This document shows positions 1 through 64,000 of a stretch of 64,000 nucleotides of DNA, in pieces. Position numbers and translations under genes: made by a program. Under the pieces are notes generated by a model. It was not told where the DNA came from, searched no databases, and saw only the letters and a list, made by a program, of their open reading frames with translations. The stretch covers positions 15,940 through 79,939 of the forward strand of contig JAEKNX010000011.1 in NCBI GenBank assembly GCA_016839055.1, given 5' to 3'. The first letter of the stretch is position 1. Each line of letters starts with the position of its first letter. Source of the DNA: Spirochaetales bacterium (GTDB lineage Bacteria; Spirochaetota; Spirochaetia; UBA9216).

Positions 1-790
1 CGATTTTCTTGCCGAGGGCGGCAAGAACATTTGCGAGGCTGCTTTTGTCATCTTTGACAAAAGGCTGGTCGAGAAGACAAATCTGGGAAAAATGTTTGTT
101 GAGTTTACCCTTAACAATTCCCTGGAGAACATTCGCAGGTTTTTCGAGGTTTTCGGCCTGTTTCGTGAAGATTTCTGTCTGTTCCTGAGTATAGGCTGCG
201 TCTACTTTATCCTGTGAGAGGAAAAGCGGGTTGAATGCAGCAATATGGAGCGCGCAGTCGAATGCAAACTGTTTAAGCTCATCATTCGAGAGGAGGGTTT
301 TATTGTCTGCAGCAATCTTTACGAGTACACCTATTCCGCCTTCGCCGTGAATGTAGTCGACACAGAGTTCGTTATCTGCAACTTCGAGGGTCTTGAATCT
401 CTTTACAGAGATGTTTTCCTTGATTTTGCTGATTACGAGTTTTACATTTTCTTCAAGACTGTCGGTCATTTCAGTTAGGTTTTCTTCCATGATCGAATCG
501 AGAAGCTCTGCTCCTGCGTTCTTGAAATTATCATTTCTGGCAACAAAGTCGGTTTCGCATGCAAGTTCTAGTATGCCTGCTTTGGTTCCGTCAATTTTAG
601 TGAATACGCGACCTTCGTTTGTTGCTCTGTCGCTTCTTTTTGATGCTGCTGCGAGGCCCTGTTCTTTGAGGAGTTTTTCTGCTTTCGCGAAGTCTCCCTC
701 AGCGTCAACAAGGGCTTTTTTACAGTCCAATATGCCGGCTCCGGTTTTCTCACGGAGCCTTTTAACATCAGCTGGTTTAATATCTGCCAT
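1..790 (-). CDS. tsf: Elongation factor Ts (3' end truncated by the window edge)
   Basis: Not in the ORF track because it has no stop in the window. My reverse translation from the ATG at 788-790 reads MADIKPADVKRLREKTGAGILDCKKALVDAEGDFAKAEKLLKEQGLAAASKRSDRATNEGRV..., later ...HIAAFNP...QPFVKDD. This is a classic EF-Ts N-terminal UBA-like domain, in the conserved position downstream of rpsB. Confidence 0.9.
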   Translation of the reverse strand, partial: MADIKPADVKRLREKTGAGILDCKKALVDAEGDFAKAEKLLKEQGLAAASKRSDRATNEGRVFTKIDGTKAGILELACETDFVARNDNFKNAGAELLDSIMEENLTEMTDSLEENVKLVISKIKENISVKRFKTLEVADNELCVDYIHGEGGIGVLVKIAADNKTLLSNDELKQFAFDCALHIAAFNPLFLSQDKVDAAYTQEQTEIFTKQAENLEKPANVLQGIVKGKLNKHFSQICLLDQPFVKDDKSSLANVLAALGKKI

Positions 791-807
791 TATGTTTCTC
801 CTGTTTA

Positions 808-1845
808 TTATTCCGCAGGCTTTTCTGCTGGTTTTTTTGCTGGTTTTTTTGCCGGTTTTTTTGCTGCTACCGGTTTTTCTGCTGCAGGTTCTACTGCTAC
901 AGGTTCTACCGCTGCAGGTTCTACCGCTACAGGTTCTACTGCTACAGGTTCTACCGCTACAGGTTCTACCGCTACAGGTTCTACCGCTACAGGTTCTACC
1001 GCTACAGGTTCTACCGCTACAGGTTCTACCGCTGGTACCGCAACTATTTCGGAATTATAAACTTCCTCAGCTGCAGATTCTTCTTCCTGAATAGGAGCTT
1101 CAACCGCCGGAACAGAAGTGGGTTCATCTTCGTCCTGAAGGGTTTCAATAACCTCTAGGCCAATTTCGTTATCAGCTTCTACTACAGCATTAGCAATTAT
1201 CTGTGTAAACAGGGTGATAGCTCTGATCGCGTCATCATTACCCGGAATTGGAAAATCAATGTCGGTAGGGTCACAGTTTGTGTCTACGACTGCAATCACG
1301 GGGATTCCCATTCTCTTCGCTTCAGCAACTGCAATAGCTTCTTTTCGGGTGTCAATAATAAAGATAACGCCGGGGAGATCCTTCATTTCCTTGATTCCGC
1401 CGAGGTTCTTTTCTAGTTTAGTCTTTTCGCGGTTGAGTTTTGCAACTTCTTTCTTGGTCAGGCTTTCGAATGTGCCGTCAATTTCCATCTTCTCAATTTT
1501 CTTAAGTCTTAAGATCGACTTTTTGATTGTGGAAAAGTTAGTAAGCATACCACCGAGCCAACGGTTGTTAACATAAAACATACCGCATCTTTCAGCTTCG
1601 CGCTGGATAGCTTGCTGTGCCTGCTTTTTTGTTCCGACGAAAAGAACAGTCTCTCCGTTGTGTACCAGTCTGCGTACAATTTCGTATGCTTCTTTAATTG
1701 ATACAATTGTTTTTTGTAAATCAATAATGTGAATCCCGTTTCTTTCTGCAAAGATGAATTTCTTCATTCTGGGATCCCAGCGCTTGGTCTGATGTCCGAA
1801 ATGTACACCTGACTCTAGCAGATTTTTCATTGTTACTACTGCCAA
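808..1845 (-). CDS. rpsB: 30S ribosomal protein S2 with a long repetitive C-terminal extension
   Basis: 345-aa ORF. The N-terminus [24 protein letters not shown] and the core [31 protein letters not shown] are S2 signatures. It sits in the conserved rpsB-tsf arrangement. The C-terminus carries about 10 xAVEP pentapeptides followed by PAKK repeats. Confidence 0.95.
881..1030. repeat. Ten head-to-tail copies of a 15-nt unit (GCTRCAGGTTCTACY) inside the rpsB 3' region
   Basis: Counted directly. The units start at 881, 896, 911 and so on up to 1016. The six copies from 941 to 1030 are identical. The repeat is in frame and encodes (V/A)AVEP pentapeptides on the minus strand. Confidence 0.95.
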
Positions 1846-1922
1846 TGTGTCCTCCTGTGTTTTGACGATACGACCGGCTTTATTAAAAATAATTCACCGT
1901 CCATGAACAAACTAAGTTTGTT

Positions 1923-1941
1923 CAAAACGACCGAAGGTCGT
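1923..1941 (-). terminator. Candidate rho-independent terminator after maf
   Basis: On the minus strand the sequence reads ACGACC-TTC-GGTCGT followed by TTTTG, about 30 nt after the maf stop. A second hairpin, GAACAAAC-TTA-GTTTGTTC (1905-1923), follows in the rpsB upstream region. The T tract is short. Confidence 0.4.
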
Positions 1942-1970
1942 TCGTCTCCTTCTCTTTTTCTCAGACAATT

Positions 1971-2552
1971 TCATGTCCGGAAGTTAAATTTATCAGAAAT
2001 GAGCATGCCATAAAATGTATTAATTGGCAACCCCATGACGTTGGAGTAAGAGCCGTTGATGCTGCTGATGAAGAGAGCCCCTTTCTCCTGAATCCGGTAG
2101 GCCGCCGCTACTCCCTGCCACTCATTCTGATCGAGATACCAGTCTATTTCTGAGGCGGACATAGGGCTGAACGTTACTGCTGTAAGGCAGGCGGCGGTTT
2201 TTATTCCTTTTTCCGGAACATTTAGGGCTATGCCTGTTATGACTTGATGGGTAAGCCCTGAGAGTCTTTTTAGCATTTCCCCGGCTTCCTCCCTGGTTTC
2301 GGGTTTTCCCAGGTATTCACCGTCTATTTCGATAAAGGTATCCGCGCCGAGTACCCATTTTGCCGCTCCGGAAGGCTTCCCGGCAAGAAATGCCGCGGTC
2401 TTCTTTTTGGCCAGTAGAACCGCTTCGTCTGCGGGAGCGAGTCCTGTGAATGTTTCATCAACATCCTGAGGCCTAATGTCAAACTCGAGCCCCATCTGCA
2501 TTAGTATTTCCTGTCTTCTGAGAGAAGCTGAGGCCAATATTAATTTTTCCAT
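1971..2552 (-). CDS. maf: Maf-family nucleoside triphosphate pyrophosphatase (septum formation protein Maf)
   Basis: 193-aa ORF. It has the N-terminal LILASASLRRQEIL motif and the C-terminal AAAYRIQEKG...VMGLP motif typical of Maf. Confidence 0.85.
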   Translation of the reverse strand: MEKLILASASLRRQEILMQMGLEFDIRPQDVDETFTGLAPADEAVLLAKKKTAAFLAGKPSGAAKWVLGADTFIEIDGEYLGKPETREEAGEMLKRLSGLTHQVITGIALNVPEKGIKTAACLTAVTFSPMSASEIDWYLDQNEWQGVAAAYRIQEKGALFISSINGSYSNVMGLPINTFYGMLISDKFNFRT

Positions 2553-2556
2553 CTAA

Positions 2557-2793
2557 TTAGATCCTTTTAAAAAGCAGCCAGCCCGCAGCAAAGCCGGCGG
2601 GAGTGCCGGGGTTTATTTTAATGTGGATCGACAGCACCCCTATATCGAAGCCGACAGGTCCCGCTGTCAGGGTGAAATTTACCCCAGCAATCCTTATCAG
2701 AACTTCAATAAGTTCCCAGCAGAGGGTTCCCAGAACTGAGCATATCACGAGGAATCCTATGAAATTATGAAGATTCTTATTTGTTATCTTCAT
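2557..2793 (-). CDS. Small membrane protein, DUF4321-like
   Basis: 78 aa with two hydrophobic segments and a central GPVGFDIGVLSIHIKINPG block resembling DUF4321. It is tightly packed between xth and maf, and its start overlaps the xth stop by 4 nt. Confidence 0.5.
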   Translation of the reverse strand: MKITNKNLHNFIGFLVICSVLGTLCWELIEVLIRIAGVNFTLTAGPVGFDIGVLSIHIKINPGTPAGFAAGWLLFKRI

Positions 2794-3563
2794 TCTATTG
2801 TAAGCTCTACCGGACAGTGATCTGAACCCATTACAGTGTCAAGTATATCTGCGCTCTTCAGCCTGCAGTCGAAATCTGAATTGACACAGAATAAATCAAT
2901 TCTCCACCCTATGTTTTTATCACGGGCAGAAAATCGGTAGGACCACCAGCTGTATCGATCCGGATCAGGACAGTATTTACGAAAGGTGTCGATATATCCG
3001 GCCTGGATGAATTTATCCATCCAGGATCTTTCTTCGGGCAGGTATCCCGGATTATTCTCATTCCGCTTCGGGTTGGCAAGGTCTATCGGTTTATGGGCGA
3101 CATTATAGTCACCACAGAGGATGATGTCCTTGCCTTCGGCAACGGTCTTGTCACAGTATTCGAGGACTGCGTTACAAAAACGGATCTTGTAGTCGAGCCT
3201 CTTGCCGGCTTCCTGGCTGTTCGGGAAATAGCAGTTGATTATTTTGTATTCTGCATATTCGAGGATAATGCTCCGCCCCTCGGCGTCAAATTCGTCAATG
3301 CCTAGAGTCTCAACAGACAGCGGTTCTTCCTTCGCGTAGGTGACAACCCCGCTGTAGCCTTTTTTTTCGGCAGAGGCAAACCATGATTTATAGCCCGCTG
3401 GCGTTATGAAATTGTCGGTTAACTGCTCGGTCTGGGCCTTTGTCTCCTGGAGGCAGACGAAGTCAGCGTCTTTTTCACTCATCCAGTCGAAAAGTCCTTT
3501 TTTTTCCGCTGCTCTTATCCCGTTGACGTTCCAGGAAATAAAAGTTTTCAAATTGTCCTCCAT
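2790..3563 (-). CDS. xth: Exodeoxyribonuclease III (AP endonuclease)
   Basis: 257 aa. Motifs SWNVNGIRAA, FVCLQETK, GDYNVAH and GSDHCPV are the ExoIII/EEP catalytic signatures. Confidence 0.9.
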   Translation of the reverse strand: MEDNLKTFISWNVNGIRAAEKKGLFDWMSEKDADFVCLQETKAQTEQLTDNFITPAGYKSWFASAEKKGYSGVVTYAKEEPLSVETLGIDEFDAEGRSIILEYAEYKIINCYFPNSQEAGKRLDYKIRFCNAVLEYCDKTVAEGKDIILCGDYNVAHKPIDLANPKRNENNPGYLPEERSWMDKFIQAGYIDTFRKYCPDPDRYSWWSYRFSARDKNIGWRIDLFCVNSDFDCRLKSADILDTVMGSDHCPVELTIE

Positions 3564-3623
3564 GAAATATACCGGATCTGTCCTGAGTATACGATATATT
3601 TAAATTATTTTGTAGGGAAGGGG

Positions 3624-3652
3624 CAAAAAAACCGCCTTCGATTGAAGGCGGT
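3624..3652 (-). terminator. Orphan rho-independent terminator oriented for the minus strand
   Basis: On the minus strand the sequence reads ACCGCCTTC-AATC-GAAGGCGGT followed by TTTTTTT. That is a perfect 9-bp GC-rich stem plus a T7 tract. It lies upstream of xth, and no annotated minus-strand gene ends here. Confidence 0.7.
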
Positions 3653-3776
3653 TCCGACCTTATCTGTCAGCATTAATCAAGCGAGGTGAACTCGTCTATT
3701 TAATCTATTTTGATTTCCACTCGGGCTATTCTAATTGCAGGTAGTTATTAAATATTGAAAAACTTATTGAAGCTTC

Positions 3777-3811
3777 TTGATATATTCTAAAGAAAACGAT
3801 ATTATTTACAA
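3777..3811. promoter_or_regulatory. Overlapping divergent sigma70-like promoters
   Basis: Plus strand: TTGATA (3777-3782), 17 nt, TATTAT (3800-3805), upstream of the 3874 gene. Minus strand: TTGTAA (3811-3806), 16 nt, TAGAAT (3789-3784), pointing toward the orphan terminator. This is pattern matching only. Confidence 0.4.
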
Positions 3812-3873
3812 AGTACTTTTAAAAACAAAGTGAAGTTGAAAGGGGAACTCTTATTAAGATAACAGGAGGAAGT

Positions 3874-4476
3874 ATGAATGATATTGACAGAGAGCGGGCG
3901 GCTGAAAATCTCAAAATAGTTCGAACAATAATGGAAAGCTGCTCACGCAGGCAGCAGGATGACGGTATTCATTTTATTATCTGGGGGTTGTTGATTCCAG
4001 TCGCCACGGGCTTCAACTATCTGCTTGTTTATCTTGAAAAGTGGAAATCAATCGGCCTCCTGTGGGGAACTGTGGCGTTAGTTGGAATAGTCCTGAGCAT
4101 TGTCGTCTCGGTTAGGCGTAGAGGCGCGAGGGCGGAGACTCACGGCGGCCGGGTGCAGGCTGCTGTATGGATAGCCTGCTGGATAACGATGATGTTAATT
4201 ATGGCTGCCGGATTCATAACAGGTGGGATGAAGCTTAATTTCATGATGATGCTTATTGCGTTCATCATGGCCAATGCTGTATTTATCTCCGGTTTCTTAA
4301 GCGGAACGCGGATGTTGAAGCTGCTTGCCGCCGGCTGGTGGGCCACCGGGATTGTCTGTGCTTTCACTCATGAATATACGGCATCCATAATCGTTGCGCT
4401 TGCGACATTTCTGCTCTCATTTATTCCCGGAGTCATTCTTGACCGCAGGTACAAGGCTGCCTCCGTGAAAATGTAA
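3874..4476 (+). CDS. Integral membrane protein (5-6 predicted TM segments), function unknown
   Basis: 200-aa ORF with AGGAGGA 6 nt upstream of the ATG. It is highly hydrophobic. The downstream wHTH regulator gene starts 4 nt after its stop. Confidence 0.6.
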   Translation: MNDIDRERAAENLKIVRTIMESCSRRQQDDGIHFIIWGLLIPVATGFNYLLVYLEKWKSIGLLWGTVALVGIVLSIVVSVRRRGARAETHGGRVQAAVWIACWITMMLIMAAGFITGGMKLNFMMMLIAFIMANAVFISGFLSGTRMLKLLAAGWWATGIVCAFTHEYTASIIVALATFLLSFIPGVILDRRYKAASVKM

Positions 4477-4480
4477 AAAA

Positions 4481-4783
4481 ATGAAAGATTATGATTATAA
4501 AAAAATAGATTCAATTTTCCATTCGCGAATCAGGCTTGCCGCGGCCTCCATGCTCTATCATGACGGAAGGGCTGATTTTAATACTCTTAAAGAGAGTATA
4601 GGGGCTACCGACGGGAATCTCACGACGCATCTCAGGCGTATGGAAGAGTCGGGTTACACTGAGGTCGAGAAAAAGTTTTCAGGAAGGAAGCCTGTGAGTA
4701 TTTACCGTCTGACAGCGGTTGGACGGAAGGCGTTCGAAAACTACATATGCCGGCTGGAGTCGTTTCTTCAGCCGGGAAAATAA
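4481..4783 (+). CDS. Winged-helix transcriptional regulator (HTH_34-like)
   Basis: 100 aa. The block RIRLAAASMLYHDGRADFNTLKESIGATDGNLTTHLRRMEESGYTEVEKKFSGRKPVSIYRLTAVGRKAF matches the TdGNLs-HL..Le..GYv wHTH pattern. Confidence 0.7.
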   Translation: MKDYDYKKIDSIFHSRIRLAAASMLYHDGRADFNTLKESIGATDGNLTTHLRRMEESGYTEVEKKFSGRKPVSIYRLTAVGRKAFENYICRLESFLQPGK

Positions 4784-4792
4784 GGAGAAATT

Positions 4793-5272
4793 ATGAAAAA
4801 GATTTTGATTATTACATTATTACTGATTGTGGCAGCCGGGGGCCTTTATGCCTCGGATTCGTTTTCAGCCGGATTTGAGATAGGTGAACTAGGACCGGAT
4901 CTGGTGATGGGCGTACGAATCACATCACCCTGGCTTTTCGACGGATATGCCGCGGCCCGCATTTCTGGTGACCTTGCCTTTAACGTCAGTACTCTCTGGA
5001 GCCCTTACGGCGTTTTCAGAGCGGGACTAATTGGCTCAAGCGGTATGGTAAATGATACTATGCGCCTTTATGGAGAGGGGGGAGGTATGCTTCTCTGGAA
5101 CGAAGATTCGGCAGGCAGTCTGGTTCTCGGCGGTTACGGCCTCTTCGGTTTTGAGTTTTTTACCGGAGTAGACAGTCCTGTCGCTTATTTTATTGAGGCA
5201 GGAACAAACGGCAGTTCGCTTAGCCGCCTGACAGGTTTTGATATAAAAACGGGGCTGTCGGTCTATTTCTAA
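4793..5272 (+). CDS. Secreted Gly-rich protein, possibly a small beta-barrel/outer-membrane protein
   Basis: 159 aa. It has an N-terminal signal peptide (MKKILIITLLLIVAAGGLYA), an AAGGAG RBS, and a terminal aromatic residue (SVYF). Confidence 0.5.
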   Translation: MKKILIITLLLIVAAGGLYASDSFSAGFEIGELGPDLVMGVRITSPWLFDGYAAARISGDLAFNVSTLWSPYGVFRAGLIGSSGMVNDTMRLYGEGGGMLLWNEDSAGSLVLGGYGLFGFEFFTGVDSPVAYFIEAGTNGSSLSRLTGFDIKTGLSVYF

Positions 5273-5287
5273 ACCAACTTGGAAACT

Positions 5288-5315
5288 ATCTGCGCCTGGG
5301 GTTTTGGGCGCAGAT
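5288..5315. terminator. Hairpin between convergent genes (possible bidirectional terminator)
   Basis: ATCTGCGCC (5288-5296), a 10-nt loop, then GGCGCAGAT (5307-5315). It lies between the stops of the 4793-5272 gene and the ABC-F gene. There is no strong T tract. Confidence 0.4.
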
Positions 5316-5377
5316 TATACCGGAAATAAAATTCGTTATAAGCAAACAATGAAGACAGGGCTCCTAGGCTCCCCGAT

Positions 5378-7315
5378 TTATATGCTGCTCTCAAGTTCCG
5401 ATTTCTCAGACTCAAGTTCTTCCCATTGTTCGAGGAGCTCGGCTTGCCGGGCTTCTTTTTCGGCAATTGCCCGCTGTACTTCTTCCGCCTTCTGTGTAGA
5501 AGAATAAACTGCAGGATCCTGTAGTTTATTCTGCAGTGCGGCGGTCTCGTTTTCGAGCTCTTCAATCTTCGCAAGAATTTCCTGTTCATCCCGTTCGAGT
5601 TTTCGAAGCCTGTTTTTTAGCTTTTTCTCTTCTTCGCGTGCTACCTTGCCGTCGGAGAGCTGTTTCGAAGACTCATAGGAGGAGCCCGCCGTCTCATTCT
5701 CGCTATCCTGCTCTTTTTTCCAAAGGTAATATTCATAATCACCCTCAAGTATCTGATATCTTCCGTCCTCAACTTCGAGGACCTTTGTTGCGAGGTTGTC
5801 GATAAAATAGCGGTCGTGGGAGACGAATATAAGGGTTCCCGAATACTTTGACAGGGCTTCAAGCAGCACCTGCTTGGACTGGAGATCGAGATGGTTCGTC
5901 GGCTCATCGAGTATGAGCAGGTTTGACGGATGCAGCAGTATTTTAAGCAGTGCCAGCCTGTTTTTTTCTCCGCCGCTGAGTATCTCTGTTGATTTGTAAA
6001 TATCGTCGCCCCGAAACAGAAATGCTCCGAGCATGTTTCTCAGATCCGGAATAAGATGAGTTGGCGCCCCTGACTCGATCTCCGACAGGACTGTGTTCTC
6101 ATTGCTGATGGCCGATTCAATATCCTGGGAAAAATAACCGGGAGTGACCCCGCTTCCATAGATTATCTCGCCCTCATAATCGGGATCCATTCCGGCAATT
6201 ATCCGCATCAGGGTACTCTTTCCCGCGCCATTTCGTCCGGCTATTACAAGTTTCTCCCCGGCCTCGAGGCGGATGCTCAGATTATTTAGAACCTTTTGGC
6301 TGCCGTAGGCCTTGTACAGGTTTTCGATTCGAAGGACCTGTCTGCCGGAATGGGGCGGCTGCGGGAAGGTGAAATGAATCTTTTTCATGCTCTCGGGAAG
6401 TTCTATCCTCTCAATTTTATCTAGCTGCTTTATCCGGCTCTGTACCTGTTTTGCCTTTGTTGCCTGAAATCTGAACCTATTAATGAAATCTTCTATTTTG
6501 GATATTTCTTCGAGCTGTCTGTTGTAATCTTTTATAAGTAGTTGAAGGTCTGCCTCTCTTCGCTTTTCATAGGAGGTATAGTTTCCTTTGTGGATGCGGA
6601 GCCTGCCGTTAAACAGTTCGGCGACCTCGGCAACTGTGGAATCAAGGAAGAATCTGTCATGAGAGACTAGGATGAACCCTCCGGCAAATGAGCTTAAATA
6701 GCCCTCGAGCCAGTTTCTCGCTTCGATGTCGAGATAGTTTGTCGGCTCATCAAGGAGCATGATGTCGGGAGACGACAAAAGGATACGGGCCAGAGCGATA
6801 CGCATCTGCCACCCGCCTGAAAATTCGTCGGTTGTCCGGCCTAAATCGCTCTCGCTGAATCCCAGCCCTGACAGGATCACAGCTGAGGTTTCTTTCCTTG
6901 AGTAGTATCCGCTCCTGGTTATCTCTTCCTGAAGTTCATGAAGACGCTCGAGCCTTGCGGTTGTTTCGCCTGAGGCTTCGCTGCTTTTGGAAAGCAAGTG
7001 TTCAATTTTTTCTTTCTCGGTAATGACAGGTTGGATGTAATTGAAGGCGGACTGCGCGTCCTCTATCAGGGTTTGTCCGGAAAGCGTAATCCCGGACTGC
7101 GGAAGATAGGCTATCCTGGAACTTTTATCCTTGACAATATCTCCGCTGTCGGCCTGGCTTAAGCCTGCGATAATCTTCATCAGAGTCGATTTGCCGCTTC
7201 CGTTGCCGCCTGAAAGAGCTGTCTTGCTGTCGTGTGAGATATTCAGTGTGATGTCGTTAAGAAGGCTCCGATCACCGAAGCTGAGTGAGATATTATTTAA
7301 CTGTACAAATGCCAT
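5378..7315 (-). CDS. ABC-F family ATPase (two ABC domains, no TM domain, C-terminal coiled coil)
   Basis: 645 aa. Walker A motifs are GGNGSGKST and GRNGAGKST. Signature motifs are FSGGWQMR and LSGGEKNR. It has an inter-domain linker and an E/K-rich C-terminal tail typical of Uup/YheS-type ABC-F proteins. Confidence 0.9.
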   Translation of the reverse strand: MAFVQLNNISLSFGDRSLLNDITLNISHDSKTALSGGNGSGKSTLMKIIAGLSQADSGDIVKDKSSRIAYLPQSGITLSGQTLIEDAQSAFNYIQPVITEKEKIEHLLSKSSEASGETTARLERLHELQEEITRSGYYSRKETSAVILSGLGFSESDLGRTTDEFSGGWQMRIALARILLSSPDIMLLDEPTNYLDIEARNWLEGYLSSFAGGFILVSHDRFFLDSTVAEVAELFNGRLRIHKGNYTSYEKRREADLQLLIKDYNRQLEEISKIEDFINRFRFQATKAKQVQSRIKQLDKIERIELPESMKKIHFTFPQPPHSGRQVLRIENLYKAYGSQKVLNNLSIRLEAGEKLVIAGRNGAGKSTLMRIIAGMDPDYEGEIIYGSGVTPGYFSQDIESAISNENTVLSEIESGAPTHLIPDLRNMLGAFLFRGDDIYKSTEILSGGEKNRLALLKILLHPSNLLILDEPTNHLDLQSKQVLLEALSKYSGTLIFVSHDRYFIDNLATKVLEVEDGRYQILEGDYEYYLWKKEQDSENETAGSSYESSKQLSDGKVAREEEKKLKNRLRKLERDEQEILAKIEELENETAALQNKLQDPAVYSSTQKAEEVQRAIAEKEARQAELLEQWEELESEKSELESSI

Positions 7316-7332
7316 TTTTTTCCGTTATTCCT

Positions 7333-8625
7333 TTATTCGCCGGCGCCGGACATGAAAATGATCAGCGGAGACGGGCTTTCCCGCTTGATAATATTTTTTT
7401 CAATGTCCCCGGCTGGGGCGTGGACGAGCTTGATTCCGAGATCCGAAAGCTTGAACAGGAAATTTACCCTGCCGTTGCCTGGTACTCCGTCGAAGATAAA
7501 TGACAGTACACCGTCGTAATTTTCTCTGAGAAGGACGCCCGGAAGGTAGTCGAGCAGGATGCGTCCGCCCTCCCTCGCCGACTCGGGGATGACATTCGGA
7601 ATGAGTCTTTTGTTGTTACTCCAGCTGAAGGAGGCATTTTCCCCGAAACTTATTCGTCCGTAGGCCGAGCTTGATACTGTTCCGAGTTCGGTCAGCTGCT
7701 TGAACAGCAAATCACGCCGCTCTATTTCTGATTCGATCAGCTCGTCCATATTGTCAATGTATACCATCATGTCGGCATGTTCCTGTTTGTTTATCGAATA
7801 GTAGACGGCAATACGGTTTTCGTTTCTGACTTCAACCTGCAGTGAGGTTCCTTCGAAGATGAATCTTCCGCTGTTGTTTTGAATTATTTCTTTATAGTCG
7901 AATACGAGGTTGCGTTCCGCGGTAAGAAGAATTACTTTATTTTCTTCCGGATAGACGAATATTCCGTAATTGCTTCTGAATCTTGCGAGATCGATCATGT
8001 TTTCCCTGATCATTTCACGGAAATATTCCGGCCTGAAGGGTTTTGACAGAAATTCATTAAGCAACGGATTGTCAAGCACATTTCCACCTGCCGTATCGAC
8101 AGCTTTTCTGTCATAGATGTTGAGGTTCATATCAAAACAATAGCCGGAGCTGCCGTCTTCGGTCAGTACTATGTACCAGTAACCCTCATGACCCGCGATG
8201 CTTTCGGAGGTATTACTGCGTCCTATTATCTTAACAGTCTGATCCTGCCGTAGTTTATAGATTCTTTCGGAGTTGATATCCGCTTCCTCTCTGATTGACA
8301 GTCCGTTTTTCTTCGTGACCGCGTATATATCGGCATATTCCATATATCCGGCGGAGAATGCCTGCGCGTCTGCTTCCTTTTCATGATAGCTTAGCTTCCA
8401 TCGGTCAATTTCGATAAGACTGTCAGAGCCGTCAATCCCGGCCGTGAAAACGTTGCGTATCTCGGATTCCTGATAAATTGGAAGTACCGTTCCGGCAGTA
8501 AGATTATTATCGGGGTCATTTATATATAAAACACCCCAGCCTGTGGGCCGTCCGCCGCACGAAATGAGGGTCAGAAGAGAGAGAATCAAGGTAGTCTTTT
8601 TGATATTTTTCAGTATTAAACTCAT
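7333..8625 (-). CDS. Lipoprotein with a bacterial SH3-like domain
   Basis: 430 aa. It has a lipobox (LLTLISCGG). The segment LSIREEADINSERIYKLRQDQTVKIIGRS...GYWYIVLTEDGSSGYCF looks like SH3b. Confidence 0.6.
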   Translation of the reverse strand: MSLILKNIKKTTLILSLLTLISCGGRPTGWGVLYINDPDNNLTAGTVLPIYQESEIRNVFTAGIDGSDSLIEIDRWKLSYHEKEADAQAFSAGYMEYADIYAVTKKNGLSIREEADINSERIYKLRQDQTVKIIGRSNTSESIAGHEGYWYIVLTEDGSSGYCFDMNLNIYDRKAVDTAGGNVLDNPLLNEFLSKPFRPEYFREMIRENMIDLARFRSNYGIFVYPEENKVILLTAERNLVFDYKEIIQNNSGRFIFEGTSLQVEVRNENRIAVYYSINKQEHADMMVYIDNMDELIESEIERRDLLFKQLTELGTVSSSAYGRISFGENASFSWSNNKRLIPNVIPESAREGGRILLDYLPGVLLRENYDGVLSFIFDGVPGNGRVNFLFKLSDLGIKLVHAPAGDIEKNIIKRESPSPLIIFMSGAGE

Positions 8626-8753
8626 TTAAATCTCCGGAAGCGTGGTGTCAGATGATTTACATTGTACTTTAAATCAGGGTTTACGCAAGAGGGGGCAGGG
8701 GGGCGCCGGGATTGCAGCTGATGGAATTACCTGATGAAAAACTCAGGTAAAAC

Positions 8754-9626
8754 TCATTCTCCGGCACTGAATATTACAAGAATCCGTCCTTCACGTATCA
8801 GACGCCGGTTTTCCTTGTTATAGAGAATCTTGCGGGCGGCTTCCCGACTGATTATTATATCTGTTCTGTTGTTACCGAAGACGGCTGAGGCGGTAGTAAA
8901 GAAAGGATAGAGGCCTATTCGGCTCTCGAAATCCCTGAGGTCGGTGCTTTCGGTATATCCGGCAAATCCCCATTTCTGAAGATATCCCGGTTCGGCCATT
9001 TTAACCGAGGCCAGAAGATCCATGTTCTCATCATAAATCCGTGGGAAAACTGCTGGCTTCAGCAGTCCGGTGCCGGATTCTCCATAAAGAGGAAGGCTGT
9101 CGGCCGCGTAGATTACAATACCTGAAAAAGAGGCCGTCGGTTCAAAGTCGAGTACTGCCGGTATCGGCGCCGGATGACTGTGAGTAATTAGAATTGGCAT
9201 CAGATCAGAGTATATATTGTATTTGTAGATATTTTTCACCGTGGAAAGATCACGGCTGAAACTGCTTGAGATCTTCTCGATTGATTGGTTCAGGCTGTCA
9301 AACTTTGTCATTCCCGTTTGGTTTTCTTTGAGAAAAGTTCTCACGCTCCGGAGCGAGTCGAGATATAGACCGTCGAAAGATTCGGCGGCTATTTCAGTCA
9401 GATGACGATCGATTGATTCGGAAATCCGGAATCTCGCCGTTGTCAGATTGTCGGTATTGTCCGGAATGAAAGATTCTGTCGAAATTGTAATATCACCGGT
9501 TTTCCAGTTGATTTCCATTTTTGTCTTAATATCATTCTGATCTGAGAAGACAGGAGAGCAGAATAGTGAAAGAATGACGGCTGTTATAGCGAACAAGGAT
9601 AATTTATTAATATTAAACAATGACAT
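8754..9626 (-). CDS. Secreted hypothetical protein
   Basis: 290 aa with an N-terminal signal sequence (LSLFAITAVILSLFCSPVFS). Its start abuts the stop of the upstream lytic transglycosylase gene. Confidence 0.55.
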   Translation of the reverse strand: MSLFNINKLSLFAITAVILSLFCSPVFSDQNDIKTKMEINWKTGDITISTESFIPDNTDNLTTARFRISESIDRHLTEIAAESFDGLYLDSLRSVRTFLKENQTGMTKFDSLNQSIEKISSSFSRDLSTVKNIYKYNIYSDLMPILITHSHPAPIPAVLDFEPTASFSGIVIYAADSLPLYGESGTGLLKPAVFPRIYDENMDLLASVKMAEPGYLQKWGFAGYTESTDLRDFESRIGLYPFFTTASAVFGNNRTDIIISREAARKILYNKENRRLIREGRILVIFSAGE

Positions 9627-10894
9627 TAATCCGCTCCCGGAACCTGAATTATTATACCCGCCCTAAGAATTTCATCAATGGATATTCCGTTATTATATGC
9701 AATTTCCTCGGCGCTGGTTCTGAATTTTCTGGAAATGCTCCAGAGTGAATCACCAGTTTTAACCATATACGTGCTGGTATCCTGCCACCTGATTTCGGTC
9801 CTGTCTTCGGCGTGGAAAGGGTTTGCTTCTTTGAGCGCCGGGATTATTATTTTTTGCCCGGCCCTGAGAGCCCTTGCTTCAGCCGACGGATTGTAGTCTT
9901 CAATCATCGAAACAGGAACACCGAAATGCCTTGAAAGGGCGTAGTAGGTATCGCCGCTTCTGATTTCATGAATGTAGAATCGGATGAGAGGTTCTTCATT
10001 CATGGCCAATATTCTCTCTACATTATCGGAGTATTCCGCCGGAACCTTCAGGAAATAGCCTGAATCGACGGGCGGAGTAATGCCGTGCCGGAGCTCTGCG
10101 TTTGATTCTCTGAGAATTTTATAGGGAAGTCCGGATTTATCGGACAGTATTTGGAGGTTTACGGCCTGTTCGAGCTTAATGCGTGTCCATTTTCCAGAAA
10201 CTCCGCCTGCCTGCCCGGCTGCAGATTCGATGTCATATCTTTCGGGATAGGTTGCGAGATGGGCAAAGGCGAAAAACTTCGGAACATAGAGGCGTGTTTC
10301 CCTCGGGAGATATCCCTGCTCGTAGAGTTCAATATAGTTGCCTGTTCCAGAGGCTGCAACAGCCCGTTCCACCCTGCCTAGCCCGCAGTTGTAGGCCGCG
10401 ACAGCTAAAGGCCAGCTTCCGAGCCTCTGGAAATTGTATTCTAGTTTTGACAGAGCCGCTTCGGTAGCCTTCCAGAAGTCGCGCCTGTCATCCTGCCATT
10501 CATTTACTTCGATGTTGTATGGTGAGATGCTGTTCATCATGAACTGCCATAAACCAGCCGCGCCAGAGCGGGAAACCGCCCATGTCTTGAAGCCCGACTC
10601 GATCGCCGGCAGATACATTAGCTCCGGGGGCATGTCGTGCTCGACGAGGCGGTCATAAATGAACTCCAGGTAGGGGGCGCCGCGGTCGAGGATGGCATAA
10701 AAGGTTTTTCGGCCGTTGTCAGAGAGATATTCTTCAATGAAACGAGCTATCTCCGGATCTGCTGGTATATTAATAGAATGAAGAATCGGCCCTCCGACAT
10801 CCTGAAGGGGCGAGGTGAATGTCGTTTCGCCGAATGACCCGGTTACAGCGGTGAGAATAAATAAAAAAGTGATTAACGCAGTTTTAGTCTTCAT
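9626..10894 (-). CDS. Lytic transglycosylase (SLT domain) with two C-terminal LysM domains, MltD-like
   Basis: The SLT motif is LPAIESGFKTWAVSRSGAAGLWQFM...AYNCG. LysM-like blocks are HEIRSGDTYYALSRHFGV and YMVKTGDSLWSISRKFRTS. I place the start at the internal MKTKTALITFLF signal peptide (ATG 10892-10894) rather than the ORF-track start at 10954. Confidence 0.85.
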   Translation of the reverse strand: MKTKTALITFLFILTAVTGSFGETTFTSPLQDVGGPILHSINIPADPEIARFIEEYLSDNGRKTFYAILDRGAPYLEFIYDRLVEHDMPPELMYLPAIESGFKTWAVSRSGAAGLWQFMMNSISPYNIEVNEWQDDRRDFWKATEAALSKLEYNFQRLGSWPLAVAAYNCGLGRVERAVAASGTGNYIELYEQGYLPRETRLYVPKFFAFAHLATYPERYDIESAAGQAGGVSGKWTRIKLEQAVNLQILSDKSGLPYKILRESNAELRHGITPPVDSGYFLKVPAEYSDNVERILAMNEEPLIRFYIHEIRSGDTYYALSRHFGVPVSMIEDYNPSAEARALRAGQKIIIPALKEANPFHAEDRTEIRWQDTSTYMVKTGDSLWSISRKFRTSAEEIAYNNGISIDEILRAGIIIQVPGAD

Positions 10895-12029
10895 CCGTAT
10901 TTCCGGAAAACGGCTTTTCGCCCAGATAAATTCCGGCCCATTCCCATTTTCCATTTATTTCAGGATCGGCTGGAAAGGATATTTTCCTGAAGTATAAATA
11001 CCAGGTCGGGATTCGGAACGACCATCCCCAGGTTTCAAGGTATGCTTCCTGAAGGTTGGAGTCTGAGTTGAGTTTCTCCGAGCATCTGAGCCTCGATGTC
11101 ATGAATATTCCCAAATCGGAATAAAATTCTTCCAGATCATCCAGAGTGTTTGTCTCAGTGGCTTCTTCTTCCCATGCCGTCGCAAAGAAGTTTACCTTTG
11201 CCCGGTAACGATTGAGCTTGGACGGATTACGTCCCCATACGGCCCATTGGACATACTTTGTAAGTTCTTCGAGGCTGTCCATTATCCAGCTCTTATCCCT
11301 GTAGTCATAGAAAGCTATCATCCCGGAGGTTTCAGCATGAGCCTTGGGTTCCCCGGGAATCTTGCAGTCGGGATACAGCAGAAAGTTGCGGTAGGCCTGG
11401 ACGGCTAGTTCCCATTCTCCAAGCTCTTCATAGGTCTTTGCCATATAGTAATAGAGAGGGCCTTTGTCTATTAAATCACGGTCCGGATAGAGGCTGTTGG
11501 GTTCACTGAAGCGAGCGATAAGTTCTTTGTAGTAGTTGACCCTTATTTCGGGCTCTTCTATCAGTAGAATAAGCTGTTTTAGGCAGACATAATGAATCGA
11601 TTTGCCCTGAACAAGAAGATCGTGGTAATTCTTGAGAATCCTCTCATAATAATGGGCGGCAAAGGGATAGGCGCCAGCTTCGTTATAGTTTTCCGCTACG
11701 ATTAGCAGATAGTATGAGTTGTAAGGATCCTCAGGGTTATTCTCAACATAGGCCGTCAGGAAAAGGTTGAGCTTTTCCTTGTGTCCGGAATTGTGGAGAA
11801 TTTTAATTATCTGTTGAACGACGGAAAGGGAGTTCTCGTACTCGCCCTCCTGGGTTTCGGCTTCGGCGAACAGACGTCTGAGTTGTTTTCGTTCTTCCGA
11901 GTCTCCGACGATGTAATAATTCACGGGATCTATAAACCGAGTGTAGAATAATTTCCTCGGGTTTCGACAGCCGGTGAAAAGAAGCAGGATAATAATGATC
12001 AACATAACCGAATAAGAAAATTTTCGCAT
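10884..12029 (-). CDS. TPR-like lipoprotein
   Basis: 381 aa. It has a lipobox (LLLFTGC) and helical-repeat-like composition with recurring Y/A/L patterns (AENYNEAGAYPFAAHYYERIL, MAKTYEELGEWELAVQAYRNFL). Confidence 0.6.
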   Translation of the reverse strand: MRKFSYSVMLIIIILLLFTGCRNPRKLFYTRFIDPVNYYIVGDSEERKQLRRLFAEAETQEGEYENSLSVVQQIIKILHNSGHKEKLNLFLTAYVENNPEDPYNSYYLLIVAENYNEAGAYPFAAHYYERILKNYHDLLVQGKSIHYVCLKQLILLIEEPEIRVNYYKELIARFSEPNSLYPDRDLIDKGPLYYYMAKTYEELGEWELAVQAYRNFLLYPDCKIPGEPKAHAETSGMIAFYDYRDKSWIMDSLEELTKYVQWAVWGRNPSKLNRYRAKVNFFATAWEEEATETNTLDDLEEFYSDLGIFMTSRLRCSEKLNSDSNLQEAYLETWGWSFRIPTWYLYFRKISFPADPEINGKWEWAGIYLGEKPFSGNTDED

Positions 12030-12122
12030 AACCGAAAGGATAATATCATATCGTAATGCTTATTGTAAGTGCTAATTCATTCTGATAAAATCGGGTCAGA
12101 CGAAAACTGAGGAGCATAATAT

Positions 12123-13328
12123 ATGGAACAGAAGATAACCATGAAGAACGGACAACTTCAGGTTCCGGCAAATCCCGTAATACCTTTTATTGAGGGTGAC
12201 GGAATAGGACCGGATATCTGGGCTACCGCGGTGAGAGTAATAGACGCCGCGGTTAAGTCTGCCTATGGAGAAGATAGAAAAATCATCTGGAAGGAAGTCC
12301 TTGCGGGGCAGAAGGCTTTTGACGCGACTGGAAGTTGGCTTCCAGAGGCTACTGAGGAAGCATTCAGGGAATATCTTGTAGGAATCAAGGGGCCTTTAAC
12401 CACCCCTATAGGCGGAGGCATAAGGAGTCTCAATGTAGCGCTCCGACAGAGACTTGATCTCTATGTCTGCCTGCGTCCGGTTAAGCATTACCTCGGAATT
12501 CCCAGCCCGGTTCTGAAGCCTGAAAATGTTGACATGGTTGTATTCAGGGAAAATACCGAAGATGTGTATGCCGGATTTGAAACAGCAGCGGGTGAAGATA
12601 AAACTCTCGAGCTTATCAAATTTCTGAAAGAGACAATGGGCTGGAACCTCAGGCCAGATTCTGGAATAGGAATCAAGCCGATAAGTAAAACCGGAACAGA
12701 AAGGCTCGTCAGGGCGGCAATAGAGTATGCCGTAGAACACGGGAGAAAGACGGTCACCCTGGTTCACAAGGGTAATATAATGAAATTTACCGAGGGAGCC
12801 TTTCGTGAATGGGGATATGAGCTTGCAAAACGCGAATTTGGTGATAAGGTAGTAAGCTGGGAAGATTGTGGAGGCAAGGTTCCCGAAGGCAAGATTCTTA
12901 TAAAAGATGTTATTGCCGATGCTTTTCTTCAGCAGATTTTAACCCGACCTGCCGAATATGATGTAGTAGCAACAATGAATTTGAACGGTGATTATATATC
13001 TGATGCTCTTGCGGCTCAGGTGGGCGGAATCGGAATTGCGCCGGGTGCAAATATTAACTATACAATCGGCACCGCGATTTTTGAGGCAACCCACGGTACT
13101 GCACCCAAATATGCAGGACTGAATAAGGTTAATCCTAGTTCAGTTATACTTTCAGGCCGGATGATGCTTGAGTACATGGGGTGGACCGAGGCCGCTGATT
13201 TGATTGAAAAGGGAATCACCGATGCAATTTCGAAGAAAATTGTAACCTATGATTTTGCAAGACTTATGGATGATGCTGTCGAAGTATCAACCTCAACGTT
13301 CGGTGATACAATAATCGAAAATATGTAA
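12123..13328 (+). CDS. icd: NADP-dependent isocitrate dehydrogenase
   Basis: 401 aa. Blocks [37 protein letters not shown] and [26 protein letters not shown] match prokaryotic homodimeric IDH. A GAGGAG RBS is present. Confidence 0.93.
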
Positions 13329-13331
13329 CGA

Positions 13332-15125
13332 ATGAAGTTTTTTGATAATTCTTCTTACTGCATAAAAATGACTGCTAATTGTCAAAAACACTTCAGAGGC
13401 TTTTTGAAAAAGCCTCAAAGGATTATTACACTGTTCAGGCTGTGTGAAAAAAAAATAATACCGCGGGTTTCGGCTATAGTTACCGGCTTTCTGATTATTA
13501 TTTCTCTATTAATAGGTTGTGAGTCGGTTCCGAAAACTCATTTGGGAACCGAACTCAGCGTATCTAGTGAGCAGCTTAATATTCTTGAAACCTGCAAACG
13601 GAATCTCGGCATAGCTTCTCCGGATACTCTCAGGGCGACGATGAATCTTCTCGCCGAATCGGAGGCGGGTAAATCCGAAGCAGGAATAGAATATGCTTAC
13701 ATTGCTGCAAAGCTGATGAACCTTGTGTACCCAGTTGCTATGGGGGGGCGCTCTGTTCCTGAGCCTCCGAGGGGCAGTATTTATCCAGGGATCTTTAAAG
13801 CGGTTGAGTCGGGGAAATATCCTGAGATTGAGCAGAAAGATATATCATTTCTATCGGTACTGGCTTCCTCTGTGGTGATTCTGTTTAGCAGCAATAAGAC
13901 CGTAGAAATTCTCAGTTTTGACAATATTAAACAGGCAGTCAGGATGAATGAGAAATCCGTTCTTCCGGTCTATCTCCGGGGGCTTATGCATGAGCGCAAC
14001 GGCAGATATGAAGACGCTTTATCAGATTATACTTCAGCATTGGACCTTGACCCCTCCTGTTACCCTGCTGAAACAGGCATCGCAAGGATTTATATTCAGA
14101 CCGGACGAAATGAGGCTGCGGTAGAAATAATGAACATGCTCACGACCCAATACCCCTTTTCGACAGCCATGCTTGTTACCGCAGCTGAAACAAGGTTCCT
14201 GATTAAAGATTATTCAGGGGCTCTTGCTTATTCGGCCGAAGTTCTCCGGTATGAGCCGCAGAATCCGGAAATTCAGGTTCTTCGGGCCAGAATTTTTCTT
14301 AATCAGAAAAATTTCCAACAGGCTGGACGTCTAATCGATGTCCTTGAACGGATGAATCATCATGTCCCAGATTTTTATTTTATTAAATCCGAGGTGGAGA
14401 AGGCTGGCGAGGATTATCTTAGCGCCCTCAATACTCTGGAGAAAGGAAGGTCCGTCTATCCTGATAATAAGGAACTTAAAGAAGCCTACGGGGCAGTTCT
14501 CATGCTCGCGGGGCGGAGAGATGAGGCCCGTGAAATACTTGCAGGAGGAAACGGCACCAGAGAAACCGGCTTGGAAGGGCTTATTGTTCTCATTGAAGAC
14601 GCAATTGAGACAGCGGACTGGAAGGCTGCAGCCGAATATGCACAGCGGCTGGCCGAAGAGAGCGGATCGCTTAAAGCGGGGATTGCTGTTTGGAAGGCAT
14701 GGTATTATCAGGAAGATTATCAGAAGGCATTGTCTGCGGCTGCAAAATTATTTAAAGACTATCCGGAACAATCAGATGCCGCTATCGTTTACGTTAGAAC
14801 CCTCATTGAACTTAACCGACTGCTTCAGGCTGAACGGGTTCTGAATGAACGGTTGCCGAAGGAGACTGATCCCGAGAAAAAAAGTTTACTCTTCTACTTG
14901 ATGAGCCTTGTGTCGGATTCAGAAGAAGAAAGATTGCAGGCGCTCCGCTCTGCTCTTTTTGAGGATCTTCAAAATATAGAAGCCCTTGTAGGTATTTCGA
15001 GACTTTATATCGAGATGGGTGATGTTCGGAAAGCTTACCGTTATCTGAAACAGGCCGCTGCCCTTTCTCCGGGTGACAAAGAAATTATGACGGAAATGGC
15101 CGGGCTCGAGGAGCTGCTGGATTGA
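13332..15125 (+). CDS. TPR-repeat lipoprotein
   Basis: 597 aa. It has a lipobox (SLLIGC) and multiple TPR-like units (YEDALSDYTSALDLDPS, GDVRKAYRYLKQAAALSPGD). Confidence 0.7.
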   Translation: MKFFDNSSYCIKMTANCQKHFRGFLKKPQRIITLFRLCEKKIIPRVSAIVTGFLIIISLLIGCESVPKTHLGTELSVSSEQLNILETCKRNLGIASPDTLRATMNLLAESEAGKSEAGIEYAYIAAKLMNLVYPVAMGGRSVPEPPRGSIYPGIFKAVESGKYPEIEQKDISFLSVLASSVVILFSSNKTVEILSFDNIKQAVRMNEKSVLPVYLRGLMHERNGRYEDALSDYTSALDLDPSCYPAETGIARIYIQTGRNEAAVEIMNMLTTQYPFSTAMLVTAAETRFLIKDYSGALAYSAEVLRYEPQNPEIQVLRARIFLNQKNFQQAGRLIDVLERMNHHVPDFYFIKSEVEKAGEDYLSALNTLEKGRSVYPDNKELKEAYGAVLMLAGRRDEAREILAGGNGTRETGLEGLIVLIEDAIETADWKAAAEYAQRLAEESGSLKAGIAVWKAWYYQEDYQKALSAAAKLFKDYPEQSDAAIVYVRTLIELNRLLQAERVLNERLPKETDPEKKSLLFYLMSLVSDSEEERLQALRSALFEDLQNIEALVGISRLYIEMGDVRKAYRYLKQAAALSPGDKEIMTEMAGLEELLD

Positions 15126-15586
15126 ATTACCGAACTCTCATTCTTGTCACTGTCTTTATGTCCGCCGCCGTCGGGGTTTCAGCCGGGTCTCCATTTTTTC
15201 CGTCGTCTCCCGACAGCTGGTTTGCTATGTTGAACTCTGATCTTGATGAGGCAACAGCTGCAATAGGCGGCGCCTGGGAGGAAATCCCACCTGGAGAATA
15301 CTCAAGCCGGGCCGATAGAATTGTATTTTACCCGGAAGGGCTGACTCTCTGGGCTATAGGCGGAAAAATTATCCAACTGAGGATAGACTCCATCTGGGCT
15401 GGTGAAATCGGCGGAATCAGGGCAGGTGAGACCGAAGAAGTTTTAAGAAAAGTCATGGGGGTTCCGTGGATTGAAGAGACGGATTCACTGTATTATAATC
15501 TGCCCTGGAATGAAGGGCCGGTGAGGTTGAGATTTGTTTTTACCGGGAACGGACTGCATGAAGTATACCTGTATAAAGTGAGATAA
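15122..15586 (+). CDS. Secreted hypothetical protein
   Basis: 154 aa. The TTG start overlaps the upstream TGA (TTGA). It has a signal peptide (LILVTVFMSAAVGVSAG). Confidence 0.5.
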   Translation: MNYRTLILVTVFMSAAVGVSAGSPFFPSSPDSWFAMLNSDLDEATAAIGGAWEEIPPGEYSSRADRIVFYPEGLTLWAIGGKIIQLRIDSIWAGEIGGIRAGETEEVLRKVMGVPWIEETDSLYYNLPWNEGPVRLRFVFTGNGLHEVYLYKVR

Positions 15587-15601
15587 AGAGAAGGAAGGTC
15601 G

Positions 15602-17179
15602 ATGATCTGTCTAAGCTGCACTGGAAAAACAATAGAAGAAAATCTTGAATACATTGAACGCTACCGTAAATATCTTGGTATTGTCGAGATACGGGCCGAT
15701 TTTCTCAGGCCTTCTGAGCTCGACAGGCTGCCGGAGTTTCCCGGAAAAGCCGGTCTCCCTGTAATCCTGACATACCGGAAACTGGAGGACGGTGGATCGT
15801 CCTCCGGCAGCGGAGCGTCCTCCGACGGCGGAGCGTCCTCCGACAGCGGAGCGTCCATCGACAGCGGAGCGTCCATCGACGGCGGAGCGTCCTCCGACAG
15901 CGGAGCCGCTGTTGAATTTTCCGAGATCCGCCGCTCTGATATTTTAATGCACGGGCTCTGCGGAGGCTACAGATATATAGATATTGAAGATGATGCCGAC
16001 GAAGAGTATGCATTACCTCTTATTGCCGAGGCAGAAAAGACAGGAACTGCTGTTATTCGGTCTTTTCATGATTTTAGTGGTGTTCCGGATTGCCTGTTCG
16101 ACAGGATGATAGCCGCGTCCGACGGCGGCAGATTTATTCCGAAGGCGGCTGTGATGCCGAAAAGCACCGCCGATTTAATCAGTATAATCAAGACCTCAAG
16201 AAAACTGACTGATTCGGTCGAAGGCAAAGCCGCGGCAGAGCAGGGGTTCATCCTTCTAGGGATGGGTGTCTATGGATTTCCGACGAGGGTACTCGCCAAG
16301 GCTCTGGGATCGATGTTGACCTTCTGTTCTCCCTCCGGCGCGCAGGCTGCGCCGGGACATGTTTCTCCTGATCAGCTTGCTGAAGTCTACGGCTACAGCG
16401 GTATAAGCCGCGGAAGCAGAGTATATGGAATTCTCGGACATCCGGTCATGCATTCGCAGTCACCGCTGATACATAACGGGGGTTACCGAAGCCTCGGTAT
16501 TGACGCAGTCTACCTGCCCTTCGAGACCACGGAACCAGAGCTGTTTATCCGGAATGCTGAACTTCTCAACCTTGGAGGTTTGTCGGTTACCATTCCGCAC
16601 AAGCAGCGTGTTATTCCTCTTGCCGACCGGGTTGATGAGTCAGTCCGGACAATAGGAGCATGCAATACCCTTGTTAACTGCGGCAGAGATGAAGGCTGGA
16701 AGGCTTATAACACCGACTGGATTGGTTTTCTCGCGCCGCTTGCCGGACTGCCTCTATCGGGGAAGGAAGCCCTGGTAATTGGAGCCGGCGGGGCAGCAAG
16801 GGCGGTTGTCTACGCCTTGACTAAAAGCGGGATGAAGGTGACTGTAATTAACCGCACCGCGGAGAAGGCCGAAAGGCTCGCCGCTGACTTTCTCTGCAGC
16901 GGCGGAGGCTTGTCCGCTGCAGAACGTCCTGATAAGCCATGGCTTGTTGTTCAGACTACCAGCGTCGGGATGAGTCCTGATACCGCGGGGGATCCTCTGC
17001 CTGGTTTTGATTTCTCGGGGACTGAAGTAGTCTATGATCTCATCTATACTCCCGAAAAAACAACATTCTTAATGCAGGCAGAGGCCGCGGGCTGCCGGAT
17101 TATAAACGGTCATCATATGTTGACGGCTCAGGCTGCGGAGCAGTTCCTGCTGTTTACGGGGTGTAAAGCGAGCTTTTAA
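15602..17179 (+). CDS. aroDE: Bifunctional 3-dehydroquinate dehydratase (type I) / shikimate 5-dehydrogenase
   Basis: 525 aa. The N-terminal half has type I DHQase features (VEIRADFL...IRSFHDF). The C-terminal half is AroE (YGILGHPVMHSQSPLIHN, SVTIPHK, NTDWIGF, VIGAGGAARAVVYAL). A low-complexity G/S/D insert interrupts the DHQase domain. Confidence 0.88.
   Translation: MICLSCTGKTIEENLEYIERYRKYLGIVEIRADFLRPSELDRLPEFPGKAGLPVILTYRKLEDGGSSSGSGASSDGGASSDSGASIDSGASIDGGASSDSGAAVEFSEIRRSDILMHGLCGGYRYIDIEDDADEEYALPLIAEAEKTGTAVIRSFHDFSGVPDCLFDRMIAASDGGRFIPKAAVMPKSTADLISIIKTSRKLTDSVEGKAAAEQGFILLGMGVYGFPTRVLAKALGSMLTFCSPSGAQAAPGHVSPDQLAEVYGYSGISRGSRVYGILGHPVMHSQSPLIHNGGYRSLGIDAVYLPFETTEPELFIRNAELLNLGGLSVTIPHKQRVIPLADRVDESVRTIGACNTLVNCGRDEGWKAYNTDWIGFLAPLAGLPLSGKEALVIGAGGAARAVVYALTKSGMKVTVINRTAEKAERLAADFLCSGGGLSAAERPDKPWLVVQTTSVGMSPDTAGDPLPGFDFSGTEVVYDLIYTPEKTTFLMQAEAAGCRIINGHHMLTAQAAEQFLLFTGCKASF
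15794..15901. repeat. Six copies (first degenerate) of an 18-nt coding tandem repeat, GGAGCGTCC(T/A)(C/T)CGAC(G/A)GC
   Basis: Counted directly. The units start at 15794, 15812, 15830, 15848, 15866 and 15884. They encode GAS(S/I)D(G/S) hexapeptides inside aroDE. Confidence 0.85.
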
Positions 17180-19211
17180 GCATCTTGAGATAGCTTATTC
17201 TTGTAATAGGAATATGGATTTCCTTCTCATCGGGCAGTTCAATGCCTTCAACAGTATAAACAGGAGGCTTGCCCTCTAAAGCATTTTCCGCTTTTGTAAG
17301 TTTAAGTGGTTTTACAAGTCTCTTCTCAAGCTCCAGATCAACTACTGTTGTCACCTCGAGAAGATTCTCGAGTTCGAGTGCTCGTTCGGTAAGCCTGATT
17401 TTTGCCCGGTGGTCGAGACCTCCGGCTTCTCCCTTTTCCTCCGGCCTGTCTGAGGCCTTCAGCTGTGAGTCTGATAGAATCAGTTTCTTCTGGGAGCGGG
17501 CATTCAGCTTGTTTCTTTTTTCTGGAGTCATAGGAAGTCTGTTTATTTTATCAGTCAGCTCATCTAACAGTTTTGACGGATTTTGAATACTGTATCCGCT
17601 GAAAAAATCTATGAGTCCTGTTTCGACAGTGTTTTTTGAAAACTCTCCCGCCGATTTAGGACCTAGTATAGGAGTGGTAACCGCGTCGTCCCCGGTTTTA
17701 ATCTCCGGCAGAATGTCGAAACCTGCATCTGCAAAGGCCCGCCTCCATTCATTTTCTTTCTCAGGGTCAAGGATGAATACTCCCGGGGCGGGGGAAGCGA
17801 GGAAAAATTCTTTCAGTTGGGGAGCATGTTTAATAAGTGGAAGACGGTCGGGGCTGACCGTCATTACGACACCGTAATTCAGACCGATGCTTCGATATTC
17901 TTTCTCCCATGCTCCGAATGAGAAAAGGATGTTTTGTGGAATGCTGCCGGTTGAATTTTTCTCAAGTCCGGATATTATTTCCTCGAGGTCGAAGCCCGCC
18001 TCAAGAGCAGCGGCAAATGATCTTTTCTCAATTGAATATGTTCTTGTTATATCATAATTTCTTATTTCAGAGCAGATTGCCGCGGTTATCTCTTCGGCAA
18101 TAGCAAAGCCAGCCGGAGCCGATATTTCGGAATTTGACTGAATTCTTAGCTTTTCTCCAGCCGCCTGAACATAGTCAGGATCGAAGTTGAAGGTCAGTAA
18201 CGTTTCTGTTTCCGAAAGATAACCAGTCAGGCAGAGAGCTTCTATTACTGAATCACCGGTTACGAGGCCTATTTCCGGATATCCGGCAAGAAGGTTCCGT
18301 TTTATGAGATAGAGTACTGATGTTAAATCTTCCCTGCTTATCACCGTCCCACAGTAGAAACTCAGGAGGAGGTTTGATAACAGCATATAGATAGAATCAA
18401 TGGAGGGTGTCCGGTCGGCGTCTTCCTCTTTGAGAAGGAAGGTGACAACAGTGGACGCTATTTTCAGCATTCTGCTCTTGTATTCCGAACTGCCGAAGTT
18501 CAGTATTGCGTCTGTATGAATATTTACAGCTGAGGAGGAGGCTTCAGCGAATTTCAAGATTCGCAGTGAATGGATCAGTAGATCGGGCAGCTGGATATTT
18601 TCCGGAACATTTTTCTCTACGGAGGCGAAAACCTCCGAGAACTTATTCTCAGCCTTTTTTCTGGCATTTCCGTTGTTTTTCAGCATATTTCTATTAGCCG
18701 ACAGGAATGATATGAAACCTGAGAGCAGCTGCTCGTTATACCATGGCTGGGCAGGCCTGCCTTCTTTTACTTCGATGGAAGGGAAGATGAGGGATGAGCC
18801 GAGATATTTACTCTTAAGCTCTTCTTCAAATAAGGGATTAAGGCGGATGACCTTCTCGTCTTTTCTTCCACTTTTCTCTGGATATTCGATACACAGAAGC
18901 AGTCGCTGCTGCAGGTTTTCAACCCGGTTGTAGAGTTCCAGAAAACTATAGATTTTCCTGGTGAAGCAGAACAGCTCTGATATTGTTGGATATTTTAAAA
19001 GACTCACGGCTGTTAGCAGCCGGCTGTCATCTTCATCAACAAGTTCGAAAAGCCTTGTCCTGATCTCCTTCTTCATAATCATCGAGGTAAGAGATCTTAT
19101 GAGATCATGCTTGTTGAACGGTGTTTTTAGATCCCCTAGATAATTTCTCATGATATCAAAGAAGATTGAATCGGGGAGGCTTAAGAGGTTGTTTTTCCAG
19201 GCGTTAATCAA
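17154..19211 (-). CDS. Large XPB-associated protein with a p52/Tfb2-like (Helicase_C_3-type) region
   Basis: 685 aa. The TTG start at 19211 overlaps the XPB stop (TTGA), with GGAGG 10 nt upstream. The central block LRIQSNSEISAP...YSIEKRSFAAALEAGFDLEEIISGLEKNSTGSIPQNILFSFGAWEKEY resembles the XPB-binding C-terminal region of eukaryotic p52/Tfb2. The assignment is by eye only. Confidence 0.55.
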   Translation of the reverse strand: MINAWKNNLLSLPDSIFFDIMRNYLGDLKTPFNKHDLIRSLTSMIMKKEIRTRLFELVDEDDSRLLTAVSLLKYPTISELFCFTRKIYSFLELYNRVENLQQRLLLCIEYPEKSGRKDEKVIRLNPLFEEELKSKYLGSSLIFPSIEVKEGRPAQPWYNEQLLSGFISFLSANRNMLKNNGNARKKAENKFSEVFASVEKNVPENIQLPDLLIHSLRILKFAEASSSAVNIHTDAILNFGSSEYKSRMLKIASTVVTFLLKEEDADRTPSIDSIYMLLSNLLLSFYCGTVISREDLTSVLYLIKRNLLAGYPEIGLVTGDSVIEALCLTGYLSETETLLTFNFDPDYVQAAGEKLRIQSNSEISAPAGFAIAEEITAAICSEIRNYDITRTYSIEKRSFAAALEAGFDLEEIISGLEKNSTGSIPQNILFSFGAWEKEYRSIGLNYGVVMTVSPDRLPLIKHAPQLKEFFLASPAPGVFILDPEKENEWRRAFADAGFDILPEIKTGDDAVTTPILGPKSAGEFSKNTVETGLIDFFSGYSIQNPSKLLDELTDKINRLPMTPEKRNKLNARSQKKLILSDSQLKASDRPEEKGEAGGLDHRAKIRLTERALELENLLEVTTVVDLELEKRLVKPLKLTKAENALEGKPPVYTVEGIELPDEKEIHIPITRISYLKMLKSSLYTP

Positions 19212-20941
19212 GATTGATAAACCTCCGATTTTTCAATTGGGAGTTTTTTATCAGGAGAAATATCCTCAAGATCATCCCATATTTCAATATTATACTTATA
19301 TCCCTGCTCTGTCAGGAATTTTTGCCGGTTTGCCGAAAATACTTCTTCCGTTGTGAAGTTTGATACTACGGAATAGAACCACGAGTTGCGTTCCTTGGGT
19401 CTTAAAATTCTGCCGAGACGCTGTGCTTCTTCCTGGCGGGAGCCGAATGTTCCCGAAACCTGAATTGCAACTGAGGCGTCGGGCAGGTCTATCGCGAAGT
19501 TTGCCACCTTTGAAACGACAATTACCCGAACCTTGCCTTCACGGAAGTCCTGGTATATTACTTCACGTTCAGCGTTAGGTGTTTTTCCTGTGATTATTGG
19601 GGCTTTCAGCATTTTCGCGAGACTGTGCAGCTGTTTAAGATACTGGCCTATTACAATGATGTGATCTTCACGGTGGTTCTGCACCAGCTGGTTGACAATA
19701 TCCAGTTTTCGGGGGTTCTCGCTCGCTATCCGGAATTTCTGCCGCTTGTCGGCGGTAGCGTAGGATATGAGAAGGCTCTCTGGAAGATCAACCCGAATTT
19801 CGAAACAATCGGCTTCGGCAATCCACCCCTTGGTCTCGAGTTCCTTCCATGGAACATCGAACCGCTTAGGACCTACTAGTGAAAAAACATCCGCTTCGCG
19901 GCCGTCTTCCCTGAGGAGGGTAGCGGTCAGGCCGAGTCTGCGTACCGCCTGAATCTCGGCGGTGACCCTGAAAACAGGGGCCGGCAACAGGTGGACTTCG
20001 TCATAGATTATCAGCCCCCAGCCTCCTGCGGAGAAAATTTTAAAATGAGGAAAATCGCTTTCCTTGTCCGGCCGCCAGGTCAGAATTTGGTAGGTGGCAA
20101 TAGTAACCGGCTTTATTTCCTTTCTCGCGCCCGTGTATTCACCTATTTCTTCCGGCTTGAGTTCTGTTTTATCGATCAGTTCGCGCATCCACTGATGAAC
20201 CGCGGCAATGTTTGTGGTGATAATAAGCGTGTTCGTCCGGCAGAGGTCCATTGCCTTCATACCTACTATTGTTTTTCCCGAGCCGCAGGGCATTACAATG
20301 GTTCCGAAACCGAAACCCAGCTGTCCGCCTCCAAAAAAGGCTCCCGCCGCCTCGGTCTGGTAATCCCTGATAGTGAAATCCCTTCCGCCTAGGGTTTTCT
20401 TCCTGAGCTTGAAATCGAGGGAGGTGCCTTCTTTCAGGGGAGCCAGGTCTTTAACCGGCCATCCGGCTTTTATCAGCTCAACCTTGACAGATCCCCTGTC
20501 AACAAGTCTAATGAGAAAACCGTCTCCTTCCCTGATGAGGAGCTTTTTGAGGCTCTTTCGTGACTCGAGCTCTAAAATGATGTTCGGATTATCGGCCTCC
20601 AGAAAGAGCAGATCACTGTTGGTTGTTTCGCGGAGCACTAGCTGCCCGAAGCGGTTTATTGTCTGTCTGATTGAGAACAGGACGTTATCGGGAATCGCAA
20701 ACCGCGACCACCTCTCAAGACGATCTTTCACTTCTTCGGCCGGGATTCCCGCAGAGGCGGCATTCCATAATGATAGAGGAGTTATTCTGTAAGTGTGAAT
20801 ATGTTCGGGAGATTTCTCGAGTTCGGAGAAGGCTGCAATTTCATTTCTTGCACTCTCAAACGAGGAATCGTGTACATCCAGCATAAGCGAACTGTCGCTT
20901 TGGACTATAAGTGGTTTATTCTCAGGAGCAGTCATAGCCAA
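19208..20941 (-). CDS. XPB/Rad25/ERCC3-type SF2 DNA helicase
   Basis: 577 aa. It has Walker A (MPCGSGKT), DEVH (IIYDEVHLLP), the XPB-specific RED motif (TATLLREDGRE) and motif VI (GSRQEEAQRLGRILR). The N-terminal damage-recognition-like domain begins with the canonical LIVQSD...L. Confidence 0.9.
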   Translation of the reverse strand: MAMTAPENKPLIVQSDSSLMLDVHDSSFESARNEIAAFSELEKSPEHIHTYRITPLSLWNAASAGIPAEEVKDRLERWSRFAIPDNVLFSIRQTINRFGQLVLRETTNSDLLFLEADNPNIILELESRKSLKKLLIREGDGFLIRLVDRGSVKVELIKAGWPVKDLAPLKEGTSLDFKLRKKTLGGRDFTIRDYQTEAAGAFFGGGQLGFGFGTIVMPCGSGKTIVGMKAMDLCRTNTLIITTNIAAVHQWMRELIDKTELKPEEIGEYTGARKEIKPVTIATYQILTWRPDKESDFPHFKIFSAGGWGLIIYDEVHLLPAPVFRVTAEIQAVRRLGLTATLLREDGREADVFSLVGPKRFDVPWKELETKGWIAEADCFEIRVDLPESLLISYATADKRQKFRIASENPRKLDIVNQLVQNHREDHIIVIGQYLKQLHSLAKMLKAPIITGKTPNAEREVIYQDFREGKVRVIVVSKVANFAIDLPDASVAIQVSGTFGSRQEEAQRLGRILRPKERNSWFYSVVSNFTTEEVFSANRQKFLTEQGYKYNIEIWDDLEDISPDKKLPIEKSEVYQS

Positions 20942-21019
20942 ACAGCTTATCAGAATTATCGGCTCCTATCAAGATTAGAGAGGAAATTGCCGCTTATCGC
21001 AGGGCGGTAAACGGCAATT

Positions 21020-21745
21020 TTATCTTGACACTGCGTTTTCGGAGTTTATTTTCTCTATAATACTATTAAACCGCGCTTCGGCCTTCATTTTTACCTTAGG
21101 CTCCTTTTCGGTGCAGCCCTGTATTCGTTCCCGAAACAGTTTTCCTGCTTCGCTGCTTAGGTTACTGTAAATTCTGTATTTTACTCCATCGGTCTCATTT
21201 GCAACAAGAACCTTGAGCGATTCCCAGTCAAAAGCCTTTAATAGAAAGCTTATCTCATTATCGCGGGCGCCCAGAAACCAGCTGCCTGGAGATGTTTCTG
21301 ACTTTTTTTCCGCCTTTGACAGCTGTTCAACATATCTTTCATGATCGATAGACTGTATTTTTTGATGACTTTCATAAATGGATGAACCTAAAAACGAGAA
21401 AAGGATCTCTTCAGTAAGCCCGGCAGGATCGCCTCTTAGGATTGAGAGCACCCCCTCTCTGATCATGGACATCTCAAGCAGGAGAATACCGTCGGCATTA
21501 CGAACCGCTATCTTGATTTCAAGGAGTCTATCAACGGCTGAATAATCGTAGCCTTTTCCAACAAGCTTGATGCTGTCGCGCAGAAAAGAATTGGAAATCG
21601 AATCAGCATTCTGTCCTAGCACTATGAATCCGGAAGATCTGGCTTTTTTAGACTGATCGAGGATCTCCTTAATAAGTTTTAGAGAATGTTTTTTTTCGGC
21701 ATCGGTACATTTTATTCTGTTTCCAAATGAATATTCATATGTCAT
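21020..21745 (-). CDS. Hypothetical protein with weak FliG-C / MotA-cytoplasmic-loop-like segments
   Basis: 241 aa. GILLLEMSMIREGVLSILRGDPAGLTEEIL resembles the GLLALE...G..P block of MotA/FliG-type proteins. The C-terminal LVANETDGVKYRIYSNLSSEAGKLFRERI resembles the FliG C-terminus. The ORF is solid, but the function call is weak. Confidence 0.35.
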   Translation of the reverse strand: MTYEYSFGNRIKCTDAEKKHSLKLIKEILDQSKKARSSGFIVLGQNADSISNSFLRDSIKLVGKGYDYSAVDRLLEIKIAVRNADGILLLEMSMIREGVLSILRGDPAGLTEEILFSFLGSSIYESHQKIQSIDHERYVEQLSKAEKKSETSPGSWFLGARDNEISFLLKAFDWESLKVLVANETDGVKYRIYSNLSSEAGKLFRERIQGCTEKEPKVKMKAEARFNSIIEKINSENAVSR

Positions 21746-22004
21746 TGTGCGACTCCCTGAATTTTATTAAGCAAATCATTCTAGTTTATCACGCCCGGCA
21801 GGCTTATTCAGGGTTGCTTAAGTGTTTTTATATATAATATTGATTTATTATGATTTCAGCCTTCGATTCTTGACGAAACTCTTTAGAAATATAGCACCAA
21901 GGAAGACTTAGCTTACCTAAAGAAAGCGGTTTTAGTTTTAACCATCTTCCCAATTTGTAAAATTATATAAAGTATTTCTTGACAACTCGTAAAAGCCATG
22001 TAAG

Positions 22005-22044
22005 ACTACTGATATGATTAGTAGTAATACTACAAATATACTAG
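22005..22044. promoter_or_regulatory. Cluster of ACTAC/GTAGT inverted repeats: candidate GntR-family operator
   Basis: The elements are ACTACT (22005-22010), 9 nt, AGTAGT (22020-22025), the 6-1-6 palindrome GTAGTA-A-TACTAC (22021-22033), and ACTAGT nearby. They lie 40-75 nt upstream of the GntR gene, just downstream of a TTGACA box (21979-21984). Confidence 0.3.
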
Positions 22045-22080
22045 TGGTCATGTGTATATTATTATAACATAAGGAAGATT

Positions 22081-22740
22081 ATGGGCGATCCTAATACAAC
22101 ATTGAAGTCACAGATTTATGAGAAGATTCTTACGAAAATCATTGATAATGAATTTCCTATGGATGCTCTTCTCGTTGAAAGCCAGTTGATAAAGATGTTC
22201 AATGTCAGCAGGGCACCTGTTCGGGAAGCCCTCATTGAATTATGCCGGGAAGAAATTCTTAAAAATATTCCGAGAGCCGGTTACCAGATTGTACGTATTT
22301 CAGAAAAGAAGATGCGGGACGCTTTTCAGCTCAGGCTGATTCTGGAAGTTGAGGGATTGAGGCTCGGTTTTGAACGGATGACAGATGAAAATATTGAAGA
22401 ACTGACCGCTATTGCCGCTGATTCCGATAGAATCAGGGCTGAGGGAAAGAGTTCCGAATCTCTTGCGTTGAAGATGCAGCTCAATGATCAGTTTCACCTC
22501 AAACTAACTGAAATGTCAGGAAATGCGCTCATACATAAAACCCTGGGTGAGACTTTTTCATTGATAAGACGGGGGCTTGCCCAGATTATGATTCATGAAT
22601 ACGGTATGCCTTCTCCTAATACAACCTTTCATACCGGACTGGTTCAGGGGCTTCAGGAAAGGAATTTTGAAAAGGCTGAGAAGAATCTTAATGATGACAT
22701 ACTCTGTTACAAACAGAATGTCTGGAGCAAAATATTTTAA
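22081..22740 (+). CDS. GntR-family transcriptional regulator (FadR/FCD subfamily)
   Basis: 219 aa. The N-terminal wHTH is LVESQLIKMFNVSRAPVREALIELCREEIL and the C-terminal domain is all-helical. An AAGGAAG RBS is present. Confidence 0.88.
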   Translation: MGDPNTTLKSQIYEKILTKIIDNEFPMDALLVESQLIKMFNVSRAPVREALIELCREEILKNIPRAGYQIVRISEKKMRDAFQLRLILEVEGLRLGFERMTDENIEELTAIAADSDRIRAEGKSSESLALKMQLNDQFHLKLTEMSGNALIHKTLGETFSLIRRGLAQIMIHEYGMPSPNTTFHTGLVQGLQERNFEKAEKNLNDDILCYKQNVWSKIF

Positions 22741-22831
22741 ATCCTACCGGGGAATCCCGGTTTGATAATAAAACAGACGAAAGAGATGGCCGCCGCAGCG
22801 GTCCTTCGTCGAAAATCTTTCTGGAGGAAAT

Positions 22832-23977
22832 ATGAATAGAAATGTAAAGGGTCTTGTTGTTTTATTGGCGCTTTCACTACTTGCCATGCCGCTTTTTGCT
22901 GGTGGAAAGCAGGAAGTAAACAATGATGAGAGCGACACAATCCACATTGCGCTTACAGCGCCACTTTCTGGTGACTATGCAGAATACGGCACAAACTTTC
23001 AGCGTTCTGTTGAGATGGGAATCGAGTTTATTAATAAAGCCGGTGGTGTACTTGGTAAAGATCTTGTCCTTTCCGTTGGAGACTCAAAAGGTGATCCAAA
23101 GGAATCCGCAACTCTGGCTCAGAAATGGACATCTGATCCTACCATAGTGGCAGAAATCGGTGATTTTACTTCTACTTGCTGTATGGCTTCACAGCCCATA
23201 TATGACCAGAGTGAAATGGTTCAGCTTTCACCTACTGCCAGCCACAGTGATTTTGCTCCAGGTTCAGATTGGAGTTTCGGAATTGTAGGAACTCAGGCTG
23301 GAGAAGGTCCTTTCATGGCAGATTTTGCTTATAACGGACTTGGTTTGCGAACCATTGCTGTAATCAATATCAACAATGACTGGGGAATTGACACTCAGAA
23401 ATATTTTTCTGAAGCTTTCGAAAAACTCGGCGGTGTAATTATTGCCACTGAATCATATTTTGACGGTGAAAAAGACTTTACCGCAATACTTACTAAAATG
23501 AAGGCAACAAAGCCTGATGCTCTCTTTATGGCTGCAATGTACAATGATGGTGCTCTTATCAGCAAACAGCGTGTAAAGCTTGGATGGGATGTTGTAGTTG
23601 TAGGTCCAAGCTCACTCTACTCTGAACAGCTTCTTACACTCGGCGGTGACGCTGTTGAAGGTCTTTACACCAATGTAAGTTTCTTCACCGAAGATCCTGC
23701 CGAAGATGTTCAGTTTTACGTAACTGAGTTTGAGTCACGCTATGGTGTTAAACCAAACTTTCATGCAGCGCTTGCTTTTGACGCTATCAATATTCTTGCC
23801 GCAGCAATAGAAAAAGCAGGAACAACTGATCGCACTGCAATCAAGGAAGCCCTTGCAAAAACTACCGACTTTAAAGCACTTACCGGTTCAATAACCTTCA
23901 CTCCGGTCGGAGATGCTGTTAAACAGTATACAAAAGTCTGGATAACTGACGGTAAATTTAAAGTATATAACGACTAA
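22832..23977 (+). CDS. ABC transporter substrate-binding protein, LivJ/LivK (Peripla_BP_6) type
   Basis: 381 aa. It has a signal peptide (LLALSLLAMPLFAGG). The blocks IHIALTAPLSGDYAEYG, INNDWG and GPVSFD-like TGSITFTPVGDAV are typical of branched-chain/amino-acid-type SBPs. Confidence 0.88.
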   Translation: MNRNVKGLVVLLALSLLAMPLFAGGKQEVNNDESDTIHIALTAPLSGDYAEYGTNFQRSVEMGIEFINKAGGVLGKDLVLSVGDSKGDPKESATLAQKWTSDPTIVAEIGDFTSTCCMASQPIYDQSEMVQLSPTASHSDFAPGSDWSFGIVGTQAGEGPFMADFAYNGLGLRTIAVININNDWGIDTQKYFSEAFEKLGGVIIATESYFDGEKDFTAILTKMKATKPDALFMAAMYNDGALISKQRVKLGWDVVVVGPSSLYSEQLLTLGGDAVEGLYTNVSFFTEDPAEDVQFYVTEFESRYGVKPNFHAALAFDAINILAAAIEKAGTTDRTAIKEALAKTTDFKALTGSITFTPVGDAVKQYTKVWITDGKFKVYND

Positions 23978-24041
23978 AATTAATTCCAAAGGGATCTGTA
24001 TTCTACAGATCCCTCCTTCACTTTTATTTTTTAAGGGGTTA

Positions 24042-24911
24042 TTGATGTTACTGCAACAGTTAATTAATGGAATCACCCAGGGGAGCATCTTCGCATTATT
24101 GGCAATTTGTTTTTCTTTAGTCTGGGGATTACTGAAAATGGTCAATTTTGCACTGGGCGAAATATATATGTTCGGTGCATTCACAGGATGGTTAGTTGTA
24201 ACTTATATCTGTCCTAATATATTCGTAGCCATGGCAGCCGGAATAGCTGTTGGCTGGCTTCTTGGATTTATAATAGAAAAATCCGCGTTTAAGGCGCTTA
24301 GAGGAGCGCCTCATATTGCCTCGCTTATCTGTACGCTTGGGTTCTCAGTACTATTGAAAGAACTTGCTAATGTCCTTTTCGGTGCTGAAACAAAATCAAT
24401 GCCTGATTTTTTCAGCTCATCGGCATTGACAATTGGTCAGGCTAATATAACATGGCTGCAAATTATAATGATATTAACAGCAGCTATTATCCTGATCGGA
24501 TTACAGTTGTTTATTTATAAAACCAGAATGGGATTAGGTATCAGAGCGGTGTCCATGGATCATCAGGCAGCCGGCTTAATGGGAATCAACGTAGACAGAG
24601 TCATTTCAGTTGCGTTTTCTCTTTCCGGCGCACTAGCGGGGCTGGTAGGAGTGCTCGGCGCTACCTACTATAACGCGTTAAATCCGCATATGGGATTTTC
24701 CCCAGGCATGAAAGGTTTTACAGCCGCGGTTTTTGGTGGAATAACCTCAATTCCGGGGGCCATTTTAGGCGGTTATCTACTCGGCATTATTGAGAATCTC
24801 AGTGTTCAGGTTGTTTCTTCAGGATACAGGGATTTTATTGCCTATCTTATCCTGATATTGTTCCTGTTATTTCGTCCGAATGGAATTCTCGGAAAGAAAT
24901 CAAAGCTATAG
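24042..24911 (+). CDS. ABC transporter permease, LivH family
   Basis: 289 aa and polytopic. The N-terminus LLQQLINGITQGSIFALLAI and the LivH-like C-terminus FLLFRPNGILGK support the call. Confidence 0.9.
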   Translation: MMLLQQLINGITQGSIFALLAICFSLVWGLLKMVNFALGEIYMFGAFTGWLVVTYICPNIFVAMAAGIAVGWLLGFIIEKSAFKALRGAPHIASLICTLGFSVLLKELANVLFGAETKSMPDFFSSSALTIGQANITWLQIIMILTAAIILIGLQLFIYKTRMGLGIRAVSMDHQAAGLMGINVDRVISVAFSLSGALAGLVGVLGATYYNALNPHMGFSPGMKGFTAAVFGGITSIPGAILGGYLLGIIENLSVQVVSSGYRDFIAYLILILFLLFRPNGILGKKSKL

Positions 24912-24920
24912 GAGGAAATA

Positions 24921-25931
24921 ATGATAGCTGAAATAAAGAAATTCGCCGAGAAAAATAAACTCGTTGTTACAATAGCTGTGGCAGCACTTCTTCTTCTCAT
25001 CCCGTTAATATTGGGCAGTCCGTATCTTCTTCGGGTTGCAATAATGATATGTATTTTTGTGATTCTTTCTTCGAGTCTTAACCTGATAATAGGGTTTACC
25101 GGAATGTTCTCACTCGCACATGCAGCCTTCTATGGTATTGGAGCCTACTGTTCCGCCCTGCTGTCAATTAAGGTCGGGCTTCCGTTTTTAATAACTCTCC
25201 CGCTGGCTGGTATTCTTGCTGGACTTATCGGCGCAATTATAGGGCTGGCCACGCTGAGACTGAGGGAAACATTCCTTGTATTTGGAACTCTCGCCTTTGG
25301 AGAAATAGTTCGTATCGTAATAATGAACTGGACGTCCTTGACCAGAGGTCCAATGGGTATTCCAGGTATCCCTTTTCCAAAAATATTCGGATTTGAAATA
25401 AGCAATTATACCCATTACTATTATATGGTACTTTTCTTTGCCGTTATAGTAGTTTTATTAATTCGAAGACTTTACAACTCACGTGTCGGCCGTGCCTTTA
25501 TTGCTTTAAGGGAAGATGAAACGGGTGCCGCGTCAATGGGTGTTAATGTTTTTGCATATAAGGTCTGGGCATTTGCCCTCGGCTGTTTTTTTGCCGGAAT
25601 TGCGGGCGCGCTTTATGCCCACTTTGTACGGTATATATCCGCCGACCAGTTTGGAGTTAATGAATCGTTTGCAATTCTCACAATGGTGGCACTCGGAGGA
25701 ACAGGTTCCATAATCGGTCCTATTGTAGGTGCTGTTATTCTTATGGTCTTTCCGGAACTCTTCCGTTTTCTCGCTGAATACAGAATGGTATTATATGGCT
25801 TAATCCTTATCGTCATAATGATGTTTAAACCGGAAGGAATAGCCGGATTCAAGGGGATGTTCCCCAGAGACTTTGATATGATGTCAATTTTCAAACGTAA
25901 GAAGTCTAAAACCGAGGTCGAGGAGGCATAA
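24921..25931 (+). CDS. ABC transporter permease, LivM family
   Basis: 336 aa and polytopic. The blocks SLNLIIGFTGMFSLAHAAFYGIGAY and LREDETGAASMGVN are typical of LivM. Confidence 0.9.
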   Translation: MIAEIKKFAEKNKLVVTIAVAALLLLIPLILGSPYLLRVAIMICIFVILSSSLNLIIGFTGMFSLAHAAFYGIGAYCSALLSIKVGLPFLITLPLAGILAGLIGAIIGLATLRLRETFLVFGTLAFGEIVRIVIMNWTSLTRGPMGIPGIPFPKIFGFEISNYTHYYYMVLFFAVIVVLLIRRLYNSRVGRAFIALREDETGAASMGVNVFAYKVWAFALGCFFAGIAGALYAHFVRYISADQFGVNESFAILTMVALGGTGSIIGPIVGAVILMVFPELFRFLAEYRMVLYGLILIVIMMFKPEGIAGFKGMFPRDFDMMSIFKRKKSKTEVEEA

Positions 25932-25933
25932 CT

Positions 25934-26698
25934 ATGATACTGGAAATAAAAAACCTAAATAAAGCCTTCGGCGGGTTAAAGGCTGTTAACGATGTTAACA
26001 TGGAAATTGAAAAGGGCAGTATTCATGCTGTAATAGGACCTAACGGTGCTGGAAAAACAACCTTTTTTAATTGTATAACATCTATTAACCCTTCTAATTC
26101 GGGCGAGGTTCTCTGGAAAGGTGAAGACATCGCGAAACTGTCGACACATATAATCTCAACGAGGGGGATATCGCGAACTTTTCAGAACATAAGACTTTTT
26201 TCATATATGTCCGTCCTCGATAATGTACTTGTTGGAACTCATAATCTTACTAAATCATTTATTGTTGATGCGTTCCTCCATAGCAAGAGGTTTAAGACTG
26301 AAGAAAAAGACATGCGCGATTTTGGACTTGAACTTCTGAAAAAAGTAGGTCTTGAAGAGAAAGCCGGAGAATACGCACGTAATCTTCCTTATGGAGAACA
26401 GCGAAAACTCGAAATTGCAAGAGCAATGGGGAGTAAACCCGAGATTCTTCTTTTAGATGAGCCTGCTGCCGGAATGAACAGTCAGGAAACTGCAGAGCTT
26501 GTGAATTTCATTCGTCAACTGAAGAATGAGGGTTTTACAGTTCTGCTTATTGAACATGATATGAAACTAGTTATGAGTCTCGCCGATAAAATATCTGTTC
26601 TTGATCATGGAAGTAAAATAGCTGAAGGTGTGGCATCCGAGATTCAATGCAACGAAAGAGTAATTGAGGCTTATCTCGGCAAAAGGAGGTATGAGTAA
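25934..26698 (+). CDS. ABC transporter ATP-binding protein, LivG family
   Basis: 254 aa. It has Walker A (GPNGAGKTT), the signature-like YGEQRKLEIARA and Walker B (LLLLDEPAAG). Confidence 0.92.
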   Translation: MILEIKNLNKAFGGLKAVNDVNMEIEKGSIHAVIGPNGAGKTTFFNCITSINPSNSGEVLWKGEDIAKLSTHIISTRGISRTFQNIRLFSYMSVLDNVLVGTHNLTKSFIVDAFLHSKRFKTEEKDMRDFGLELLKKVGLEEKAGEYARNLPYGEQRKLEIARAMGSKPEILLLDEPAAGMNSQETAELVNFIRQLKNEGFTVLLIEHDMKLVMSLADKISVLDHGSKIAEGVASEIQCNERVIEAYLGKRRYE

Positions 26699-27438
26699 TG
26701 GCTATTCTTGAAATCGATAAACTGGTAGTTCACTACGGAAAGATTAATGCTCTCAAGGGTGTTTCGCTTTCAATTAACGCCGGAGACATTGTGACGATAA
26801 TCGGAGCAAACGGCGCGGGTAAAACTACTCTTCTCCAGGCAATAAGCGGTGTTATAAAATGTACATCCGGTTCGGTGAAATTTAATGGTAAGAACATAAC
26901 CAATGAACGCTCAGACAAAATCCTGCAGCATGGGGTAGCTCATGTTCCTGAGGGCCGAAGAGTTTTTAGTGAACTTACCGTTGAAGAAAATCTGCTCTGT
27001 GGAGCATATCTGAATAATGATAAGGCTGAGAAAAAAAGACTGATTGATGAGCAATATGAAATATTTCCACGGCTTGCGGAAAGAAAAAAACAGGAAGCTG
27101 GAAGCCTCTCCGGCGGTGAGCAGCAGATGCTCGCAATTGCAAGAGGTATGATGTCAAAACCGGCAATTGTTCTTCTTGACGAACCAAGCCTCGGACTTGC
27201 ACCCATACTTGTTGAGAGGATATTTGACATGATTGCCGAAATCAACAAAATGGGGAAGACCATTTTACTCGTCGAGCAAAATGCAAATATTGCTCTTCAT
27301 GTAGCTTCATACGGCTACATTCTTGAAACAGGAAAGATAACTGTAGAAAATACAACTGAAGTTCTTCGAAGCGATGATACTGTCAAGAAAGCTTATCTTG
27401 GAATGTCAGCCCCGGAATGTGAGGATATAAATGAATAA
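26698..27438 (+). CDS. ABC transporter ATP-binding protein, LivF family
   Basis: 246 aa. It has Walker A (GANGAGKTT), the signature LSGGEQQMLAIARG and Walker B (VLLDEPSLGL). Its ATG overlaps the LivG stop. Confidence 0.92.
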   Translation: MAILEIDKLVVHYGKINALKGVSLSINAGDIVTIIGANGAGKTTLLQAISGVIKCTSGSVKFNGKNITNERSDKILQHGVAHVPEGRRVFSELTVEENLLCGAYLNNDKAEKKRLIDEQYEIFPRLAERKKQEAGSLSGGEQQMLAIARGMMSKPAIVLLDEPSLGLAPILVERIFDMIAEINKMGKTILLVEQNANIALHVASYGYILETGKITVENTTEVLRSDDTVKKAYLGMSAPECEDINE

Positions 27439-28366
27439 AATTGAAAGAGTAGACGCCGTCCTGCAGGGGAAAAGCCCTGATTACGCCCCGATTTCCTGCT
27501 GGTACCATTTTGGATTACAATTTCTACCTGGTGAGAAATTCGCGGATATTGTTCTGTCATATTTTAAAAATTATGACTATGACTGGCTGAAAGTTATGAA
27601 TGATTATTTCTACCCCATGCCTGCGGGAATGGATGCGCTTAAAACTGCAGAGGATCTTAAGAAAATAACAGTTTTTGATATCGATAATTCTCCCTTCGCA
27701 GAGCAGCTTAAAGCAATTGAGATAATAGCAAAGGAACTTAAAGGAAAGGCTTATTTTTGCGATACAATTTTTGATCCCTATCAGGCGCTTCAGAAAAGTC
27801 CGGTAGGAGAACATCTTCCCAGATTAATGAAGGAAGAACCTGATGCGGTCCTTGATGCACTCGATGTTGTAAGTGATAATATTATCGCTTATGCCAAACG
27901 AACCCTTCAGGCGGGCACTCACGGCATATTCATGTCTGTTCTAGCCGGAAGCGATCAAATGAGCCGGGATGATTTTCTGAAATTTGAAAAACCATTTGCA
28001 ATGAAAGTCTTTCAGGCAGTAAAAGACATGGGCGCAATGAATACGGCTCATCTTCACGGCAAGAATGTTGATATTACAAACTGCCTCGATTTTCCGGTCT
28101 CTGTTTTTAGCTGGGAAGACAGGCTTTCAGGCAATATCAGCCTCGCGGATATGAAAGATAAGTGGGGCGGATGTGTGATGGGCGGTCTCGATAATACAAT
28201 TATGACAAGACGTACCCCTGAAGCCCTGATGGAACATACACGAGAGGGAATGAAACTGGGCGGTGAATCCAGATTCTTTCTTGCCAACGGCTGCAGTACG
28301 CCGGGACATATGGACCCGCTGGCTCTGAAGGCCATGGTTGATGTTGCACAGGGGAAAATTAAATAA
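27431..28366 (+). CDS. Uroporphyrinogen-decarboxylase (URO-D) superfamily protein of unknown specificity
   Basis: 311 aa. The N-terminal ERVDAVLQGKSPDYAPISCWYHF and the overall length and pattern resemble short URO-D/MtaA-like enzymes. It overlaps the LivF gene by 8 nt. Confidence 0.65.
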   Translation: MNKIERVDAVLQGKSPDYAPISCWYHFGLQFLPGEKFADIVLSYFKNYDYDWLKVMNDYFYPMPAGMDALKTAEDLKKITVFDIDNSPFAEQLKAIEIIAKELKGKAYFCDTIFDPYQALQKSPVGEHLPRLMKEEPDAVLDALDVVSDNIIAYAKRTLQAGTHGIFMSVLAGSDQMSRDDFLKFEKPFAMKVFQAVKDMGAMNTAHLHGKNVDITNCLDFPVSVFSWEDRLSGNISLADMKDKWGGCVMGGLDNTIMTRRTPEALMEHTREGMKLGGESRFFLANGCSTPGHMDPLALKAMVDVAQGKIK

Positions 28367-28371
28367 TCAAA

Positions 28372-29856
28372 ATGAGCTACCTCGTTGTCGATTATGGAAC
28401 ATCCAGCTGCCGGGCCTCACTGGTAGATGAGCTCGGCAGTATTGTCTCATCCTGCCGGAAAAGTGTTTCGGTATTAAATGACGGCCACACAGCTGAAATT
28501 GATACCGGGAAGGCCTGGAGCACAGTTTCCTCAGTAATCAGGGAGCTGCTTGAAAAAAATCACAAACCGGAGATCCGGGCGGTGGGGGTCAGCTCACTCC
28601 TGGGCTGGGTTTTTCTGGATTCCGGAAACCGCCCGCTTGGCAACAGCATCATCTGGATGGACAGCAGAAGCAGCGGGTGTCTTGATTCAGAAATCATGAA
28701 AGAGAAAGATCTTGTCTATAAGAAGACAGGCCGGCGTTTGAGTCCTGAACTGCTTATCTCGAAATTGGCGTGGCTGCGGGCAAATAATCCTGATTTGCTC
28801 GAATGCACAGCGAAAATAATCAGCCTGAAAGATGAGCTGCTAAGGCGTCTTACCGGCGAGATTGTGACGGATTACGCGCATCTGAATTATACAATGCTCT
28901 GGAACATCGGAGAGCACCGGATGGATGCCGATATGCTAGAGCTCGCAGGGGTGTCACCCTCTCTTCTTGCTGAAGGCGGATATCCATATGAGCAAGCGGG
29001 CAGGATAAGCCCTGAGGCCGCTGCTGCTACCGGGCTGCGAAAAGGGCTGCCGGTCATCCTGGGAGCGATTGACGGCACCACCGCTATGTACGGCGGAGGT
29101 ATAGCAACAGCTTCGTCGGGAACTCTGGTCTCAGGAACAACCGACGTTTTCATGACACTCCTTGATGCCGCGGAATTAGAGGCTTTGGGAAATAATGATG
29201 TGCTCACTGTCAATACCGGAATGCTTCCTGGGTTTTTTGCTGCAGGTGGTTCCACTGGTGTCTCAGGGGGCGCCCTGACGAAGATGAGTGAGCTGCTTGG
29301 CGGAGATTCTTCTGATCTGCTTGAGGGCGCATCTAAAGTGCCTCCGGGCGCGGACGGTCTTCTTTTTTGCCCCGGGCTGACGGGAGAGAGGGCTCCTTAC
29401 TGGAACGCGGACATCTCGGGAAGCTTTATCGGCCTTCGGATGAATCATGAGAGAGGTCATATTATTAGAGCGCTGATGGAAGGTGCGGCTTTCAGGCTCA
29501 AGCGCCTTTTTCTGGAACTCTTCGGTAATACCTCTGGCCCGGAGAGAATTTTTACTGTAGGCGGCTGTTCCAATATTGAGCTGTGGAACAGTCTGAAGGC
29601 AGATGTCACCGGGATGACCCTGATTAAACCAGCTGAACTTGAGGCTACGACGATAGGTACTGCTCTTTTTTGTGAATGCTTTTTTAACGGAGCCGATAAA
29701 ATGTCGTCTGTCAGCGGTAAATGGCTAAAGCCGGATACTGTTTATAGTCCGGTTCAGGTTAATAATATTTTGTATAATGATTTATTCAGGATTTATGAAC
29801 AGTTTATTAAAACCAATATTGGTAATTATGCCGCTCTAAGCAGCTTTAAAGGATAA
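28372..29856 (+). CDS. FGGY-family carbohydrate/polyol kinase
   Basis: 494 aa. The N-terminal phosphate-1 motif is VVDYGTSSCRASL. The later blocks GAIDGTTAMYGGG and GGCSNIELWNSLKADVTG match FGGY N- and C-terminal domains. Confidence 0.85.
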   Translation: MSYLVVDYGTSSCRASLVDELGSIVSSCRKSVSVLNDGHTAEIDTGKAWSTVSSVIRELLEKNHKPEIRAVGVSSLLGWVFLDSGNRPLGNSIIWMDSRSSGCLDSEIMKEKDLVYKKTGRRLSPELLISKLAWLRANNPDLLECTAKIISLKDELLRRLTGEIVTDYAHLNYTMLWNIGEHRMDADMLELAGVSPSLLAEGGYPYEQAGRISPEAAAATGLRKGLPVILGAIDGTTAMYGGGIATASSGTLVSGTTDVFMTLLDAAELEALGNNDVLTVNTGMLPGFFAAGGSTGVSGGALTKMSELLGGDSSDLLEGASKVPPGADGLLFCPGLTGERAPYWNADISGSFIGLRMNHERGHIIRALMEGAAFRLKRLFLELFGNTSGPERIFTVGGCSNIELWNSLKADVTGMTLIKPAELEATTIGTALFCECFFNGADKMSSVSGKWLKPDTVYSPVQVNNILYNDLFRIYEQFIKTNIGNYAALSSFKG

Positions 29857-29860
29857 ACAG

Positions 29861-30349
29861 ATGAGTAAAGAAGATATGGTAACGGAAACAGAGCTGATAA
29901 CGAAATTCAGAGCTGCGGTAAAAGACAGGGCAACCTGGTTTGCTCTTCTCTACAGGGAATTCGCGGAGGTTCTGCCCGAGAACAGAGTGGAAGACGCTTG
30001 CAGGAAGGCTATATATTCATACGGCAGACTGAAAGCCTCCCGTGATAAGACAAAACTGACGGCGCAGTCCTTGCTTGATAACTTTGTGGAGACAGGTGGA
30101 GCGAAAATATTTGAAGCTGAAATTGAGAATACGGATAAAGGTGTGCTTAATAAGGTACATAACTGCGCCCTCGTGGATGCCTGGAGAGAAATGGGCTGTT
30201 CACCGGAAGAAGTAGACCTTTTTTGTGATATAGCAATGGAAGGAGATCGGGGCAGGGCGGAAGGCCATGGGATAAATCTGGAATTGAAGGAGACACTGGC
30301 CAAAAATGATAATTTCTGTTGGATCTGTCTGTCAGATTCGGCAATTTAA
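29861..30349 (+). CDS. Small Cys4 protein, L-2-amino-thiazoline-4-carboxylate (ATC) hydrolase-like family, paralog 1
   Basis: 162 aa. The blocks RATWFALLY, NCALVDAW, LFCDIAMEGDRGRA and a C-terminal CWIC are shared with paralogs 2 and 3. The family assignment (PF14196-like) is from memory of the motif pattern. Confidence 0.55.
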   Translation: MSKEDMVTETELITKFRAAVKDRATWFALLYREFAEVLPENRVEDACRKAIYSYGRLKASRDKTKLTAQSLLDNFVETGGAKIFEAEIENTDKGVLNKVHNCALVDAWREMGCSPEEVDLFCDIAMEGDRGRAEGHGINLELKETLAKNDNFCWICLSDSAI

Positions 30350-30377
30350 TGCACATACTACACAATGGAGATATTTT

Positions 30378-30866
30378 ATGAGTGAAAACAAAGAAATGGT
30401 TACAAAAGATGAAATGATTACAAAAATCAGAGCGGCAATAGGTGACAGAGCCACCTGGTTTGCCCTTCTTTATGAAGAATTCTGTAATGAATTACCCGAA
30501 GAAAAAGTAATAGAATTAAGCCGGAAGGCAATAACCAAATACGGTACCATGAAGGTGATAAAGGATCCTGATCCTTTTAAGGCGAAAGACTGGGTTCTCA
30601 GACATAAAGAGAAAGGCTCCGCCGATGTCTTTGATTCAGATATAGAATACACCGAAACGGAGGCCACCCAGCGAATGAAAAACTGCGCCCTCGTTGATGC
30701 CTGGAAGGCCATGAATTACAGTCCTGAAAAACTAGACCTTTTTTGTGATATTGCTATGGATGGTGACAGAGGAAGAGCTGCAGGACATGAAAATGTTACA
30801 ATGGAACTTCATGAAACAATTGGTAAGGGCTGTGATTTTTGCCGTTTGGTAATTAAAGAAAACTGA
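30378..30866 (+). CDS. Small Cys4 protein, ATC-hydrolase-like family, paralog 2 (tandem duplicate)
   Basis: I place the start at MSENKEM (ATG 30378), which aligns with the paralog 1 N-terminus. The ORF-track start at 30306 would overlap paralog 1. It has RATWFALLY, NCALVDAW, LFCDIAMDGDRGRA and a C-terminal CDFC. Confidence 0.55.
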   Translation: MSENKEMVTKDEMITKIRAAIGDRATWFALLYEEFCNELPEEKVIELSRKAITKYGTMKVIKDPDPFKAKDWVLRHKEKGSADVFDSDIEYTETEATQRMKNCALVDAWKAMNYSPEKLDLFCDIAMDGDRGRAAGHENVTMELHETIGKGCDFCRLVIKEN

Positions 30867-30882
30867 TCAGGAGGACAGAATA

Positions 30883-31431
30883 TTGAATACGTATTTCTGT
30901 GGAATGATCGGTACCGGAAAGACCACAATCGGGTTAAGACTTGCCGAAGAGCTGGGCCTGGATTTTTTTGATCTCGACCGGGAAATGGACAGACAGCTGG
31001 GGTATTCGTTTCACCGACTGGTAGCAGAAAAAGGGTGGCTTGCCTTCCGGGAACTTGAATATTCAATCTGCCGGGGATTCTCAAAAAGGAAGAACTCAAT
31101 TATCTGTCTCGGCGGGGGAACCGTAAGGTATGACTGGAATGTGGATGTACTCAGGCCCTCCGGGAAGCTGATACTGCTGGAAGCCTCTATTGATGCGCTT
31201 GTTGAACGTGTATCGAAGGCCGACAGACCCCGTGTTAATGAAGGTGTAAGTCTTGAAGAGGACCTTCGCATGATGTGGGAGCAGTCAAGAGACAAGTATC
31301 TCTCTGCCGCCGACATTATCTACCGTACCGATGAAAAAACCGAAGAAGAAGAAGTTTGGGATCTTAAGAACATGATATTAACCGATCCTGAGTTTGTCGA
31401 CCTGAAAAAGAATTGTAAGATACCATCATAA
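30883..31431 (+). CDS. Shikimate-kinase-family P-loop kinase (substrate uncertain)
   Basis: 182 aa with a TTG start. The P-loop is GMIGTGKTTIG, followed by DLD...G.S, FRELE and GGGTV blocks as in AroK/gluconokinase-type kinases. The genomic context is catabolic rather than aromatic amino-acid biosynthesis. Confidence 0.65.
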   Translation: MNTYFCGMIGTGKTTIGLRLAEELGLDFFDLDREMDRQLGYSFHRLVAEKGWLAFRELEYSICRGFSKRKNSIICLGGGTVRYDWNVDVLRPSGKLILLEASIDALVERVSKADRPRVNEGVSLEEDLRMMWEQSRDKYLSAADIIYRTDEKTEEEEVWDLKNMILTDPEFVDLKKNCKIPS

Positions 31432-31443
31432 AGGAGTGAAGAT

Positions 31444-31818
31444 ATGAAAAAATTAATAGCAACAGAAAATGCGCCAGGCGCAATAGGGCCGTATTCTCAG
31501 GCGGTTGAAGTAAACGGAATGATATATACATCCGGCCAACTTGGAATAGATCCGGCGACCGGAGAGCTGCCCGAAGGGGTGGAGGCTCAGACTGAAATGG
31601 CGTTGAAGAACGCTGAAGCAATTCTGAAGTCTGAGGGACTTTCTCTCGCGAATGTATTTAAGACCCTTGTTTTTATCAAGGATATGAATGACTTCGGAAA
31701 GATGAACGGAATTTACAGCAAGTTTTTCAGTAAAGATTTTCCGGCCAGAAGTTGTGTGGAAGTTGCCAGGCTGCCGAAAGACGGACTGGTTGAAATTGAA
31801 GTTATCGCAATTCGTTAG
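31444..31818 (+). CDS. ridA: RidA/YjgF family reactive enamine-imine deaminase
   Basis: 124 aa. It has APGAIGPYSQAV, IYTSGQLGIDP and PARSCVEVARLPKDGLVEIEVIA. This is a near-canonical RidA. Confidence 0.9.
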   Translation: MKKLIATENAPGAIGPYSQAVEVNGMIYTSGQLGIDPATGELPEGVEAQTEMALKNAEAILKSEGLSLANVFKTLVFIKDMNDFGKMNGIYSKFFSKDFPARSCVEVARLPKDGLVEIEVIAIR

Positions 31819-31827
31819 GATGGCAGA

Positions 31828-33147
31828 ATGAATAAAGAATTATGGAACGATTTTATAAGCTTGATAAAGCAGGAAGTTGTTCCTGCTTTGGGCTGCACCG
31901 AACCCATAGCTGTGGCACTTGCCGCAGCCAAGGCGGCCGAGACTCTATCTGAAGCGCCCGAAAGAATCGAAGTATACCTTAGCCAGAATGTGCTTAAGAA
32001 TGGAATGAGTGTAGGTATACCTGGAACCGGCTTATATGGACTTGAAATTGCAACTGCCGTAGGCGCGCTGAGCGGTAAATCAGAATTCGGTCTTGAGGTT
32101 CTGAAAGACCTTTCTGCTGAAAATCTCCAGAAAGCAAAGGATCTGCTTGCATCAGACAAAATAAAGGTTTTTCATAAAGAGATTGATGAAGTCCTCTATA
32201 TTGAAGTTGTTGTCATGGCCGGAGAAAATTCGGCACGAGTAATTATAAAAGGACGTCACGACAATATATGCCTTGTTGAGCATAATGGAATAATTCTTCT
32301 GGATAAGGATGAAGCTGAGGCCGGAGAGGTTGTTGTGAATCCTTTGGATAAGGTTCTTGCTGAGATTAGTGAGAAAGAAATCTGGGAATTCGCCATGAAT
32401 GCTCCCCTTGAAGATCTTGATTTTATCATGGAAGCGGTTGAGCTGAACAAGAAGATCTCCGACGAAGGCCTGATTGGCGACTACGGGCTTCGAGTTGGAA
32501 AGTCAATAGATGAAAATATCTTAAAAGGATTTCTTCAGTCAGACCTCAGCAATGATGCTGTTAAGCGAACCGCAAGCGGGGCGGACGCTCGGATGGCAGG
32601 CTCGAATCTGCCGGTTATGAGCAACTCAGGAAGCGGAAATCAGGGTATTACGGCAACAATGCCGGTTGTAGCAGTGGCCGAAAAACTCAACTCAAGCAAT
32701 GAACAGCTTATCAGGGCTTTAATTCTCAGTCATCTGACATCCATCCACATGAAATCAAAGATGAACAGACTCTCTCCCTTATGCGGAGCATCAGTAGCGG
32801 CAACCGGGGCCAGCTGCGGCGTTGTTTTTCTGCTTGGCGGAGTCTATGAGCACGTTGAATATGCAATCAAAAATATGGTTGGAAATATTGCCGGAATGGT
32901 CTGCGACGGCGCTAAAAACAGCTGTGCCTTAAAGGTTGCCTCCTGCGTCAGCGCCGGTGTGCAGGGTGCCCTTTTGGCGATTAACAGTATTAGAGTGTCA
33001 GAGATAGAAGGACTCGTTGAAGAGGATATTGAACGGACTATAAATAATCTGGGAATTCTCGGTTCCAGTGGAATGGCAGATACTGACAGGGTCATTCTTT
33101 CAATTATGACATCTAAAGAAAATAATAAAGAAAAGAAGGTAATATAG
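31828..33147 (+). CDS. UPF0597 / YhaM(CyuA)-type L-cysteine desulfidase family protein (serine dehydratase alpha-like)
   Basis: 439 aa. The N-terminal LIKQEVVPALGCTEPIAVALAAAKA and later blocks SNSGSGNQGIT, LSPLCGA and DGAKNSCALKV resemble the Cys-containing motifs of this family. Confidence 0.8.
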   Translation: MNKELWNDFISLIKQEVVPALGCTEPIAVALAAAKAAETLSEAPERIEVYLSQNVLKNGMSVGIPGTGLYGLEIATAVGALSGKSEFGLEVLKDLSAENLQKAKDLLASDKIKVFHKEIDEVLYIEVVVMAGENSARVIIKGRHDNICLVEHNGIILLDKDEAEAGEVVVNPLDKVLAEISEKEIWEFAMNAPLEDLDFIMEAVELNKKISDEGLIGDYGLRVGKSIDENILKGFLQSDLSNDAVKRTASGADARMAGSNLPVMSNSGSGNQGITATMPVVAVAEKLNSSNEQLIRALILSHLTSIHMKSKMNRLSPLCGASVAATGASCGVVFLLGGVYEHVEYAIKNMVGNIAGMVCDGAKNSCALKVASCVSAGVQGALLAINSIRVSEIEGLVEEDIERTINNLGILGSSGMADTDRVILSIMTSKENNKEKKVI

Positions 33148-33638
33148 TGGCCATTAAAAACAATCCTCAGGAAAGAGATTCACACATCGAGTCAATAAGA
33201 AATGCAATCGAACACAGGGCTGCCTGGATGTATTTTCTTCTGGATGAGGCGAAAAAGCGGGGTCTTGAATGGGAAGATTTCGGACGTGAGGCAATTTTGC
33301 GCTGCGGAAGGTTTCATGGTCAGACAAAATTTCCCGATACCGAAAATATGAAAGTCTTCGGTGAAGCCTTTGCTACTGAAGAACTCAAGAAGGTCTTCGA
33401 CATGAACGTAGTCCAATGTGATGAAGAGGCTTTCACCGTCGAATTTAATTATTGTCCGCTTGTTTCATCATGGATGAAGCATACCGGAGATGAGAAGGAT
33501 ATTGAGCTTCTCTGTGACATTGCAATGGATGGCGACAGAGGGATTGTTGAAGAATATCCAGGTTTCTCCTTTGACCTGCAGAGCACAATCGCTTGTGGTG
33601 ATGATGTCTGCAGGCTGACGATTACAAAAAGCAAATAG
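33147..33638 (+). CDS. Small Cys4 protein, ATC-hydrolase-like family, paralog 3 (divergent)
   Basis: 163 aa. The GTG start overlaps the upstream stop. It has RAAWMYFLL, YCPLVSSW, LLCDIAMDGDRG and a C-terminal CGDDVC. Confidence 0.5.
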   Translation: MAIKNNPQERDSHIESIRNAIEHRAAWMYFLLDEAKKRGLEWEDFGREAILRCGRFHGQTKFPDTENMKVFGEAFATEELKKVFDMNVVQCDEEAFTVEFNYCPLVSSWMKHTGDEKDIELLCDIAMDGDRGIVEEYPGFSFDLQSTIACGDDVCRLTITKSK

Positions 33639-33662
33639 ATTTTTTTCTCTAATTATACGACT

Positions 33663-33711
33663 CCATCATTCATGATTTTCTTTCAGGGGCATTTATGGAT
33701 GATGGTTTTTT
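33663..33711 (+). terminator. Candidate operon terminator
   Basis: CCATCATTCAT (33663-33673) pairs with ATGGATGATGG (33695-33705) with one mismatch, followed by TTTTTT (33706-33711). The loop is large (21 nt), so the fold is uncertain. Confidence 0.45.
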
Positions 33712-33767
33712 AATTAGATTCAATTCTTCCTTGATATCCATAGTCAATCGAAATATAATCGGCAATA

Positions 33768-35336
33768 ATGAAAGGGCAATTAACAGTATCGGACCTTAAG
33801 TTCGAATATCCGGAATATGCAGAGTTTGAGGCAGATCAGGTTCTCCGAGGACTCAGCTTCTGCTGCCGTTCCGGCGAGATAACAGTCATAATCGGCGGAG
33901 CCGAATCCGGAAAGAGCACTCTGGCTCTAATCCTTGCCGCCCTGGTTCCCAGCCATACTGGAGGACAGCTCAGCGGAAGGGTCGTTCTTGACGGACTGGA
34001 TATTCTGGGTTCTCCGGCAGCTGAGATAATTGAAAATTGCGGAATAATTTTTCAGGACCCGGAGAAACAAACTGTGACAACCGACTGTTTCTCTGAAGCC
34101 GCATTCGCGCTCGAATCACTCGGTCTGGCAGAAGAAGAAATTATCTCCCGCGTCGAGGGTTCCTTCGAAACTCTGGGCATCGGGCACCTTCTGGAATCAG
34201 GAACGGTGGAAACCTCGGGCGGTGAGAAGAAGAAGCTCGCAATTGCAGGACAGCTCTGCGTGAATCCTGATTTATGGATTATGGATGAGACTTTTGAGGA
34301 GCTCGACAGTCCCTCGAGAGTCAAGCTGCTTGATTCTTTGAAAGATAATAGAAGATCAGTCTTGATATTTACTTCGAAATACTATGACATTTTCGAGAAG
34401 GCCGACGCGTTTTATCATCTGCGTGACGGAAGACTTTCCGAACGGGAGGAGCTTCCGTTCAGTCCCGGTTTCACCCTTGGGCTCAGGGAAGACGGTCTGA
34501 TTCCTGATTTCGTCACTACCAGCCGGCGGCCGGCGGCCTCTGATTCCCTGCCCGACTTGATTTCAGTCAGAGATTTGGCTTTCAGCTATTCGACCGGCAG
34601 GGAAGGCATAGCTGGTGACCATTGGGCGTTCGACCTCAATATTGACGAGTTCAGCCTGACAGACGGCGAGATAGTCTCTATTGTCGGCCGAAACGGCTGC
34701 GGGAAATCAACCTTTGGAAAACTGCTCTGTGGACTCCTTATCCAGGACCGTGGAGAAATCAGGGCCGCCGGTTTCGGCGTTCCGGCGGCGGAAGAGCCGG
34801 CGGCCATGACGGCTCAATCCGGGCCGCCTGCTTCGACCGATTTTCTCAACAGCTTCTGCGCCTACATGTTTCAGAATCCTGATTATCAGATATTTCTGCC
34901 CACCGTATATCAGGAACTCTCTTGGGGACTGGTGGAAGCGGGCATTCCGCATAGCGAGATAAAAGAAAGGGTTGAGCTGGCAATTGAGAATTTTAATCTT
35001 CCAGGCGCGTCAACTCCACCTGCCATGATGAGCTATAGTGCCCGAAAGAGGCTTCAGGTGGCCGTCTACTACCTACTAAAGCGTCCGGTATTCATCCTCG
35101 ATGAGGCTGACACGGGGCTCTCTTATCATGATTTTAAGGGGCTTATAGAGCAGCTCCGGAGTATCAGCCGGGGAATCATAATAATTACGCACAATCTTGA
35201 GCTCGCGGCCGAAGTATCGGATCGCGTCCTCGGAATGAGCGGCGGGCGGATAACCGAAGATCTCAGGGAATTCAGCACCGACAGCCTCAAGACATGGCTC
35301 TCGGCATCAGCTGGCTCCGGGAGGACGGGCAGATGA
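33768..35336 (+). CDS. ECF-transporter ATPase, fused EcfA-EcfA' (two ABC domains)
   Basis: 522 aa. Walker A motifs are GGAESGKST and GRNGCGKST, with an SGGEKKKLAIA signature and Walker B motifs (WIMDETFEELD, FILDEADTGL). An EcfT gene lies immediately downstream. Confidence 0.85.
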   Translation: MKGQLTVSDLKFEYPEYAEFEADQVLRGLSFCCRSGEITVIIGGAESGKSTLALILAALVPSHTGGQLSGRVVLDGLDILGSPAAEIIENCGIIFQDPEKQTVTTDCFSEAAFALESLGLAEEEIISRVEGSFETLGIGHLLESGTVETSGGEKKKLAIAGQLCVNPDLWIMDETFEELDSPSRVKLLDSLKDNRRSVLIFTSKYYDIFEKADAFYHLRDGRLSEREELPFSPGFTLGLREDGLIPDFVTTSRRPAASDSLPDLISVRDLAFSYSTGREGIAGDHWAFDLNIDEFSLTDGEIVSIVGRNGCGKSTFGKLLCGLLIQDRGEIRAAGFGVPAAEEPAAMTAQSGPPASTDFLNSFCAYMFQNPDYQIFLPTVYQELSWGLVEAGIPHSEIKERVELAIENFNLPGASTPPAMMSYSARKRLQVAVYYLLKRPVFILDEADTGLSYHDFKGLIEQLRSISRGIIIITHNLELAAEVSDRVLGMSGGRITEDLREFSTDSLKTWLSASAGSGRTGR

Positions 35337-36112
35337 TAGCCGACAGCTTTGTTCCCGGAAAAGGCATTCTATACCGCTTCGATCCGAGAATGAAGCTTCT
35401 CTGCCTGCTATTCGTTGTACTCGCGTTCTTTATCGAATCGAGCCTGCCTGTTAAGGCAGGACTGCTTGCGATCTTCGTTCTGCTGACCGGGACCAGCCTA
35501 GGAGCCGGGAAGGCTGCCGTCCCGTTTAAGCTCATCTGGCCGATTCTGGTTCTGACAGCCATTCTTACTCCGCCGTTTAATTTGGGCGGAGAGGTTCTTC
35601 TTAGCCTGAAGGGCCGGCCGGTTCTAACATCTGACGGCCTTGAGGCCGCCGCCGCCATGCTGCTCAGGTTTTCCGGTATCACAGCCGCCTTCTTTCTGTT
35701 TTTCAGTACCACCGAGACCTCCGCCTTCATCCTCGCGCTCAGATCATTCGGCCTGCCGTATAAGGCAGCCCTTACCGTTACAATTTCTCTCCGTTATATT
35801 CCCGATATGTTCAGGGTCTACGGTAACATCAGTGACGCCCATAAATTAAGGTCTGCGGGAATAATGCAGGGCGGAAGAAGGAGGGGGTTCCAGAGAAGAC
35901 TGGCCCATCTCTTTCCGGTTCTAATATCGGTTCTTATTCAGGCTGTGAAAAGCATTCCCGCCCTTGCCATGGCGCTTGACTCGAAGGGCTTCGGCAGGCA
36001 GAACCCCCGGACCTCCTGTCGTAAGCTTCCGCATTGGTCCGCAATAAAGCCCGACATCGCCGGTGCGGCAGCGGTTATTGCCCTGACTGCCTTTGTGATC
36101 GTATTATTATGA
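35333..36112 (+). CDS. ECF-transporter transmembrane component EcfT (CbiQ family)
   Basis: I place the start at MIADSF (ATGA overlap with the ATPase stop). It is polytopic and has the conserved ...ALRSFGLPYK...ISLRYIP...A.K.R motif pattern of EcfT/CbiQ. Confidence 0.8.
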   Translation: MIADSFVPGKGILYRFDPRMKLLCLLFVVLAFFIESSLPVKAGLLAIFVLLTGTSLGAGKAAVPFKLIWPILVLTAILTPPFNLGGEVLLSLKGRPVLTSDGLEAAAAMLLRFSGITAAFFLFFSTTETSAFILALRSFGLPYKAALTVTISLRYIPDMFRVYGNISDAHKLRSAGIMQGGRRRGFQRRLAHLFPVLISVLIQAVKSIPALAMALDSKGFGRQNPRTSCRKLPHWSAIKPDIAGAAAVIALTAFVIVLL

Positions 36113-36113
36113 G

Positions 36114-36761
36114 ATGATAACTGCTTTAAAACGGGCTGCATTAGTCATCCCCTCAGTTTTAATTCTATTTCCCATATTGTATTTTGCCGCGGTGCTTGCC
36201 GGCGGACTCATCCCCGCAATCGGGGGCGGGGTTAGTGAGGATACTGAAGCTGTAATTTTTCTTGAGAATAACGGCAGACACATTGACATCTGGCTTCCGG
36301 CAGATGTCTGCGGACCGCTTTATGAGGGCCGCTCCGGTTGGCTGAGTTTCGGCTGGGGAGACCGTGATTTCTATCTCAGCACTCCCTACGCGGAAAATTT
36401 AAACATTCAGGTACTTCTCAAGACTCTGTTCCTGCCAACTAGGGCTGTTCTTGCTGTTGAGTTTTCAGCGAATGAGCCCTGGGCCCGGGATATCAGGGCC
36501 GTGACTGTCGGCCGGTCTGGCGCAGAGGCGGCATGGAGTTATATCTCCTCGTTTTTTGTCCCGGACAGCTCCGGCGAAGCCTTTGCCCTGGTTCCGGCCG
36601 GGCTTGTTCACCCGTCCTACGGTGATGTCGTTTTTTATGAAGCCAAGGGCCGGTATTCGATTTTCTACACATGTAACAACTGGACAGGCCGGGTACTAAA
36701 GGCAGCCGGAGTAGAGACGGGGCTCTGGACTCCGCTGACCTTCGGCGTTTATAGGGAATAA
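36114..36761 (+). CDS. DUF2459 / TIGR02117-like protein
   Basis: 215 aa with an N-terminal TM segment. The blocks NGRHIDIWLP, FGWGDRDFY, FYEAKGRYSIFYTCNNWT and LWTP resemble the DUF2459 family, recalled by eye. The ATG is 1 nt after the EcfT stop. Confidence 0.5.
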   Translation: MITALKRAALVIPSVLILFPILYFAAVLAGGLIPAIGGGVSEDTEAVIFLENNGRHIDIWLPADVCGPLYEGRSGWLSFGWGDRDFYLSTPYAENLNIQVLLKTLFLPTRAVLAVEFSANEPWARDIRAVTVGRSGAEAAWSYISSFFVPDSSGEAFALVPAGLVHPSYGDVVFYEAKGRYSIFYTCNNWTGRVLKAAGVETGLWTPLTFGVYRE

Positions 36762-36836
36762 GAATCTCATCATTAATTCAGAGGAAAATCAGCGTCTCGG
36801 ATTGTTATTACCGTTAAAGTTGGGTAATATTGAATT

Positions 36837-37364
36837 ATGAAAGATAACCTCCAAAAACACAATGCTTCAGGCAGGATAGCTGCCATTGCAATTATGACCG
36901 CAGTAACGATGGTTTTCACCTATGTGGTTAGAATTCCAATTGCTCCGACCCGGGGATACATAAACCTCGGTGATGTGGCCGTTTTCTTCACGGCATTTAC
37001 CTTCGGGCCGTTTACGGCGCTAATCTCAGGAGGCCTTGGACCGGCTATTGCCGATATTGCGGCCGGCTACTCTCAGTGGGCGCCCATCACCTTTGCTGCC
37101 CACGGACTTCAGGGTTTTGCCGCGGCTCTGATCATCCGCGCTATGGGAACAAGGAAGGTTGCCGAACCTCTCGCCGGTCTTGCCGGAATGATTGTCATGG
37201 TCGGCCTCTACCTCCTCGGCGGAGTCTTCATGGTCGGCTTCGGGGCTGCCGTGGTTGAAGTTCCCATGAACATCCTCCAGAATGCTGTCGGAATTGTCGG
37301 CGGTTTTGTCCTCTCTCATGCCGTTAGAAAAGCATATCCGCCGGTGTCGCGGCTGGCCTGGTAA
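36837..37364 (+). CDS. ECF-transporter substrate-specific (S) component
   Basis: 175 aa with about 5-6 TM segments. The block AIMTAVTMVFTYVVRIPIAPTRGYINLGDVAVFF...GGLGPAIADI is typical of ECF S components. Confidence 0.7.
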   Translation: MKDNLQKHNASGRIAAIAIMTAVTMVFTYVVRIPIAPTRGYINLGDVAVFFTAFTFGPFTALISGGLGPAIADIAAGYSQWAPITFAAHGLQGFAAALIIRAMGTRKVAEPLAGLAGMIVMVGLYLLGGVFMVGFGAAVVEVPMNILQNAVGIVGGFVLSHAVRKAYPPVSRLAW

Positions 37365-37368
37365 AGCT

Positions 37369-38229
37369 TTGAAATACGACGGAAGGATAATAGACATTCA
37401 TACTCATATTCAGCCTGCAGCAGTACTTGCAGATAGAATTCCTTTCGTCGAAAACGAACCTGATTTTAGGATAATTTATAAGGATCCCGCCTCCCGCATA
37501 GCGGGAAGCGGTGATGTCCTTACATCGATGGGTAATATTGTAGATGCAGCCGTTATCCTGGGTTTTGCCTGGCGGAACCCGGAAACCCTCAAAGCCCACA
37601 ACGATGAAATACTCAGTGCCGCAGCGGATAATCCCGGGCGCCTTTACGGGTTTTGCTGTGTTTATCCCTTCGCTCCCGACCCGTCGGCAGAGGTGTTGCG
37701 ATGTTTTAAGGCCGGGGCTTCCGGACTAGGCGAGGTGGGCCTCTATGACCGCGATATCGATACCGAATACATCTATGCCATGCAGCCGGTAATGAGAGTC
37801 TGCCGCGAGTGGAACCGCCCTCTGATGCTTCATGTAAACGAGCCTGTCGGTCACGAGTACAGCGGAAAAGCCCCTATATCGATCAAGGGTATCTATGACT
37901 TTGTGAAGGCTTATCCTGACAACCGTATAATCCTCGCCCACTGGGGAGGAGGGCTGTTTTTTTACAACAGTCTGAAGAAGGAAGTAAAGAATCTTTTAAA
38001 GAACGTCTGGTATGATTCGGCAGCTTCACCCTATCTTTACGACGGCCGAATATGGAAGCTCGCAGCCGAGCTGGCAGGAATTGAGCGAATTCTTTTTGGA
38101 ACAGATTTCCCGCTACTCTCGGCAAAGCGCTACATCGAAGAACTCGATAAAGCCGGCTTCAGCCGGGATGAACTTGAGCGAATATATTACCGAAATGCCG
38201 AGGATTTGCTTGGCATTTCCAATGCCTGA
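37369..38229 (+). CDS. Amidohydrolase_2 (TIM-barrel metal-dependent hydrolase/decarboxylase) family protein
   Basis: It has an IIDIHTHI metal-binding start motif, later HVNEP, and a GTDFPL C-terminal Asp motif. The start is uncertain. I chose the TTG at 37369, just after the S-component stop, whereas the ORF-track ATG at 37282 overlaps that gene by 83 nt. Confidence 0.75.
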   Translation: MKYDGRIIDIHTHIQPAAVLADRIPFVENEPDFRIIYKDPASRIAGSGDVLTSMGNIVDAAVILGFAWRNPETLKAHNDEILSAAADNPGRLYGFCCVYPFAPDPSAEVLRCFKAGASGLGEVGLYDRDIDTEYIYAMQPVMRVCREWNRPLMLHVNEPVGHEYSGKAPISIKGIYDFVKAYPDNRIILAHWGGGLFFYNSLKKEVKNLLKNVWYDSAASPYLYDGRIWKLAAELAGIERILFGTDFPLLSAKRYIEELDKAGFSRDELERIYYRNAEDLLGISNA

Positions 38230-38394
38230 GGATTTGCCGGGCGAAAAACTTTTCTATTTATTTCGATTGTACTGTAAAAGAATTCAAAGAGTAATTTTAA
38301 GAAGAATCAGATTAACAGGGATTCCAACTTAACTTATTTTTAATATAATGCTAACAATAAAAAATGATAATATTCAGATTGCTGCAAAAGATGG

Positions 38395-38640
38395 CTCCTT
38401 ACAAGAATTTAAAACTGGATTCAGGTCTTGGCAACTTCCCATACAGTGATAAAGAGCACATTTGTAGGTACTAATAGTACGGAAGCCATATGCTCGATGG
38501 AAAATAACCTTTGCTTTATTATTCAGACCTTCAACAATTTAATTAGAAATGGGAACCTTGAAATAGTATAATATTCCTTCTTTATGTCTTCTGACCATCC
38601 ATGTGAAATCGCGAATCGGTTTAAGCCTGGAGTGGGTAGT
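38395..38640 (-). pseudogene. ISL3-family transposase C-terminal fragment (in-frame stop, 5' truncated)
   Basis: My reverse translation is ...RLKPIRDFTWMVRRHKEGILYYFKVPISN*IVEGLNNKAKVIFHRAYGFRTISTYKCALYHCMGS.... This matches the ISL3 C-terminal consensus (H.EGIL..F....SNG.VEG.NNK.K...R.AYGFR......ALYH..G). Confidence 0.65.
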
Positions 38641-38800
38641 CCATAGACATGGAAAAATAGACCTGAGAAAAGGTGTAAACGGTTTAAGTATACTGATTCA
38701 GAATATTATGCAGAATGATCCGTTCTCAAAGATTCTCTTCCTTTCCTGCAAAGGTCAGAGGACACAGCTCTAAAAGCTGTCCGAAAGATTAGCTGTTGTG
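38640..38800 (+). pseudogene. IS66-family accessory protein TnpB (orf2) N-terminal fragment
   Basis: My translation is ...HGKIDLRKGVNGLSILIQNIMQNDPFSKILFLSCKGQRTQL*KL.... It matches the IS66 TnpB consensus (DMRKG.dGLa.lv......dPfsg.lFvF.nrr.d..KiL) and is interrupted by a stop. Confidence 0.55.
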
Positions 38801-38874
38801 AATTCTTTTTGACAGACTGTAGGCTGTATGATAATATATAGAACGACCGGTCGAACAATAAAAGGAGAAATATA

Positions 38875-40662
38875 ATGAAAAAAAAAGAAATGTTTATCAC
38901 GCTTATTCTAATTACTATGCTGATACTAATCGGTTGTCAGACTCCGGGAAATGAAGGAGGAAGAAATGGGAGTATCGGTGTTGATAATAAATTCAATTCT
39001 ACTTCTAATGGGACTGCGGATGTTGTATTGCGCAATGGTTTTATTTATACGGTTGATGCAGAAAGTACAACTGCAGAGGCAATGGCTGTAGATGGAGATG
39101 TAATAATCTATATAGGTGATGATAAAGGGGTTGAGGTGTTTATTTCTGAAGAAACACGAGTGATTGACCTGAAGGGCCGTATGGTTATGCCTGGAATGTA
39201 TGATGCGCATGCCCATCCTCTCTGGCAGTATCCGGACTGGATCTTCGGAGTCGATATGACCTCTGCGAAGAGTGAAGGGGAATATTTAGCGCTTTTAAAG
39301 GATTTTGTTAATGAGAATCCCGAATTGACTGTGATTAAGGGTTCCGGCTGGGATAATCCATATTTTCCGCAGATTGGACCTCGAAAAGAATTGATCGATG
39401 CGATAGTTCCGGACAAGCCGGTAGTTCTTCTTAATATAAACGGGCATTCAAGCTGGGTTAATTCAAAGGCATTGGAACTTCTGGGCATTGATTCCGAAAC
39501 TGAAAACCCTCAAGGGGGCTATATCATTAAAGATCCTGAAACAGGCGAACCGACAGGTCTGCTAAAAGAAGAGGCCATGTATCTGGCAGAGGAACTGCTT
39601 CCCGAATACACTGATGAACAATACCGTAAGGCTTTGCTGTCCTATCAGTCTGACGCTCATTCATTCGGATTAATCGGCGTCAATGAAGCATGGTTGAATG
39701 ATGATTATCTTTCAGCATTGGAATCAGCGGAGACGGACGGGGTTCTGAAGATGCGCTATGCCGGAGAATGGTGGATTGAAGAAAAGGATGATGCGATTCC
39801 TGATGAAATTAATAAAGCCGTTGAGATTGCTAAAAGAAACAAAGGTGGAAACTTTCAGCTTACCGGTGCCAAGTTTTTCGCCGACGGAACTGTAGAAGAG
39901 TGGACTGCCTGGCTGTCCGAAGACTATGCGGATGGGAATAATGAGTTTAACCGGCCTCAGTGGGATGATCTTGAATTGTTTACGAGGGCAGTAGTAGATG
40001 CGGATAAAAAAGGTCTTCGGGTTCATTTTCACGCAATCGGGGATCTGGGGCTCAAACTTGCCGTCGATGCAATTGAGCAGGCTGTCAAGGTGAATCCCGA
40101 ATGGGACAGAAGATCTGCAATAACGCATCTGCAGGTAGTAGATGATAAAGAGATGGATCGGATGGGAAGTCTTGATATTGTTGCGCTTCCGCAGCCTGTA
40201 TGGTTCACAAAGGGTGATTATTTCGACAATATCGAGGTTCCCGCCCTGGGATTTGAACGTGCCTCGAAGGAATATCCGATGAAAAGCCTGTTTGACCGGG
40301 GAATTACCGTCGCTTCTTCAACTGACACCATAGCAGCATTTCTTGATCCGTTATATGGACTTCAAATGGCTGTGACCAGAGTAGAACCAGGTTATGGTCT
40401 TGATCCTGATAATCCTGAAGATGTTTTGGGGCCTGAAGAGCGGATAAGCCTCGAACAGGCTATAGAGAGTTATACTATTAACGGTGCCTACTCTATGTAT
40501 GTTGATGATATTACCGGCTCTCTGGAGACAGGTAAAAAGGCTGATTATATTATTCTGAGTGATAATCTTTTTAATTATGAAAATCATCCGGAAGATATTT
40601 TTGAGAATGTTTCGGTTGTTTTGACCTCCTTCAACGGGGAGATTGTCTACGAATCCGAATAA
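38875..40662 (+). CDS. Amidohydrolase_3-family metal-dependent hydrolase, lipoprotein
   Basis: 595 aa. It has a lipobox (LILIGC) and an N-terminal pattern of VLRNGFIYTVD...AMAVDGDVIIYIGDD...VIDLKGRMVMPGMYDAHAHP (HxH metal site). Later blocks are HFHAIGD and a distal SSTD motif. An AAAGGAG RBS is present. Confidence 0.8.
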   Translation: MKKKEMFITLILITMLILIGCQTPGNEGGRNGSIGVDNKFNSTSNGTADVVLRNGFIYTVDAESTTAEAMAVDGDVIIYIGDDKGVEVFISEETRVIDLKGRMVMPGMYDAHAHPLWQYPDWIFGVDMTSAKSEGEYLALLKDFVNENPELTVIKGSGWDNPYFPQIGPRKELIDAIVPDKPVVLLNINGHSSWVNSKALELLGIDSETENPQGGYIIKDPETGEPTGLLKEEAMYLAEELLPEYTDEQYRKALLSYQSDAHSFGLIGVNEAWLNDDYLSALESAETDGVLKMRYAGEWWIEEKDDAIPDEINKAVEIAKRNKGGNFQLTGAKFFADGTVEEWTAWLSEDYADGNNEFNRPQWDDLELFTRAVVDADKKGLRVHFHAIGDLGLKLAVDAIEQAVKVNPEWDRRSAITHLQVVDDKEMDRMGSLDIVALPQPVWFTKGDYFDNIEVPALGFERASKEYPMKSLFDRGITVASSTDTIAAFLDPLYGLQMAVTRVEPGYGLDPDNPEDVLGPEERISLEQAIESYTINGAYSMYVDDITGSLETGKKADYIILSDNLFNYENHPEDIFENVSVVLTSFNGEIVYESE

Positions 40663-40744
40663 ACTGACGTTTGACCGGTTATGCGGGGCTTTACGGCCCC
40701 GCTATGTCCGGATAAAAGGATGTTGTTGACAGAATACTCTATTT

Positions 40745-41371
40745 ATGAAGAATGAAAACGAAGTTATGGGACGAAAAAGTAATGAACACATCCGGAAACC
40801 CGAAATTCTCAGTCATGCATTCAGGATTATTGCAGAAGAAGGCTTTGAGAATGCATCACTCGCAAAGATAGCCGAGAGCATGGGGGTCTCTAAAAGTATG
40901 ATACTCCACTATTTCGGGTCAAAAGAGAACCTGTTTCGCGAACTTCTTCGGTATATGTTCGAGCAGCAGAATCATCCTGAGGTCGGTAAGGATTTTTCCG
41001 AGTATCAGGATTTTAATAAGCTAGAGAAACTGTTTGATTATTATCTTTCGCAGGATTATACAAACAGTCACAGTGATCTAGTTTATTACAGCTGCTTCTA
41101 TATGAGTCTTAAAGACAGCATCATGAAAGATGAGATTCGCCAGGCCTATCGGACTGTTGATGAACCATTTAGTAAAGCGGTTCAGGCCTATCTGGACGCG
41201 ACGGAGAAAAAAAAGATCGACGGCGAAATAGCGGTACAGATCTTCAATATCTTCGAAGAGGGACTTGATCTTATGACTACAATCGATCCTGAACGTTACA
41301 ACAGGGAGAAGCTTGTTAAAATCATAAAGCAAATGTTTAAAAAGCTTCTTGAAGGTGATGAAGCCTTTTAA
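40745..41371 (+). CDS. TetR/AcrR-family transcriptional regulator
   Basis: 208 aa. The N-terminal HTH is ILSHAFRIIAEEGFENASLAKIAESMGVSKSMILHYFGSKENLF. Confidence 0.85.
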   Translation: MKNENEVMGRKSNEHIRKPEILSHAFRIIAEEGFENASLAKIAESMGVSKSMILHYFGSKENLFRELLRYMFEQQNHPEVGKDFSEYQDFNKLEKLFDYYLSQDYTNSHSDLVYYSCFYMSLKDSIMKDEIRQAYRTVDEPFSKAVQAYLDATEKKKIDGEIAVQIFNIFEEGLDLMTTIDPERYNREKLVKIIKQMFKKLLEGDEAF

Positions 41372-41380
41372 AACTTGACT

Positions 41381-41545
41381 GTGAATCGGATAACGCCTTG
41401 TTTAGATATATTAGCCATAAATCGGAGTAATCGGTTTTCTTTGGCCATTACCTTCGAGTTAAACCCACCACTTCCCCGTGCCCATGTCCTTCTCTGGAAT
41501 TAATTGATTCAGGCCGTTGTTCGATACCTATTTGGTGGGGGCTTA
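41381..41545 (-). pseudogene. Possible IS30-family transposase fragment (frameshifted)
   Basis: Reverse translation gives ...IEQRPESINSREGHGHGEVVG... (compare IS30 I.ERP..V..R...GHWEGD). After a frame change it gives VMAKENRLLRFMANISKQG (compare TLVERK.R....AKL..K.A). The fragment is short and degenerate. Confidence 0.4.
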
Positions 41546-41610
41546 TAGCATTTAAAAAAATTGCCTGTTAATTTGTGAAAAACTTTGCTCTCCTATATTC
41601 GTTCCTGAGA

Positions 41611-43731
41611 TCACCCCAGAATTATCTTGGCATCGAGTATTATCCAGTCTTCTCCATTCCAGACAATTGGATTTATATCTATCTGTCCGCCGTTTGCGCA
41701 GACTACCGAGGCTGCCAAAGAAAATCGGCTGATTGTCTCGGCAAGTTTTCCCTTGTCGAGGCTGCTGCCTCTGAATCCCGATAATACCGGGGCAATCTTT
41801 AGCTCATCGAGCATGCTTTCGGCGTTCTCTCTGCTGCAGGGCGCAAGACGGAAGGCTGTATCCCGGTAAAGCTCGGTGAGAATTCCTCCCGCGCCGGCCA
41901 TGACCGATGCACCGAAGGTCGGGTCGTGCAAGGCTCCGAGGATCATCTCAGGTCCGTTTATCTTAACCATTGGGGAGGCTATAAGCGGTTCTCCGGGGAA
42001 GGCCTGCCGCATCATAGTTATTTCATTGGTGATTTCCTCCGGCCCGATATTCAGTCTCACTCCGCCTCTGTCCGTTTTATGGAGAATGTCGGGAGAGCAG
42101 ACTTTAAGCACGATAGGAAAATGGAGTCCGGTAAGAACTTCCGGGCCGTCCTCGGGCAGAATAAGTTGTTTTTCGGGAATTCTCAGCCCTGCTGCCGCAA
42201 GAAACTCCTTGGCCTCGAGTTCATCGGGTTTACCGGGTGTCTTAAGCTCGGCCATCCACTTCTTATAGCACTCAGTGATTACCTCTATTTCTTTGGAGGA
42301 TTCTCCGCAGTACCGTCCGGCTCCGGAGGAGTCGGTGCACCTCATCGTCTTGCGGAGTTTTCCCCGCTCTACAAGGAATCTTGCGGCACGTACGACGCGG
42401 CTTATTGAGGGAAAGCCCGCTATGCCGTGATTATAGAAATCGAGCAGGTATTTTTCGGTAAAGGGTCCGTATTCGGTGAATACGAGCACCGGTTTATCCG
42501 CCATTTTTATGGTATTGGCGAGGGCCGGGATCAGATCATTAGTTATAGCCGGGGCTGCGAAGAGGGCTATGCAGATTATTATATCCACCCCCTGGTCGGC
42601 AAGCAGAGCCTGTATTGTGTCGATGAACATCCTGTCGGTTCCGCTGGCGGTGAAATCCACGGGATTAATGCAGGAGGCAAACGGAAACGTTTTTTCTTTT
42701 ATTATCGCGACGGTCTCAGGGGAAAGCACAGCCATCTGCAGGTCGGCCCTCGTGCCCGTTGTGTCTATGTAGTCAGTGCACATTACTCCGAATCCGCCCG
42801 CGGGTGTGAGCACGGCAACCCTGTTCCCGACGGCAGGTTTGAGCATCGACAGAACCTTCGTCGCGTCACATAGCTCCTCATCATCCCAGGCGCGCTGGAT
42901 GCCGTACTGTTTGAATGCGCCGTTTATTACCGAGTCCGAGCCAGCGAGTCTGCCCGTATGAGAGCCTGCCGCCGCGGCTCCTGCTGCCGTCCGGCCTGCC
43001 TTGAGGACAACAACCGGTTTCTCCTCGGCGCCGCTGCCCGATAGTTCGAGGAAGTCTCGTCCGCCCTCAATGCTCTCGAGGTAGAGGGCTATGCAGTCGG
43101 TGCGTTTGTCATTGAAAAACCAGTCCAGAAAGTCCATCTCAGAGAGGTCGATTTTGTTTCCCGTCCCTATGAAAGCCCTCATTCCATAGCCTGTATTGCT
43201 CGCGAGCCCGAGCGACTCAACTCCGACAGAGCCGCTCTGGGATATGAAGGCTATGCTGCCTCCGGCCGAGAGAGCCTTGTCTCCATGCTCGACGAAGATT
43301 GTATCGAGATTCGCCTCGGGAACAAAGATGCCGAGAGAATTCGGTCCGAGGATGCGTGATTTTGAGGTCTCTACTATTTTTCTAAGTACATCTTCCTGTG
43401 CTCTGCCGCTGCTGCCGGTTTCACCGAAACCTCCTGCAACGATGATAATGAATGCTGTGCCGGCAAGGGCACATTCCGCGGCAGCTTTTACCGCGAGTTC
43501 CGCCTTGAGAGTAATTATTGCAATATCGAGGTTCGGTGGGAGCTGTTCTACCGAAGAAACCGAGGGAATATGCATTACTGTCTCATAGGCCGGATTAACC
43601 GGATAGAGCCTGGCCTTCGAACGCAACAGGTTCCGCATTATTATAGTTCCGGGTTTGCCCTCAGTCTCGGATGCTCCGATTACCGCGATACTCGCCGGAT
43701 TTATTAGTCTGTTAATATCGGTTTTTTTCAT
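41611..43731 (-). CDS. ADP-forming acetyl/acyl-CoA synthetase (fused alpha-beta, NDP-forming family)
   Basis: 706 aa. The N-terminal CoA-binding domain is LINPASIAVIGASETEGKPG...YPVNP. The ligase-CoA/flavodoxin-like middle has a GHTGRLAG phosphohistidine-type loop (GSHTGRLAGSD). The C-terminus is an ATP-grasp domain (FPIVLKV...HKTDRGGV). Confidence 0.85.
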   Translation of the reverse strand: MKKTDINRLINPASIAVIGASETEGKPGTIIMRNLLRSKARLYPVNPAYETVMHIPSVSSVEQLPPNLDIAIITLKAELAVKAAAECALAGTAFIIIVAGGFGETGSSGRAQEDVLRKIVETSKSRILGPNSLGIFVPEANLDTIFVEHGDKALSAGGSIAFISQSGSVGVESLGLASNTGYGMRAFIGTGNKIDLSEMDFLDWFFNDKRTDCIALYLESIEGGRDFLELSGSGAEEKPVVVLKAGRTAAGAAAAGSHTGRLAGSDSVINGAFKQYGIQRAWDDEELCDATKVLSMLKPAVGNRVAVLTPAGGFGVMCTDYIDTTGTRADLQMAVLSPETVAIIKEKTFPFASCINPVDFTASGTDRMFIDTIQALLADQGVDIIICIALFAAPAITNDLIPALANTIKMADKPVLVFTEYGPFTEKYLLDFYNHGIAGFPSISRVVRAARFLVERGKLRKTMRCTDSSGAGRYCGESSKEIEVITECYKKWMAELKTPGKPDELEAKEFLAAAGLRIPEKQLILPEDGPEVLTGLHFPIVLKVCSPDILHKTDRGGVRLNIGPEEITNEITMMRQAFPGEPLIASPMVKINGPEMILGALHDPTFGASVMAGAGGILTELYRDTAFRLAPCSRENAESMLDELKIAPVLSGFRGSSLDKGKLAETISRFSLAASVVCANGGQIDINPIVWNGEDWIILDAKIILG

Positions 43732-43887
43732 AGCTTAAAGAATAATCGATATACAGTCCCAGGTCAATAAAATGTCTGTCTGCAGATTCCTCCGGTATTG
43801 AAGCGGGAAGTAAAACTATTCAACACACGGCAAAGAGGAATGGTTAAGACATTTTAAAGATTATTCAGGGGCTTCCGGAGGTCAAAA

Positions 43888-44664
43888 TCAGAATTGTTGC
43901 TGTCTGCAGAGCTTTCGATACTCAAGGGGATTCTTGCCTGTTTCCTTCTTAAACAACCGGCTGAAGTATCCCTGGTCGCTGAAGCCGAGTTTAACCGCTA
44001 CTTCCTTAACTTCAAGTTCCGGTTGTTCGGTTAGCAGCCTGCGGGCCTCATTTATCCGTAGATCGGTCAGGAAGCGGGTGGGGGTTCGTCCGGTAATCTG
44101 TTTGAATACCCGGCTGAGGTAGGTAGGGTTCAAATTGAAAGAGTCAGAGAGTTCTGCTATTGAGATGTTATCGGTGTAGCGGAGTTTCAGGTATTCAACG
44201 ATTTTTCCGCAGAGCTCTTCGGCTGCCGATCCTGAATTATAATCAGCAATATCATCAGAGAGCAGCTGATTGTTTTTATCGAGGATGATTTCCAGGCGCT
44301 CGAGGGCTCCGTAGAGCTCCTTTTTTGATACAGGCTTGAGTATATAATCTTTCACCCCGAAGTGGATGGCACGTTTAGCGTAGCTGAACTCATCATAACC
44401 GCTGAGGATAATTACCGAAATCTCCGGCCTGGTGAAATATAGTTCTTCAATAAGCGCAAGCCCGTCCATGATCGGCATCTTTATATCGGTTATAAGCAGG
44501 TGGATAGTTTTCCCATCAGTCATTTCCAGGGCTTCCTGTCCGTTTCTGGCAGCTCCGGCTATTCTAAACCTGGGATGTGCTTCAGAAACCTTTTTTACCA
44601 GGTTTTCCCTTATCCGGTGCTCATCTTCGGCGATGATTACATTGAAAAAGTCACCCCTCTCCAA
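43888..44664 (-). CDS. Response regulator with AraC-type HTH output (YesN-like)
   Basis: 258 aa. The receiver has NVIIAEDE and LLITDIKMPIMDG. The C-terminal AraC HTH is LSRVFKQITGRTPTRFLTDLRINEARRLL...GFSDQGYFSRLFKKETG. Confidence 0.9.
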   Translation of the reverse strand: MERGDFFNVIIAEDEHRIRENLVKKVSEAHPRFRIAGAARNGQEALEMTDGKTIHLLITDIKMPIMDGLALIEELYFTRPEISVIILSGYDEFSYAKRAIHFGVKDYILKPVSKKELYGALERLEIILDKNNQLLSDDIADYNSGSAAEELCGKIVEYLKLRYTDNISIAELSDSFNLNPTYLSRVFKQITGRTPTRFLTDLRINEARRLLTEQPELEVKEVAVKLGFSDQGYFSRLFKKETGKNPLEYRKLCRQQQF

Positions 44665-46459
44665 GTTTACCTCCTATTACTATACGGGCGCCGCCTGCCT
44701 CTGCCGTGAGAATATCGAAATCAAGATCTTCCTTAAAGAATATTATCAGCCTCGAATAGATATTTATTATACCCAGGCCTTCAATATGAAGGGCGAGCTG
44801 CTTGTTTACGTCATTAGTACAGCACCTCATGCTATGCTGGATGTTCTCGAGAGCCTCATCGCTGAATCCGGGGCCTGAGTCTTCTATCGAAAGCTTCCAT
44901 CTGCCCTGATCTACAGCAGTCGACACCTTAATCATCCACGGCGGCGGGCCGCAGGTTGCGTATTTGATACTGTTCTCAACCAGGGGCAGAATTATCAGCT
45001 TTGGAATCATCAGATCTTCGAGTCTCTCATCGATATTGATATCGAATTTAAGATCATCCCCATGCCGAATCTTCATGCAGGTGAGATAGCTGCGGCTGAC
45101 TTCCGCTTCTTCTGTGAGCGGGACATTCGGGTGCGAGCTGGAGGCGGTGTATCTGAGCATAGATGTCAGATAGCTGATGGTCTCGACAATATTCTCTGAT
45201 TCTCCGTCCTCGGCCATTATGCTTATTGTTGTCAGCATGTTGTACATAAAATGCGGATCCATCTGCGACTGAAGGGCGAGCATACGTGCATTTTCCTGGA
45301 GAGTCCGCTCATGGATCACCTGCTTCATTGAATCGCTCAGTTTCCGGTTCATTTTCCAGAAGGCGCGGTGAATTTTCTCAAATTCGGTAAGCGGGGAAAG
45401 CATATGCGGTTCAACCGCCGTATCAGAGGAGATTGAATCCCAGTGAAGGTTTGAAATCCAACCGTTAAGCTCAAGAAGTGAGCTTGTGATCAGCCTTGAA
45501 AGCCGGCGGGCCACGGCTGTTCCTATTGTGAGAATCAGTATCCCGCTGAAGATTATAATGAGGAGAAAACGGTAAACCGGAGAAAGAAGTTCTGACTCGT
45601 TAACTACATTCATTATCACCCAGTTTATCTCTTTGCAGCGTCCGATTGACAAAATCTCCTTCTCGCCTGTTTCAGGATTCCTGAAATTGACAATCTGGTT
45701 CCCCCTGGAGTTGCCTAGAATTGTCGCGTAAGGTATTGGGTTGTCATTCCTGTAGGGGAAGAGCTGCCTCAGCTGTGAGTCGAATATGAGGAAATTCTGC
45801 GGAGTCTTCGAGAAGCCGTAGAAGATTGTCTCAGCGAACTGTTTTACCTCAATTATCCCGACGGGTTTTTTCATATAGTCATCAAAAATTGTCCGGTAAA
45901 GTGAAATATACTGCTTGTTTTTATAGATGGGAAAGGCCTTTTCGGCGAGAGGATCCCTCGAGGGTCCGCTGAAATGCCGTTTTCCAAATTCACGGTCTAC
46001 AAGTTCTATTGTGGAAAGTGATTCTACCGGGATTTCATGAATCAGGTTGTAAGTCCCGGAACCTATCAGCTGGGATTCAGGATCGATGTAGTTAATCTGC
46101 GGTACGGTCTTAATTGGTCCTGTGATCATCGCGAGCATACTCGATATGTCTCTGGCTTTCAGGTATATTTCCCTGCTCTCCGGGCTGAAGCCTTCGTCTG
46201 TTAACTCGAGGTAATCCTTGATGTTTTCTCTGAGGAGCATCGAGTTTGTGATGTTCAGAGAAAGTCTGTTCATCTTGGAGATCTCACCGTCGATAATACT
46301 CACCATCTTATCTGTGATATCAGCGAGGTTCGATTCCTCTCCCCGGGTCAGAACCCTCGATGTGTAAGAGAAAAACATCACTGACAGCGAAAATATCGTT
46401 ATCAGAATCGGGATGAAGTATGAAAAAAATAAGGTGCGCTGGACGGTCTGTTTTTTCAT
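44651..46459 (-). CDS. Sensor histidine kinase (YesM-like; two TM segments, extracytoplasmic domain, His_kinase/HATPase)
   Basis: 602 aa. It has the PF06580-type H-box (QMDPHFMYNML) and HATPase blocks (LILPLVENSIKY, IEDSGPGF). Its stop overlaps the response-regulator start. Confidence 0.88.
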   Translation of the reverse strand: MKKQTVQRTLFFSYFIPILITIFSLSVMFFSYTSRVLTRGEESNLADITDKMVSIIDGEISKMNRLSLNITNSMLLRENIKDYLELTDEGFSPESREIYLKARDISSMLAMITGPIKTVPQINYIDPESQLIGSGTYNLIHEIPVESLSTIELVDREFGKRHFSGPSRDPLAEKAFPIYKNKQYISLYRTIFDDYMKKPVGIIEVKQFAETIFYGFSKTPQNFLIFDSQLRQLFPYRNDNPIPYATILGNSRGNQIVNFRNPETGEKEILSIGRCKEINWVIMNVVNESELLSPVYRFLLIIIFSGILILTIGTAVARRLSRLITSSLLELNGWISNLHWDSISSDTAVEPHMLSPLTEFEKIHRAFWKMNRKLSDSMKQVIHERTLQENARMLALQSQMDPHFMYNMLTTISIMAEDGESENIVETISYLTSMLRYTASSSHPNVPLTEEAEVSRSYLTCMKIRHGDDLKFDINIDERLEDLMIPKLIILPLVENSIKYATCGPPPWMIKVSTAVDQGRWKLSIEDSGPGFSDEALENIQHSMRCCTNDVNKQLALHIEGLGIINIYSRLIIFFKEDLDFDILTAEAGGARIVIGGKLGEG

Positions 46460-46628
46460 TCAGTGCTATCTTAAGCCTAAAGATAGGCCTTGTAAATTAA
46501 TTATTTGCAGAAATTGCCATAATAGTCGAAATAGTCCATAAGACCGATCAGTTTTGTCCATATACAGATCTTAAATACCAATATTAAAATAACATTAAAC
46601 ACAAACAAACGAAAGGAGAAAAGATTAA

Positions 46629-47636
46629 ATGAAAAAGGGTTTATCATTAATTCTTATTACACTATTGATGCTCAGTCTTGGGGCAGCGGTATTTGCCGGT
46701 GGACAGCAGGATGCGGCAGGTAAAGATGAGTTTGTCATTGGCTGGAGTAACGCGGGAATGGGCGATTCATGGAGACAGTTCCTGAAGGCTAATTTTGAAG
46801 CAGAGGTTGCCGCTAATCCGGAGATCGTAAAGTATTATATTTCCGATGCGAATGAAAGACCTGAAAAGCAGATTGCCGATATCGATGACCTCCTTGCCAA
46901 GGGTGTTGACGGACTTATTATCTATCCGACTGTAGGCGACGCGATCATTCCCGCGGTAGAACGTGCATATGAATCAGGAATCCCCGTAATAGTATTCGGT
47001 GGAAGCATCAATACCGACAGCCTTACCTGTCTTGTTACCCAGGACCTCTATGAGTTCGGCCGCTCACAGGCTAAATGGCTTGCAGAAGAACTCGGTGGTA
47101 AAGGGAAAATTATAATGCTCAGCGGTATTGCCGGAAATACAACTGCCGAAGAAAGACTTGCAGGTGCAAGAGAAGTCTTTGATGCAAACCCTGGAATCGA
47201 AGTTCTCGATCATCAGTACTGTGACTGGTCAGCAGCTAAAACAAAGACAATAGTTGAAGCTATGCTTAATGCCTTTCCTGAAATCGATGGTATCTGGGCA
47301 GATTCAGGTCTGATGTCATGGCCTGCACTCCAGGCTTTTGAAGAAGCCGGACGTAAGCTTGTTCCTTCAACAGGAGATCAGTTAAACGGTTATGCAAAAT
47401 ATGTATCAGAGAAAAATGTTCCAGCCTACCTCTATCCAATGTCAACAAGACTCTCAGCTGAAGCTGTCAAGGTTCTTGTTGCGGCCATGAAGGGTGAGAC
47501 TGTGGATAAAAAGGTTGCCGCGTCATTCGAAGGCATGGGACCTGAAGCAATCAAGAAGTTCGTAAAACCTGAACTCTCAGACTGGTGGTGGGTCGGTGAT
47601 GACCAGATGCCGGCGGAATTCCTTCCTAGACTTTAA
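46629..47636 (+). CDS. Sugar ABC transporter substrate-binding protein (RbsB/Peripla_BP_4 type)
   Basis: 335 aa. It has a signal peptide (LMLSLGAAVFAGG). It shows the periplasmic-binding-protein type I pattern (VIGWSNAGMGDSW..., GVDGLIIYP, IPVIVFGG). An AAAGGAG RBS is present. Confidence 0.88.
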   Translation: MKKGLSLILITLLMLSLGAAVFAGGQQDAAGKDEFVIGWSNAGMGDSWRQFLKANFEAEVAANPEIVKYYISDANERPEKQIADIDDLLAKGVDGLIIYPTVGDAIIPAVERAYESGIPVIVFGGSINTDSLTCLVTQDLYEFGRSQAKWLAEELGGKGKIIMLSGIAGNTTAEERLAGAREVFDANPGIEVLDHQYCDWSAAKTKTIVEAMLNAFPEIDGIWADSGLMSWPALQAFEEAGRKLVPSTGDQLNGYAKYVSEKNVPAYLYPMSTRLSAEAVKVLVAAMKGETVDKKVAASFEGMGPEAIKKFVKPELSDWWWVGDDQMPAEFLPRL

Positions 47637-47657
47637 ATAGAATTTTAATTTGGTTTT

Positions 47658-47680
47658 GGGCCCGAATGGGGCCCTTTTTT
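47658..47680 (+). terminator. Intra-operon rho-independent terminator/attenuator after the SBP gene
   Basis: GGGCCC (47658-47663), a 5-nt loop, GGGCCC (47669-47674), then TTTTTT (47675-47680). It lies 20 nt after the SBP stop. Confidence 0.6.
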
Positions 47681-47709
47681 GAAAGTACTGAGTAGCAAGG
47701 GAGTAAACA

Positions 47710-48855
47710 GTGGCTGTAAATTATTTGAACAAGACAAAAAAAATCGGCGAAAAAACCGCAGGGAATCGTTTTGCAATACTTCCCACGGAGAGTAACTCTG
47801 CGGCCCCGGGAGGACTACCGTCTGATAAAACAATAGATAGATATAAAAAATTTGCCGCCGGCGGAGCAGGCCTGATTTTCTGTGAGGCAACGGCAATCTC
47901 AAACGACGCGCGGGCGAGAGTTAATCAGCTTGTGCTTACAGCAGAAAATTCGGAAGCATTTATCCCCCTCGTTGATGCGGTTAAAACGGAAAATCCGGAC
48001 GCAGTTTTTGTCATTCAGCTGGACCATGCAGGTGCTCTTGCTGACCCTTCCTTTTCAAAACCCGTTGCGGTTTATAAGGGAGAAGAAGGGGATACTCCGG
48101 TATTGACTGATGCTCAGATTGAAGAAGTGCGTGATGCCTTCATTCAATCGTCTATTGCGGCTAAGAAGGCCGGCTTCGATGGTGTCGAGATGAAAATATG
48201 TCATGGCTTCCTTGGTAACGACTTCATGCAGCCGCGTAACACCCGAAAGGGACGCTACGGAGGAAGTTTCGAGAACCGTGCCCGCTTCCTTATCGAAGCA
48301 GTTGAAGGAATAAAAAAGGCGACGGGAGATGAGTTTTTAATCGGTCTCAGGCTTCCGGCCTATGAGAGTATTCCCGGCGGCTTCGGAACTTCCGGACCGG
48401 ATGAGGTAATAGAAGATCTCACTGAGCCGATTGAAATATCGAAGATGGCTGAGAAGGCCGGTGTGTCAATGATCTCGGTCTCGGCCGGAAATGCATCAGG
48501 AAATCTTGATCTTATTCATCCGACTCCGAATTATCCCGACGGCGTCTACCGCCACTTCGGCTGGGCCGCGGCCATCAGGAAGGCTGTAAGTATTCCGGTT
48601 ATCGGTGCCGGTTACAGTTATCTCTCCGACGGGAAAACAGGCATGGGCAGCTGGAGCTATTGGGCAGAGAAGAACCTAGCTGATGGTCGGGTTGATTTTG
48701 TCGGACTGGGACGGCAGGGGTTTGCCGATCCTGCCCTCCCGGTAAAACTTCTTGGAGGAAGTCCGGATAAGGTAAACTATTGTACCGCCTGTCTGGGCTG
48801 CGGAGTTCTCCTTGGCGGCCAGAAAGAAGTTAAATGTGTGGTTTACGATGCTTGA
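47710..48855 (+). CDS. Old-yellow-enzyme-family FMN oxidoreductase (NADH:flavin oxidoreductase-like)
   Basis: 381 aa with a GTG start. It has the OYE TIM-barrel blocks GGAGLIFCEATAIS and AGFDGVEMKICHGFLGNDFMQPRNTRKGRYGGSFENRARF. Its stop overlaps the next gene's ATG (ATGCTTGA). Confidence 0.75.
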   Translation: MAVNYLNKTKKIGEKTAGNRFAILPTESNSAAPGGLPSDKTIDRYKKFAAGGAGLIFCEATAISNDARARVNQLVLTAENSEAFIPLVDAVKTENPDAVFVIQLDHAGALADPSFSKPVAVYKGEEGDTPVLTDAQIEEVRDAFIQSSIAAKKAGFDGVEMKICHGFLGNDFMQPRNTRKGRYGGSFENRARFLIEAVEGIKKATGDEFLIGLRLPAYESIPGGFGTSGPDEVIEDLTEPIEISKMAEKAGVSMISVSAGNASGNLDLIHPTPNYPDGVYRHFGWAAAIRKAVSIPVIGAGYSYLSDGKTGMGSWSYWAEKNLADGRVDFVGLGRQGFADPALPVKLLGGSPDKVNYCTACLGCGVLLGGQKEVKCVVYDA

Positions 48856-49795
48856 GCGGCTAAAAAGGGGAGCCGTGTCGCCGGGATTATACGCGGCCCT
48901 GCTGGCCCTCATTGTGGCGGCCCTGGTGATGCAGGCTGTTACCGGGGTGAGTTTTTTCACCATGAGTAATATGCTCAACGTTGCCCGAAACTTCTCAATG
49001 CTCGGCTTCGTTGCCCTTGGCCAGACGCTGGTCATCATGTCAGGAGGGCTGGATCTGTCGGTTGTTGCAGTAATTTCCACAGGTAATATCCTGGCCGCTT
49101 CCCTTATAAACGGGAATGACGCCCTGGTTTTTCCTGTGCTTCTTTTCACCATCGTAGTCGGGGCGGCAATAGGTACTGTGAATGGACTGCTTGTGACTAA
49201 GCGGGGAGTGCCTCCCTTCATTGCAACCCTGGGCGTTTCAATTGTTGTTAACGGCCTTCGGCTTATTGCAACCGGAGGAATTCCGAAGGGGAATGTTCCT
49301 GAGCTTTTAAAAGAGATGGGGACCGGGAGCTTTCTCGGACTTCCGTGGATGGTGATAATATTTGTAATAGTGGCGATTTTCTTTTACATACTCCTCGCTA
49401 AATCCTCTTACGGAAGACGCCTCCGGGTAACCGGAAGCAATCCCGAAGTTGCAGTGCTCAGCGGGATTAACAAAGACAGGGTAATAATTACCGCCTACCT
49501 CATCTGCGGTGCGCTGGGTGCCGGAGCCGGTGTTTTTCTTGCAGGATATACCGGTATTGCAGACAACTGGGCAGGGAATGAGTTTGATATCAACAGCATT
49601 GCAGCCGCCGTATTGGGCGGAGCGGCAATCGGCGGAGGTTCGGGTTCGGTGCAGGGGACTGTCATCGGTTCGATAATCCTGCTGCTGATAACAAACCTTG
49701 CAATCCTAGCTCATCTGCCCATTCAGAGCCAGATGATGGTGAAGGGGCTGGTTATAATCCTCGCCCTTGGTTTTTTCGGAAGGGGGAAGAAATGA
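48848..49795 (+). CDS. Sugar ABC transporter permease (RbsC/AraH family)
   Basis: I place the start at MLERLKRG (ATG 48848), not the ORF-track start at 48812. It is polytopic and has the block LVIMSGGLDLSV and a G-rich C-terminal region (AAVLGGAAIGGGSGSVQGT) typical of this family. Confidence 0.88.
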   Translation: MLERLKRGAVSPGLYAALLALIVAALVMQAVTGVSFFTMSNMLNVARNFSMLGFVALGQTLVIMSGGLDLSVVAVISTGNILAASLINGNDALVFPVLLFTIVVGAAIGTVNGLLVTKRGVPPFIATLGVSIVVNGLRLIATGGIPKGNVPELLKEMGTGSFLGLPWMVIIFVIVAIFFYILLAKSSYGRRLRVTGSNPEVAVLSGINKDRVIITAYLICGALGAGAGVFLAGYTGIADNWAGNEFDINSIAAAVLGGAAIGGGSGSVQGTVIGSIILLLITNLAILAHLPIQSQMMVKGLVIILALGFFGRGKK

Positions 49796-51336
49796 TGAAT
49801 AATGAAAATATTCTCCTTGAGTTCATGAATATTGATAAACAATTCCCGGGTGTTAAGGCCCTCGATGACGTGTCGATGTCATTTCGCTTCGGAGAAGTGC
49901 ATGCCCTGGTCGGTGAAAACGGGGCTGGAAAATCAACCTTGATGAAGATTTTATCCGGAGTCTATCAGCCTTCCGGAGGAGAAATCGTTTATAAAGGCGA
50001 AAAGCTTAAACTTCAGAATCCTCACCATGCCCAGATGCAGGGTATTTCGATAATATTCCAGGAGTTCAGTCTTATTAACACACTCGATGTTGTCGAGAAC
50101 GTATTTCTGAACCGCGAACCGAAGACGAGTTTCGGACTTTTCGACAAGAAAAAAGCCGCCGGGATGACGAAGAAATTACTTGAAACAATCGGCATTGATA
50201 TTGATATTACAGCTAAAATAAAAAATCTCAGTGTTATAGAGCAGCAGACAGTTGAGATAATCAAGGCTCTCTCCATAGACGCGGACATAATAATCATGGA
50301 TGAACCTTCGGCGGCACTCTCTGACAAGGAGCTATCGAAGCTTTTCGATATTATCATGAAGCTCAAGGCGGACGGGAAGACTGTAATTTACATCTCACAC
50401 ATGCTCGAAGAGGTCTTTTCTATCGCTGACAGGGTTACCGTCCTAAAAGACGGCCGGGTCATGGCAACCGAAGAGGTCTGTGACCTCGATAAGGATAAAC
50501 TCGTCAGCCTGATGGTCGGCCGTGAGATTAGCGACATCTATCCGCCGCGCTCTGCGAATGTCGGCGATGTTGTTCTTGAAGCAGGAGATCTTGCCTCCGG
50601 AAAGCTTAAAAACGTTAATCTGACTCTAAAGAAGGGTGAGATCCTGGGTGTTGCGGGAATTGCCGGTTCGGGCAGGACGGCTCTGGTTGAAACTCTGCTT
50701 GGAATTGAGCGCAAGATGAGCGGAACTGTCTCTCTAAGCGGCCGTGAGGTCGATTTTAAGAACATCAGGCAGGCTATTGACTCCGGTTTCTGTTATATTC
50801 CGAGCGATCGAAAGAATCAGGGGATAATAGCCCCCGAATCTATTGTGGTTAACACAACAATTACTAACCTTGATAATTATGTTGTACGCGGGCTTATTAA
50901 CAGGAAGGCTGAAGAAGAGGTTACGAAGAATCAGATTGAGCTGCTCGGAACCAAGGTGGCATCGATTGATCAGAGGATTGAGGACCTCTCCGGAGGGAAT
51001 CAGCAGAAGGTGCTTCTTTCCAGGGCTCTTCTTATGGAGCCGGAGATATACATCATCAATGAGCCTACCCGTGGAATTGATGTCGGAGCAAAACACGAGA
51101 TCTACAAGATAATGCGTGATCTAACCTCAAGAGGTAAATCGATAATAATGGTTTCATCCGAGCTTCCCGAGATTATCGGAATGTCAGACAGAATCCTCGT
51201 GATGAATCAGGGTGAGGCTGCCGGGATTCTCGATCAGAGTGTTAAGACCTATACCGAGGAGGAGATTCTGTCTCTGGCCGTCGGACATGAATACAGGCTG
51301 CCGGCAGGAGGATGTGATGATGAAGAAGAAGTTTAG
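49792..51336 (+). CDS. Sugar ABC transporter ATP-binding protein (RbsA/MglA-type, duplicated ABC domains)
   Basis: 514 aa. It has Walker A (GENGAGKST), a second-domain P-loop variant (GIAGSGRT), the signature LSGGNQQK and Walker B motifs (IIIMDEPSAAL, YIINEPTRGID). Confidence 0.92.
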   Translation: MMNNENILLEFMNIDKQFPGVKALDDVSMSFRFGEVHALVGENGAGKSTLMKILSGVYQPSGGEIVYKGEKLKLQNPHHAQMQGISIIFQEFSLINTLDVVENVFLNREPKTSFGLFDKKKAAGMTKKLLETIGIDIDITAKIKNLSVIEQQTVEIIKALSIDADIIIMDEPSAALSDKELSKLFDIIMKLKADGKTVIYISHMLEEVFSIADRVTVLKDGRVMATEEVCDLDKDKLVSLMVGREISDIYPPRSANVGDVVLEAGDLASGKLKNVNLTLKKGEILGVAGIAGSGRTALVETLLGIERKMSGTVSLSGREVDFKNIRQAIDSGFCYIPSDRKNQGIIAPESIVVNTTITNLDNYVVRGLINRKAEEEVTKNQIELLGTKVASIDQRIEDLSGGNQQKVLLSRALLMEPEIYIINEPTRGIDVGAKHEIYKIMRDLTSRGKSIIMVSSELPEIIGMSDRILVMNQGEAAGILDQSVKTYTEEEILSLAVGHEYRLPAGGCDDEEEV

Positions 51337-52279
51337 ACTGACCGACCCGGGCATCTTTGTCTGGGTCCTGCTGGTAGCAATAGTTATTTTCAGTGCTGTT
51401 GCCAACCCTGTTTTCCTTAGGCCGAGAAACCTTAAAAATGTTTTTCTCATTCAGCCGGTAGGGCTGGGGTTGGCATCACTCGGGCAGGCCGTGATAATAA
51501 TCTCCGGCGGAATTGATATGTCAATCGGGGCGGCCGTCTCGCTTCTGACCTCGGTTGCAGGCGGACTGTACCGGGATTTCCCCGGGGTAAGCGTGCTGAC
51601 GGTGTTTCTGATAATCTCGGCCATGGGAACTGTTATCGGGCTTCTAAACGGGCTGCTCGTTGTCAAGCTGAAGATTGCCCCATTTATGGCTACCCTTGCC
51701 ACGATGTCGGTCATCCAGGGCGGAATATTCATCTATACGAAGAAGACAATAGGCGGAATCCCGAAGAGTTTCAGGTTCATAGCCGAGGGCTCGGTGGGGC
51801 CAGTCCCGTTCTGCTTCCTCTACCTCGCGGTTATATTCGCACTAGTGCTCATTCTTATGAACCGAAGCCGTTACGGCCGACATCTCTATGCCGTAGGGGC
51901 CAATGAATGGGTTGCATCTATTACCGGAATAGCGGTTGATAGGGTGAAGCTGTCGGCCTATTTAATCGGCGGCCTATTAACCGGACTTGCTTCGGTATTT
52001 CTTGCAGGACGCATGGGCGGCGGCGGACCTCTCGTCGGGAAGGGCTATGAGCTCGATACCATCACGGCCGTAGTCATAGGAGGCGTATCGCTCGCAGGGG
52101 GTGACGGAAATATCGCAGGAGCTATAGGCGGCGTACTGATACTATCCATTTTCAGCAACCTCATGAATCTGCTCGATGTTAATCCATACATTCAGATGCT
52201 TTTAAAGGGGCTCATCCTGATTACCGCTGTGTTCTTTTACGCTGCCAAGACCGCGAAGGCCAAGGGGCAGGAAGCGTAA
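51317..52279 (+). CDS. Sugar ABC transporter permease (RbsC family, second copy)
   Basis: I place the start at MMKKKFRL (ATG 51317), overlapping the ATPase 3' end. It is polytopic and has IIISGGIDMSIG and VIGGVSLAGGDGNIAG blocks. Confidence 0.88.
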   Translation: MMKKKFRLTDPGIFVWVLLVAIVIFSAVANPVFLRPRNLKNVFLIQPVGLGLASLGQAVIIISGGIDMSIGAAVSLLTSVAGGLYRDFPGVSVLTVFLIISAMGTVIGLLNGLLVVKLKIAPFMATLATMSVIQGGIFIYTKKTIGGIPKSFRFIAEGSVGPVPFCFLYLAVIFALVLILMNRSRYGRHLYAVGANEWVASITGIAVDRVKLSAYLIGGLLTGLASVFLAGRMGGGGPLVGKGYELDTITAVVIGGVSLAGGDGNIAGAIGGVLILSIFSNLMNLLDVNPYIQMLLKGLILITAVFFYAAKTAKAKGQEA

Positions 52280-52333
52280 AAAAGTTAATGATAATATTTT
52301 GCCGCGGATGGAAGTGTTTTGTTCGCGGTTTTT

Positions 52334-52750
52334 TTAGGTGCTTCCGGCTTCTCTCCATGAATAAATAATGTAGAAAGTAATAACATTAGAGGCATTGAGC
52401 TCTGAAGATATAGTCATATTGTCGTCTGAATTGTACTCATAAAGATAATAGTCATTCATTATATCAGCGCTGTTATAATAAGCAGCTTTTCTTAAATTAC
52501 CCTCGTTATTCCATTCATATAAAGCATAACTTGTTAGAACCCCTGAATCGTCAAATGTTGATGACTTTGACATGCTGTAATTATTTTCGGCGTCATATTC
52601 AAATAGAGAATAAGTGGTTAAAGCATTGGTAGAATCATAATGGTGGAGTTCATAGAGTTTAAACTGAATCTCACTGAGAGGTGAATTATTCGGACAACTG
52701 CTTAATAAAAGAATATACATGACAGTAAGGGTTGAAGCATCTTTCATCAT
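52334..52750 (-). CDS. Small lipoprotein with Tyr/Asn-rich ~25-aa repeats, function unknown
   Basis: I place the start at the internal MMKDAS (52750), which gives the signal plus lipobox TVMYILLLSSC. The repeated pattern is YSLFEYDAENN / YALYEWNNEGN / YYLYEYNSDDN. The coding sequence is AT-rich. Confidence 0.5.
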   Translation of the reverse strand: MMKDASTLTVMYILLLSSCPNNSPLSEIQFKLYELHHYDSTNALTTYSLFEYDAENNYSMSKSSTFDDSGVLTSYALYEWNNEGNLRKAAYYNSADIMNDYYLYEYNSDDNMTISSELNASNVITFYIIYSWREAGST

Positions 52751-53251
52751 GAAAAACCCCTTCGGTAAATCTCCTCGTTCATTATAGATACTAAATATTT
52801 TACTCTGGTAATCAGGAAACTGCAAATGATTATTTGCAGTTTCCTGATAGGGGGAGTGCATGTAATTCTACCGCTCGTGGCTTTTTTATGTTCAGGAGTT
52901 AAAGAAGCCAAGGGGAGAAACATTGTATTTTGAAGTGAGCATCTCGATGTGTCTTTTATTAAGCTGATGCTTTCCGTTTCATATTTCACTCGCTAATATT
53001 TTAAAGTTTTCTCTTTTATCAAGTCTATTAGAACTCTTGCAGCCTCTATTTTATATAAGTTAGTAACACGCGAACTGAATAATTAATTTAATATGAACCG
53101 TATCAATACAGCAGAGGCTAACAGAAAGCATGTGAATTGTGACAAATGTCTCAGTCAATAAAATATTGATGAATAGTAGCTAAATTTATGATAGTCTACT
53201 TCTGCAAACGATATTTAAAAGAGGTAATATGAAAAATATATTTACATAATC

Positions 53252-53980
53252 ATGATGCTTATTATAGTGTCTATCATCTTCTCCTGTACAACAAGTCCTG
53301 AAGTATTTGAATATCCCGAAAGACAAATAGATAGACCACCAACACTCCCGAAAGAAGTAACTGCATGGCATATTCCCACAATTTTAGGTGTTTGGGATTA
53401 TAATGATGAATATTGTTTATTCCCTCCTATACCATTTCCTGTATTATTTGAAACAGGTATTACTGATAATTTAACTCTTAATTCTTTATTATTCATACCT
53501 ATAAGTTTAGATTATGCATTGCTGATTTCGGAGATTCATTCAGTCGTCTTGAGTGGGGGAATAGTTGGATTAACTATCACAGGAAATGAAGGAATAATTA
53601 TGCCGCTATTAGGAGCAACCTATTCATATTTGTTAGGTGACAGTATAAAATTCAATACTGGCTTAAACGTTCAAATGCCTTTATATTTATCTTTTGATGA
53701 TTTTATGTTGGCAGGAATTACATTAACAAACACAACTATATTTGATTTCCAATTATTAGATAAAGCTATGCTTTCAGTTGGAGCATCTCTTTATTTTAGG
53801 AATACTAAATTATTGTATAAGGATAGTTTCCCAATTGGACGAGCTTTTGATTATGATATTTCAATCATGCCTTCAATAAAACTGAATTATAATATTAATC
53901 ATGAATGGGATATAGAGTTGTACTCTGTTATAAGTTCAGATCTTTATGGTGTTACGATAGACTTTATTCGATATTATTAA
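53252..53980 (+). CDS. Hypothetical protein (possible lipoprotein/beta-rich envelope protein) in an AT-rich islet
   Basis: 242-aa ORF. The N-terminus MMLIIVSIIFSC is lipobox-like but lacks a charged n-region. It has alternating hydrophobic patterns and a terminal aromatic residue (IRYY). I recognised no homolog. Confidence 0.45.
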   Translation: MMLIIVSIIFSCTTSPEVFEYPERQIDRPPTLPKEVTAWHIPTILGVWDYNDEYCLFPPIPFPVLFETGITDNLTLNSLLFIPISLDYALLISEIHSVVLSGGIVGLTITGNEGIIMPLLGATYSYLLGDSIKFNTGLNVQMPLYLSFDDFMLAGITLTNTTIFDFQLLDKAMLSVGASLYFRNTKLLYKDSFPIGRAFDYDISIMPSIKLNYNINHEWDIELYSVISSDLYGVTIDFIRYY

Positions 53981-54336
53981 TTTTATACTGTAGAAATATA
54001 AGACAATAAATTGAAACAAGACCGTTGATTCAGGCAGATATTACAGATGAAAATTACCGGTAAGCAGCCAAAAAAATGATTAATAAGGGGATACTATGTC
54101 CGGATAAAAAGACCTTGAACTCTTACTGAAAAACAGGCTCGTCACACAAATTTGAAATAAAAAATGATAAAAACATACGCTAACTTCTGATATTATAGGG
54201 AGTTACCACACCACCTATAAAGGAAGAAAGCATATGTTGGTAAAAACTATAGCACGAAAGAGTATGACTCAGGGTCTTGTTTTATAAAAAATGTAATTGC
54301 CCTAACTGATTTCTTATTTACTATCTAATTTTCTCT

Positions 54337-55377
54337 TTACCTGGCACGCGCATACTGCTTTGGCCAGTAGTCTATTTCTTCCCCGGCTTCCTTCGAGCTT
54401 AAAAGTGGAAAGAACGGATTCCGAAGAAGTTCTCTGCCAAGAAAAACGAGGTCAGTGTCCCCATTCCTGACAAATTCTTCGGCCTGGCCGGCATTAGTTA
54501 TCAGTCCGCCGCCTATTACAGGCAGACCGGTCAGGTTTTTGATAATCTTTGCGGCAGGAACCTGGAACCCTGGTGCGGCGGGAATTTTCGCTTTATGAAC
54601 TACTCCGCCGGAGCTCACATTTATGATATCCAGGCCTTCATTTTTCACAAGTTTGATAATTTCGGCGAGGTCTTCAGGCTTGTTGCCGCCCTCGGCCCAG
54701 TCGGCTGCTGATACGCGGAGCATCAGGGGGTTCTCCTCCTTCCATACCGTGCGGATAGCCTTGATGAGGAGCCTTAGAAACTCCGCTCTTTTCCGCGGCG
54801 AACCTCCGAACTCATCCGATCTTGTATTGGTGAGAGGAGATAAGAAACTGCTGAGTAGGTATCCATGAGCGCCGTGAATTTCCAGAATTTTGTAACCTGC
54901 TTCCGCTGCCCGTTCGGCACCTCTTTTAAATGATTCGATCACTATCTCGATATCATCCCGGCCCATTTCGCGGGGAGTCACAAAGGCCGGATCATTTAAA
55001 TCAAAATTGATGGGAGAGGGGGCTATCACATCTTCGCCTTCGGCATTGCATTTTCTGCCGGCGTGAGCAAGCTGAATTCCTGGAACCGCTCCTTCCTCGA
55101 TGATTCCTTTTACTATGTCAGAGAGGCCAGGCAAATGGGAATCACTCCAGATGCCGAGGTCATTGGATGAAATTCTTCCGCGGGATTCCACCGAGGTGGC
55201 TTCCTGAATGATCAATCCTGCCCCTCCCTGAGCCCTCGTCCGATAATGGAAGCTGTGCCAGGGGGAAGCGATTCCGTCATTACCTGCGCTGTACATGCAC
55301 ATCGGCGGCATGACTATCCGGTTCCTGAATGTTATGTTTTTTATATTAAATGGCGTAAAAAGATGATTCATTTTCAT
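54337..55377 (-). CDS. namA: NADPH dehydrogenase / NADH:flavin oxidoreductase, YqjM/NamA-type old yellow enzyme
   Basis: 346 aa. It has LFTPFNIKNITFRNRIVMPPMCMY, GAGLIIQEATSV and GYKILEIHGAHGYLLSSFLSPLTNTRSDEFGGS. This is a canonical thermophilic-like OYE pattern. Confidence 0.88.
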   Translation of the reverse strand: MKMNHLFTPFNIKNITFRNRIVMPPMCMYSAGNDGIASPWHSFHYRTRAQGGAGLIIQEATSVESRGRISSNDLGIWSDSHLPGLSDIVKGIIEEGAVPGIQLAHAGRKCNAEGEDVIAPSPINFDLNDPAFVTPREMGRDDIEIVIESFKRGAERAAEAGYKILEIHGAHGYLLSSFLSPLTNTRSDEFGGSPRKRAEFLRLLIKAIRTVWKEENPLMLRVSAADWAEGGNKPEDLAEIIKLVKNEGLDIINVSSGGVVHKAKIPAAPGFQVPAAKIIKNLTGLPVIGGGLITNAGQAEEFVRNGDTDLVFLGRELLRNPFFPLLSSKEAGEEIDYWPKQYARAR

Positions 55378-55452
55378 TTACTCCTATGATTTTAAGCTAT
55401 ATACATTTTCCCCGACAGTGAAGCTTTAAATTTTAAAGTCCTGCTTTTTTTG

Positions 55453-55902
55453 TTATTCAACCTTCTGAAGCTCGATGATATTGCCCTCGGGGTCTCTTAC
55501 GTAAACGACATCAATTCGGCCGAGGCCACGGACCTCGGTATTGACAGCCTCTCCGACAGCCGAACCTCCGTTTTCAACAACAAGGGCGAGAGCCTCTTCG
55601 ACGTCGTCGACTGCGAAGGCGATGTGGGCGAAGCCGGGGGAGTTGATCTGAACATCAGCGCTCTCATCAATCTCGTTATATGCAAATATCTCGAGGGTCG
55701 GTCCATTGGCCCCGAAGCCTGGAAGATCTAGATGTATTCCGGTGATTCGGGCATCCTTGAGCGAGGTGAGTTTATCGAGCCAGTCACCGGAGAGATTCCG
55801 CTCGGGAGGTTTAGGGACGCAGCCAAATACTTTTCGGTAGAAGTCTGCGAGTTTTCTCCAGTCCCATGCGACTATATTGATGTGTACAAATTTTGTTTTC
55901 AT
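55453..55902 (-). CDS. VOC/glyoxalase-family protein
   Basis: I place the start at MKTKFVHINIV (ATG 55902). It has beta-alpha-beta-beta-beta module motifs (HINIVAWD..., GFAHIAFAVDDVEEAL, YVRDPEGNIIELQ). Confidence 0.8.
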   Translation of the reverse strand: MKTKFVHINIVAWDWRKLADFYRKVFGCVPKPPERNLSGDWLDKLTSLKDARITGIHLDLPGFGANGPTLEIFAYNEIDESADVQINSPGFAHIAFAVDDVEEALALVVENGGSAVGEAVNTEVRGLGRIDVVYVRDPEGNIIELQKVE

Positions 55903-55918
55903 TCTCTTAAGATCCTCT

Positions 55919-56302
55919 TTAGTATTGGATGCCGTGGGGCAATGGTTTTGCTCCATCGATGCAGTGCTGAATATCGTGACGGCCGATGTTGGCCTTGAAA
56001 ATCTGCCTTTCCTCATTCAGATGTCTTACCCTTGTATACATTTCATCGCCATCGGCTTCAGCTACCTGCTGTGCGTTATTATACCCGCATTCGAGTAGAA
56101 TGTATGCAAAGGTATGGTTTACCCAGCAATTTTGACCTCCGGAAGCGGCTGGATATTCTTTAAAATGTCTAAATATCTGAATCATTCCTCTTTGCCATCT
56201 GTTGAAAAGTTCTAATTCCCGCTTCCGGGACGTCAATAGTTCTGAATTTGGCTGCCTTTGTATGCCGCCGCTGATGGCACCGGGGTCAGCAAGGGCCGAC
56301 AT
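55919..56302 (-). CDS. Hypothetical protein
   Basis: 127-aa ORF immediately upstream of the VOC gene on the same strand. I recognised no motif and the start is uncertain. Confidence 0.3.
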   Translation of the reverse strand: MSALADPGAISGGIQRQPNSELLTSRKRELELFNRWQRGMIQIFRHFKEYPAASGGQNCWVNHTFAYILLECGYNNAQQVAEADGDEMYTRVRHLNEERQIFKANIGRHDIQHCIDGAKPLPHGIQY

Positions 56303-56401
56303 TCGGGGGAATTGCAGTCAAATTCAGAATTGCTGACGGCTTTTCTTTTAGTTTGACAGAGCGGAAATTCTAAACTAACATTGCAGGCAGAGGGACTTTA
56401 A

Positions 56402-57100
56402 ATGAACATCAGACAATTCAGATACGGTGACTCTAACCTGGCTTACCTTGTGTTTTCAGGCAGTCAAGCCGCAGCAATAGACGGCGGCGCGGCCGATGAG
56501 ATTCTCGGATTTGTGGAAGATAATTCTCTTGAACTCAAATACGTGCTCAACACTCATGAGCATTGGGATCACATTCCAGGTAACGGCCGGCTGTTGAAAG
56601 AATCAGAGGCGGAGTTTATAAGTCCCTCGAAGCTTTGCGAGATGGAATATCTGTCCTTAGCTGCAGAAGAGCTTAAAATATTTCCGACTCCGGGACACAC
56701 TGATGATTCTATAGTATTCGGCTTCGATGACTGCCTTATAACTGGCGATACCCTGTTTAACGGAACAGTTGGAAACTGCTACACGAAGGATTATGAGAAC
56801 TACTTCAGCTCACTATGCAGGATTCTCGAGTTTCCGCCTGAAACACGAATTTTTGCCGGCCACGACCTTGTAGATTACGCCCTCGCTGTAGCCGCAGAGA
56901 TAGATCCTGAAAATGCGAGTATTGCTGATTACGCTGCCGGATACTCGGCTGATTTTGTCGTATCAACTCTCGCTATGGAGCTTGCTGTAAACCCCTTCAT
57001 ACGTTTCGGTGATTCATCTCTGGATAATTTTCGAAACGGACTCGAAATGCCCCTTGGTACGCCGTATCGGAGGTGGCGGGCCATGATGAGCGTTCATTAG
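56402..57100 (+). CDS. MBL-fold metallo-hydrolase (hydroxyacylglutathione hydrolase/GloB-like)
   Basis: 232 aa. It has the HxHxDH motif (NTHEHWDHIPGN), later TPGHTDDS, GDTLF and AGHD, and a C-terminal NPF.R block. Confidence 0.85.
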   Translation: MNIRQFRYGDSNLAYLVFSGSQAAAIDGGAADEILGFVEDNSLELKYVLNTHEHWDHIPGNGRLLKESEAEFISPSKLCEMEYLSLAAEELKIFPTPGHTDDSIVFGFDDCLITGDTLFNGTVGNCYTKDYENYFSSLCRILEFPPETRIFAGHDLVDYALAVAAEIDPENASIADYAAGYSADFVVSTLAMELAVNPFIRFGDSSLDNFRNGLEMPLGTPYRRWRAMMSVH

Positions 57101-57131
57101 AAGTTGCATTATATATGTCCATGTCTTATAG

Positions 57132-58724
57132 TTGTTTCATAATATGTTTATAAAACGATTGTTTATAGCATTGATACTTCTTTTCACATCTTTTCACATC
57201 TTTTCAGAAGATCTAATGCTAAGTGAGGCTGAGAAAACCTGGTTGAAAGAGCATCCGGTAATCCGTCTTGGGGTGGGAACGAGTTTTCCCCCGATTCAGT
57301 ATGTAACCGGAGAAAAGGGTGAATATGAATTTCGGGGAATAGCCAGTGATTATGTAGAAATTTTATCCGCCCTGCTTGAAGTGGATTTCGTTATCGAGTA
57401 CGGAATAACATTCAGCCAGGCCCTTGAGATGGGACAGAGAAAGGAGATAGATTTATTTCCCTGTCTTGCCTATTCCGAAGAGCGGGATGAGTTTCTCGAC
57501 TTTACAAACGGATATCTTGAAAATCCTATGGTTATCTTTGCAAATGAGGATGCTCCATTCATCGGTTCAATACAGGATCTTTCTGGGCTCCGTGTTGCTG
57601 ATGTTGAAGCCCTCTATGTCTATAGAAATTTAAAAAGAGATGTTCCCGGCATTGATTTTGTACTGACCGAGAATTCTGAAAACTGTCTTGAGAAGGTTGC
57701 CTTCGGGCAGGCTGACGCAAATGTGACGGGCCTCATTTCCGGTAGTTATATTATCCGGAAGAATAACTGGAGCAATATAAAGGTCGCATCACCGACTCCT
57801 TATCCGAATACGGTCTTCAGGATGGCGGCAAGGGACGACTGGCCCGAGCTGGCGGTGATAATCGATAAGGCACTGCAGTCTATTGAACCAGATAACCGTA
57901 ATGAAATTAATAGAAAATGGATAGCCGTCAGATATGAGTATGGGATTAGCCAGTCTAATGTAGTAATTAGAATGCTTCTGGTAGGCGGTATTAGTGCCGT
58001 AGTTGTCGCTTTGGCTCTGATGTGGATCTTCCGCCTGCGCCGTGAAATAAAGCGTCGGAAGAAAGTCGAGAAATCCCTCAGTATTCGGGAAGCCGAATTG
58101 AGGGAAATGGTTTCAGAGAAGGAGATTCTCATTCGGGAGGTATACCACCGGGTTAAGAACAACCTTACTCTGGTCTCGAGCCTGGTCAGGCTCCAGGCTT
58201 CCAAATTATCAGCCCCGGGGGATGTCGATAAAATGGGGGACGTAATTCATAGGATAGATTCAATCATGCTGCTTCATGATAAACTTTCTCTATCGCACGA
58301 TTTGAAAAATATCGATATATCCGATTATCTTGCCGAATTAATCCTCGGGCTCAAAGCCTCATGGAGTAACAGCAGGCCCGGTGTTAAAATATTGCATGAT
58401 ACACTATCCACATTTTTTGACTCGAAGGCTGTCATACCGCTGGGACTCATAATTAACGAACTGGTGACAAACGCATTGAAATACGGCTTTACCAAGGGCT
58501 CTTCCGGTGAGATTAAGATAAGTCTGGTGAAAAAGACGGACGGCAGCTTTCTTCTTTCTGTAAAGAATAATGGAACTCCGATACCCGAAGACATTGAGCC
58601 TGCTAAGGCAAAATCCCTTGGATTGATGCTGGTGAGTAATCTGACAATTCAGCTTAAGGGGGAACTTTTTCTAACCCGGTCTCCAGAGACTGAGTTTGAA
58701 ATATCTTTCCCTTATCCGGGCTGA
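57132..58724 (+). CDS. Sensor histidine kinase with a periplasmic SBP_bac_3-like domain and a HisKA_2 (HWE-like) core
   Basis: 530 aa. It has a signal/TM segment, a solute-binding-like domain (IRLGVGTSFPPIQY) and a second TM segment. The H-box is EVYHRVKNNLTLVSSL and the HATPase block is LIINELVTNALKYGF. The start is TTG 57132 or ATG 57144. No response regulator is adjacent. Confidence 0.85.
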   Translation: MFHNMFIKRLFIALILLFTSFHIFSEDLMLSEAEKTWLKEHPVIRLGVGTSFPPIQYVTGEKGEYEFRGIASDYVEILSALLEVDFVIEYGITFSQALEMGQRKEIDLFPCLAYSEERDEFLDFTNGYLENPMVIFANEDAPFIGSIQDLSGLRVADVEALYVYRNLKRDVPGIDFVLTENSENCLEKVAFGQADANVTGLISGSYIIRKNNWSNIKVASPTPYPNTVFRMAARDDWPELAVIIDKALQSIEPDNRNEINRKWIAVRYEYGISQSNVVIRMLLVGGISAVVVALALMWIFRLRREIKRRKKVEKSLSIREAELREMVSEKEILIREVYHRVKNNLTLVSSLVRLQASKLSAPGDVDKMGDVIHRIDSIMLLHDKLSLSHDLKNIDISDYLAELILGLKASWSNSRPGVKILHDTLSTFFDSKAVIPLGLIINELVTNALKYGFTKGSSGEIKISLVKKTDGSFLLSVKNNGTPIPEDIEPAKAKSLGLMLVSNLTIQLKGELFLTRSPETEFEISFPYPG

Positions 58725-58810
58725 CTGCTATAATATCAATCTGGAAAGTAACACTTTGCCTGCATTCATGACATTAATGATAAAGATGAAGCTACACTCT
58801 GGGGGACTAT

Positions 58811-59875
58811 GTGGACGGAATACAGATCTTTAACAGGGTCATTAACAATAATCTGATTAAAAACGGAAAATTTCTAACCGGCAGGACTAATTATATCTCT
58901 GCCTACACGCGGATCTTCCGCAGCCTTAACAGCAAAGAAAAGCTGAGAGCGGAGATACTTCGGGATGAAGATCTTACTGTTCCGCCAATTCTGATAATAA
59001 GCGTTACAAACAACTGCAATCTCGCATGCGCCGGATGCTACGCCTCTGCACAGGGGCGTGACCTGAATGACGAGATGACCGCCTCCGAGATTGACCGAAT
59101 CGTAGGCGAGGCAGTGGAGGCCGGAGTTGGTATAGTATTTATTGCCGGAGGAGAACCGCTTATGAAGGAGGGGCTCCTCGAGCTTCCACGGAAATACGGA
59201 GATGTCCTCTTTGTCATGTTCACTAACGGCCTTCTGATTGATGAGGAGAAAACCTCGGAGCTGAAGAGTATCAGGAACCTTGTGCTTGCATTCAGCTTGG
59301 AGGGGGACAGCTCTGCAACCGACAGGCGCCGCGGGGCCGGAGTTTATTCAGCTGTCAAGGCGGTTATGGAGAAGCTGAATGAGGACAAACTCATGTTTGG
59401 GGCCTCTATTACCCTCACTCGAGAGAATTATGAGTCGGTGATGAATCCGGATTATCTTCAGGAACTCGATGATTCTGGCTGTAGGGCACTTTTTTTGATC
59501 GAATATGTTCCATGCGAAGGGGACCCCGAGCTGTGCATCACCGAGGAGCAGAAAACAGACCTCCTTGTTCAAATTGACCTGATTCGTAAGAAGTACTCGA
59601 TGCTGCCCATTGCTCTTCCCGGGGATGAGCAGAAGTTCGGAGGCTGTCTTGCCGCCGGACGTGGTTTCCTGCATATAAGCAGCAGCGGGGCGGTTGAGGC
59701 ATGTCCCTTCGCCCCCTTTTCCGATATAAACCTCAGGGAAGTCTCGTTTAAGGAGGCACTCGCATCCCGTCTTCTCGGAAGGATTCGCGAAAACCACCAT
59801 CTTCTTAAAGAGGCCGAGGGCGGCTGTACTCTGTTTGAAAATATGGAATGGGTAAAAGAGCTCGCGGCAACATGA
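58811..59875 (+). CDS. Radical SAM protein of unknown function
   Basis: 354 aa with a GTG start. The CxxxCxxC cluster motif is VTNNCNLACAGCY and the SAM-binding GGEP motif is FIAGGEPLM. A C-terminal extra Cys motif (GGCLAAGRGFLHISSSGAVEACPF) suggests an auxiliary cluster. Confidence 0.8.
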   Translation: MDGIQIFNRVINNNLIKNGKFLTGRTNYISAYTRIFRSLNSKEKLRAEILRDEDLTVPPILIISVTNNCNLACAGCYASAQGRDLNDEMTASEIDRIVGEAVEAGVGIVFIAGGEPLMKEGLLELPRKYGDVLFVMFTNGLLIDEEKTSELKSIRNLVLAFSLEGDSSATDRRRGAGVYSAVKAVMEKLNEDKLMFGASITLTRENYESVMNPDYLQELDDSGCRALFLIEYVPCEGDPELCITEEQKTDLLVQIDLIRKKYSMLPIALPGDEQKFGGCLAAGRGFLHISSSGAVEACPFAPFSDINLREVSFKEALASRLLGRIRENHHLLKEAEGGCTLFENMEWVKELAAT

Positions 59876-59952
59876 AAAACGGGGACATATTCGAAGATAA
59901 TGCTGAGAACGGAAAAAAAATAGAATAGAAATACAGTAAAACTAAAAATAAT

Positions 59953-59996
59953 TTGACATAACTGATGTAACGCATATATTCTGAAGAACAGGAGGA
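59953..59996 (+). promoter_or_regulatory. Sigma70-like promoter and RBS of the gcvT-SHMT fusion gene
   Basis: TTGACA (59953-59958), 16 nt, TATATT (59975-59980). AGGAGGA (59990-59996) lies 6 nt before the ATG at 60003. Confidence 0.45.
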
Positions 59997-60002
59997 AGAG
60001 CT

Positions 60003-62660
60003 ATGAGCGAACTCAAGAAAACCATCCTGTATGCCCGGCATATCGCATCTGGAGCCAAGATGACCGAATTCGGCGGTTGGGATATGCCCGTTCAGTATCC
60101 CGGAGGCATAATTTCAGAACATCTATCTACCAGGAAGGGGACCGGAATCTTCGATGTCTCACACATGGGCCGTTTTATTTTCTCCGGGGATGGGGCTCTT
60201 TCCTTCCTTCAGCATGTACTTACTAATAACGCCTCGGGGCTCGAGACCGGCCAGGCGCAATATACAATAATCCAGAATGAGAGAGGCGGAGCTGTTGATG
60301 ATGCCTATCTCTACCGCTTCGATGAGGTCCAGTGGCTGCTTGTCGTCAATGCTTCCAACAGACAGAAAGACTGGGAACATTTTCAAAAATATATCGGTAA
60401 ATTTTCTAATGTAATACTTCGTGATGATAGTGAAAAAGTCGCGATGATTAGCCTTCAGGGACCCACTTCCCGAGACATCCTCGAGAAGAATCTGACTGCC
60501 GGAACTATCCCCGAGCCTGTCCGGAACGCACTTTCTGCCGGCGAGTTCGCCGGGATTCCGGTGAAGATGGCCCGAACTGGCTACACCGGCGAGCCCATCT
60601 GCTTCGAGCTCTTCGTGTCGAGCGATAATGCAGGGCGCCTCTGGGAACTCCTCCTTGAGGTTGGAGCGAATCCGGTGGGCCTCGGTGCCCGCGATACTCT
60701 CCGTCTCGAAGCCGGACTTCCTCTCTATGGTCATGAACTCGGCACGGATCCGGCTGGCAGCGAGATTCCGATTTTCTCGATTGCACTCGCGGGCTTCGCC
60801 GTCAGTCTCTCGCCTCTTAAAGGGAATTTCATCGGCCGGGCGGCCCTCGAGGCCCAGCAGTCGGCAAAGTGTAATATCCTCCGCCGTGATTACAGCGGAA
60901 TAGAAAACCTTCCGAGGCGTGTAAGACCATTTGCCCTAACCGGACGGGGAATTGCGAGAGCGGGTGATGCAGTTTATCACTGCGGAGAGATGGTCGGCTG
61001 GGTGACAAGCGGAACATCGGTTCCTTACTGGATTCCAGAGGGCGAGGGGATTAAAACAAAGCTTACTAATGAGAGTACTAAACGCTCGATAGGGCTCGCA
61101 TACATTGACTCTGACATCTTGAAAGACGAACCGCTCGAGATTGAGGTGCGCGGAAAGATGATTCCGGCCGTTGTTGTGCAGGTTCACCTGAGGTCCGAAG
61201 CGCCGCCCTACTGTTATCCGATAATAGCCGAGGCTCCGACAAAGGAGCCCGCGGCCGCCTGCCTTGATGCGGCCGGGATAGGCTATGAGGATGCGGCCTT
61301 TACCCTTTTGAAAAAGGCCGCAGAGAACAGCCGATGGAGGCGGAGCGACTGTCTGAACCTGATTCCCTCGGAGATGAGTGCAAGCTCTGCGTCAAGGATG
61401 CTCTCGATTATGGATCCTGTATCACGTTATGCTGAGCATAAGAAGGTGAAGGCTTTCTGTGAGGAGGAGGTTTTCTATTACCAGGGAACTGAATTTATTC
61501 ACGAGGTCGAGACCCTTCTTGGCTCGGAGATGAAGAGCTACCTGGGATGTTCTGAGATTGAGGGGAGGGTTGTTTCGGGACAGATGGCGAATACGGCGGT
61601 TTTCAGCGCGATGCTTGATTACCTGGGTCGCGGAAACCGTAAGGCTGAGCCGACCCGCCTTCGTTCGGTTATGAACAATCATATAATCCGCGGCGGGCAT
61701 CTATCTGCTCAGCCTATGGGCGCGCTTAAGGATTTTATAGCCCGGGACCCGGTGACAGAGCAGCCGGCTGTAGTAAATTTTCCTGTGCTCCCGGATAACC
61801 CGTATAAGATGGATGTTGAGGCCTGCCGGCCTCTACTTGAGCAGCACCGCCCGGAGCTGATAATTCTCGGCAAGTCGATGGTTATCCACCGGGAACCTGT
61901 TGCCGAATTCAGACGGATGATTGACGAGATGGGGCTTGATTCTATTCTTATGTACGACATGGCACATGTGCTCGGGCTTATAGGGCCGGCCTTTCAGCAG
62001 CCTTTCAGTGAAGGGGCCGATATTGTCACCGGTTCTACGCATAAGACCTTCTTCGGCACTCAGAGGGGGGTGGTGGGCGGAAACTTTGTCCCTAGCGATA
62101 AGGAGTATCCGCTATGGGAGGCAATAGAGAGGCGGGCGTTTCCGGGGAGCGTTTCGAACCATCATCTCGGAACCCTGCTTGGGCTCTTGATGTCGGCCTA
62201 CGAGATGAACGCCTTTAAAAATGAGTACCAGCCGAAGGTTATTAAAAACGCTAAGGCATTTGCCCGGGCCCTGTCGACCTGCGGACTCAAGGTTGCCGGA
62301 GACCCTGTAATCGACTACACCGAGACGCATCAGGTCATCGTCGAGGTTGGATGGGCAAAGGGCGCGGAGGTTTCGCGAAGACTTGAGGATAATAATATCA
62401 TCGTCAACTATCAGGCTACCCCATGCGAGGAGGGCTTCTCCGCCTCGGGTGCTATCCGTCTCGGGGTTGCCGAGATGACGCGCTTCGGAATGGAACCCGT
62501 CGATTTCGAGACCGCGGCCCAGCTGTTGGCCGACTGCATAAGAGGCTCGGACGTGAAGGATGAGGTTTCAGTATTCAGAAGCCGCTTCACCGATATGCGC
62601 TACTGTTTCAAAGGTCGGGATATGGATTCAGCAATAGAAAGCCTTTTTCAGATGATTTAG
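60003..62660 (+). CDS. gcvT: Fusion protein: glycine-cleavage T-protein (aminomethyltransferase) domain + serine hydroxymethyltransferase-like PLP domain
   Basis: 885 aa. The N-terminal ~400 aa are GcvT (LYARHIASGAKMTEFGGWDMPVQY, GIFDVSHMGRF, ARDTLRLEAGLPLYGHEL). The C-terminal ~440 aa are SHMT-like (LNLIPSEMSAS, SGQMANTAVF, MYDMAHVLGLIG, and GSTHKTFFGTQRG with the PLP lysine). Confidence 0.8.
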   Translation: MSELKKTILYARHIASGAKMTEFGGWDMPVQYPGGIISEHLSTRKGTGIFDVSHMGRFIFSGDGALSFLQHVLTNNASGLETGQAQYTIIQNERGGAVDDAYLYRFDEVQWLLVVNASNRQKDWEHFQKYIGKFSNVILRDDSEKVAMISLQGPTSRDILEKNLTAGTIPEPVRNALSAGEFAGIPVKMARTGYTGEPICFELFVSSDNAGRLWELLLEVGANPVGLGARDTLRLEAGLPLYGHELGTDPAGSEIPIFSIALAGFAVSLSPLKGNFIGRAALEAQQSAKCNILRRDYSGIENLPRRVRPFALTGRGIARAGDAVYHCGEMVGWVTSGTSVPYWIPEGEGIKTKLTNESTKRSIGLAYIDSDILKDEPLEIEVRGKMIPAVVVQVHLRSEAPPYCYPIIAEAPTKEPAAACLDAAGIGYEDAAFTLLKKAAENSRWRRSDCLNLIPSEMSASSASRMLSIMDPVSRYAEHKKVKAFCEEEVFYYQGTEFIHEVETLLGSEMKSYLGCSEIEGRVVSGQMANTAVFSAMLDYLGRGNRKAEPTRLRSVMNNHIIRGGHLSAQPMGALKDFIARDPVTEQPAVVNFPVLPDNPYKMDVEACRPLLEQHRPELIILGKSMVIHREPVAEFRRMIDEMGLDSILMYDMAHVLGLIGPAFQQPFSEGADIVTGSTHKTFFGTQRGVVGGNFVPSDKEYPLWEAIERRAFPGSVSNHHLGTLLGLLMSAYEMNAFKNEYQPKVIKNAKAFARALSTCGLKVAGDPVIDYTETHQVIVEVGWAKGAEVSRRLEDNNIIVNYQATPCEEGFSASGAIRLGVAEMTRFGMEPVDFETAAQLLADCIRGSDVKDEVSVFRSRFTDMRYCFKGRDMDSAIESLFQMI

Positions 62661-62743
62661 GATTTTTGCGGTATCCGTGAAAAACAACAGACATCACTGG
62701 TCAACGCTGGACAATATTGGAATTTATCTATACATTCAAGATA

Positions 62744-64000
62744 ATGAAACACCAGAAAATAAATGATAATATTCGTAATATTGCGATAATTGCGCATGTA
62801 GACCATGGGAAAACCACCCTCGTCGATGCGATGTTCAGACAGAGCGGTACTTTTCGAGACAACCAGGAAACCGCAGAACGTCTAATGGATAATATGGATC
62901 TCGAGCGTGAACGCGGGATTACAATAGCGGCAAAGAACTGTTCAGTGCTCTGGCATGATAAGAAGATAAATATCCTTGATACTCCGGGCCATGCAGACTT
63001 TGGCGGTGAGGTTGAGAGGGCTCTCTCGATGGTTGACGGGGCAATTCTGCTTGTTGACGCGTCCGAGGGGCCGCTGCCGCAGACTCGTTTTGTTCTTTCC
63101 AAGGCTCTGGCCGCGGGACTGAAGATTATTGTTGTTATAAACAAGATTGACCGTGCCGATTCGCGCGTATCCGAGGTTCTCGATGAGATTTACGAGCTTC
63201 TGATTGACCTTGATGCCGATGAGGAGCAGCTTGAGTTTCCGCTTTTTTATGCGGTAGGACGTGACGGTATTGCTTCAGAATCACTCGAGAATATGGGCAA
63301 GGATTTAAGCTGCCTTTTCAAGGCGATAGTCGAAGAGGTTCCTGGTCCCTCCTACAGGGATAATGAGCCCTTCCAGATGCTTGTGTCTGATCTTTCTTAT
63401 TCTGATTACCTTGGACGGCTCGCCGTTGGTAAGGTTATTCACGGCTCTGTGCATTCGAAAGACAGCCTGGTATGTATCAACTTTGAAGGAAAGGCGCAGA
63501 ATCTTAGTGTTACCAAGCTGCAGGTTTATGAGGGTCCGGGTCTCGCCGATACTAATCAGGTTGAACCGGGTGATATCGTAGTATTATCGGGAATTGATAA
63601 GGTCTTAATCGGTGACACCATATGTACTCGTGAAAATCCTAAAGCTCTCCCTCGTATTACTGTAGACGAACCAACTGTCTCTATGCTATTTGCACCCAAT
63701 AACTCACCCCTACTCGGTAAGGAAGGTAAGTTTGTTCAGAGCAATAAGATAGGCGAGCGGCTGCAGAAGGAGACAATGCTCAATGTGTCAATAAACGTTG
63801 AACAGCTGCCTAGCGGAGCAGGCTTCATCGTAAAAGGGCGGGGCGAGTTTCAGATGGTTATACTCATCGAGACAATGCGTCGTGAGGGATTTGAGCTCTC
63901 CGTAGGCCGGCCCCATGTCATTTTCAAAAAAGATGAGGACGGTAAGACTATCGAGCCGATCGAACATCTTTTTGTTGACTGTGAGGAAGTTTATACCGGT
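62744..64000 (+). CDS. typA: Translational GTPase TypA/BipA (3' end beyond the window)
   Basis: Not in the ORF track because it has no stop in the window. My translation from the ATG at 62744 reads MKHQKINDNIRNIAIIAHVDHGKTTLVDAMFRQSGTF...LERERGITI...DTPGHADFGGEVER...VVINKIDR. The G1-G4 motifs and BipA-specific context are present. Confidence 0.93.
   Translation, partial: MKHQKINDNIRNIAIIAHVDHGKTTLVDAMFRQSGTFRDNQETAERLMDNMDLERERGITIAAKNCSVLWHDKKINILDTPGHADFGGEVERALSMVDGAILLVDASEGPLPQTRFVLSKALAAGLKIIVVINKIDRADSRVSEVLDEIYELLIDLDADEEQLEFPLFYAVGRDGIASESLENMGKDLSCLFKAIVEEVPGPSYRDNEPFQMLVSDLSYSDYLGRLAVGKVIHGSVHSKDSLVCINFEGKAQNLSVTKLQVYEGPGLADTNQVEPGDIVVLSGIDKVLIGDTICTRENPKALPRITVDEPTVSMLFAPNNSPLLGKEGKFVQSNKIGERLQKETMLNVSINVEQLPSGAGFIVKGRGEFQMVILIETMRREGFELSVGRPHVIFKKDEDGKTIEPIEHLFVDCEEVYTG

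Follow-up and report, generated by a model that had tools for sequence, protein, structure and literature searches.

A GntR-linked gene set in a Spirochaetales bacterium, contained in the 64,000-nucleotide stretch of contig JAEKNX010000011.1 that was analysed (here called the window), joins a Liv-type importer to two kinases, a UroD-fold enzyme, RidA, a cysteine-desulfidase-like protein and three ATC-hydrolase-like proteins, and raises the question of what compound such a set would handle. The sequence-only reading of this DNA knew of no characterised pathway with this combination, and no match to one was found. The best explanation, which we hold tentatively and with somewhat less than even confidence, is a substrate-inducible catabolic operon for an amino-acid-sugar/polyol conjugate, probably a cysteine-derived one.

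The regulatory and boundary features are as follows.
21979-21984, + strand: -35-like TTGACA of the operon promoter, invariant across six aligned orthologous upstream regions
22003-22037, + strand: operator-like inverted repeats ACTACTGAT-ATG-ATTAGTAGT, overlapping GTAGTA-A-TACTAC, between the -35 box and the GntR start codon
22081-22740, + strand: GntR/FCD-family transcription regulator, first gene of the unit (PF00392 and PF07729, above thresholds)
22741-22766, + strand: weak hairpin 3' of the GntR gene (inverted repeat, 11-nt arms, 82% complementary)
23990-24014, + strand: attenuator-like hairpin within the operon, after the substrate-binding protein (SBP) gene (11-bp stem, terminator scan)
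33663-33711, + strand: intrinsic terminator hairpin and U-tract (13-bp stem at 33663-33705, then U6)

The GntR/FCD gene (22081-22740) and 14 further genes (22832-33638) all lie on the + strand and together span 22081-33638. Spacing between the genes of 22832-33638 is +64, +9, +2, -1, -8, +5, +4, +28, +16, +12, +9 and -1 nt, and these measured coordinates bear out the range of -8 to +64 nt that had been read from the sequence. The weak hairpin reported near the GntR gene was found as well, and a scan of the interval between the GntR and SBP genes found no promoter-like site or operator. At the 3' end, the T-tract hairpin proposed at 33663-33711 proved real, its stem folding with a dG of -16.5 kcal/mol (z = -3.98 against shuffled sequences) ahead of U6. 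The top promoter-like site of the region (33731-33759, 11/12 matches) is located 3' of this terminator and opens a separate ECF-transporter operon. At the 5' end, an alignment of upstream regions showed the operator core TGATATGAT to be invariant in six loci, and L010 and L012 carry the same core 5' of their operons; the repeat has one good copy within the window, and the palindromes noticed near 22005-22044 are part of it and are kept in orthologous loci. Promoter and operator are conserved in at least eight species-level loci, and an FCD-type GntR gene also precedes the cluster in L001, L005, L006, L007, L010, L012, L086 and L090. Tight same-strand spacing, the conserved promoter/operator at the 5' end and the strong terminator hairpin at the 3' end agree with the single transcription unit that was proposed, and we conclude that the 15-gene operon under repressor control is real. 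An AroD-AroE fusion gene is present 5 kb upstream of the operon within the window.

The family assignments suggested for these genes held in profile HMM searches, in which PF00392 with PF07729, PF13458, PF02653 (twice), PF00005 (twice), PF01208, PF00370 with PF02782, PF14196 (three times), PF01202, PF01042 and PF03313 all exceeded their gathering thresholds. About 88 related loci were compared, and the cluster turned up again in Spirochaetota, Desulfobacterales/Thermodesulfobacteriota, Holophagaceae, Ca. Vecturithrix and the cultured Sediminispirochaeta smaragdinae, and gene order is preserved across Spirochaetota, Thermodesulfobacteriota, Ca. Vecturithrix and Holophagaceae. The cluster is thus conserved in anaerobes that belong to several bacterial phyla. 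The neighbourhood comparison that had been proposed shows co-localisation of the genes in many genomes, so that their juxtaposition is not fortuitous. Partner counts rest on the 43 loci that were assessable, where the Liv importer was present in 21, the shikimate-kinase-like (SKI-like) kinase in 20, the FGGY kinase in 16, ATC-like genes in 15, CyuA in 6 and RidA in 4. The anchor of the cluster is a transporter plus the UroD-like gene, usually accompanied by SKI-like, FGGY and ATC-like genes, with CyuA and RidA added in a few lineages; minimal clusters contain Liv, UroD-like and SKI genes alone.

The importer genes are these.
22832-23977, + strand: Liv/HAAT-type periplasmic SBP (PF13458, 5.5e-60)
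24042-24911 and 24921-25931, + strand: two LivH/LivM-type permeases (PF02653 in both)
25934-26698 and 26698-27438, + strand: two LivG/LivF-type ABC ATPases (PF00005, PF12399)

The closest solved structures to the SBP are amino-acid binders (3hut, 3td9, 4n0q, 4gnr and 3ip5). Across the loci, the same enzyme set is paired with three unrelated transporter types: the Liv ABC importer, an APC permease akin to LAT/FrlA (FrlA-like at 206 bits in S. smaragdinae) and an NhaC-like carrier. Because three unrelated amino-acid-type transporters serve one enzyme set, the operon is best read, from these sequence relationships, as importing an amino-acid-like compound.

The anchor enzyme follows directly.
27431-28366, + strand: UroD-fold enzyme (PF01208; triad His207-x-His209...Cys288)

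The sequence-only reading had called this protein a URO-D-like enzyme; the PF01208 membership stood and the decarboxylase identity did not. The protein scores under every NCBIfam cut-off. An AF2 model (pLDDT 95) confirmed the fold and placed UROD and MtaA equally close, and at profile level the protein resembles MtaA weakly (E about 3e-4). Residue comparison showed that the UROD Arg motif is absent. H207, H209 and C288 are invariant in 52 sequences and align with the H-x-C...C zinc ligands of MtaA (4ay7). Since the Arg motif is missing and a His-His-Cys triad occupies the MtaA zinc positions, the protein resembles an MT2-type metalloenzyme, and the decarboxylase reading was rejected. In known methyltransferases of the superfamily, S-type ligands are His-Cys-Cys and a separate set is O-type (PMC10418091); His-His-Cys is neither, and the metal site read from these residues is putative. 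The family extends beyond this pathway, since in 19 of the 43 assessable loci the UroD-like gene has no partner. Elsewhere, the gene is found alone or with a small cupin.

These residues bear on an alternative that we consider unlikely, in which the UroD-fold protein is a corrinoid-dependent methyltransferase that demethylates an imported methyl-thioether or methyl-selenoether of the S-methyl-L-cysteine or Se-methylselenocysteine type, using a corrinoid protein encoded elsewhere, and passes cysteine to CyuA and RidA. Such a route would directly account for the Liv, UroD-like, CyuA and RidA set; the ligand positions are common to MtaA, all characterised non-decarboxylase enzymes of the superfamily are corrinoid methyltransferases, the type 1 mlp clusters, nearest among those described, have a link to methyl-S/Se metabolism, and the hosts (Desulfobacterales, Holophagaceae, Spirochaetes) are anaerobes rich in corrinoid metabolism. 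However, no corrinoid protein gene is near the UroD-like gene, and neither a corrinoid protein nor a RACE activase gene, normally co-localised, recurs in the approximately 88 loci. The ligands are His-His-Cys rather than His-Cys-Cys, and the two kinases, the ribokinase variant described below and the ATC-like proteins, more frequent partners than CyuA, would have no explanation.

Two kinases are encoded downstream.
28372-29856, + strand: FGGY-family kinase, xylulokinase/gluconokinase-like, no equivalog (PF00370 and PF02782)
30883-31431, + strand: SKI-like P-loop kinase (PF01202)

The FGGY kinase scores 232 bits against XylB and 208 bits against GntK, both under cut-off, and its nearest PDB entry is a gluconate kinase (3gbt). 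The operon of L010 has an inserted bona fide ribokinase (TIGR02152, 355 bits; cut-off 300). Because the FGGY kinase is XylB/GntK-like and a ribokinase is present in L010, the substrate probably contains a sugar-like moiety. The SKI-like gene most likely starts at a TTG at 30883, which retains the full P-loop, and its product is the most conserved partner, with 58-80% identity across phyla. It retains the P-loop, DxD, FRxxE, GGG, RP and R..Y motifs, that is, every shikimate-binding motif, and judged by these it may be nothing more than a shikimate kinase, an identity for which the catabolic model has no explanation. A biosynthetic salvage role, improbable in our estimation, would make it a true shikimate kinase or, as in Desulfovibrio, a homoserine kinase of the SK type, converting an imported precursor (for example, a shikimate/quinate-like or homoserine-derived compound, homoserine lactone or cystathionine) to shikimate-3-phosphate or O-phosphohomoserine. 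The complete motif set, the strong conservation, the minimal Liv, UroD-like and SKI clusters and the upstream AroD-AroE fusion are consistent with this role, as are the best NCBIfam matches, which are shikimate kinases, with SK-type homoserine kinase also scoring. Yet the kinase falls far under every equivalog cut-off (88 bits versus 204 and 67 versus 197), SK-type homoserine kinase included, the AroDE neighbourhood is not kept in the closest relatives, a GntR-repressed importer operon typifies catabolism, and FGGY, ribokinase, ATC-like and CyuA/RidA genes would have no role.

The SKI-like gene is flanked by one of three ATC-hydrolase-like paralogs.
29861-30349, + strand: ATC-hydrolase-like/V4R-fold paralog A (PF14196; conserved Cys3 and Asp)
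30378-30866, + strand: ATC-hydrolase-like/V4R-fold paralog B, directly 5' of the SKI-like kinase gene (PF14196)
33147-33638, + strand: ATC-hydrolase-like/V4R-fold paralog C (PF14196; start overlaps the CyuA stop by 1 nt)

All three pass the PF14196 gathering threshold, as predicted, but their description as Cys4 proteins has to be corrected, since only three cysteines, together with an Asp, are invariant. Although 30306 is the first in-frame start of paralog B, the gene begins at 30378; the gene call in the database (P0121, 162 aa) is 100% identical. In the AF2 model of paralog B (pLDDT 95.3), Foldseek recovered Bet3/TRAPPC3 and the V4R domains of MopR/PoxR/DmpR (E 5e-5 to 5e-3, TM 0.5-0.6). 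The ATC-like proteins are thus predicted to have a V4R/Bet3 small-molecule-binding fold; an enzymatic role is putative. To our knowledge, Pseudomonas AtcB is the sole biochemical precedent for V4R-fold proteins as enzymes. An ATC-like gene stands directly 5' of the SKI-like gene in 23/23 loci, with 4-bp overlaps in two (L002 and L090).

The sole characterised PF14196 member cleaves a thiazoline ring. This shared family favours the substrate suggested in the sequence-only reading, a thiazoline/thiazolidine-4-carboxylate adduct of cysteine and an aldose or polyhydroxy aldehyde, with ATC-like proteins opening the ring, the kinases phosphorylating the sugar and CyuA desulfurising the cysteine. The amino-acid-type transporters, the presence of CyuA and RidA, and the ribokinase of L010, which fits the release of free aldose, would all suit such an adduct. 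We nevertheless regard it as very unlikely: the predicted fold is a ligand-binding one, in DmpR the Cys3 site holds zinc in a structural role, many clusters have no ATC-like genes and many no CyuA, neither the UroD-like anchor nor a kinase with shikimate-type carboxylate-binding residues would have a function in handling the adduct, and no catabolic pathway of that kind is documented.

The remaining two genes form the cysteine module.
31444-31818, + strand: RidA, enamine/imine deaminase (PF01042; TIGR00004 167 bits, cut-off 106)
31828-33147, + strand: CyuA-type [4Fe-4S] L-cysteine desulfidase, 439 aa (PF03313)

RidA passes the curated TIGR00004 cut-off, which supports its assignment. The 439-aa protein matches PDB 9he0/9fsl at 1e-35 with Cys23/Glu25, the three cluster Cys and the Arg/Asn anion site aligned, so that by the residue criteria for CyuA-type cysteine desulfidases (PMC12647591) every defining residue is in place and the suspected identity is upheld. 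Cysteine desulfurisation as the core of the pathway fared less well: with CyuA in only 6 and RidA in only 4 of the 43 assessable loci, the cysteine end-point is a lineage-specific extension, and since most clusters have neither gene, cysteine may not be the product everywhere. The low counts, the ability of E. coli CyuA-type genes to work alone with a transporter, and the UroD-like genes that are solitary or paired with a small cupin would fit a mosaic, in which the transporter, UroD-like and kinase genes make up one module, CyuA and RidA make up another for cysteine detoxification, and the two are merely co-transcribed here and share no common substrate. We give this little chance. Paralog C, whose family otherwise belongs to the core alone, lies 3' of CyuA and is coupled to it in translation through the 1-nt overlap, which ties the CyuA module to the core; S. 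smaragdinae keeps the SKI-RidA-CyuA order despite a different transporter; and in the Ca. Vecturithrix cluster CyuA was independently recruited, adjoining it in a different arrangement and orientation.

Returning to the catabolic operon that we favour, we infer the order of steps, the enzyme roles and the nature of the substrate from the operon structure, conservation, family and residue assignments and folds. The operon's own GntR/FCD regulator would repress it at the conserved operator overlapping the promoter. The Liv-type importer, or in relatives the APC permease or NhaC-like carrier, would bring in an amino-acid-like conjugate, probably a derivative of cysteine (a sulfur amino acid) with a hydroxylated sugar- or polyol-like moiety. 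The UroD-fold metalloenzyme would perform the committed bond-breaking step on it, its putative His-His-Cys site sitting where MtaA/MetE-type enzymes bind zinc and the substrate heteroatom. FGGY and SKI-like kinases may trap the freed hydroxylated fragments as phosphate esters for central metabolism, and the V4R-fold ATC-like proteins, putatively of a Zn(Cys3) type, may work with the SKI-like kinase as ligand-binding partners or ring-opening enzymes. Against this scheme, the operon encodes no aldolase, dehydrogenase or lyase for the sugar fragment. In this Spirochaete lineage, the freed amino-acid moiety would be L-cysteine, which CyuA would convert to 2-aminoacrylate and H2S, and RidA would turn 2-aminoacrylate into pyruvate and NH3.

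Several known systems share parts of this arrangement. The CyuA/CyuP system of E. coli and Salmonella and MmCyuA/MjCyuA of Methanococcales have the three [4Fe-4S] cysteines, Cys23/Glu25 dyad and Arg/Asn carboxylate site of the 439-aa protein, and CyuA/CyuP is likewise importer-coupled and used under anoxia. Here, however, the CyuA gene comes last but one in a 15-gene unit that also encodes RidA and nine other non-Cyu proteins, a Liv-type importer replaces CyuP, GntR/FCD replaces DecR, and most homologous clusters have no CyuA. Type 1 mlp clusters (Kountz and Balskus preprint, PMC10418091) and MtaA/MtbA/MtsA share the UroD-superfamily TIM barrel, putative metal ligands at the same three positions, strictly anaerobic hosts and a suspected organosulfur/selenium link. 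What sets the present cluster apart is the lack of a corrinoid protein and of a RACE activase, usually a single UroD-like gene, His-His-Cys instead of His-Cys-Cys, and kinases and V4R-fold proteins as partners.

Pseudomonas AtcABC, which converts DL-2-amino-thiazoline-4-carboxylate to L-cysteine, also has a PF14196 member and, as presumed here, cysteine as the product, and the S. smaragdinae cluster is adjoined by an M20 amidohydrolase reminiscent of AtcC-type carbamoylases. In contrast to AtcABC, the operon encodes neither AtcC nor AtcA, and its three small stand-alone paralogs have a predicted V4R/Bet3 fold and belong to proteins that are invariably paired with a P-loop kinase; genetic context and host range are entirely different. 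The same fold is predicted as in the MopR/PoxR/DmpR V4R domains and Bet3/TRAPPC3, and the three Cys and carboxylate resemble the DmpR zinc site (Cys151/Glu172/Cys177/Cys185), but these are stand-alone 160-aa proteins in a catabolic operon and not N-terminal domains of sigma-54 activators. The Amadori operons frl (fructoselysine) and fra (fructose-asparagine) share no homologous enzymes with the cluster, which has FGGY and SK-like kinases, a UroD-fold enzyme and V4R-fold proteins in place of their PfkB kinase and SIS-domain deglycase; they do, under a GntR-type regulator, combine amino-acid-type transport with a sugar kinase and an enzyme that cleaves the bond, and by analogy we propose that their logic, the release of a free amino acid and a sugar phosphate, may operate here as well.

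The ORF map placed a GntR/FCD regulator gene ahead of 14 further genes on the same strand. The control element and the genes discussed below are as follows:

GntR promoter region: operator-like stretch, ACTACTGATATGATTAGTAGT, putative GntR target
22081-22740, + strand: GntR gene
22832 to 33638, + strand: 14 further genes, among them the next six
27431-28366, + strand: URO-D-like enzyme
29861-30349, + strand: ATC-like paralog A
30378-30866, + strand: ATC-like paralog B
30883-31431, + strand: SKI-like kinase
31828-33147, + strand: 439-aa predicted CyuA-type desulfidase
33147-33638, + strand: ATC-like paralog C

The gaps on this map (+64, +9, +2, -1, -8, +5, +4, +28, +16, +12, +9, and -1 nt) hold to the range claimed in the sequence-only reading, and every Pfam family proposed there was matched above its gathering score: GntR and FCD; Peripla_BP_6, two BPD_transp_2 permeases, and two ABC_tran ATPases, one with a BCA_ABC_TP_C tail; URO-D; FGGY_N and FGGY_C; ATC_hydrolase three times; SKI; Ribonuc_L-PSP; and SDH_alpha. 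We set the start of paralog B at 30378, since a database call (P0121) of 162 aa is 100% identical, and that of the SKI-like gene at the TTG codon at 30883, since the P-loop would otherwise be lost. The terminator hairpin suspected downstream was recovered as a 13-bp stem followed by U6 (dG of -16.5 kcal/mol, z = -3.98). The strongest promoter-like site of the region (33731-33759) lies 3' of this hairpin and drives an unrelated ECF-transporter/DUF2459/Amidohydro_2 operon; this separate unit (33768-38229, + strand) encodes a fused double EcfA ATPase, EcfT (CbiQ), DUF2459, a riboflavin-type ECF S component, and Amidohydro_2. No promoter or operator was found between the GntR and solute-binding protein (SBP) genes, so that the unit probably comprises 15 genes and is autoregulated. 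An Rfam search of the leader and the whole window returned no riboswitch and no other Rfam family.

Directly upstream on the opposite strand lie a pair of XPB/ERCC3-type helicase-related genes (17154-20941; Helicase_C_3, ResIII, and ERCC3_RAD25_C) and a gene for a 241-aa protein whose sole match is a weak FliG_C (21020-21745). Elsewhere in the window, an 885-aa fusion of unusual architecture (60003-62660, + strand) joins a GcvT-type aminomethyltransferase (GCV_T and GCV_T_C) to an SHMT-like domain and may be related to C1 or demethylation metabolism.

Alignment of six orthologous loci revealed an invariant TTGACA box 5' of the GntR gene and, about 24 nt after it, a conserved inverted repeat, ACTAC-TGATATGAT(C/T)A-GTAGT, the core of which is also present at the operon head in two further loci (L010 and L012). 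Of the palindromes proposed at 22005-22044, the overlapping TGATATGAT-centered repeat is conserved, whereas the exact 13-nt palindrome GTAGTANTACTAC is not conserved in the other loci. With a winged helix-turn-helix, an FCD domain, and a conserved palindromic putative operator at its own promoter, the regulator has the makeup of a predicted GntR/FadR-type (FCD) repressor.

The URO-D-like protein has numerous homologs in Spirochaetota and Desulfobacterales. A genome scan with one genome per species listed 80 loci, exclusive of 110 more divergent ones; the 14 window proteins were all searched against these 80 loci and against others fetched for individual homologs. In the 43 species-level loci with enough flanking DNA, on which the partner counts rest, the URO-D-like gene is accompanied by Liv genes in 21, an SKI-like gene in 20, an FGGY gene in 16, ATC-like genes in 15, CyuA in 6, and RidA in 4, and it stands alone in 19. 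Liv, URO-D-like, and SKI-like genes recur together, either by themselves or with FGGY, with ATC-like genes, or with both, and Holophagaceae combine Liv and URO-D-like genes with a divergent ATC-like gene. The full set including RidA and CyuA occurs in the window's clade, in a "Desulfosarcina" metagenome-assembled genome (MAG), and in the cultured Sediminispirochaeta smaragdinae DSM 11293 (within CP002116.1, 2,900,049-2,920,537). The co-localization across related genomes on which the earlier proposal depended is therefore real, and the juxtaposition is functional rather than fortuitous; we regard it as very unlikely that the operon is a mosaic of unrelated modules. The core consists of a transporter, the URO-D-like enzyme, the kinases, and the ATC-like proteins, and CyuA and RidA form a lineage-specific extension.

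The transporter itself varies: the window has a Liv ABC importer, S. smaragdinae an APC amino-acid permease, and the related locus L001 an NhaC-like carrier. Amidohydro_3 accompanies the cluster in both of the latter. The window also has a 595-aa Amidohydro_3 (38875-40662, + strand) with its own promoter-like site 3' of the ECF operon; at 26% identity to the Amidohydro_3 within the S. smaragdinae cluster and behind that separate operon, it was rejected as an ortholog of the S. smaragdinae and L001 proteins. The recurrence of MsrAB, an ECF sigma factor, an MglA-like GTPase, an AI-2E transporter, a topoisomerase, and aminotransferases was attributed to local synteny, and these were set aside as functional partners.

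Several loci bear on the history of the cluster. L007 (CAXXOY010000011.1, "uncultured Desulfosarcina sp.") carries the full cluster with the same operator and 72 to 82% protein identity to the Spirochaete window, reflecting either a recent interphylum transfer or a misbinned or misnamed MAG. In L088 (CP070771.1, 9001-9516), a lone SKI-like ortholog, with ParE-toxin and AAA_14/DUF4143 genes upstream, sits beside the SIR2 gene that in L089 borders the complete cluster and looks like a remnant after loss of the rest. In one Desulfosarcinaceae MAG (L004, 644-3513), the cluster is closely preceded by methylamine methyltransferase genes of the MttB and MtbB types (Dimeth_Pyl), each interrupted in the way that in-frame pyrrolysine codons would produce; they are absent from the other loci.

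The URO-D-like protein belongs to the UroD superfamily of (beta/alpha)8 barrels (PF01208, 83.7 bits versus a threshold of 23.9). Its AF2 model (pLDDT 95.3) gave Foldseek TM scores of 0.78 to 0.83 to UROD and 0.74 to 0.80 to MtaA, making the two equally similar, with MetE next; the family profile matches UROD and MtaA at E values of only about 1e-4. Uroporphyrinogen decarboxylase (HemE) was rejected: the protein scores 26 bits against the TIGR01464 cutoff of 303, lacks the N-terminal RQAGR Arg motif, at the position of which it has WYHFGxQ, and has NGC in place of the C-terminal GHG. The protein also falls short of the soluble corrinoid:thiol methyltransferases of the MtaA/MtbA/MtsA type, with scores of 51, 52, and 19 on TIGR01463, NF041608, and NF040654 versus cutoffs of 235, 600, and 400. 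H207, H209, and C288, invariant among 52 family members, coincide exactly in the profile alignment with the MtaA zinc ligands (H-x-C...G-C), the last position of which is G-H-G in UROD, so the protein has His207, His209, and Cys288 instead of the His-Cys-Cys triad of the MtaA/MtbA/MtsA type. S-methyltransferases of the superfamily use His-Cys-Cys ligands, and in O-methyltransferases carboxylates replace the cysteines (Kountz and Balskus, PMC10418091); His-His-Cys is a predicted third ligand type besides these two. The family comprises 265 clusters at 50% identity (E < 1e-30), and an exact-protein lookup of the window protein gave no match.

In about 88 loci, neither a corrinoid protein nor a RACE activase was found as a recurrent neighbor, and the cluster is therefore not an mlp cluster; the type 1 form was rejected because a co-localized corrinoid protein, a RACE activase, and two or more Mlp paralogs do not recur and the ligand triad differs. 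These results also weigh on a corrinoid-dependent demethylation of S-methylcysteine or a seleno-analog, with the corrinoid protein encoded elsewhere. Such a pathway would fit the set of Liv, UroD-like, CyuA, and RidA genes, but it leaves the kinases, the wrong ligand triad, and the missing corrinoid genes unexplained, and we judge it improbable.

The family has a second conserved context in Deltaproteobacteria that are without the rest of the cluster, where a gene for a cupin of 136 to 155 aa lies directly 5' of the URO-D-like gene (L047, L048, L065, L068, L069, L073, and others); MsrAB and an ECF sigma/anti-sigma pair often come next. Four long proteins (P0280, P0290, P0306, and P0344; 575 to 697 aa) form a diverged UroD-like branch without the His-His-Cys triad; their C-terminal tails of 250 to 380 aa are acidic and then Arg/Gly rich, disordered, and without a Pfam match. 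Such long "fusions" were dismissed as a clue to partner domains, given the disordered RG-rich tails on a branch without the metal ligands; one is a flavin-monooxygenase fusion.

The three ATC-like paralogs (55.7, 50.7, and 54.2 bits versus the PF14196 threshold of 28.1) represent three orthologous subfamilies. No solved sequence relative was found, but the AF2 model of paralog B (pLDDT 95.3) matched Bet3/TRAPPC3 and the V4R phenol-sensor domains of MopR, PoxR, and DmpR in Foldseek. This agrees with an earlier remark on a relationship among the HNOB, V4R, and ATC_hydrolase domains, with three conserved cysteines in common (PMC5847659); in DmpR, zinc is bound by three Cys and one Glu beside the ligand pocket (PMC7264223). 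Across 54 ATC-like sequences, C103, C123, C155, D124, D130, R131, and W109 are invariant. The "Cys4" label of the sequence-only reading must be dropped, since the family has three conserved cysteines and the fourth is confined to paralog A. In their modeled fold and their Cys3 cluster, a putative zinc site, these proteins resemble V4R/Bet3/H-NOX-like small-molecule-binding domains. The substrate first suggested, as an example, was a thiazoline/thiazolidine-polyol adduct. A bona fide ribokinase inserted in the L010 operon (355 bits versus a cutoff of 300) fits this idea weakly. Against it, the ATC-like proteins have the fold of ligand-binding domains, and ATC-like genes or CyuA are missing from many clusters, making such an adduct very doubtful. 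L010 also encodes a 28%-identical URO-D-like paralog with the same ligand motif.

An ATC-like gene lies directly upstream of the SKI-like gene in all 23 loci that have both, and the two overlap by 4 bp in L002 (Vecturithrix) and L090. The reaction that marks the ATC_hydrolase family is the hydrolysis of L-2-amino-thiazoline-4-carboxylate to N-carbamoyl-L-cysteine; the operon contains no AtcC-type partner. The SKI-like kinase is the best-conserved partner, with 58 to 80% identity across phyla. The P-loop, DxD, FRxxE, GGG, LID RP, and R..Y motifs characterize shikimate kinase structures, and alignment to 2pt5 and 3trf showed that all are retained (FRxxE with Arg58). The protein nevertheless falls below every equivalog cutoff, at best 87.9 bits versus 204 for shikimate kinase, and reaches 67.3 bits versus 197 on the model for the shikimate kinase-type homoserine kinase of Desulfovibrio. 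Salvage of a shikimate or homoserine precursor would suit both the intact motifs and the minimal clusters. Against it, an AroD-AroE fusion near the operon is not conserved in relatives, and we consider salvage unlikely. This 525-aa protein, in which type I 3-dehydroquinase is fused to shikimate dehydrogenase (15602-17179, + strand), has about 100 extra N-terminal residues and lies 5 kb upstream of the operon, a neighborhood not kept in the closest relatives (L005 and L006).

The FGGY kinase has both domains and is nearest to xylulo- and gluconokinases, but it scores below the cutoff of all 12 equivalog models (XylB, 232 bits versus 380). The region of its gene (28001-30000) has a G+C content of 0.50 versus 0.41 to 0.42 in the flanking Liv genes, and its identity to the closest relatives is 58% versus 75 to 88% for neighboring genes, which suggests faster evolution or gene replacement. 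The HAAT importer is complete, with an SBP of the PF13458 family (22832-23977), a pair of PF02653 permeases, and a pair of ABC ATPases. The nearest solved relatives of the SBP are amino-acid binders, and at 130 bits versus the LivJ subfamily cutoff of 477 it may bind something other than branched-chain amino acids.

CyuA has been defined by three cluster cysteines and a Cys23/Glu25 dyad absent from serine dehydratases, the [4Fe-4S] ligands of MmCyuA being Cys287, Cys329, and Cys336 (2025 study, PMC12647591). The 439-aa protein aligns with MmCyuA at an E value of 1e-35 with the diagnostic residues in register: the cluster cysteines (LSPLC, MVC, and NSC opposite LSSMC, IIC, and VGC of 9he0), the dyad (ALGC23TE25P opposite ALGCTE), and the Arg223/Asn239 anion (carboxylate) site (DARMAG and GSGNQG opposite NTRMIG and KSGNMG). 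By every sequence measure it is predicted to be the CyuA-type cysteine desulfidase that had been proposed. The dyad is kept in the related loci L001, L005, L006, L007, and L086 and reads GCTDP in Vecturithrix; a Glu-to-Asp variant has also been reported (PMC12647591). RidA scores 167 bits versus the curated TIGR00004 cutoff of 106.25. That the cysteine module belongs to the same pathway is supported by the coupling of paralog C to the stop codon of CyuA and by an independent recruitment of CyuA in Vecturithrix.

The reading we tentatively prefer, as a possible general model, is a repressor-controlled catabolic unit for an amino-acid-like conjugate, for which we infer the order of steps and the substrate. 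Since the carriers are of amino-acid type, the compound probably has a free amino-acid head group, and the FGGY kinase and the L010 ribokinase suggest that another part of it resembles a sugar or polyol. The UroD-fold enzyme, alone in being linked to the transporter throughout, has a putative MtaA/MetE-like heteroatom-binding metal site and is the best candidate for catalyzing the committed bond cleavage. The SKI-like kinase, coupled to a V4R-fold protein, would act on a hydroxy-carboxylate fragment and phosphorylate it. L-Cysteine would be the amino acid set free in the window's lineage, and CyuA and RidA would convert it to pyruvate, NH3, and H2S. A joint reading, which we put forward as doubtful, is that gene transfer has carried a new anaerobic breakdown of sugar/polyol-cysteine (organosulfur amino-acid) conjugates into sediment, peat, and symbiont anaerobes of five or more phyla. 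The C-S (or C-N) bond would be cleaved by a UroD-fold His2Cys metalloenzyme independent of corrinoids, and the shikimate kinase (SK)-like kinase would have stand-alone V4R-fold zinc proteins as its obligate partners, both functions without characterized precedent. In a more radical variant, the V4R/H-NOX-like proteins would carry the cofactor for the UroD-fold enzyme in place of the canonical corrinoid protein.

If the preferred model is true, the operon would reveal an unrecognized nutrient for fermenting Spirochaetes, sulfate reducers, Holophagae, and a gutless-worm symbiont, as well as an unrecognized source of H2S in anoxic habitats. It would also give first functions to a large UroD-fold subfamily without corrinoid partners, to stand-alone V4R/ATC-hydrolase-like proteins, and to a highly conserved SK-like kinase everywhere annotated as "shikimate kinase." Since S. 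smaragdinae DSM 11293 is in culture and the repressor/operator pair is conserved, the question is directly testable.

The existence of the system is well founded, and it is widespread and open to experiment, although nothing so far reveals chemistry unexpected to specialists. Literature searches on PF14196/ATC hydrolase, the UroD superfamily, UroD with shikimate kinase and FGGY, and S. smaragdinae with cysteine found no characterized pathway, and the earlier statement that none has this combination still holds. Three components are without a characterized counterpart: the corrinoid-independent His-His-Cys UroD-fold enzyme, the stand-alone V4R/ATC-like proteins, and the SK-like kinase subfamily. 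The parts all come from known superfamilies, and the overall logic, with a regulator, an importer, kinases, and terminal amino-acid degradation, is that of a classical catabolic operon.
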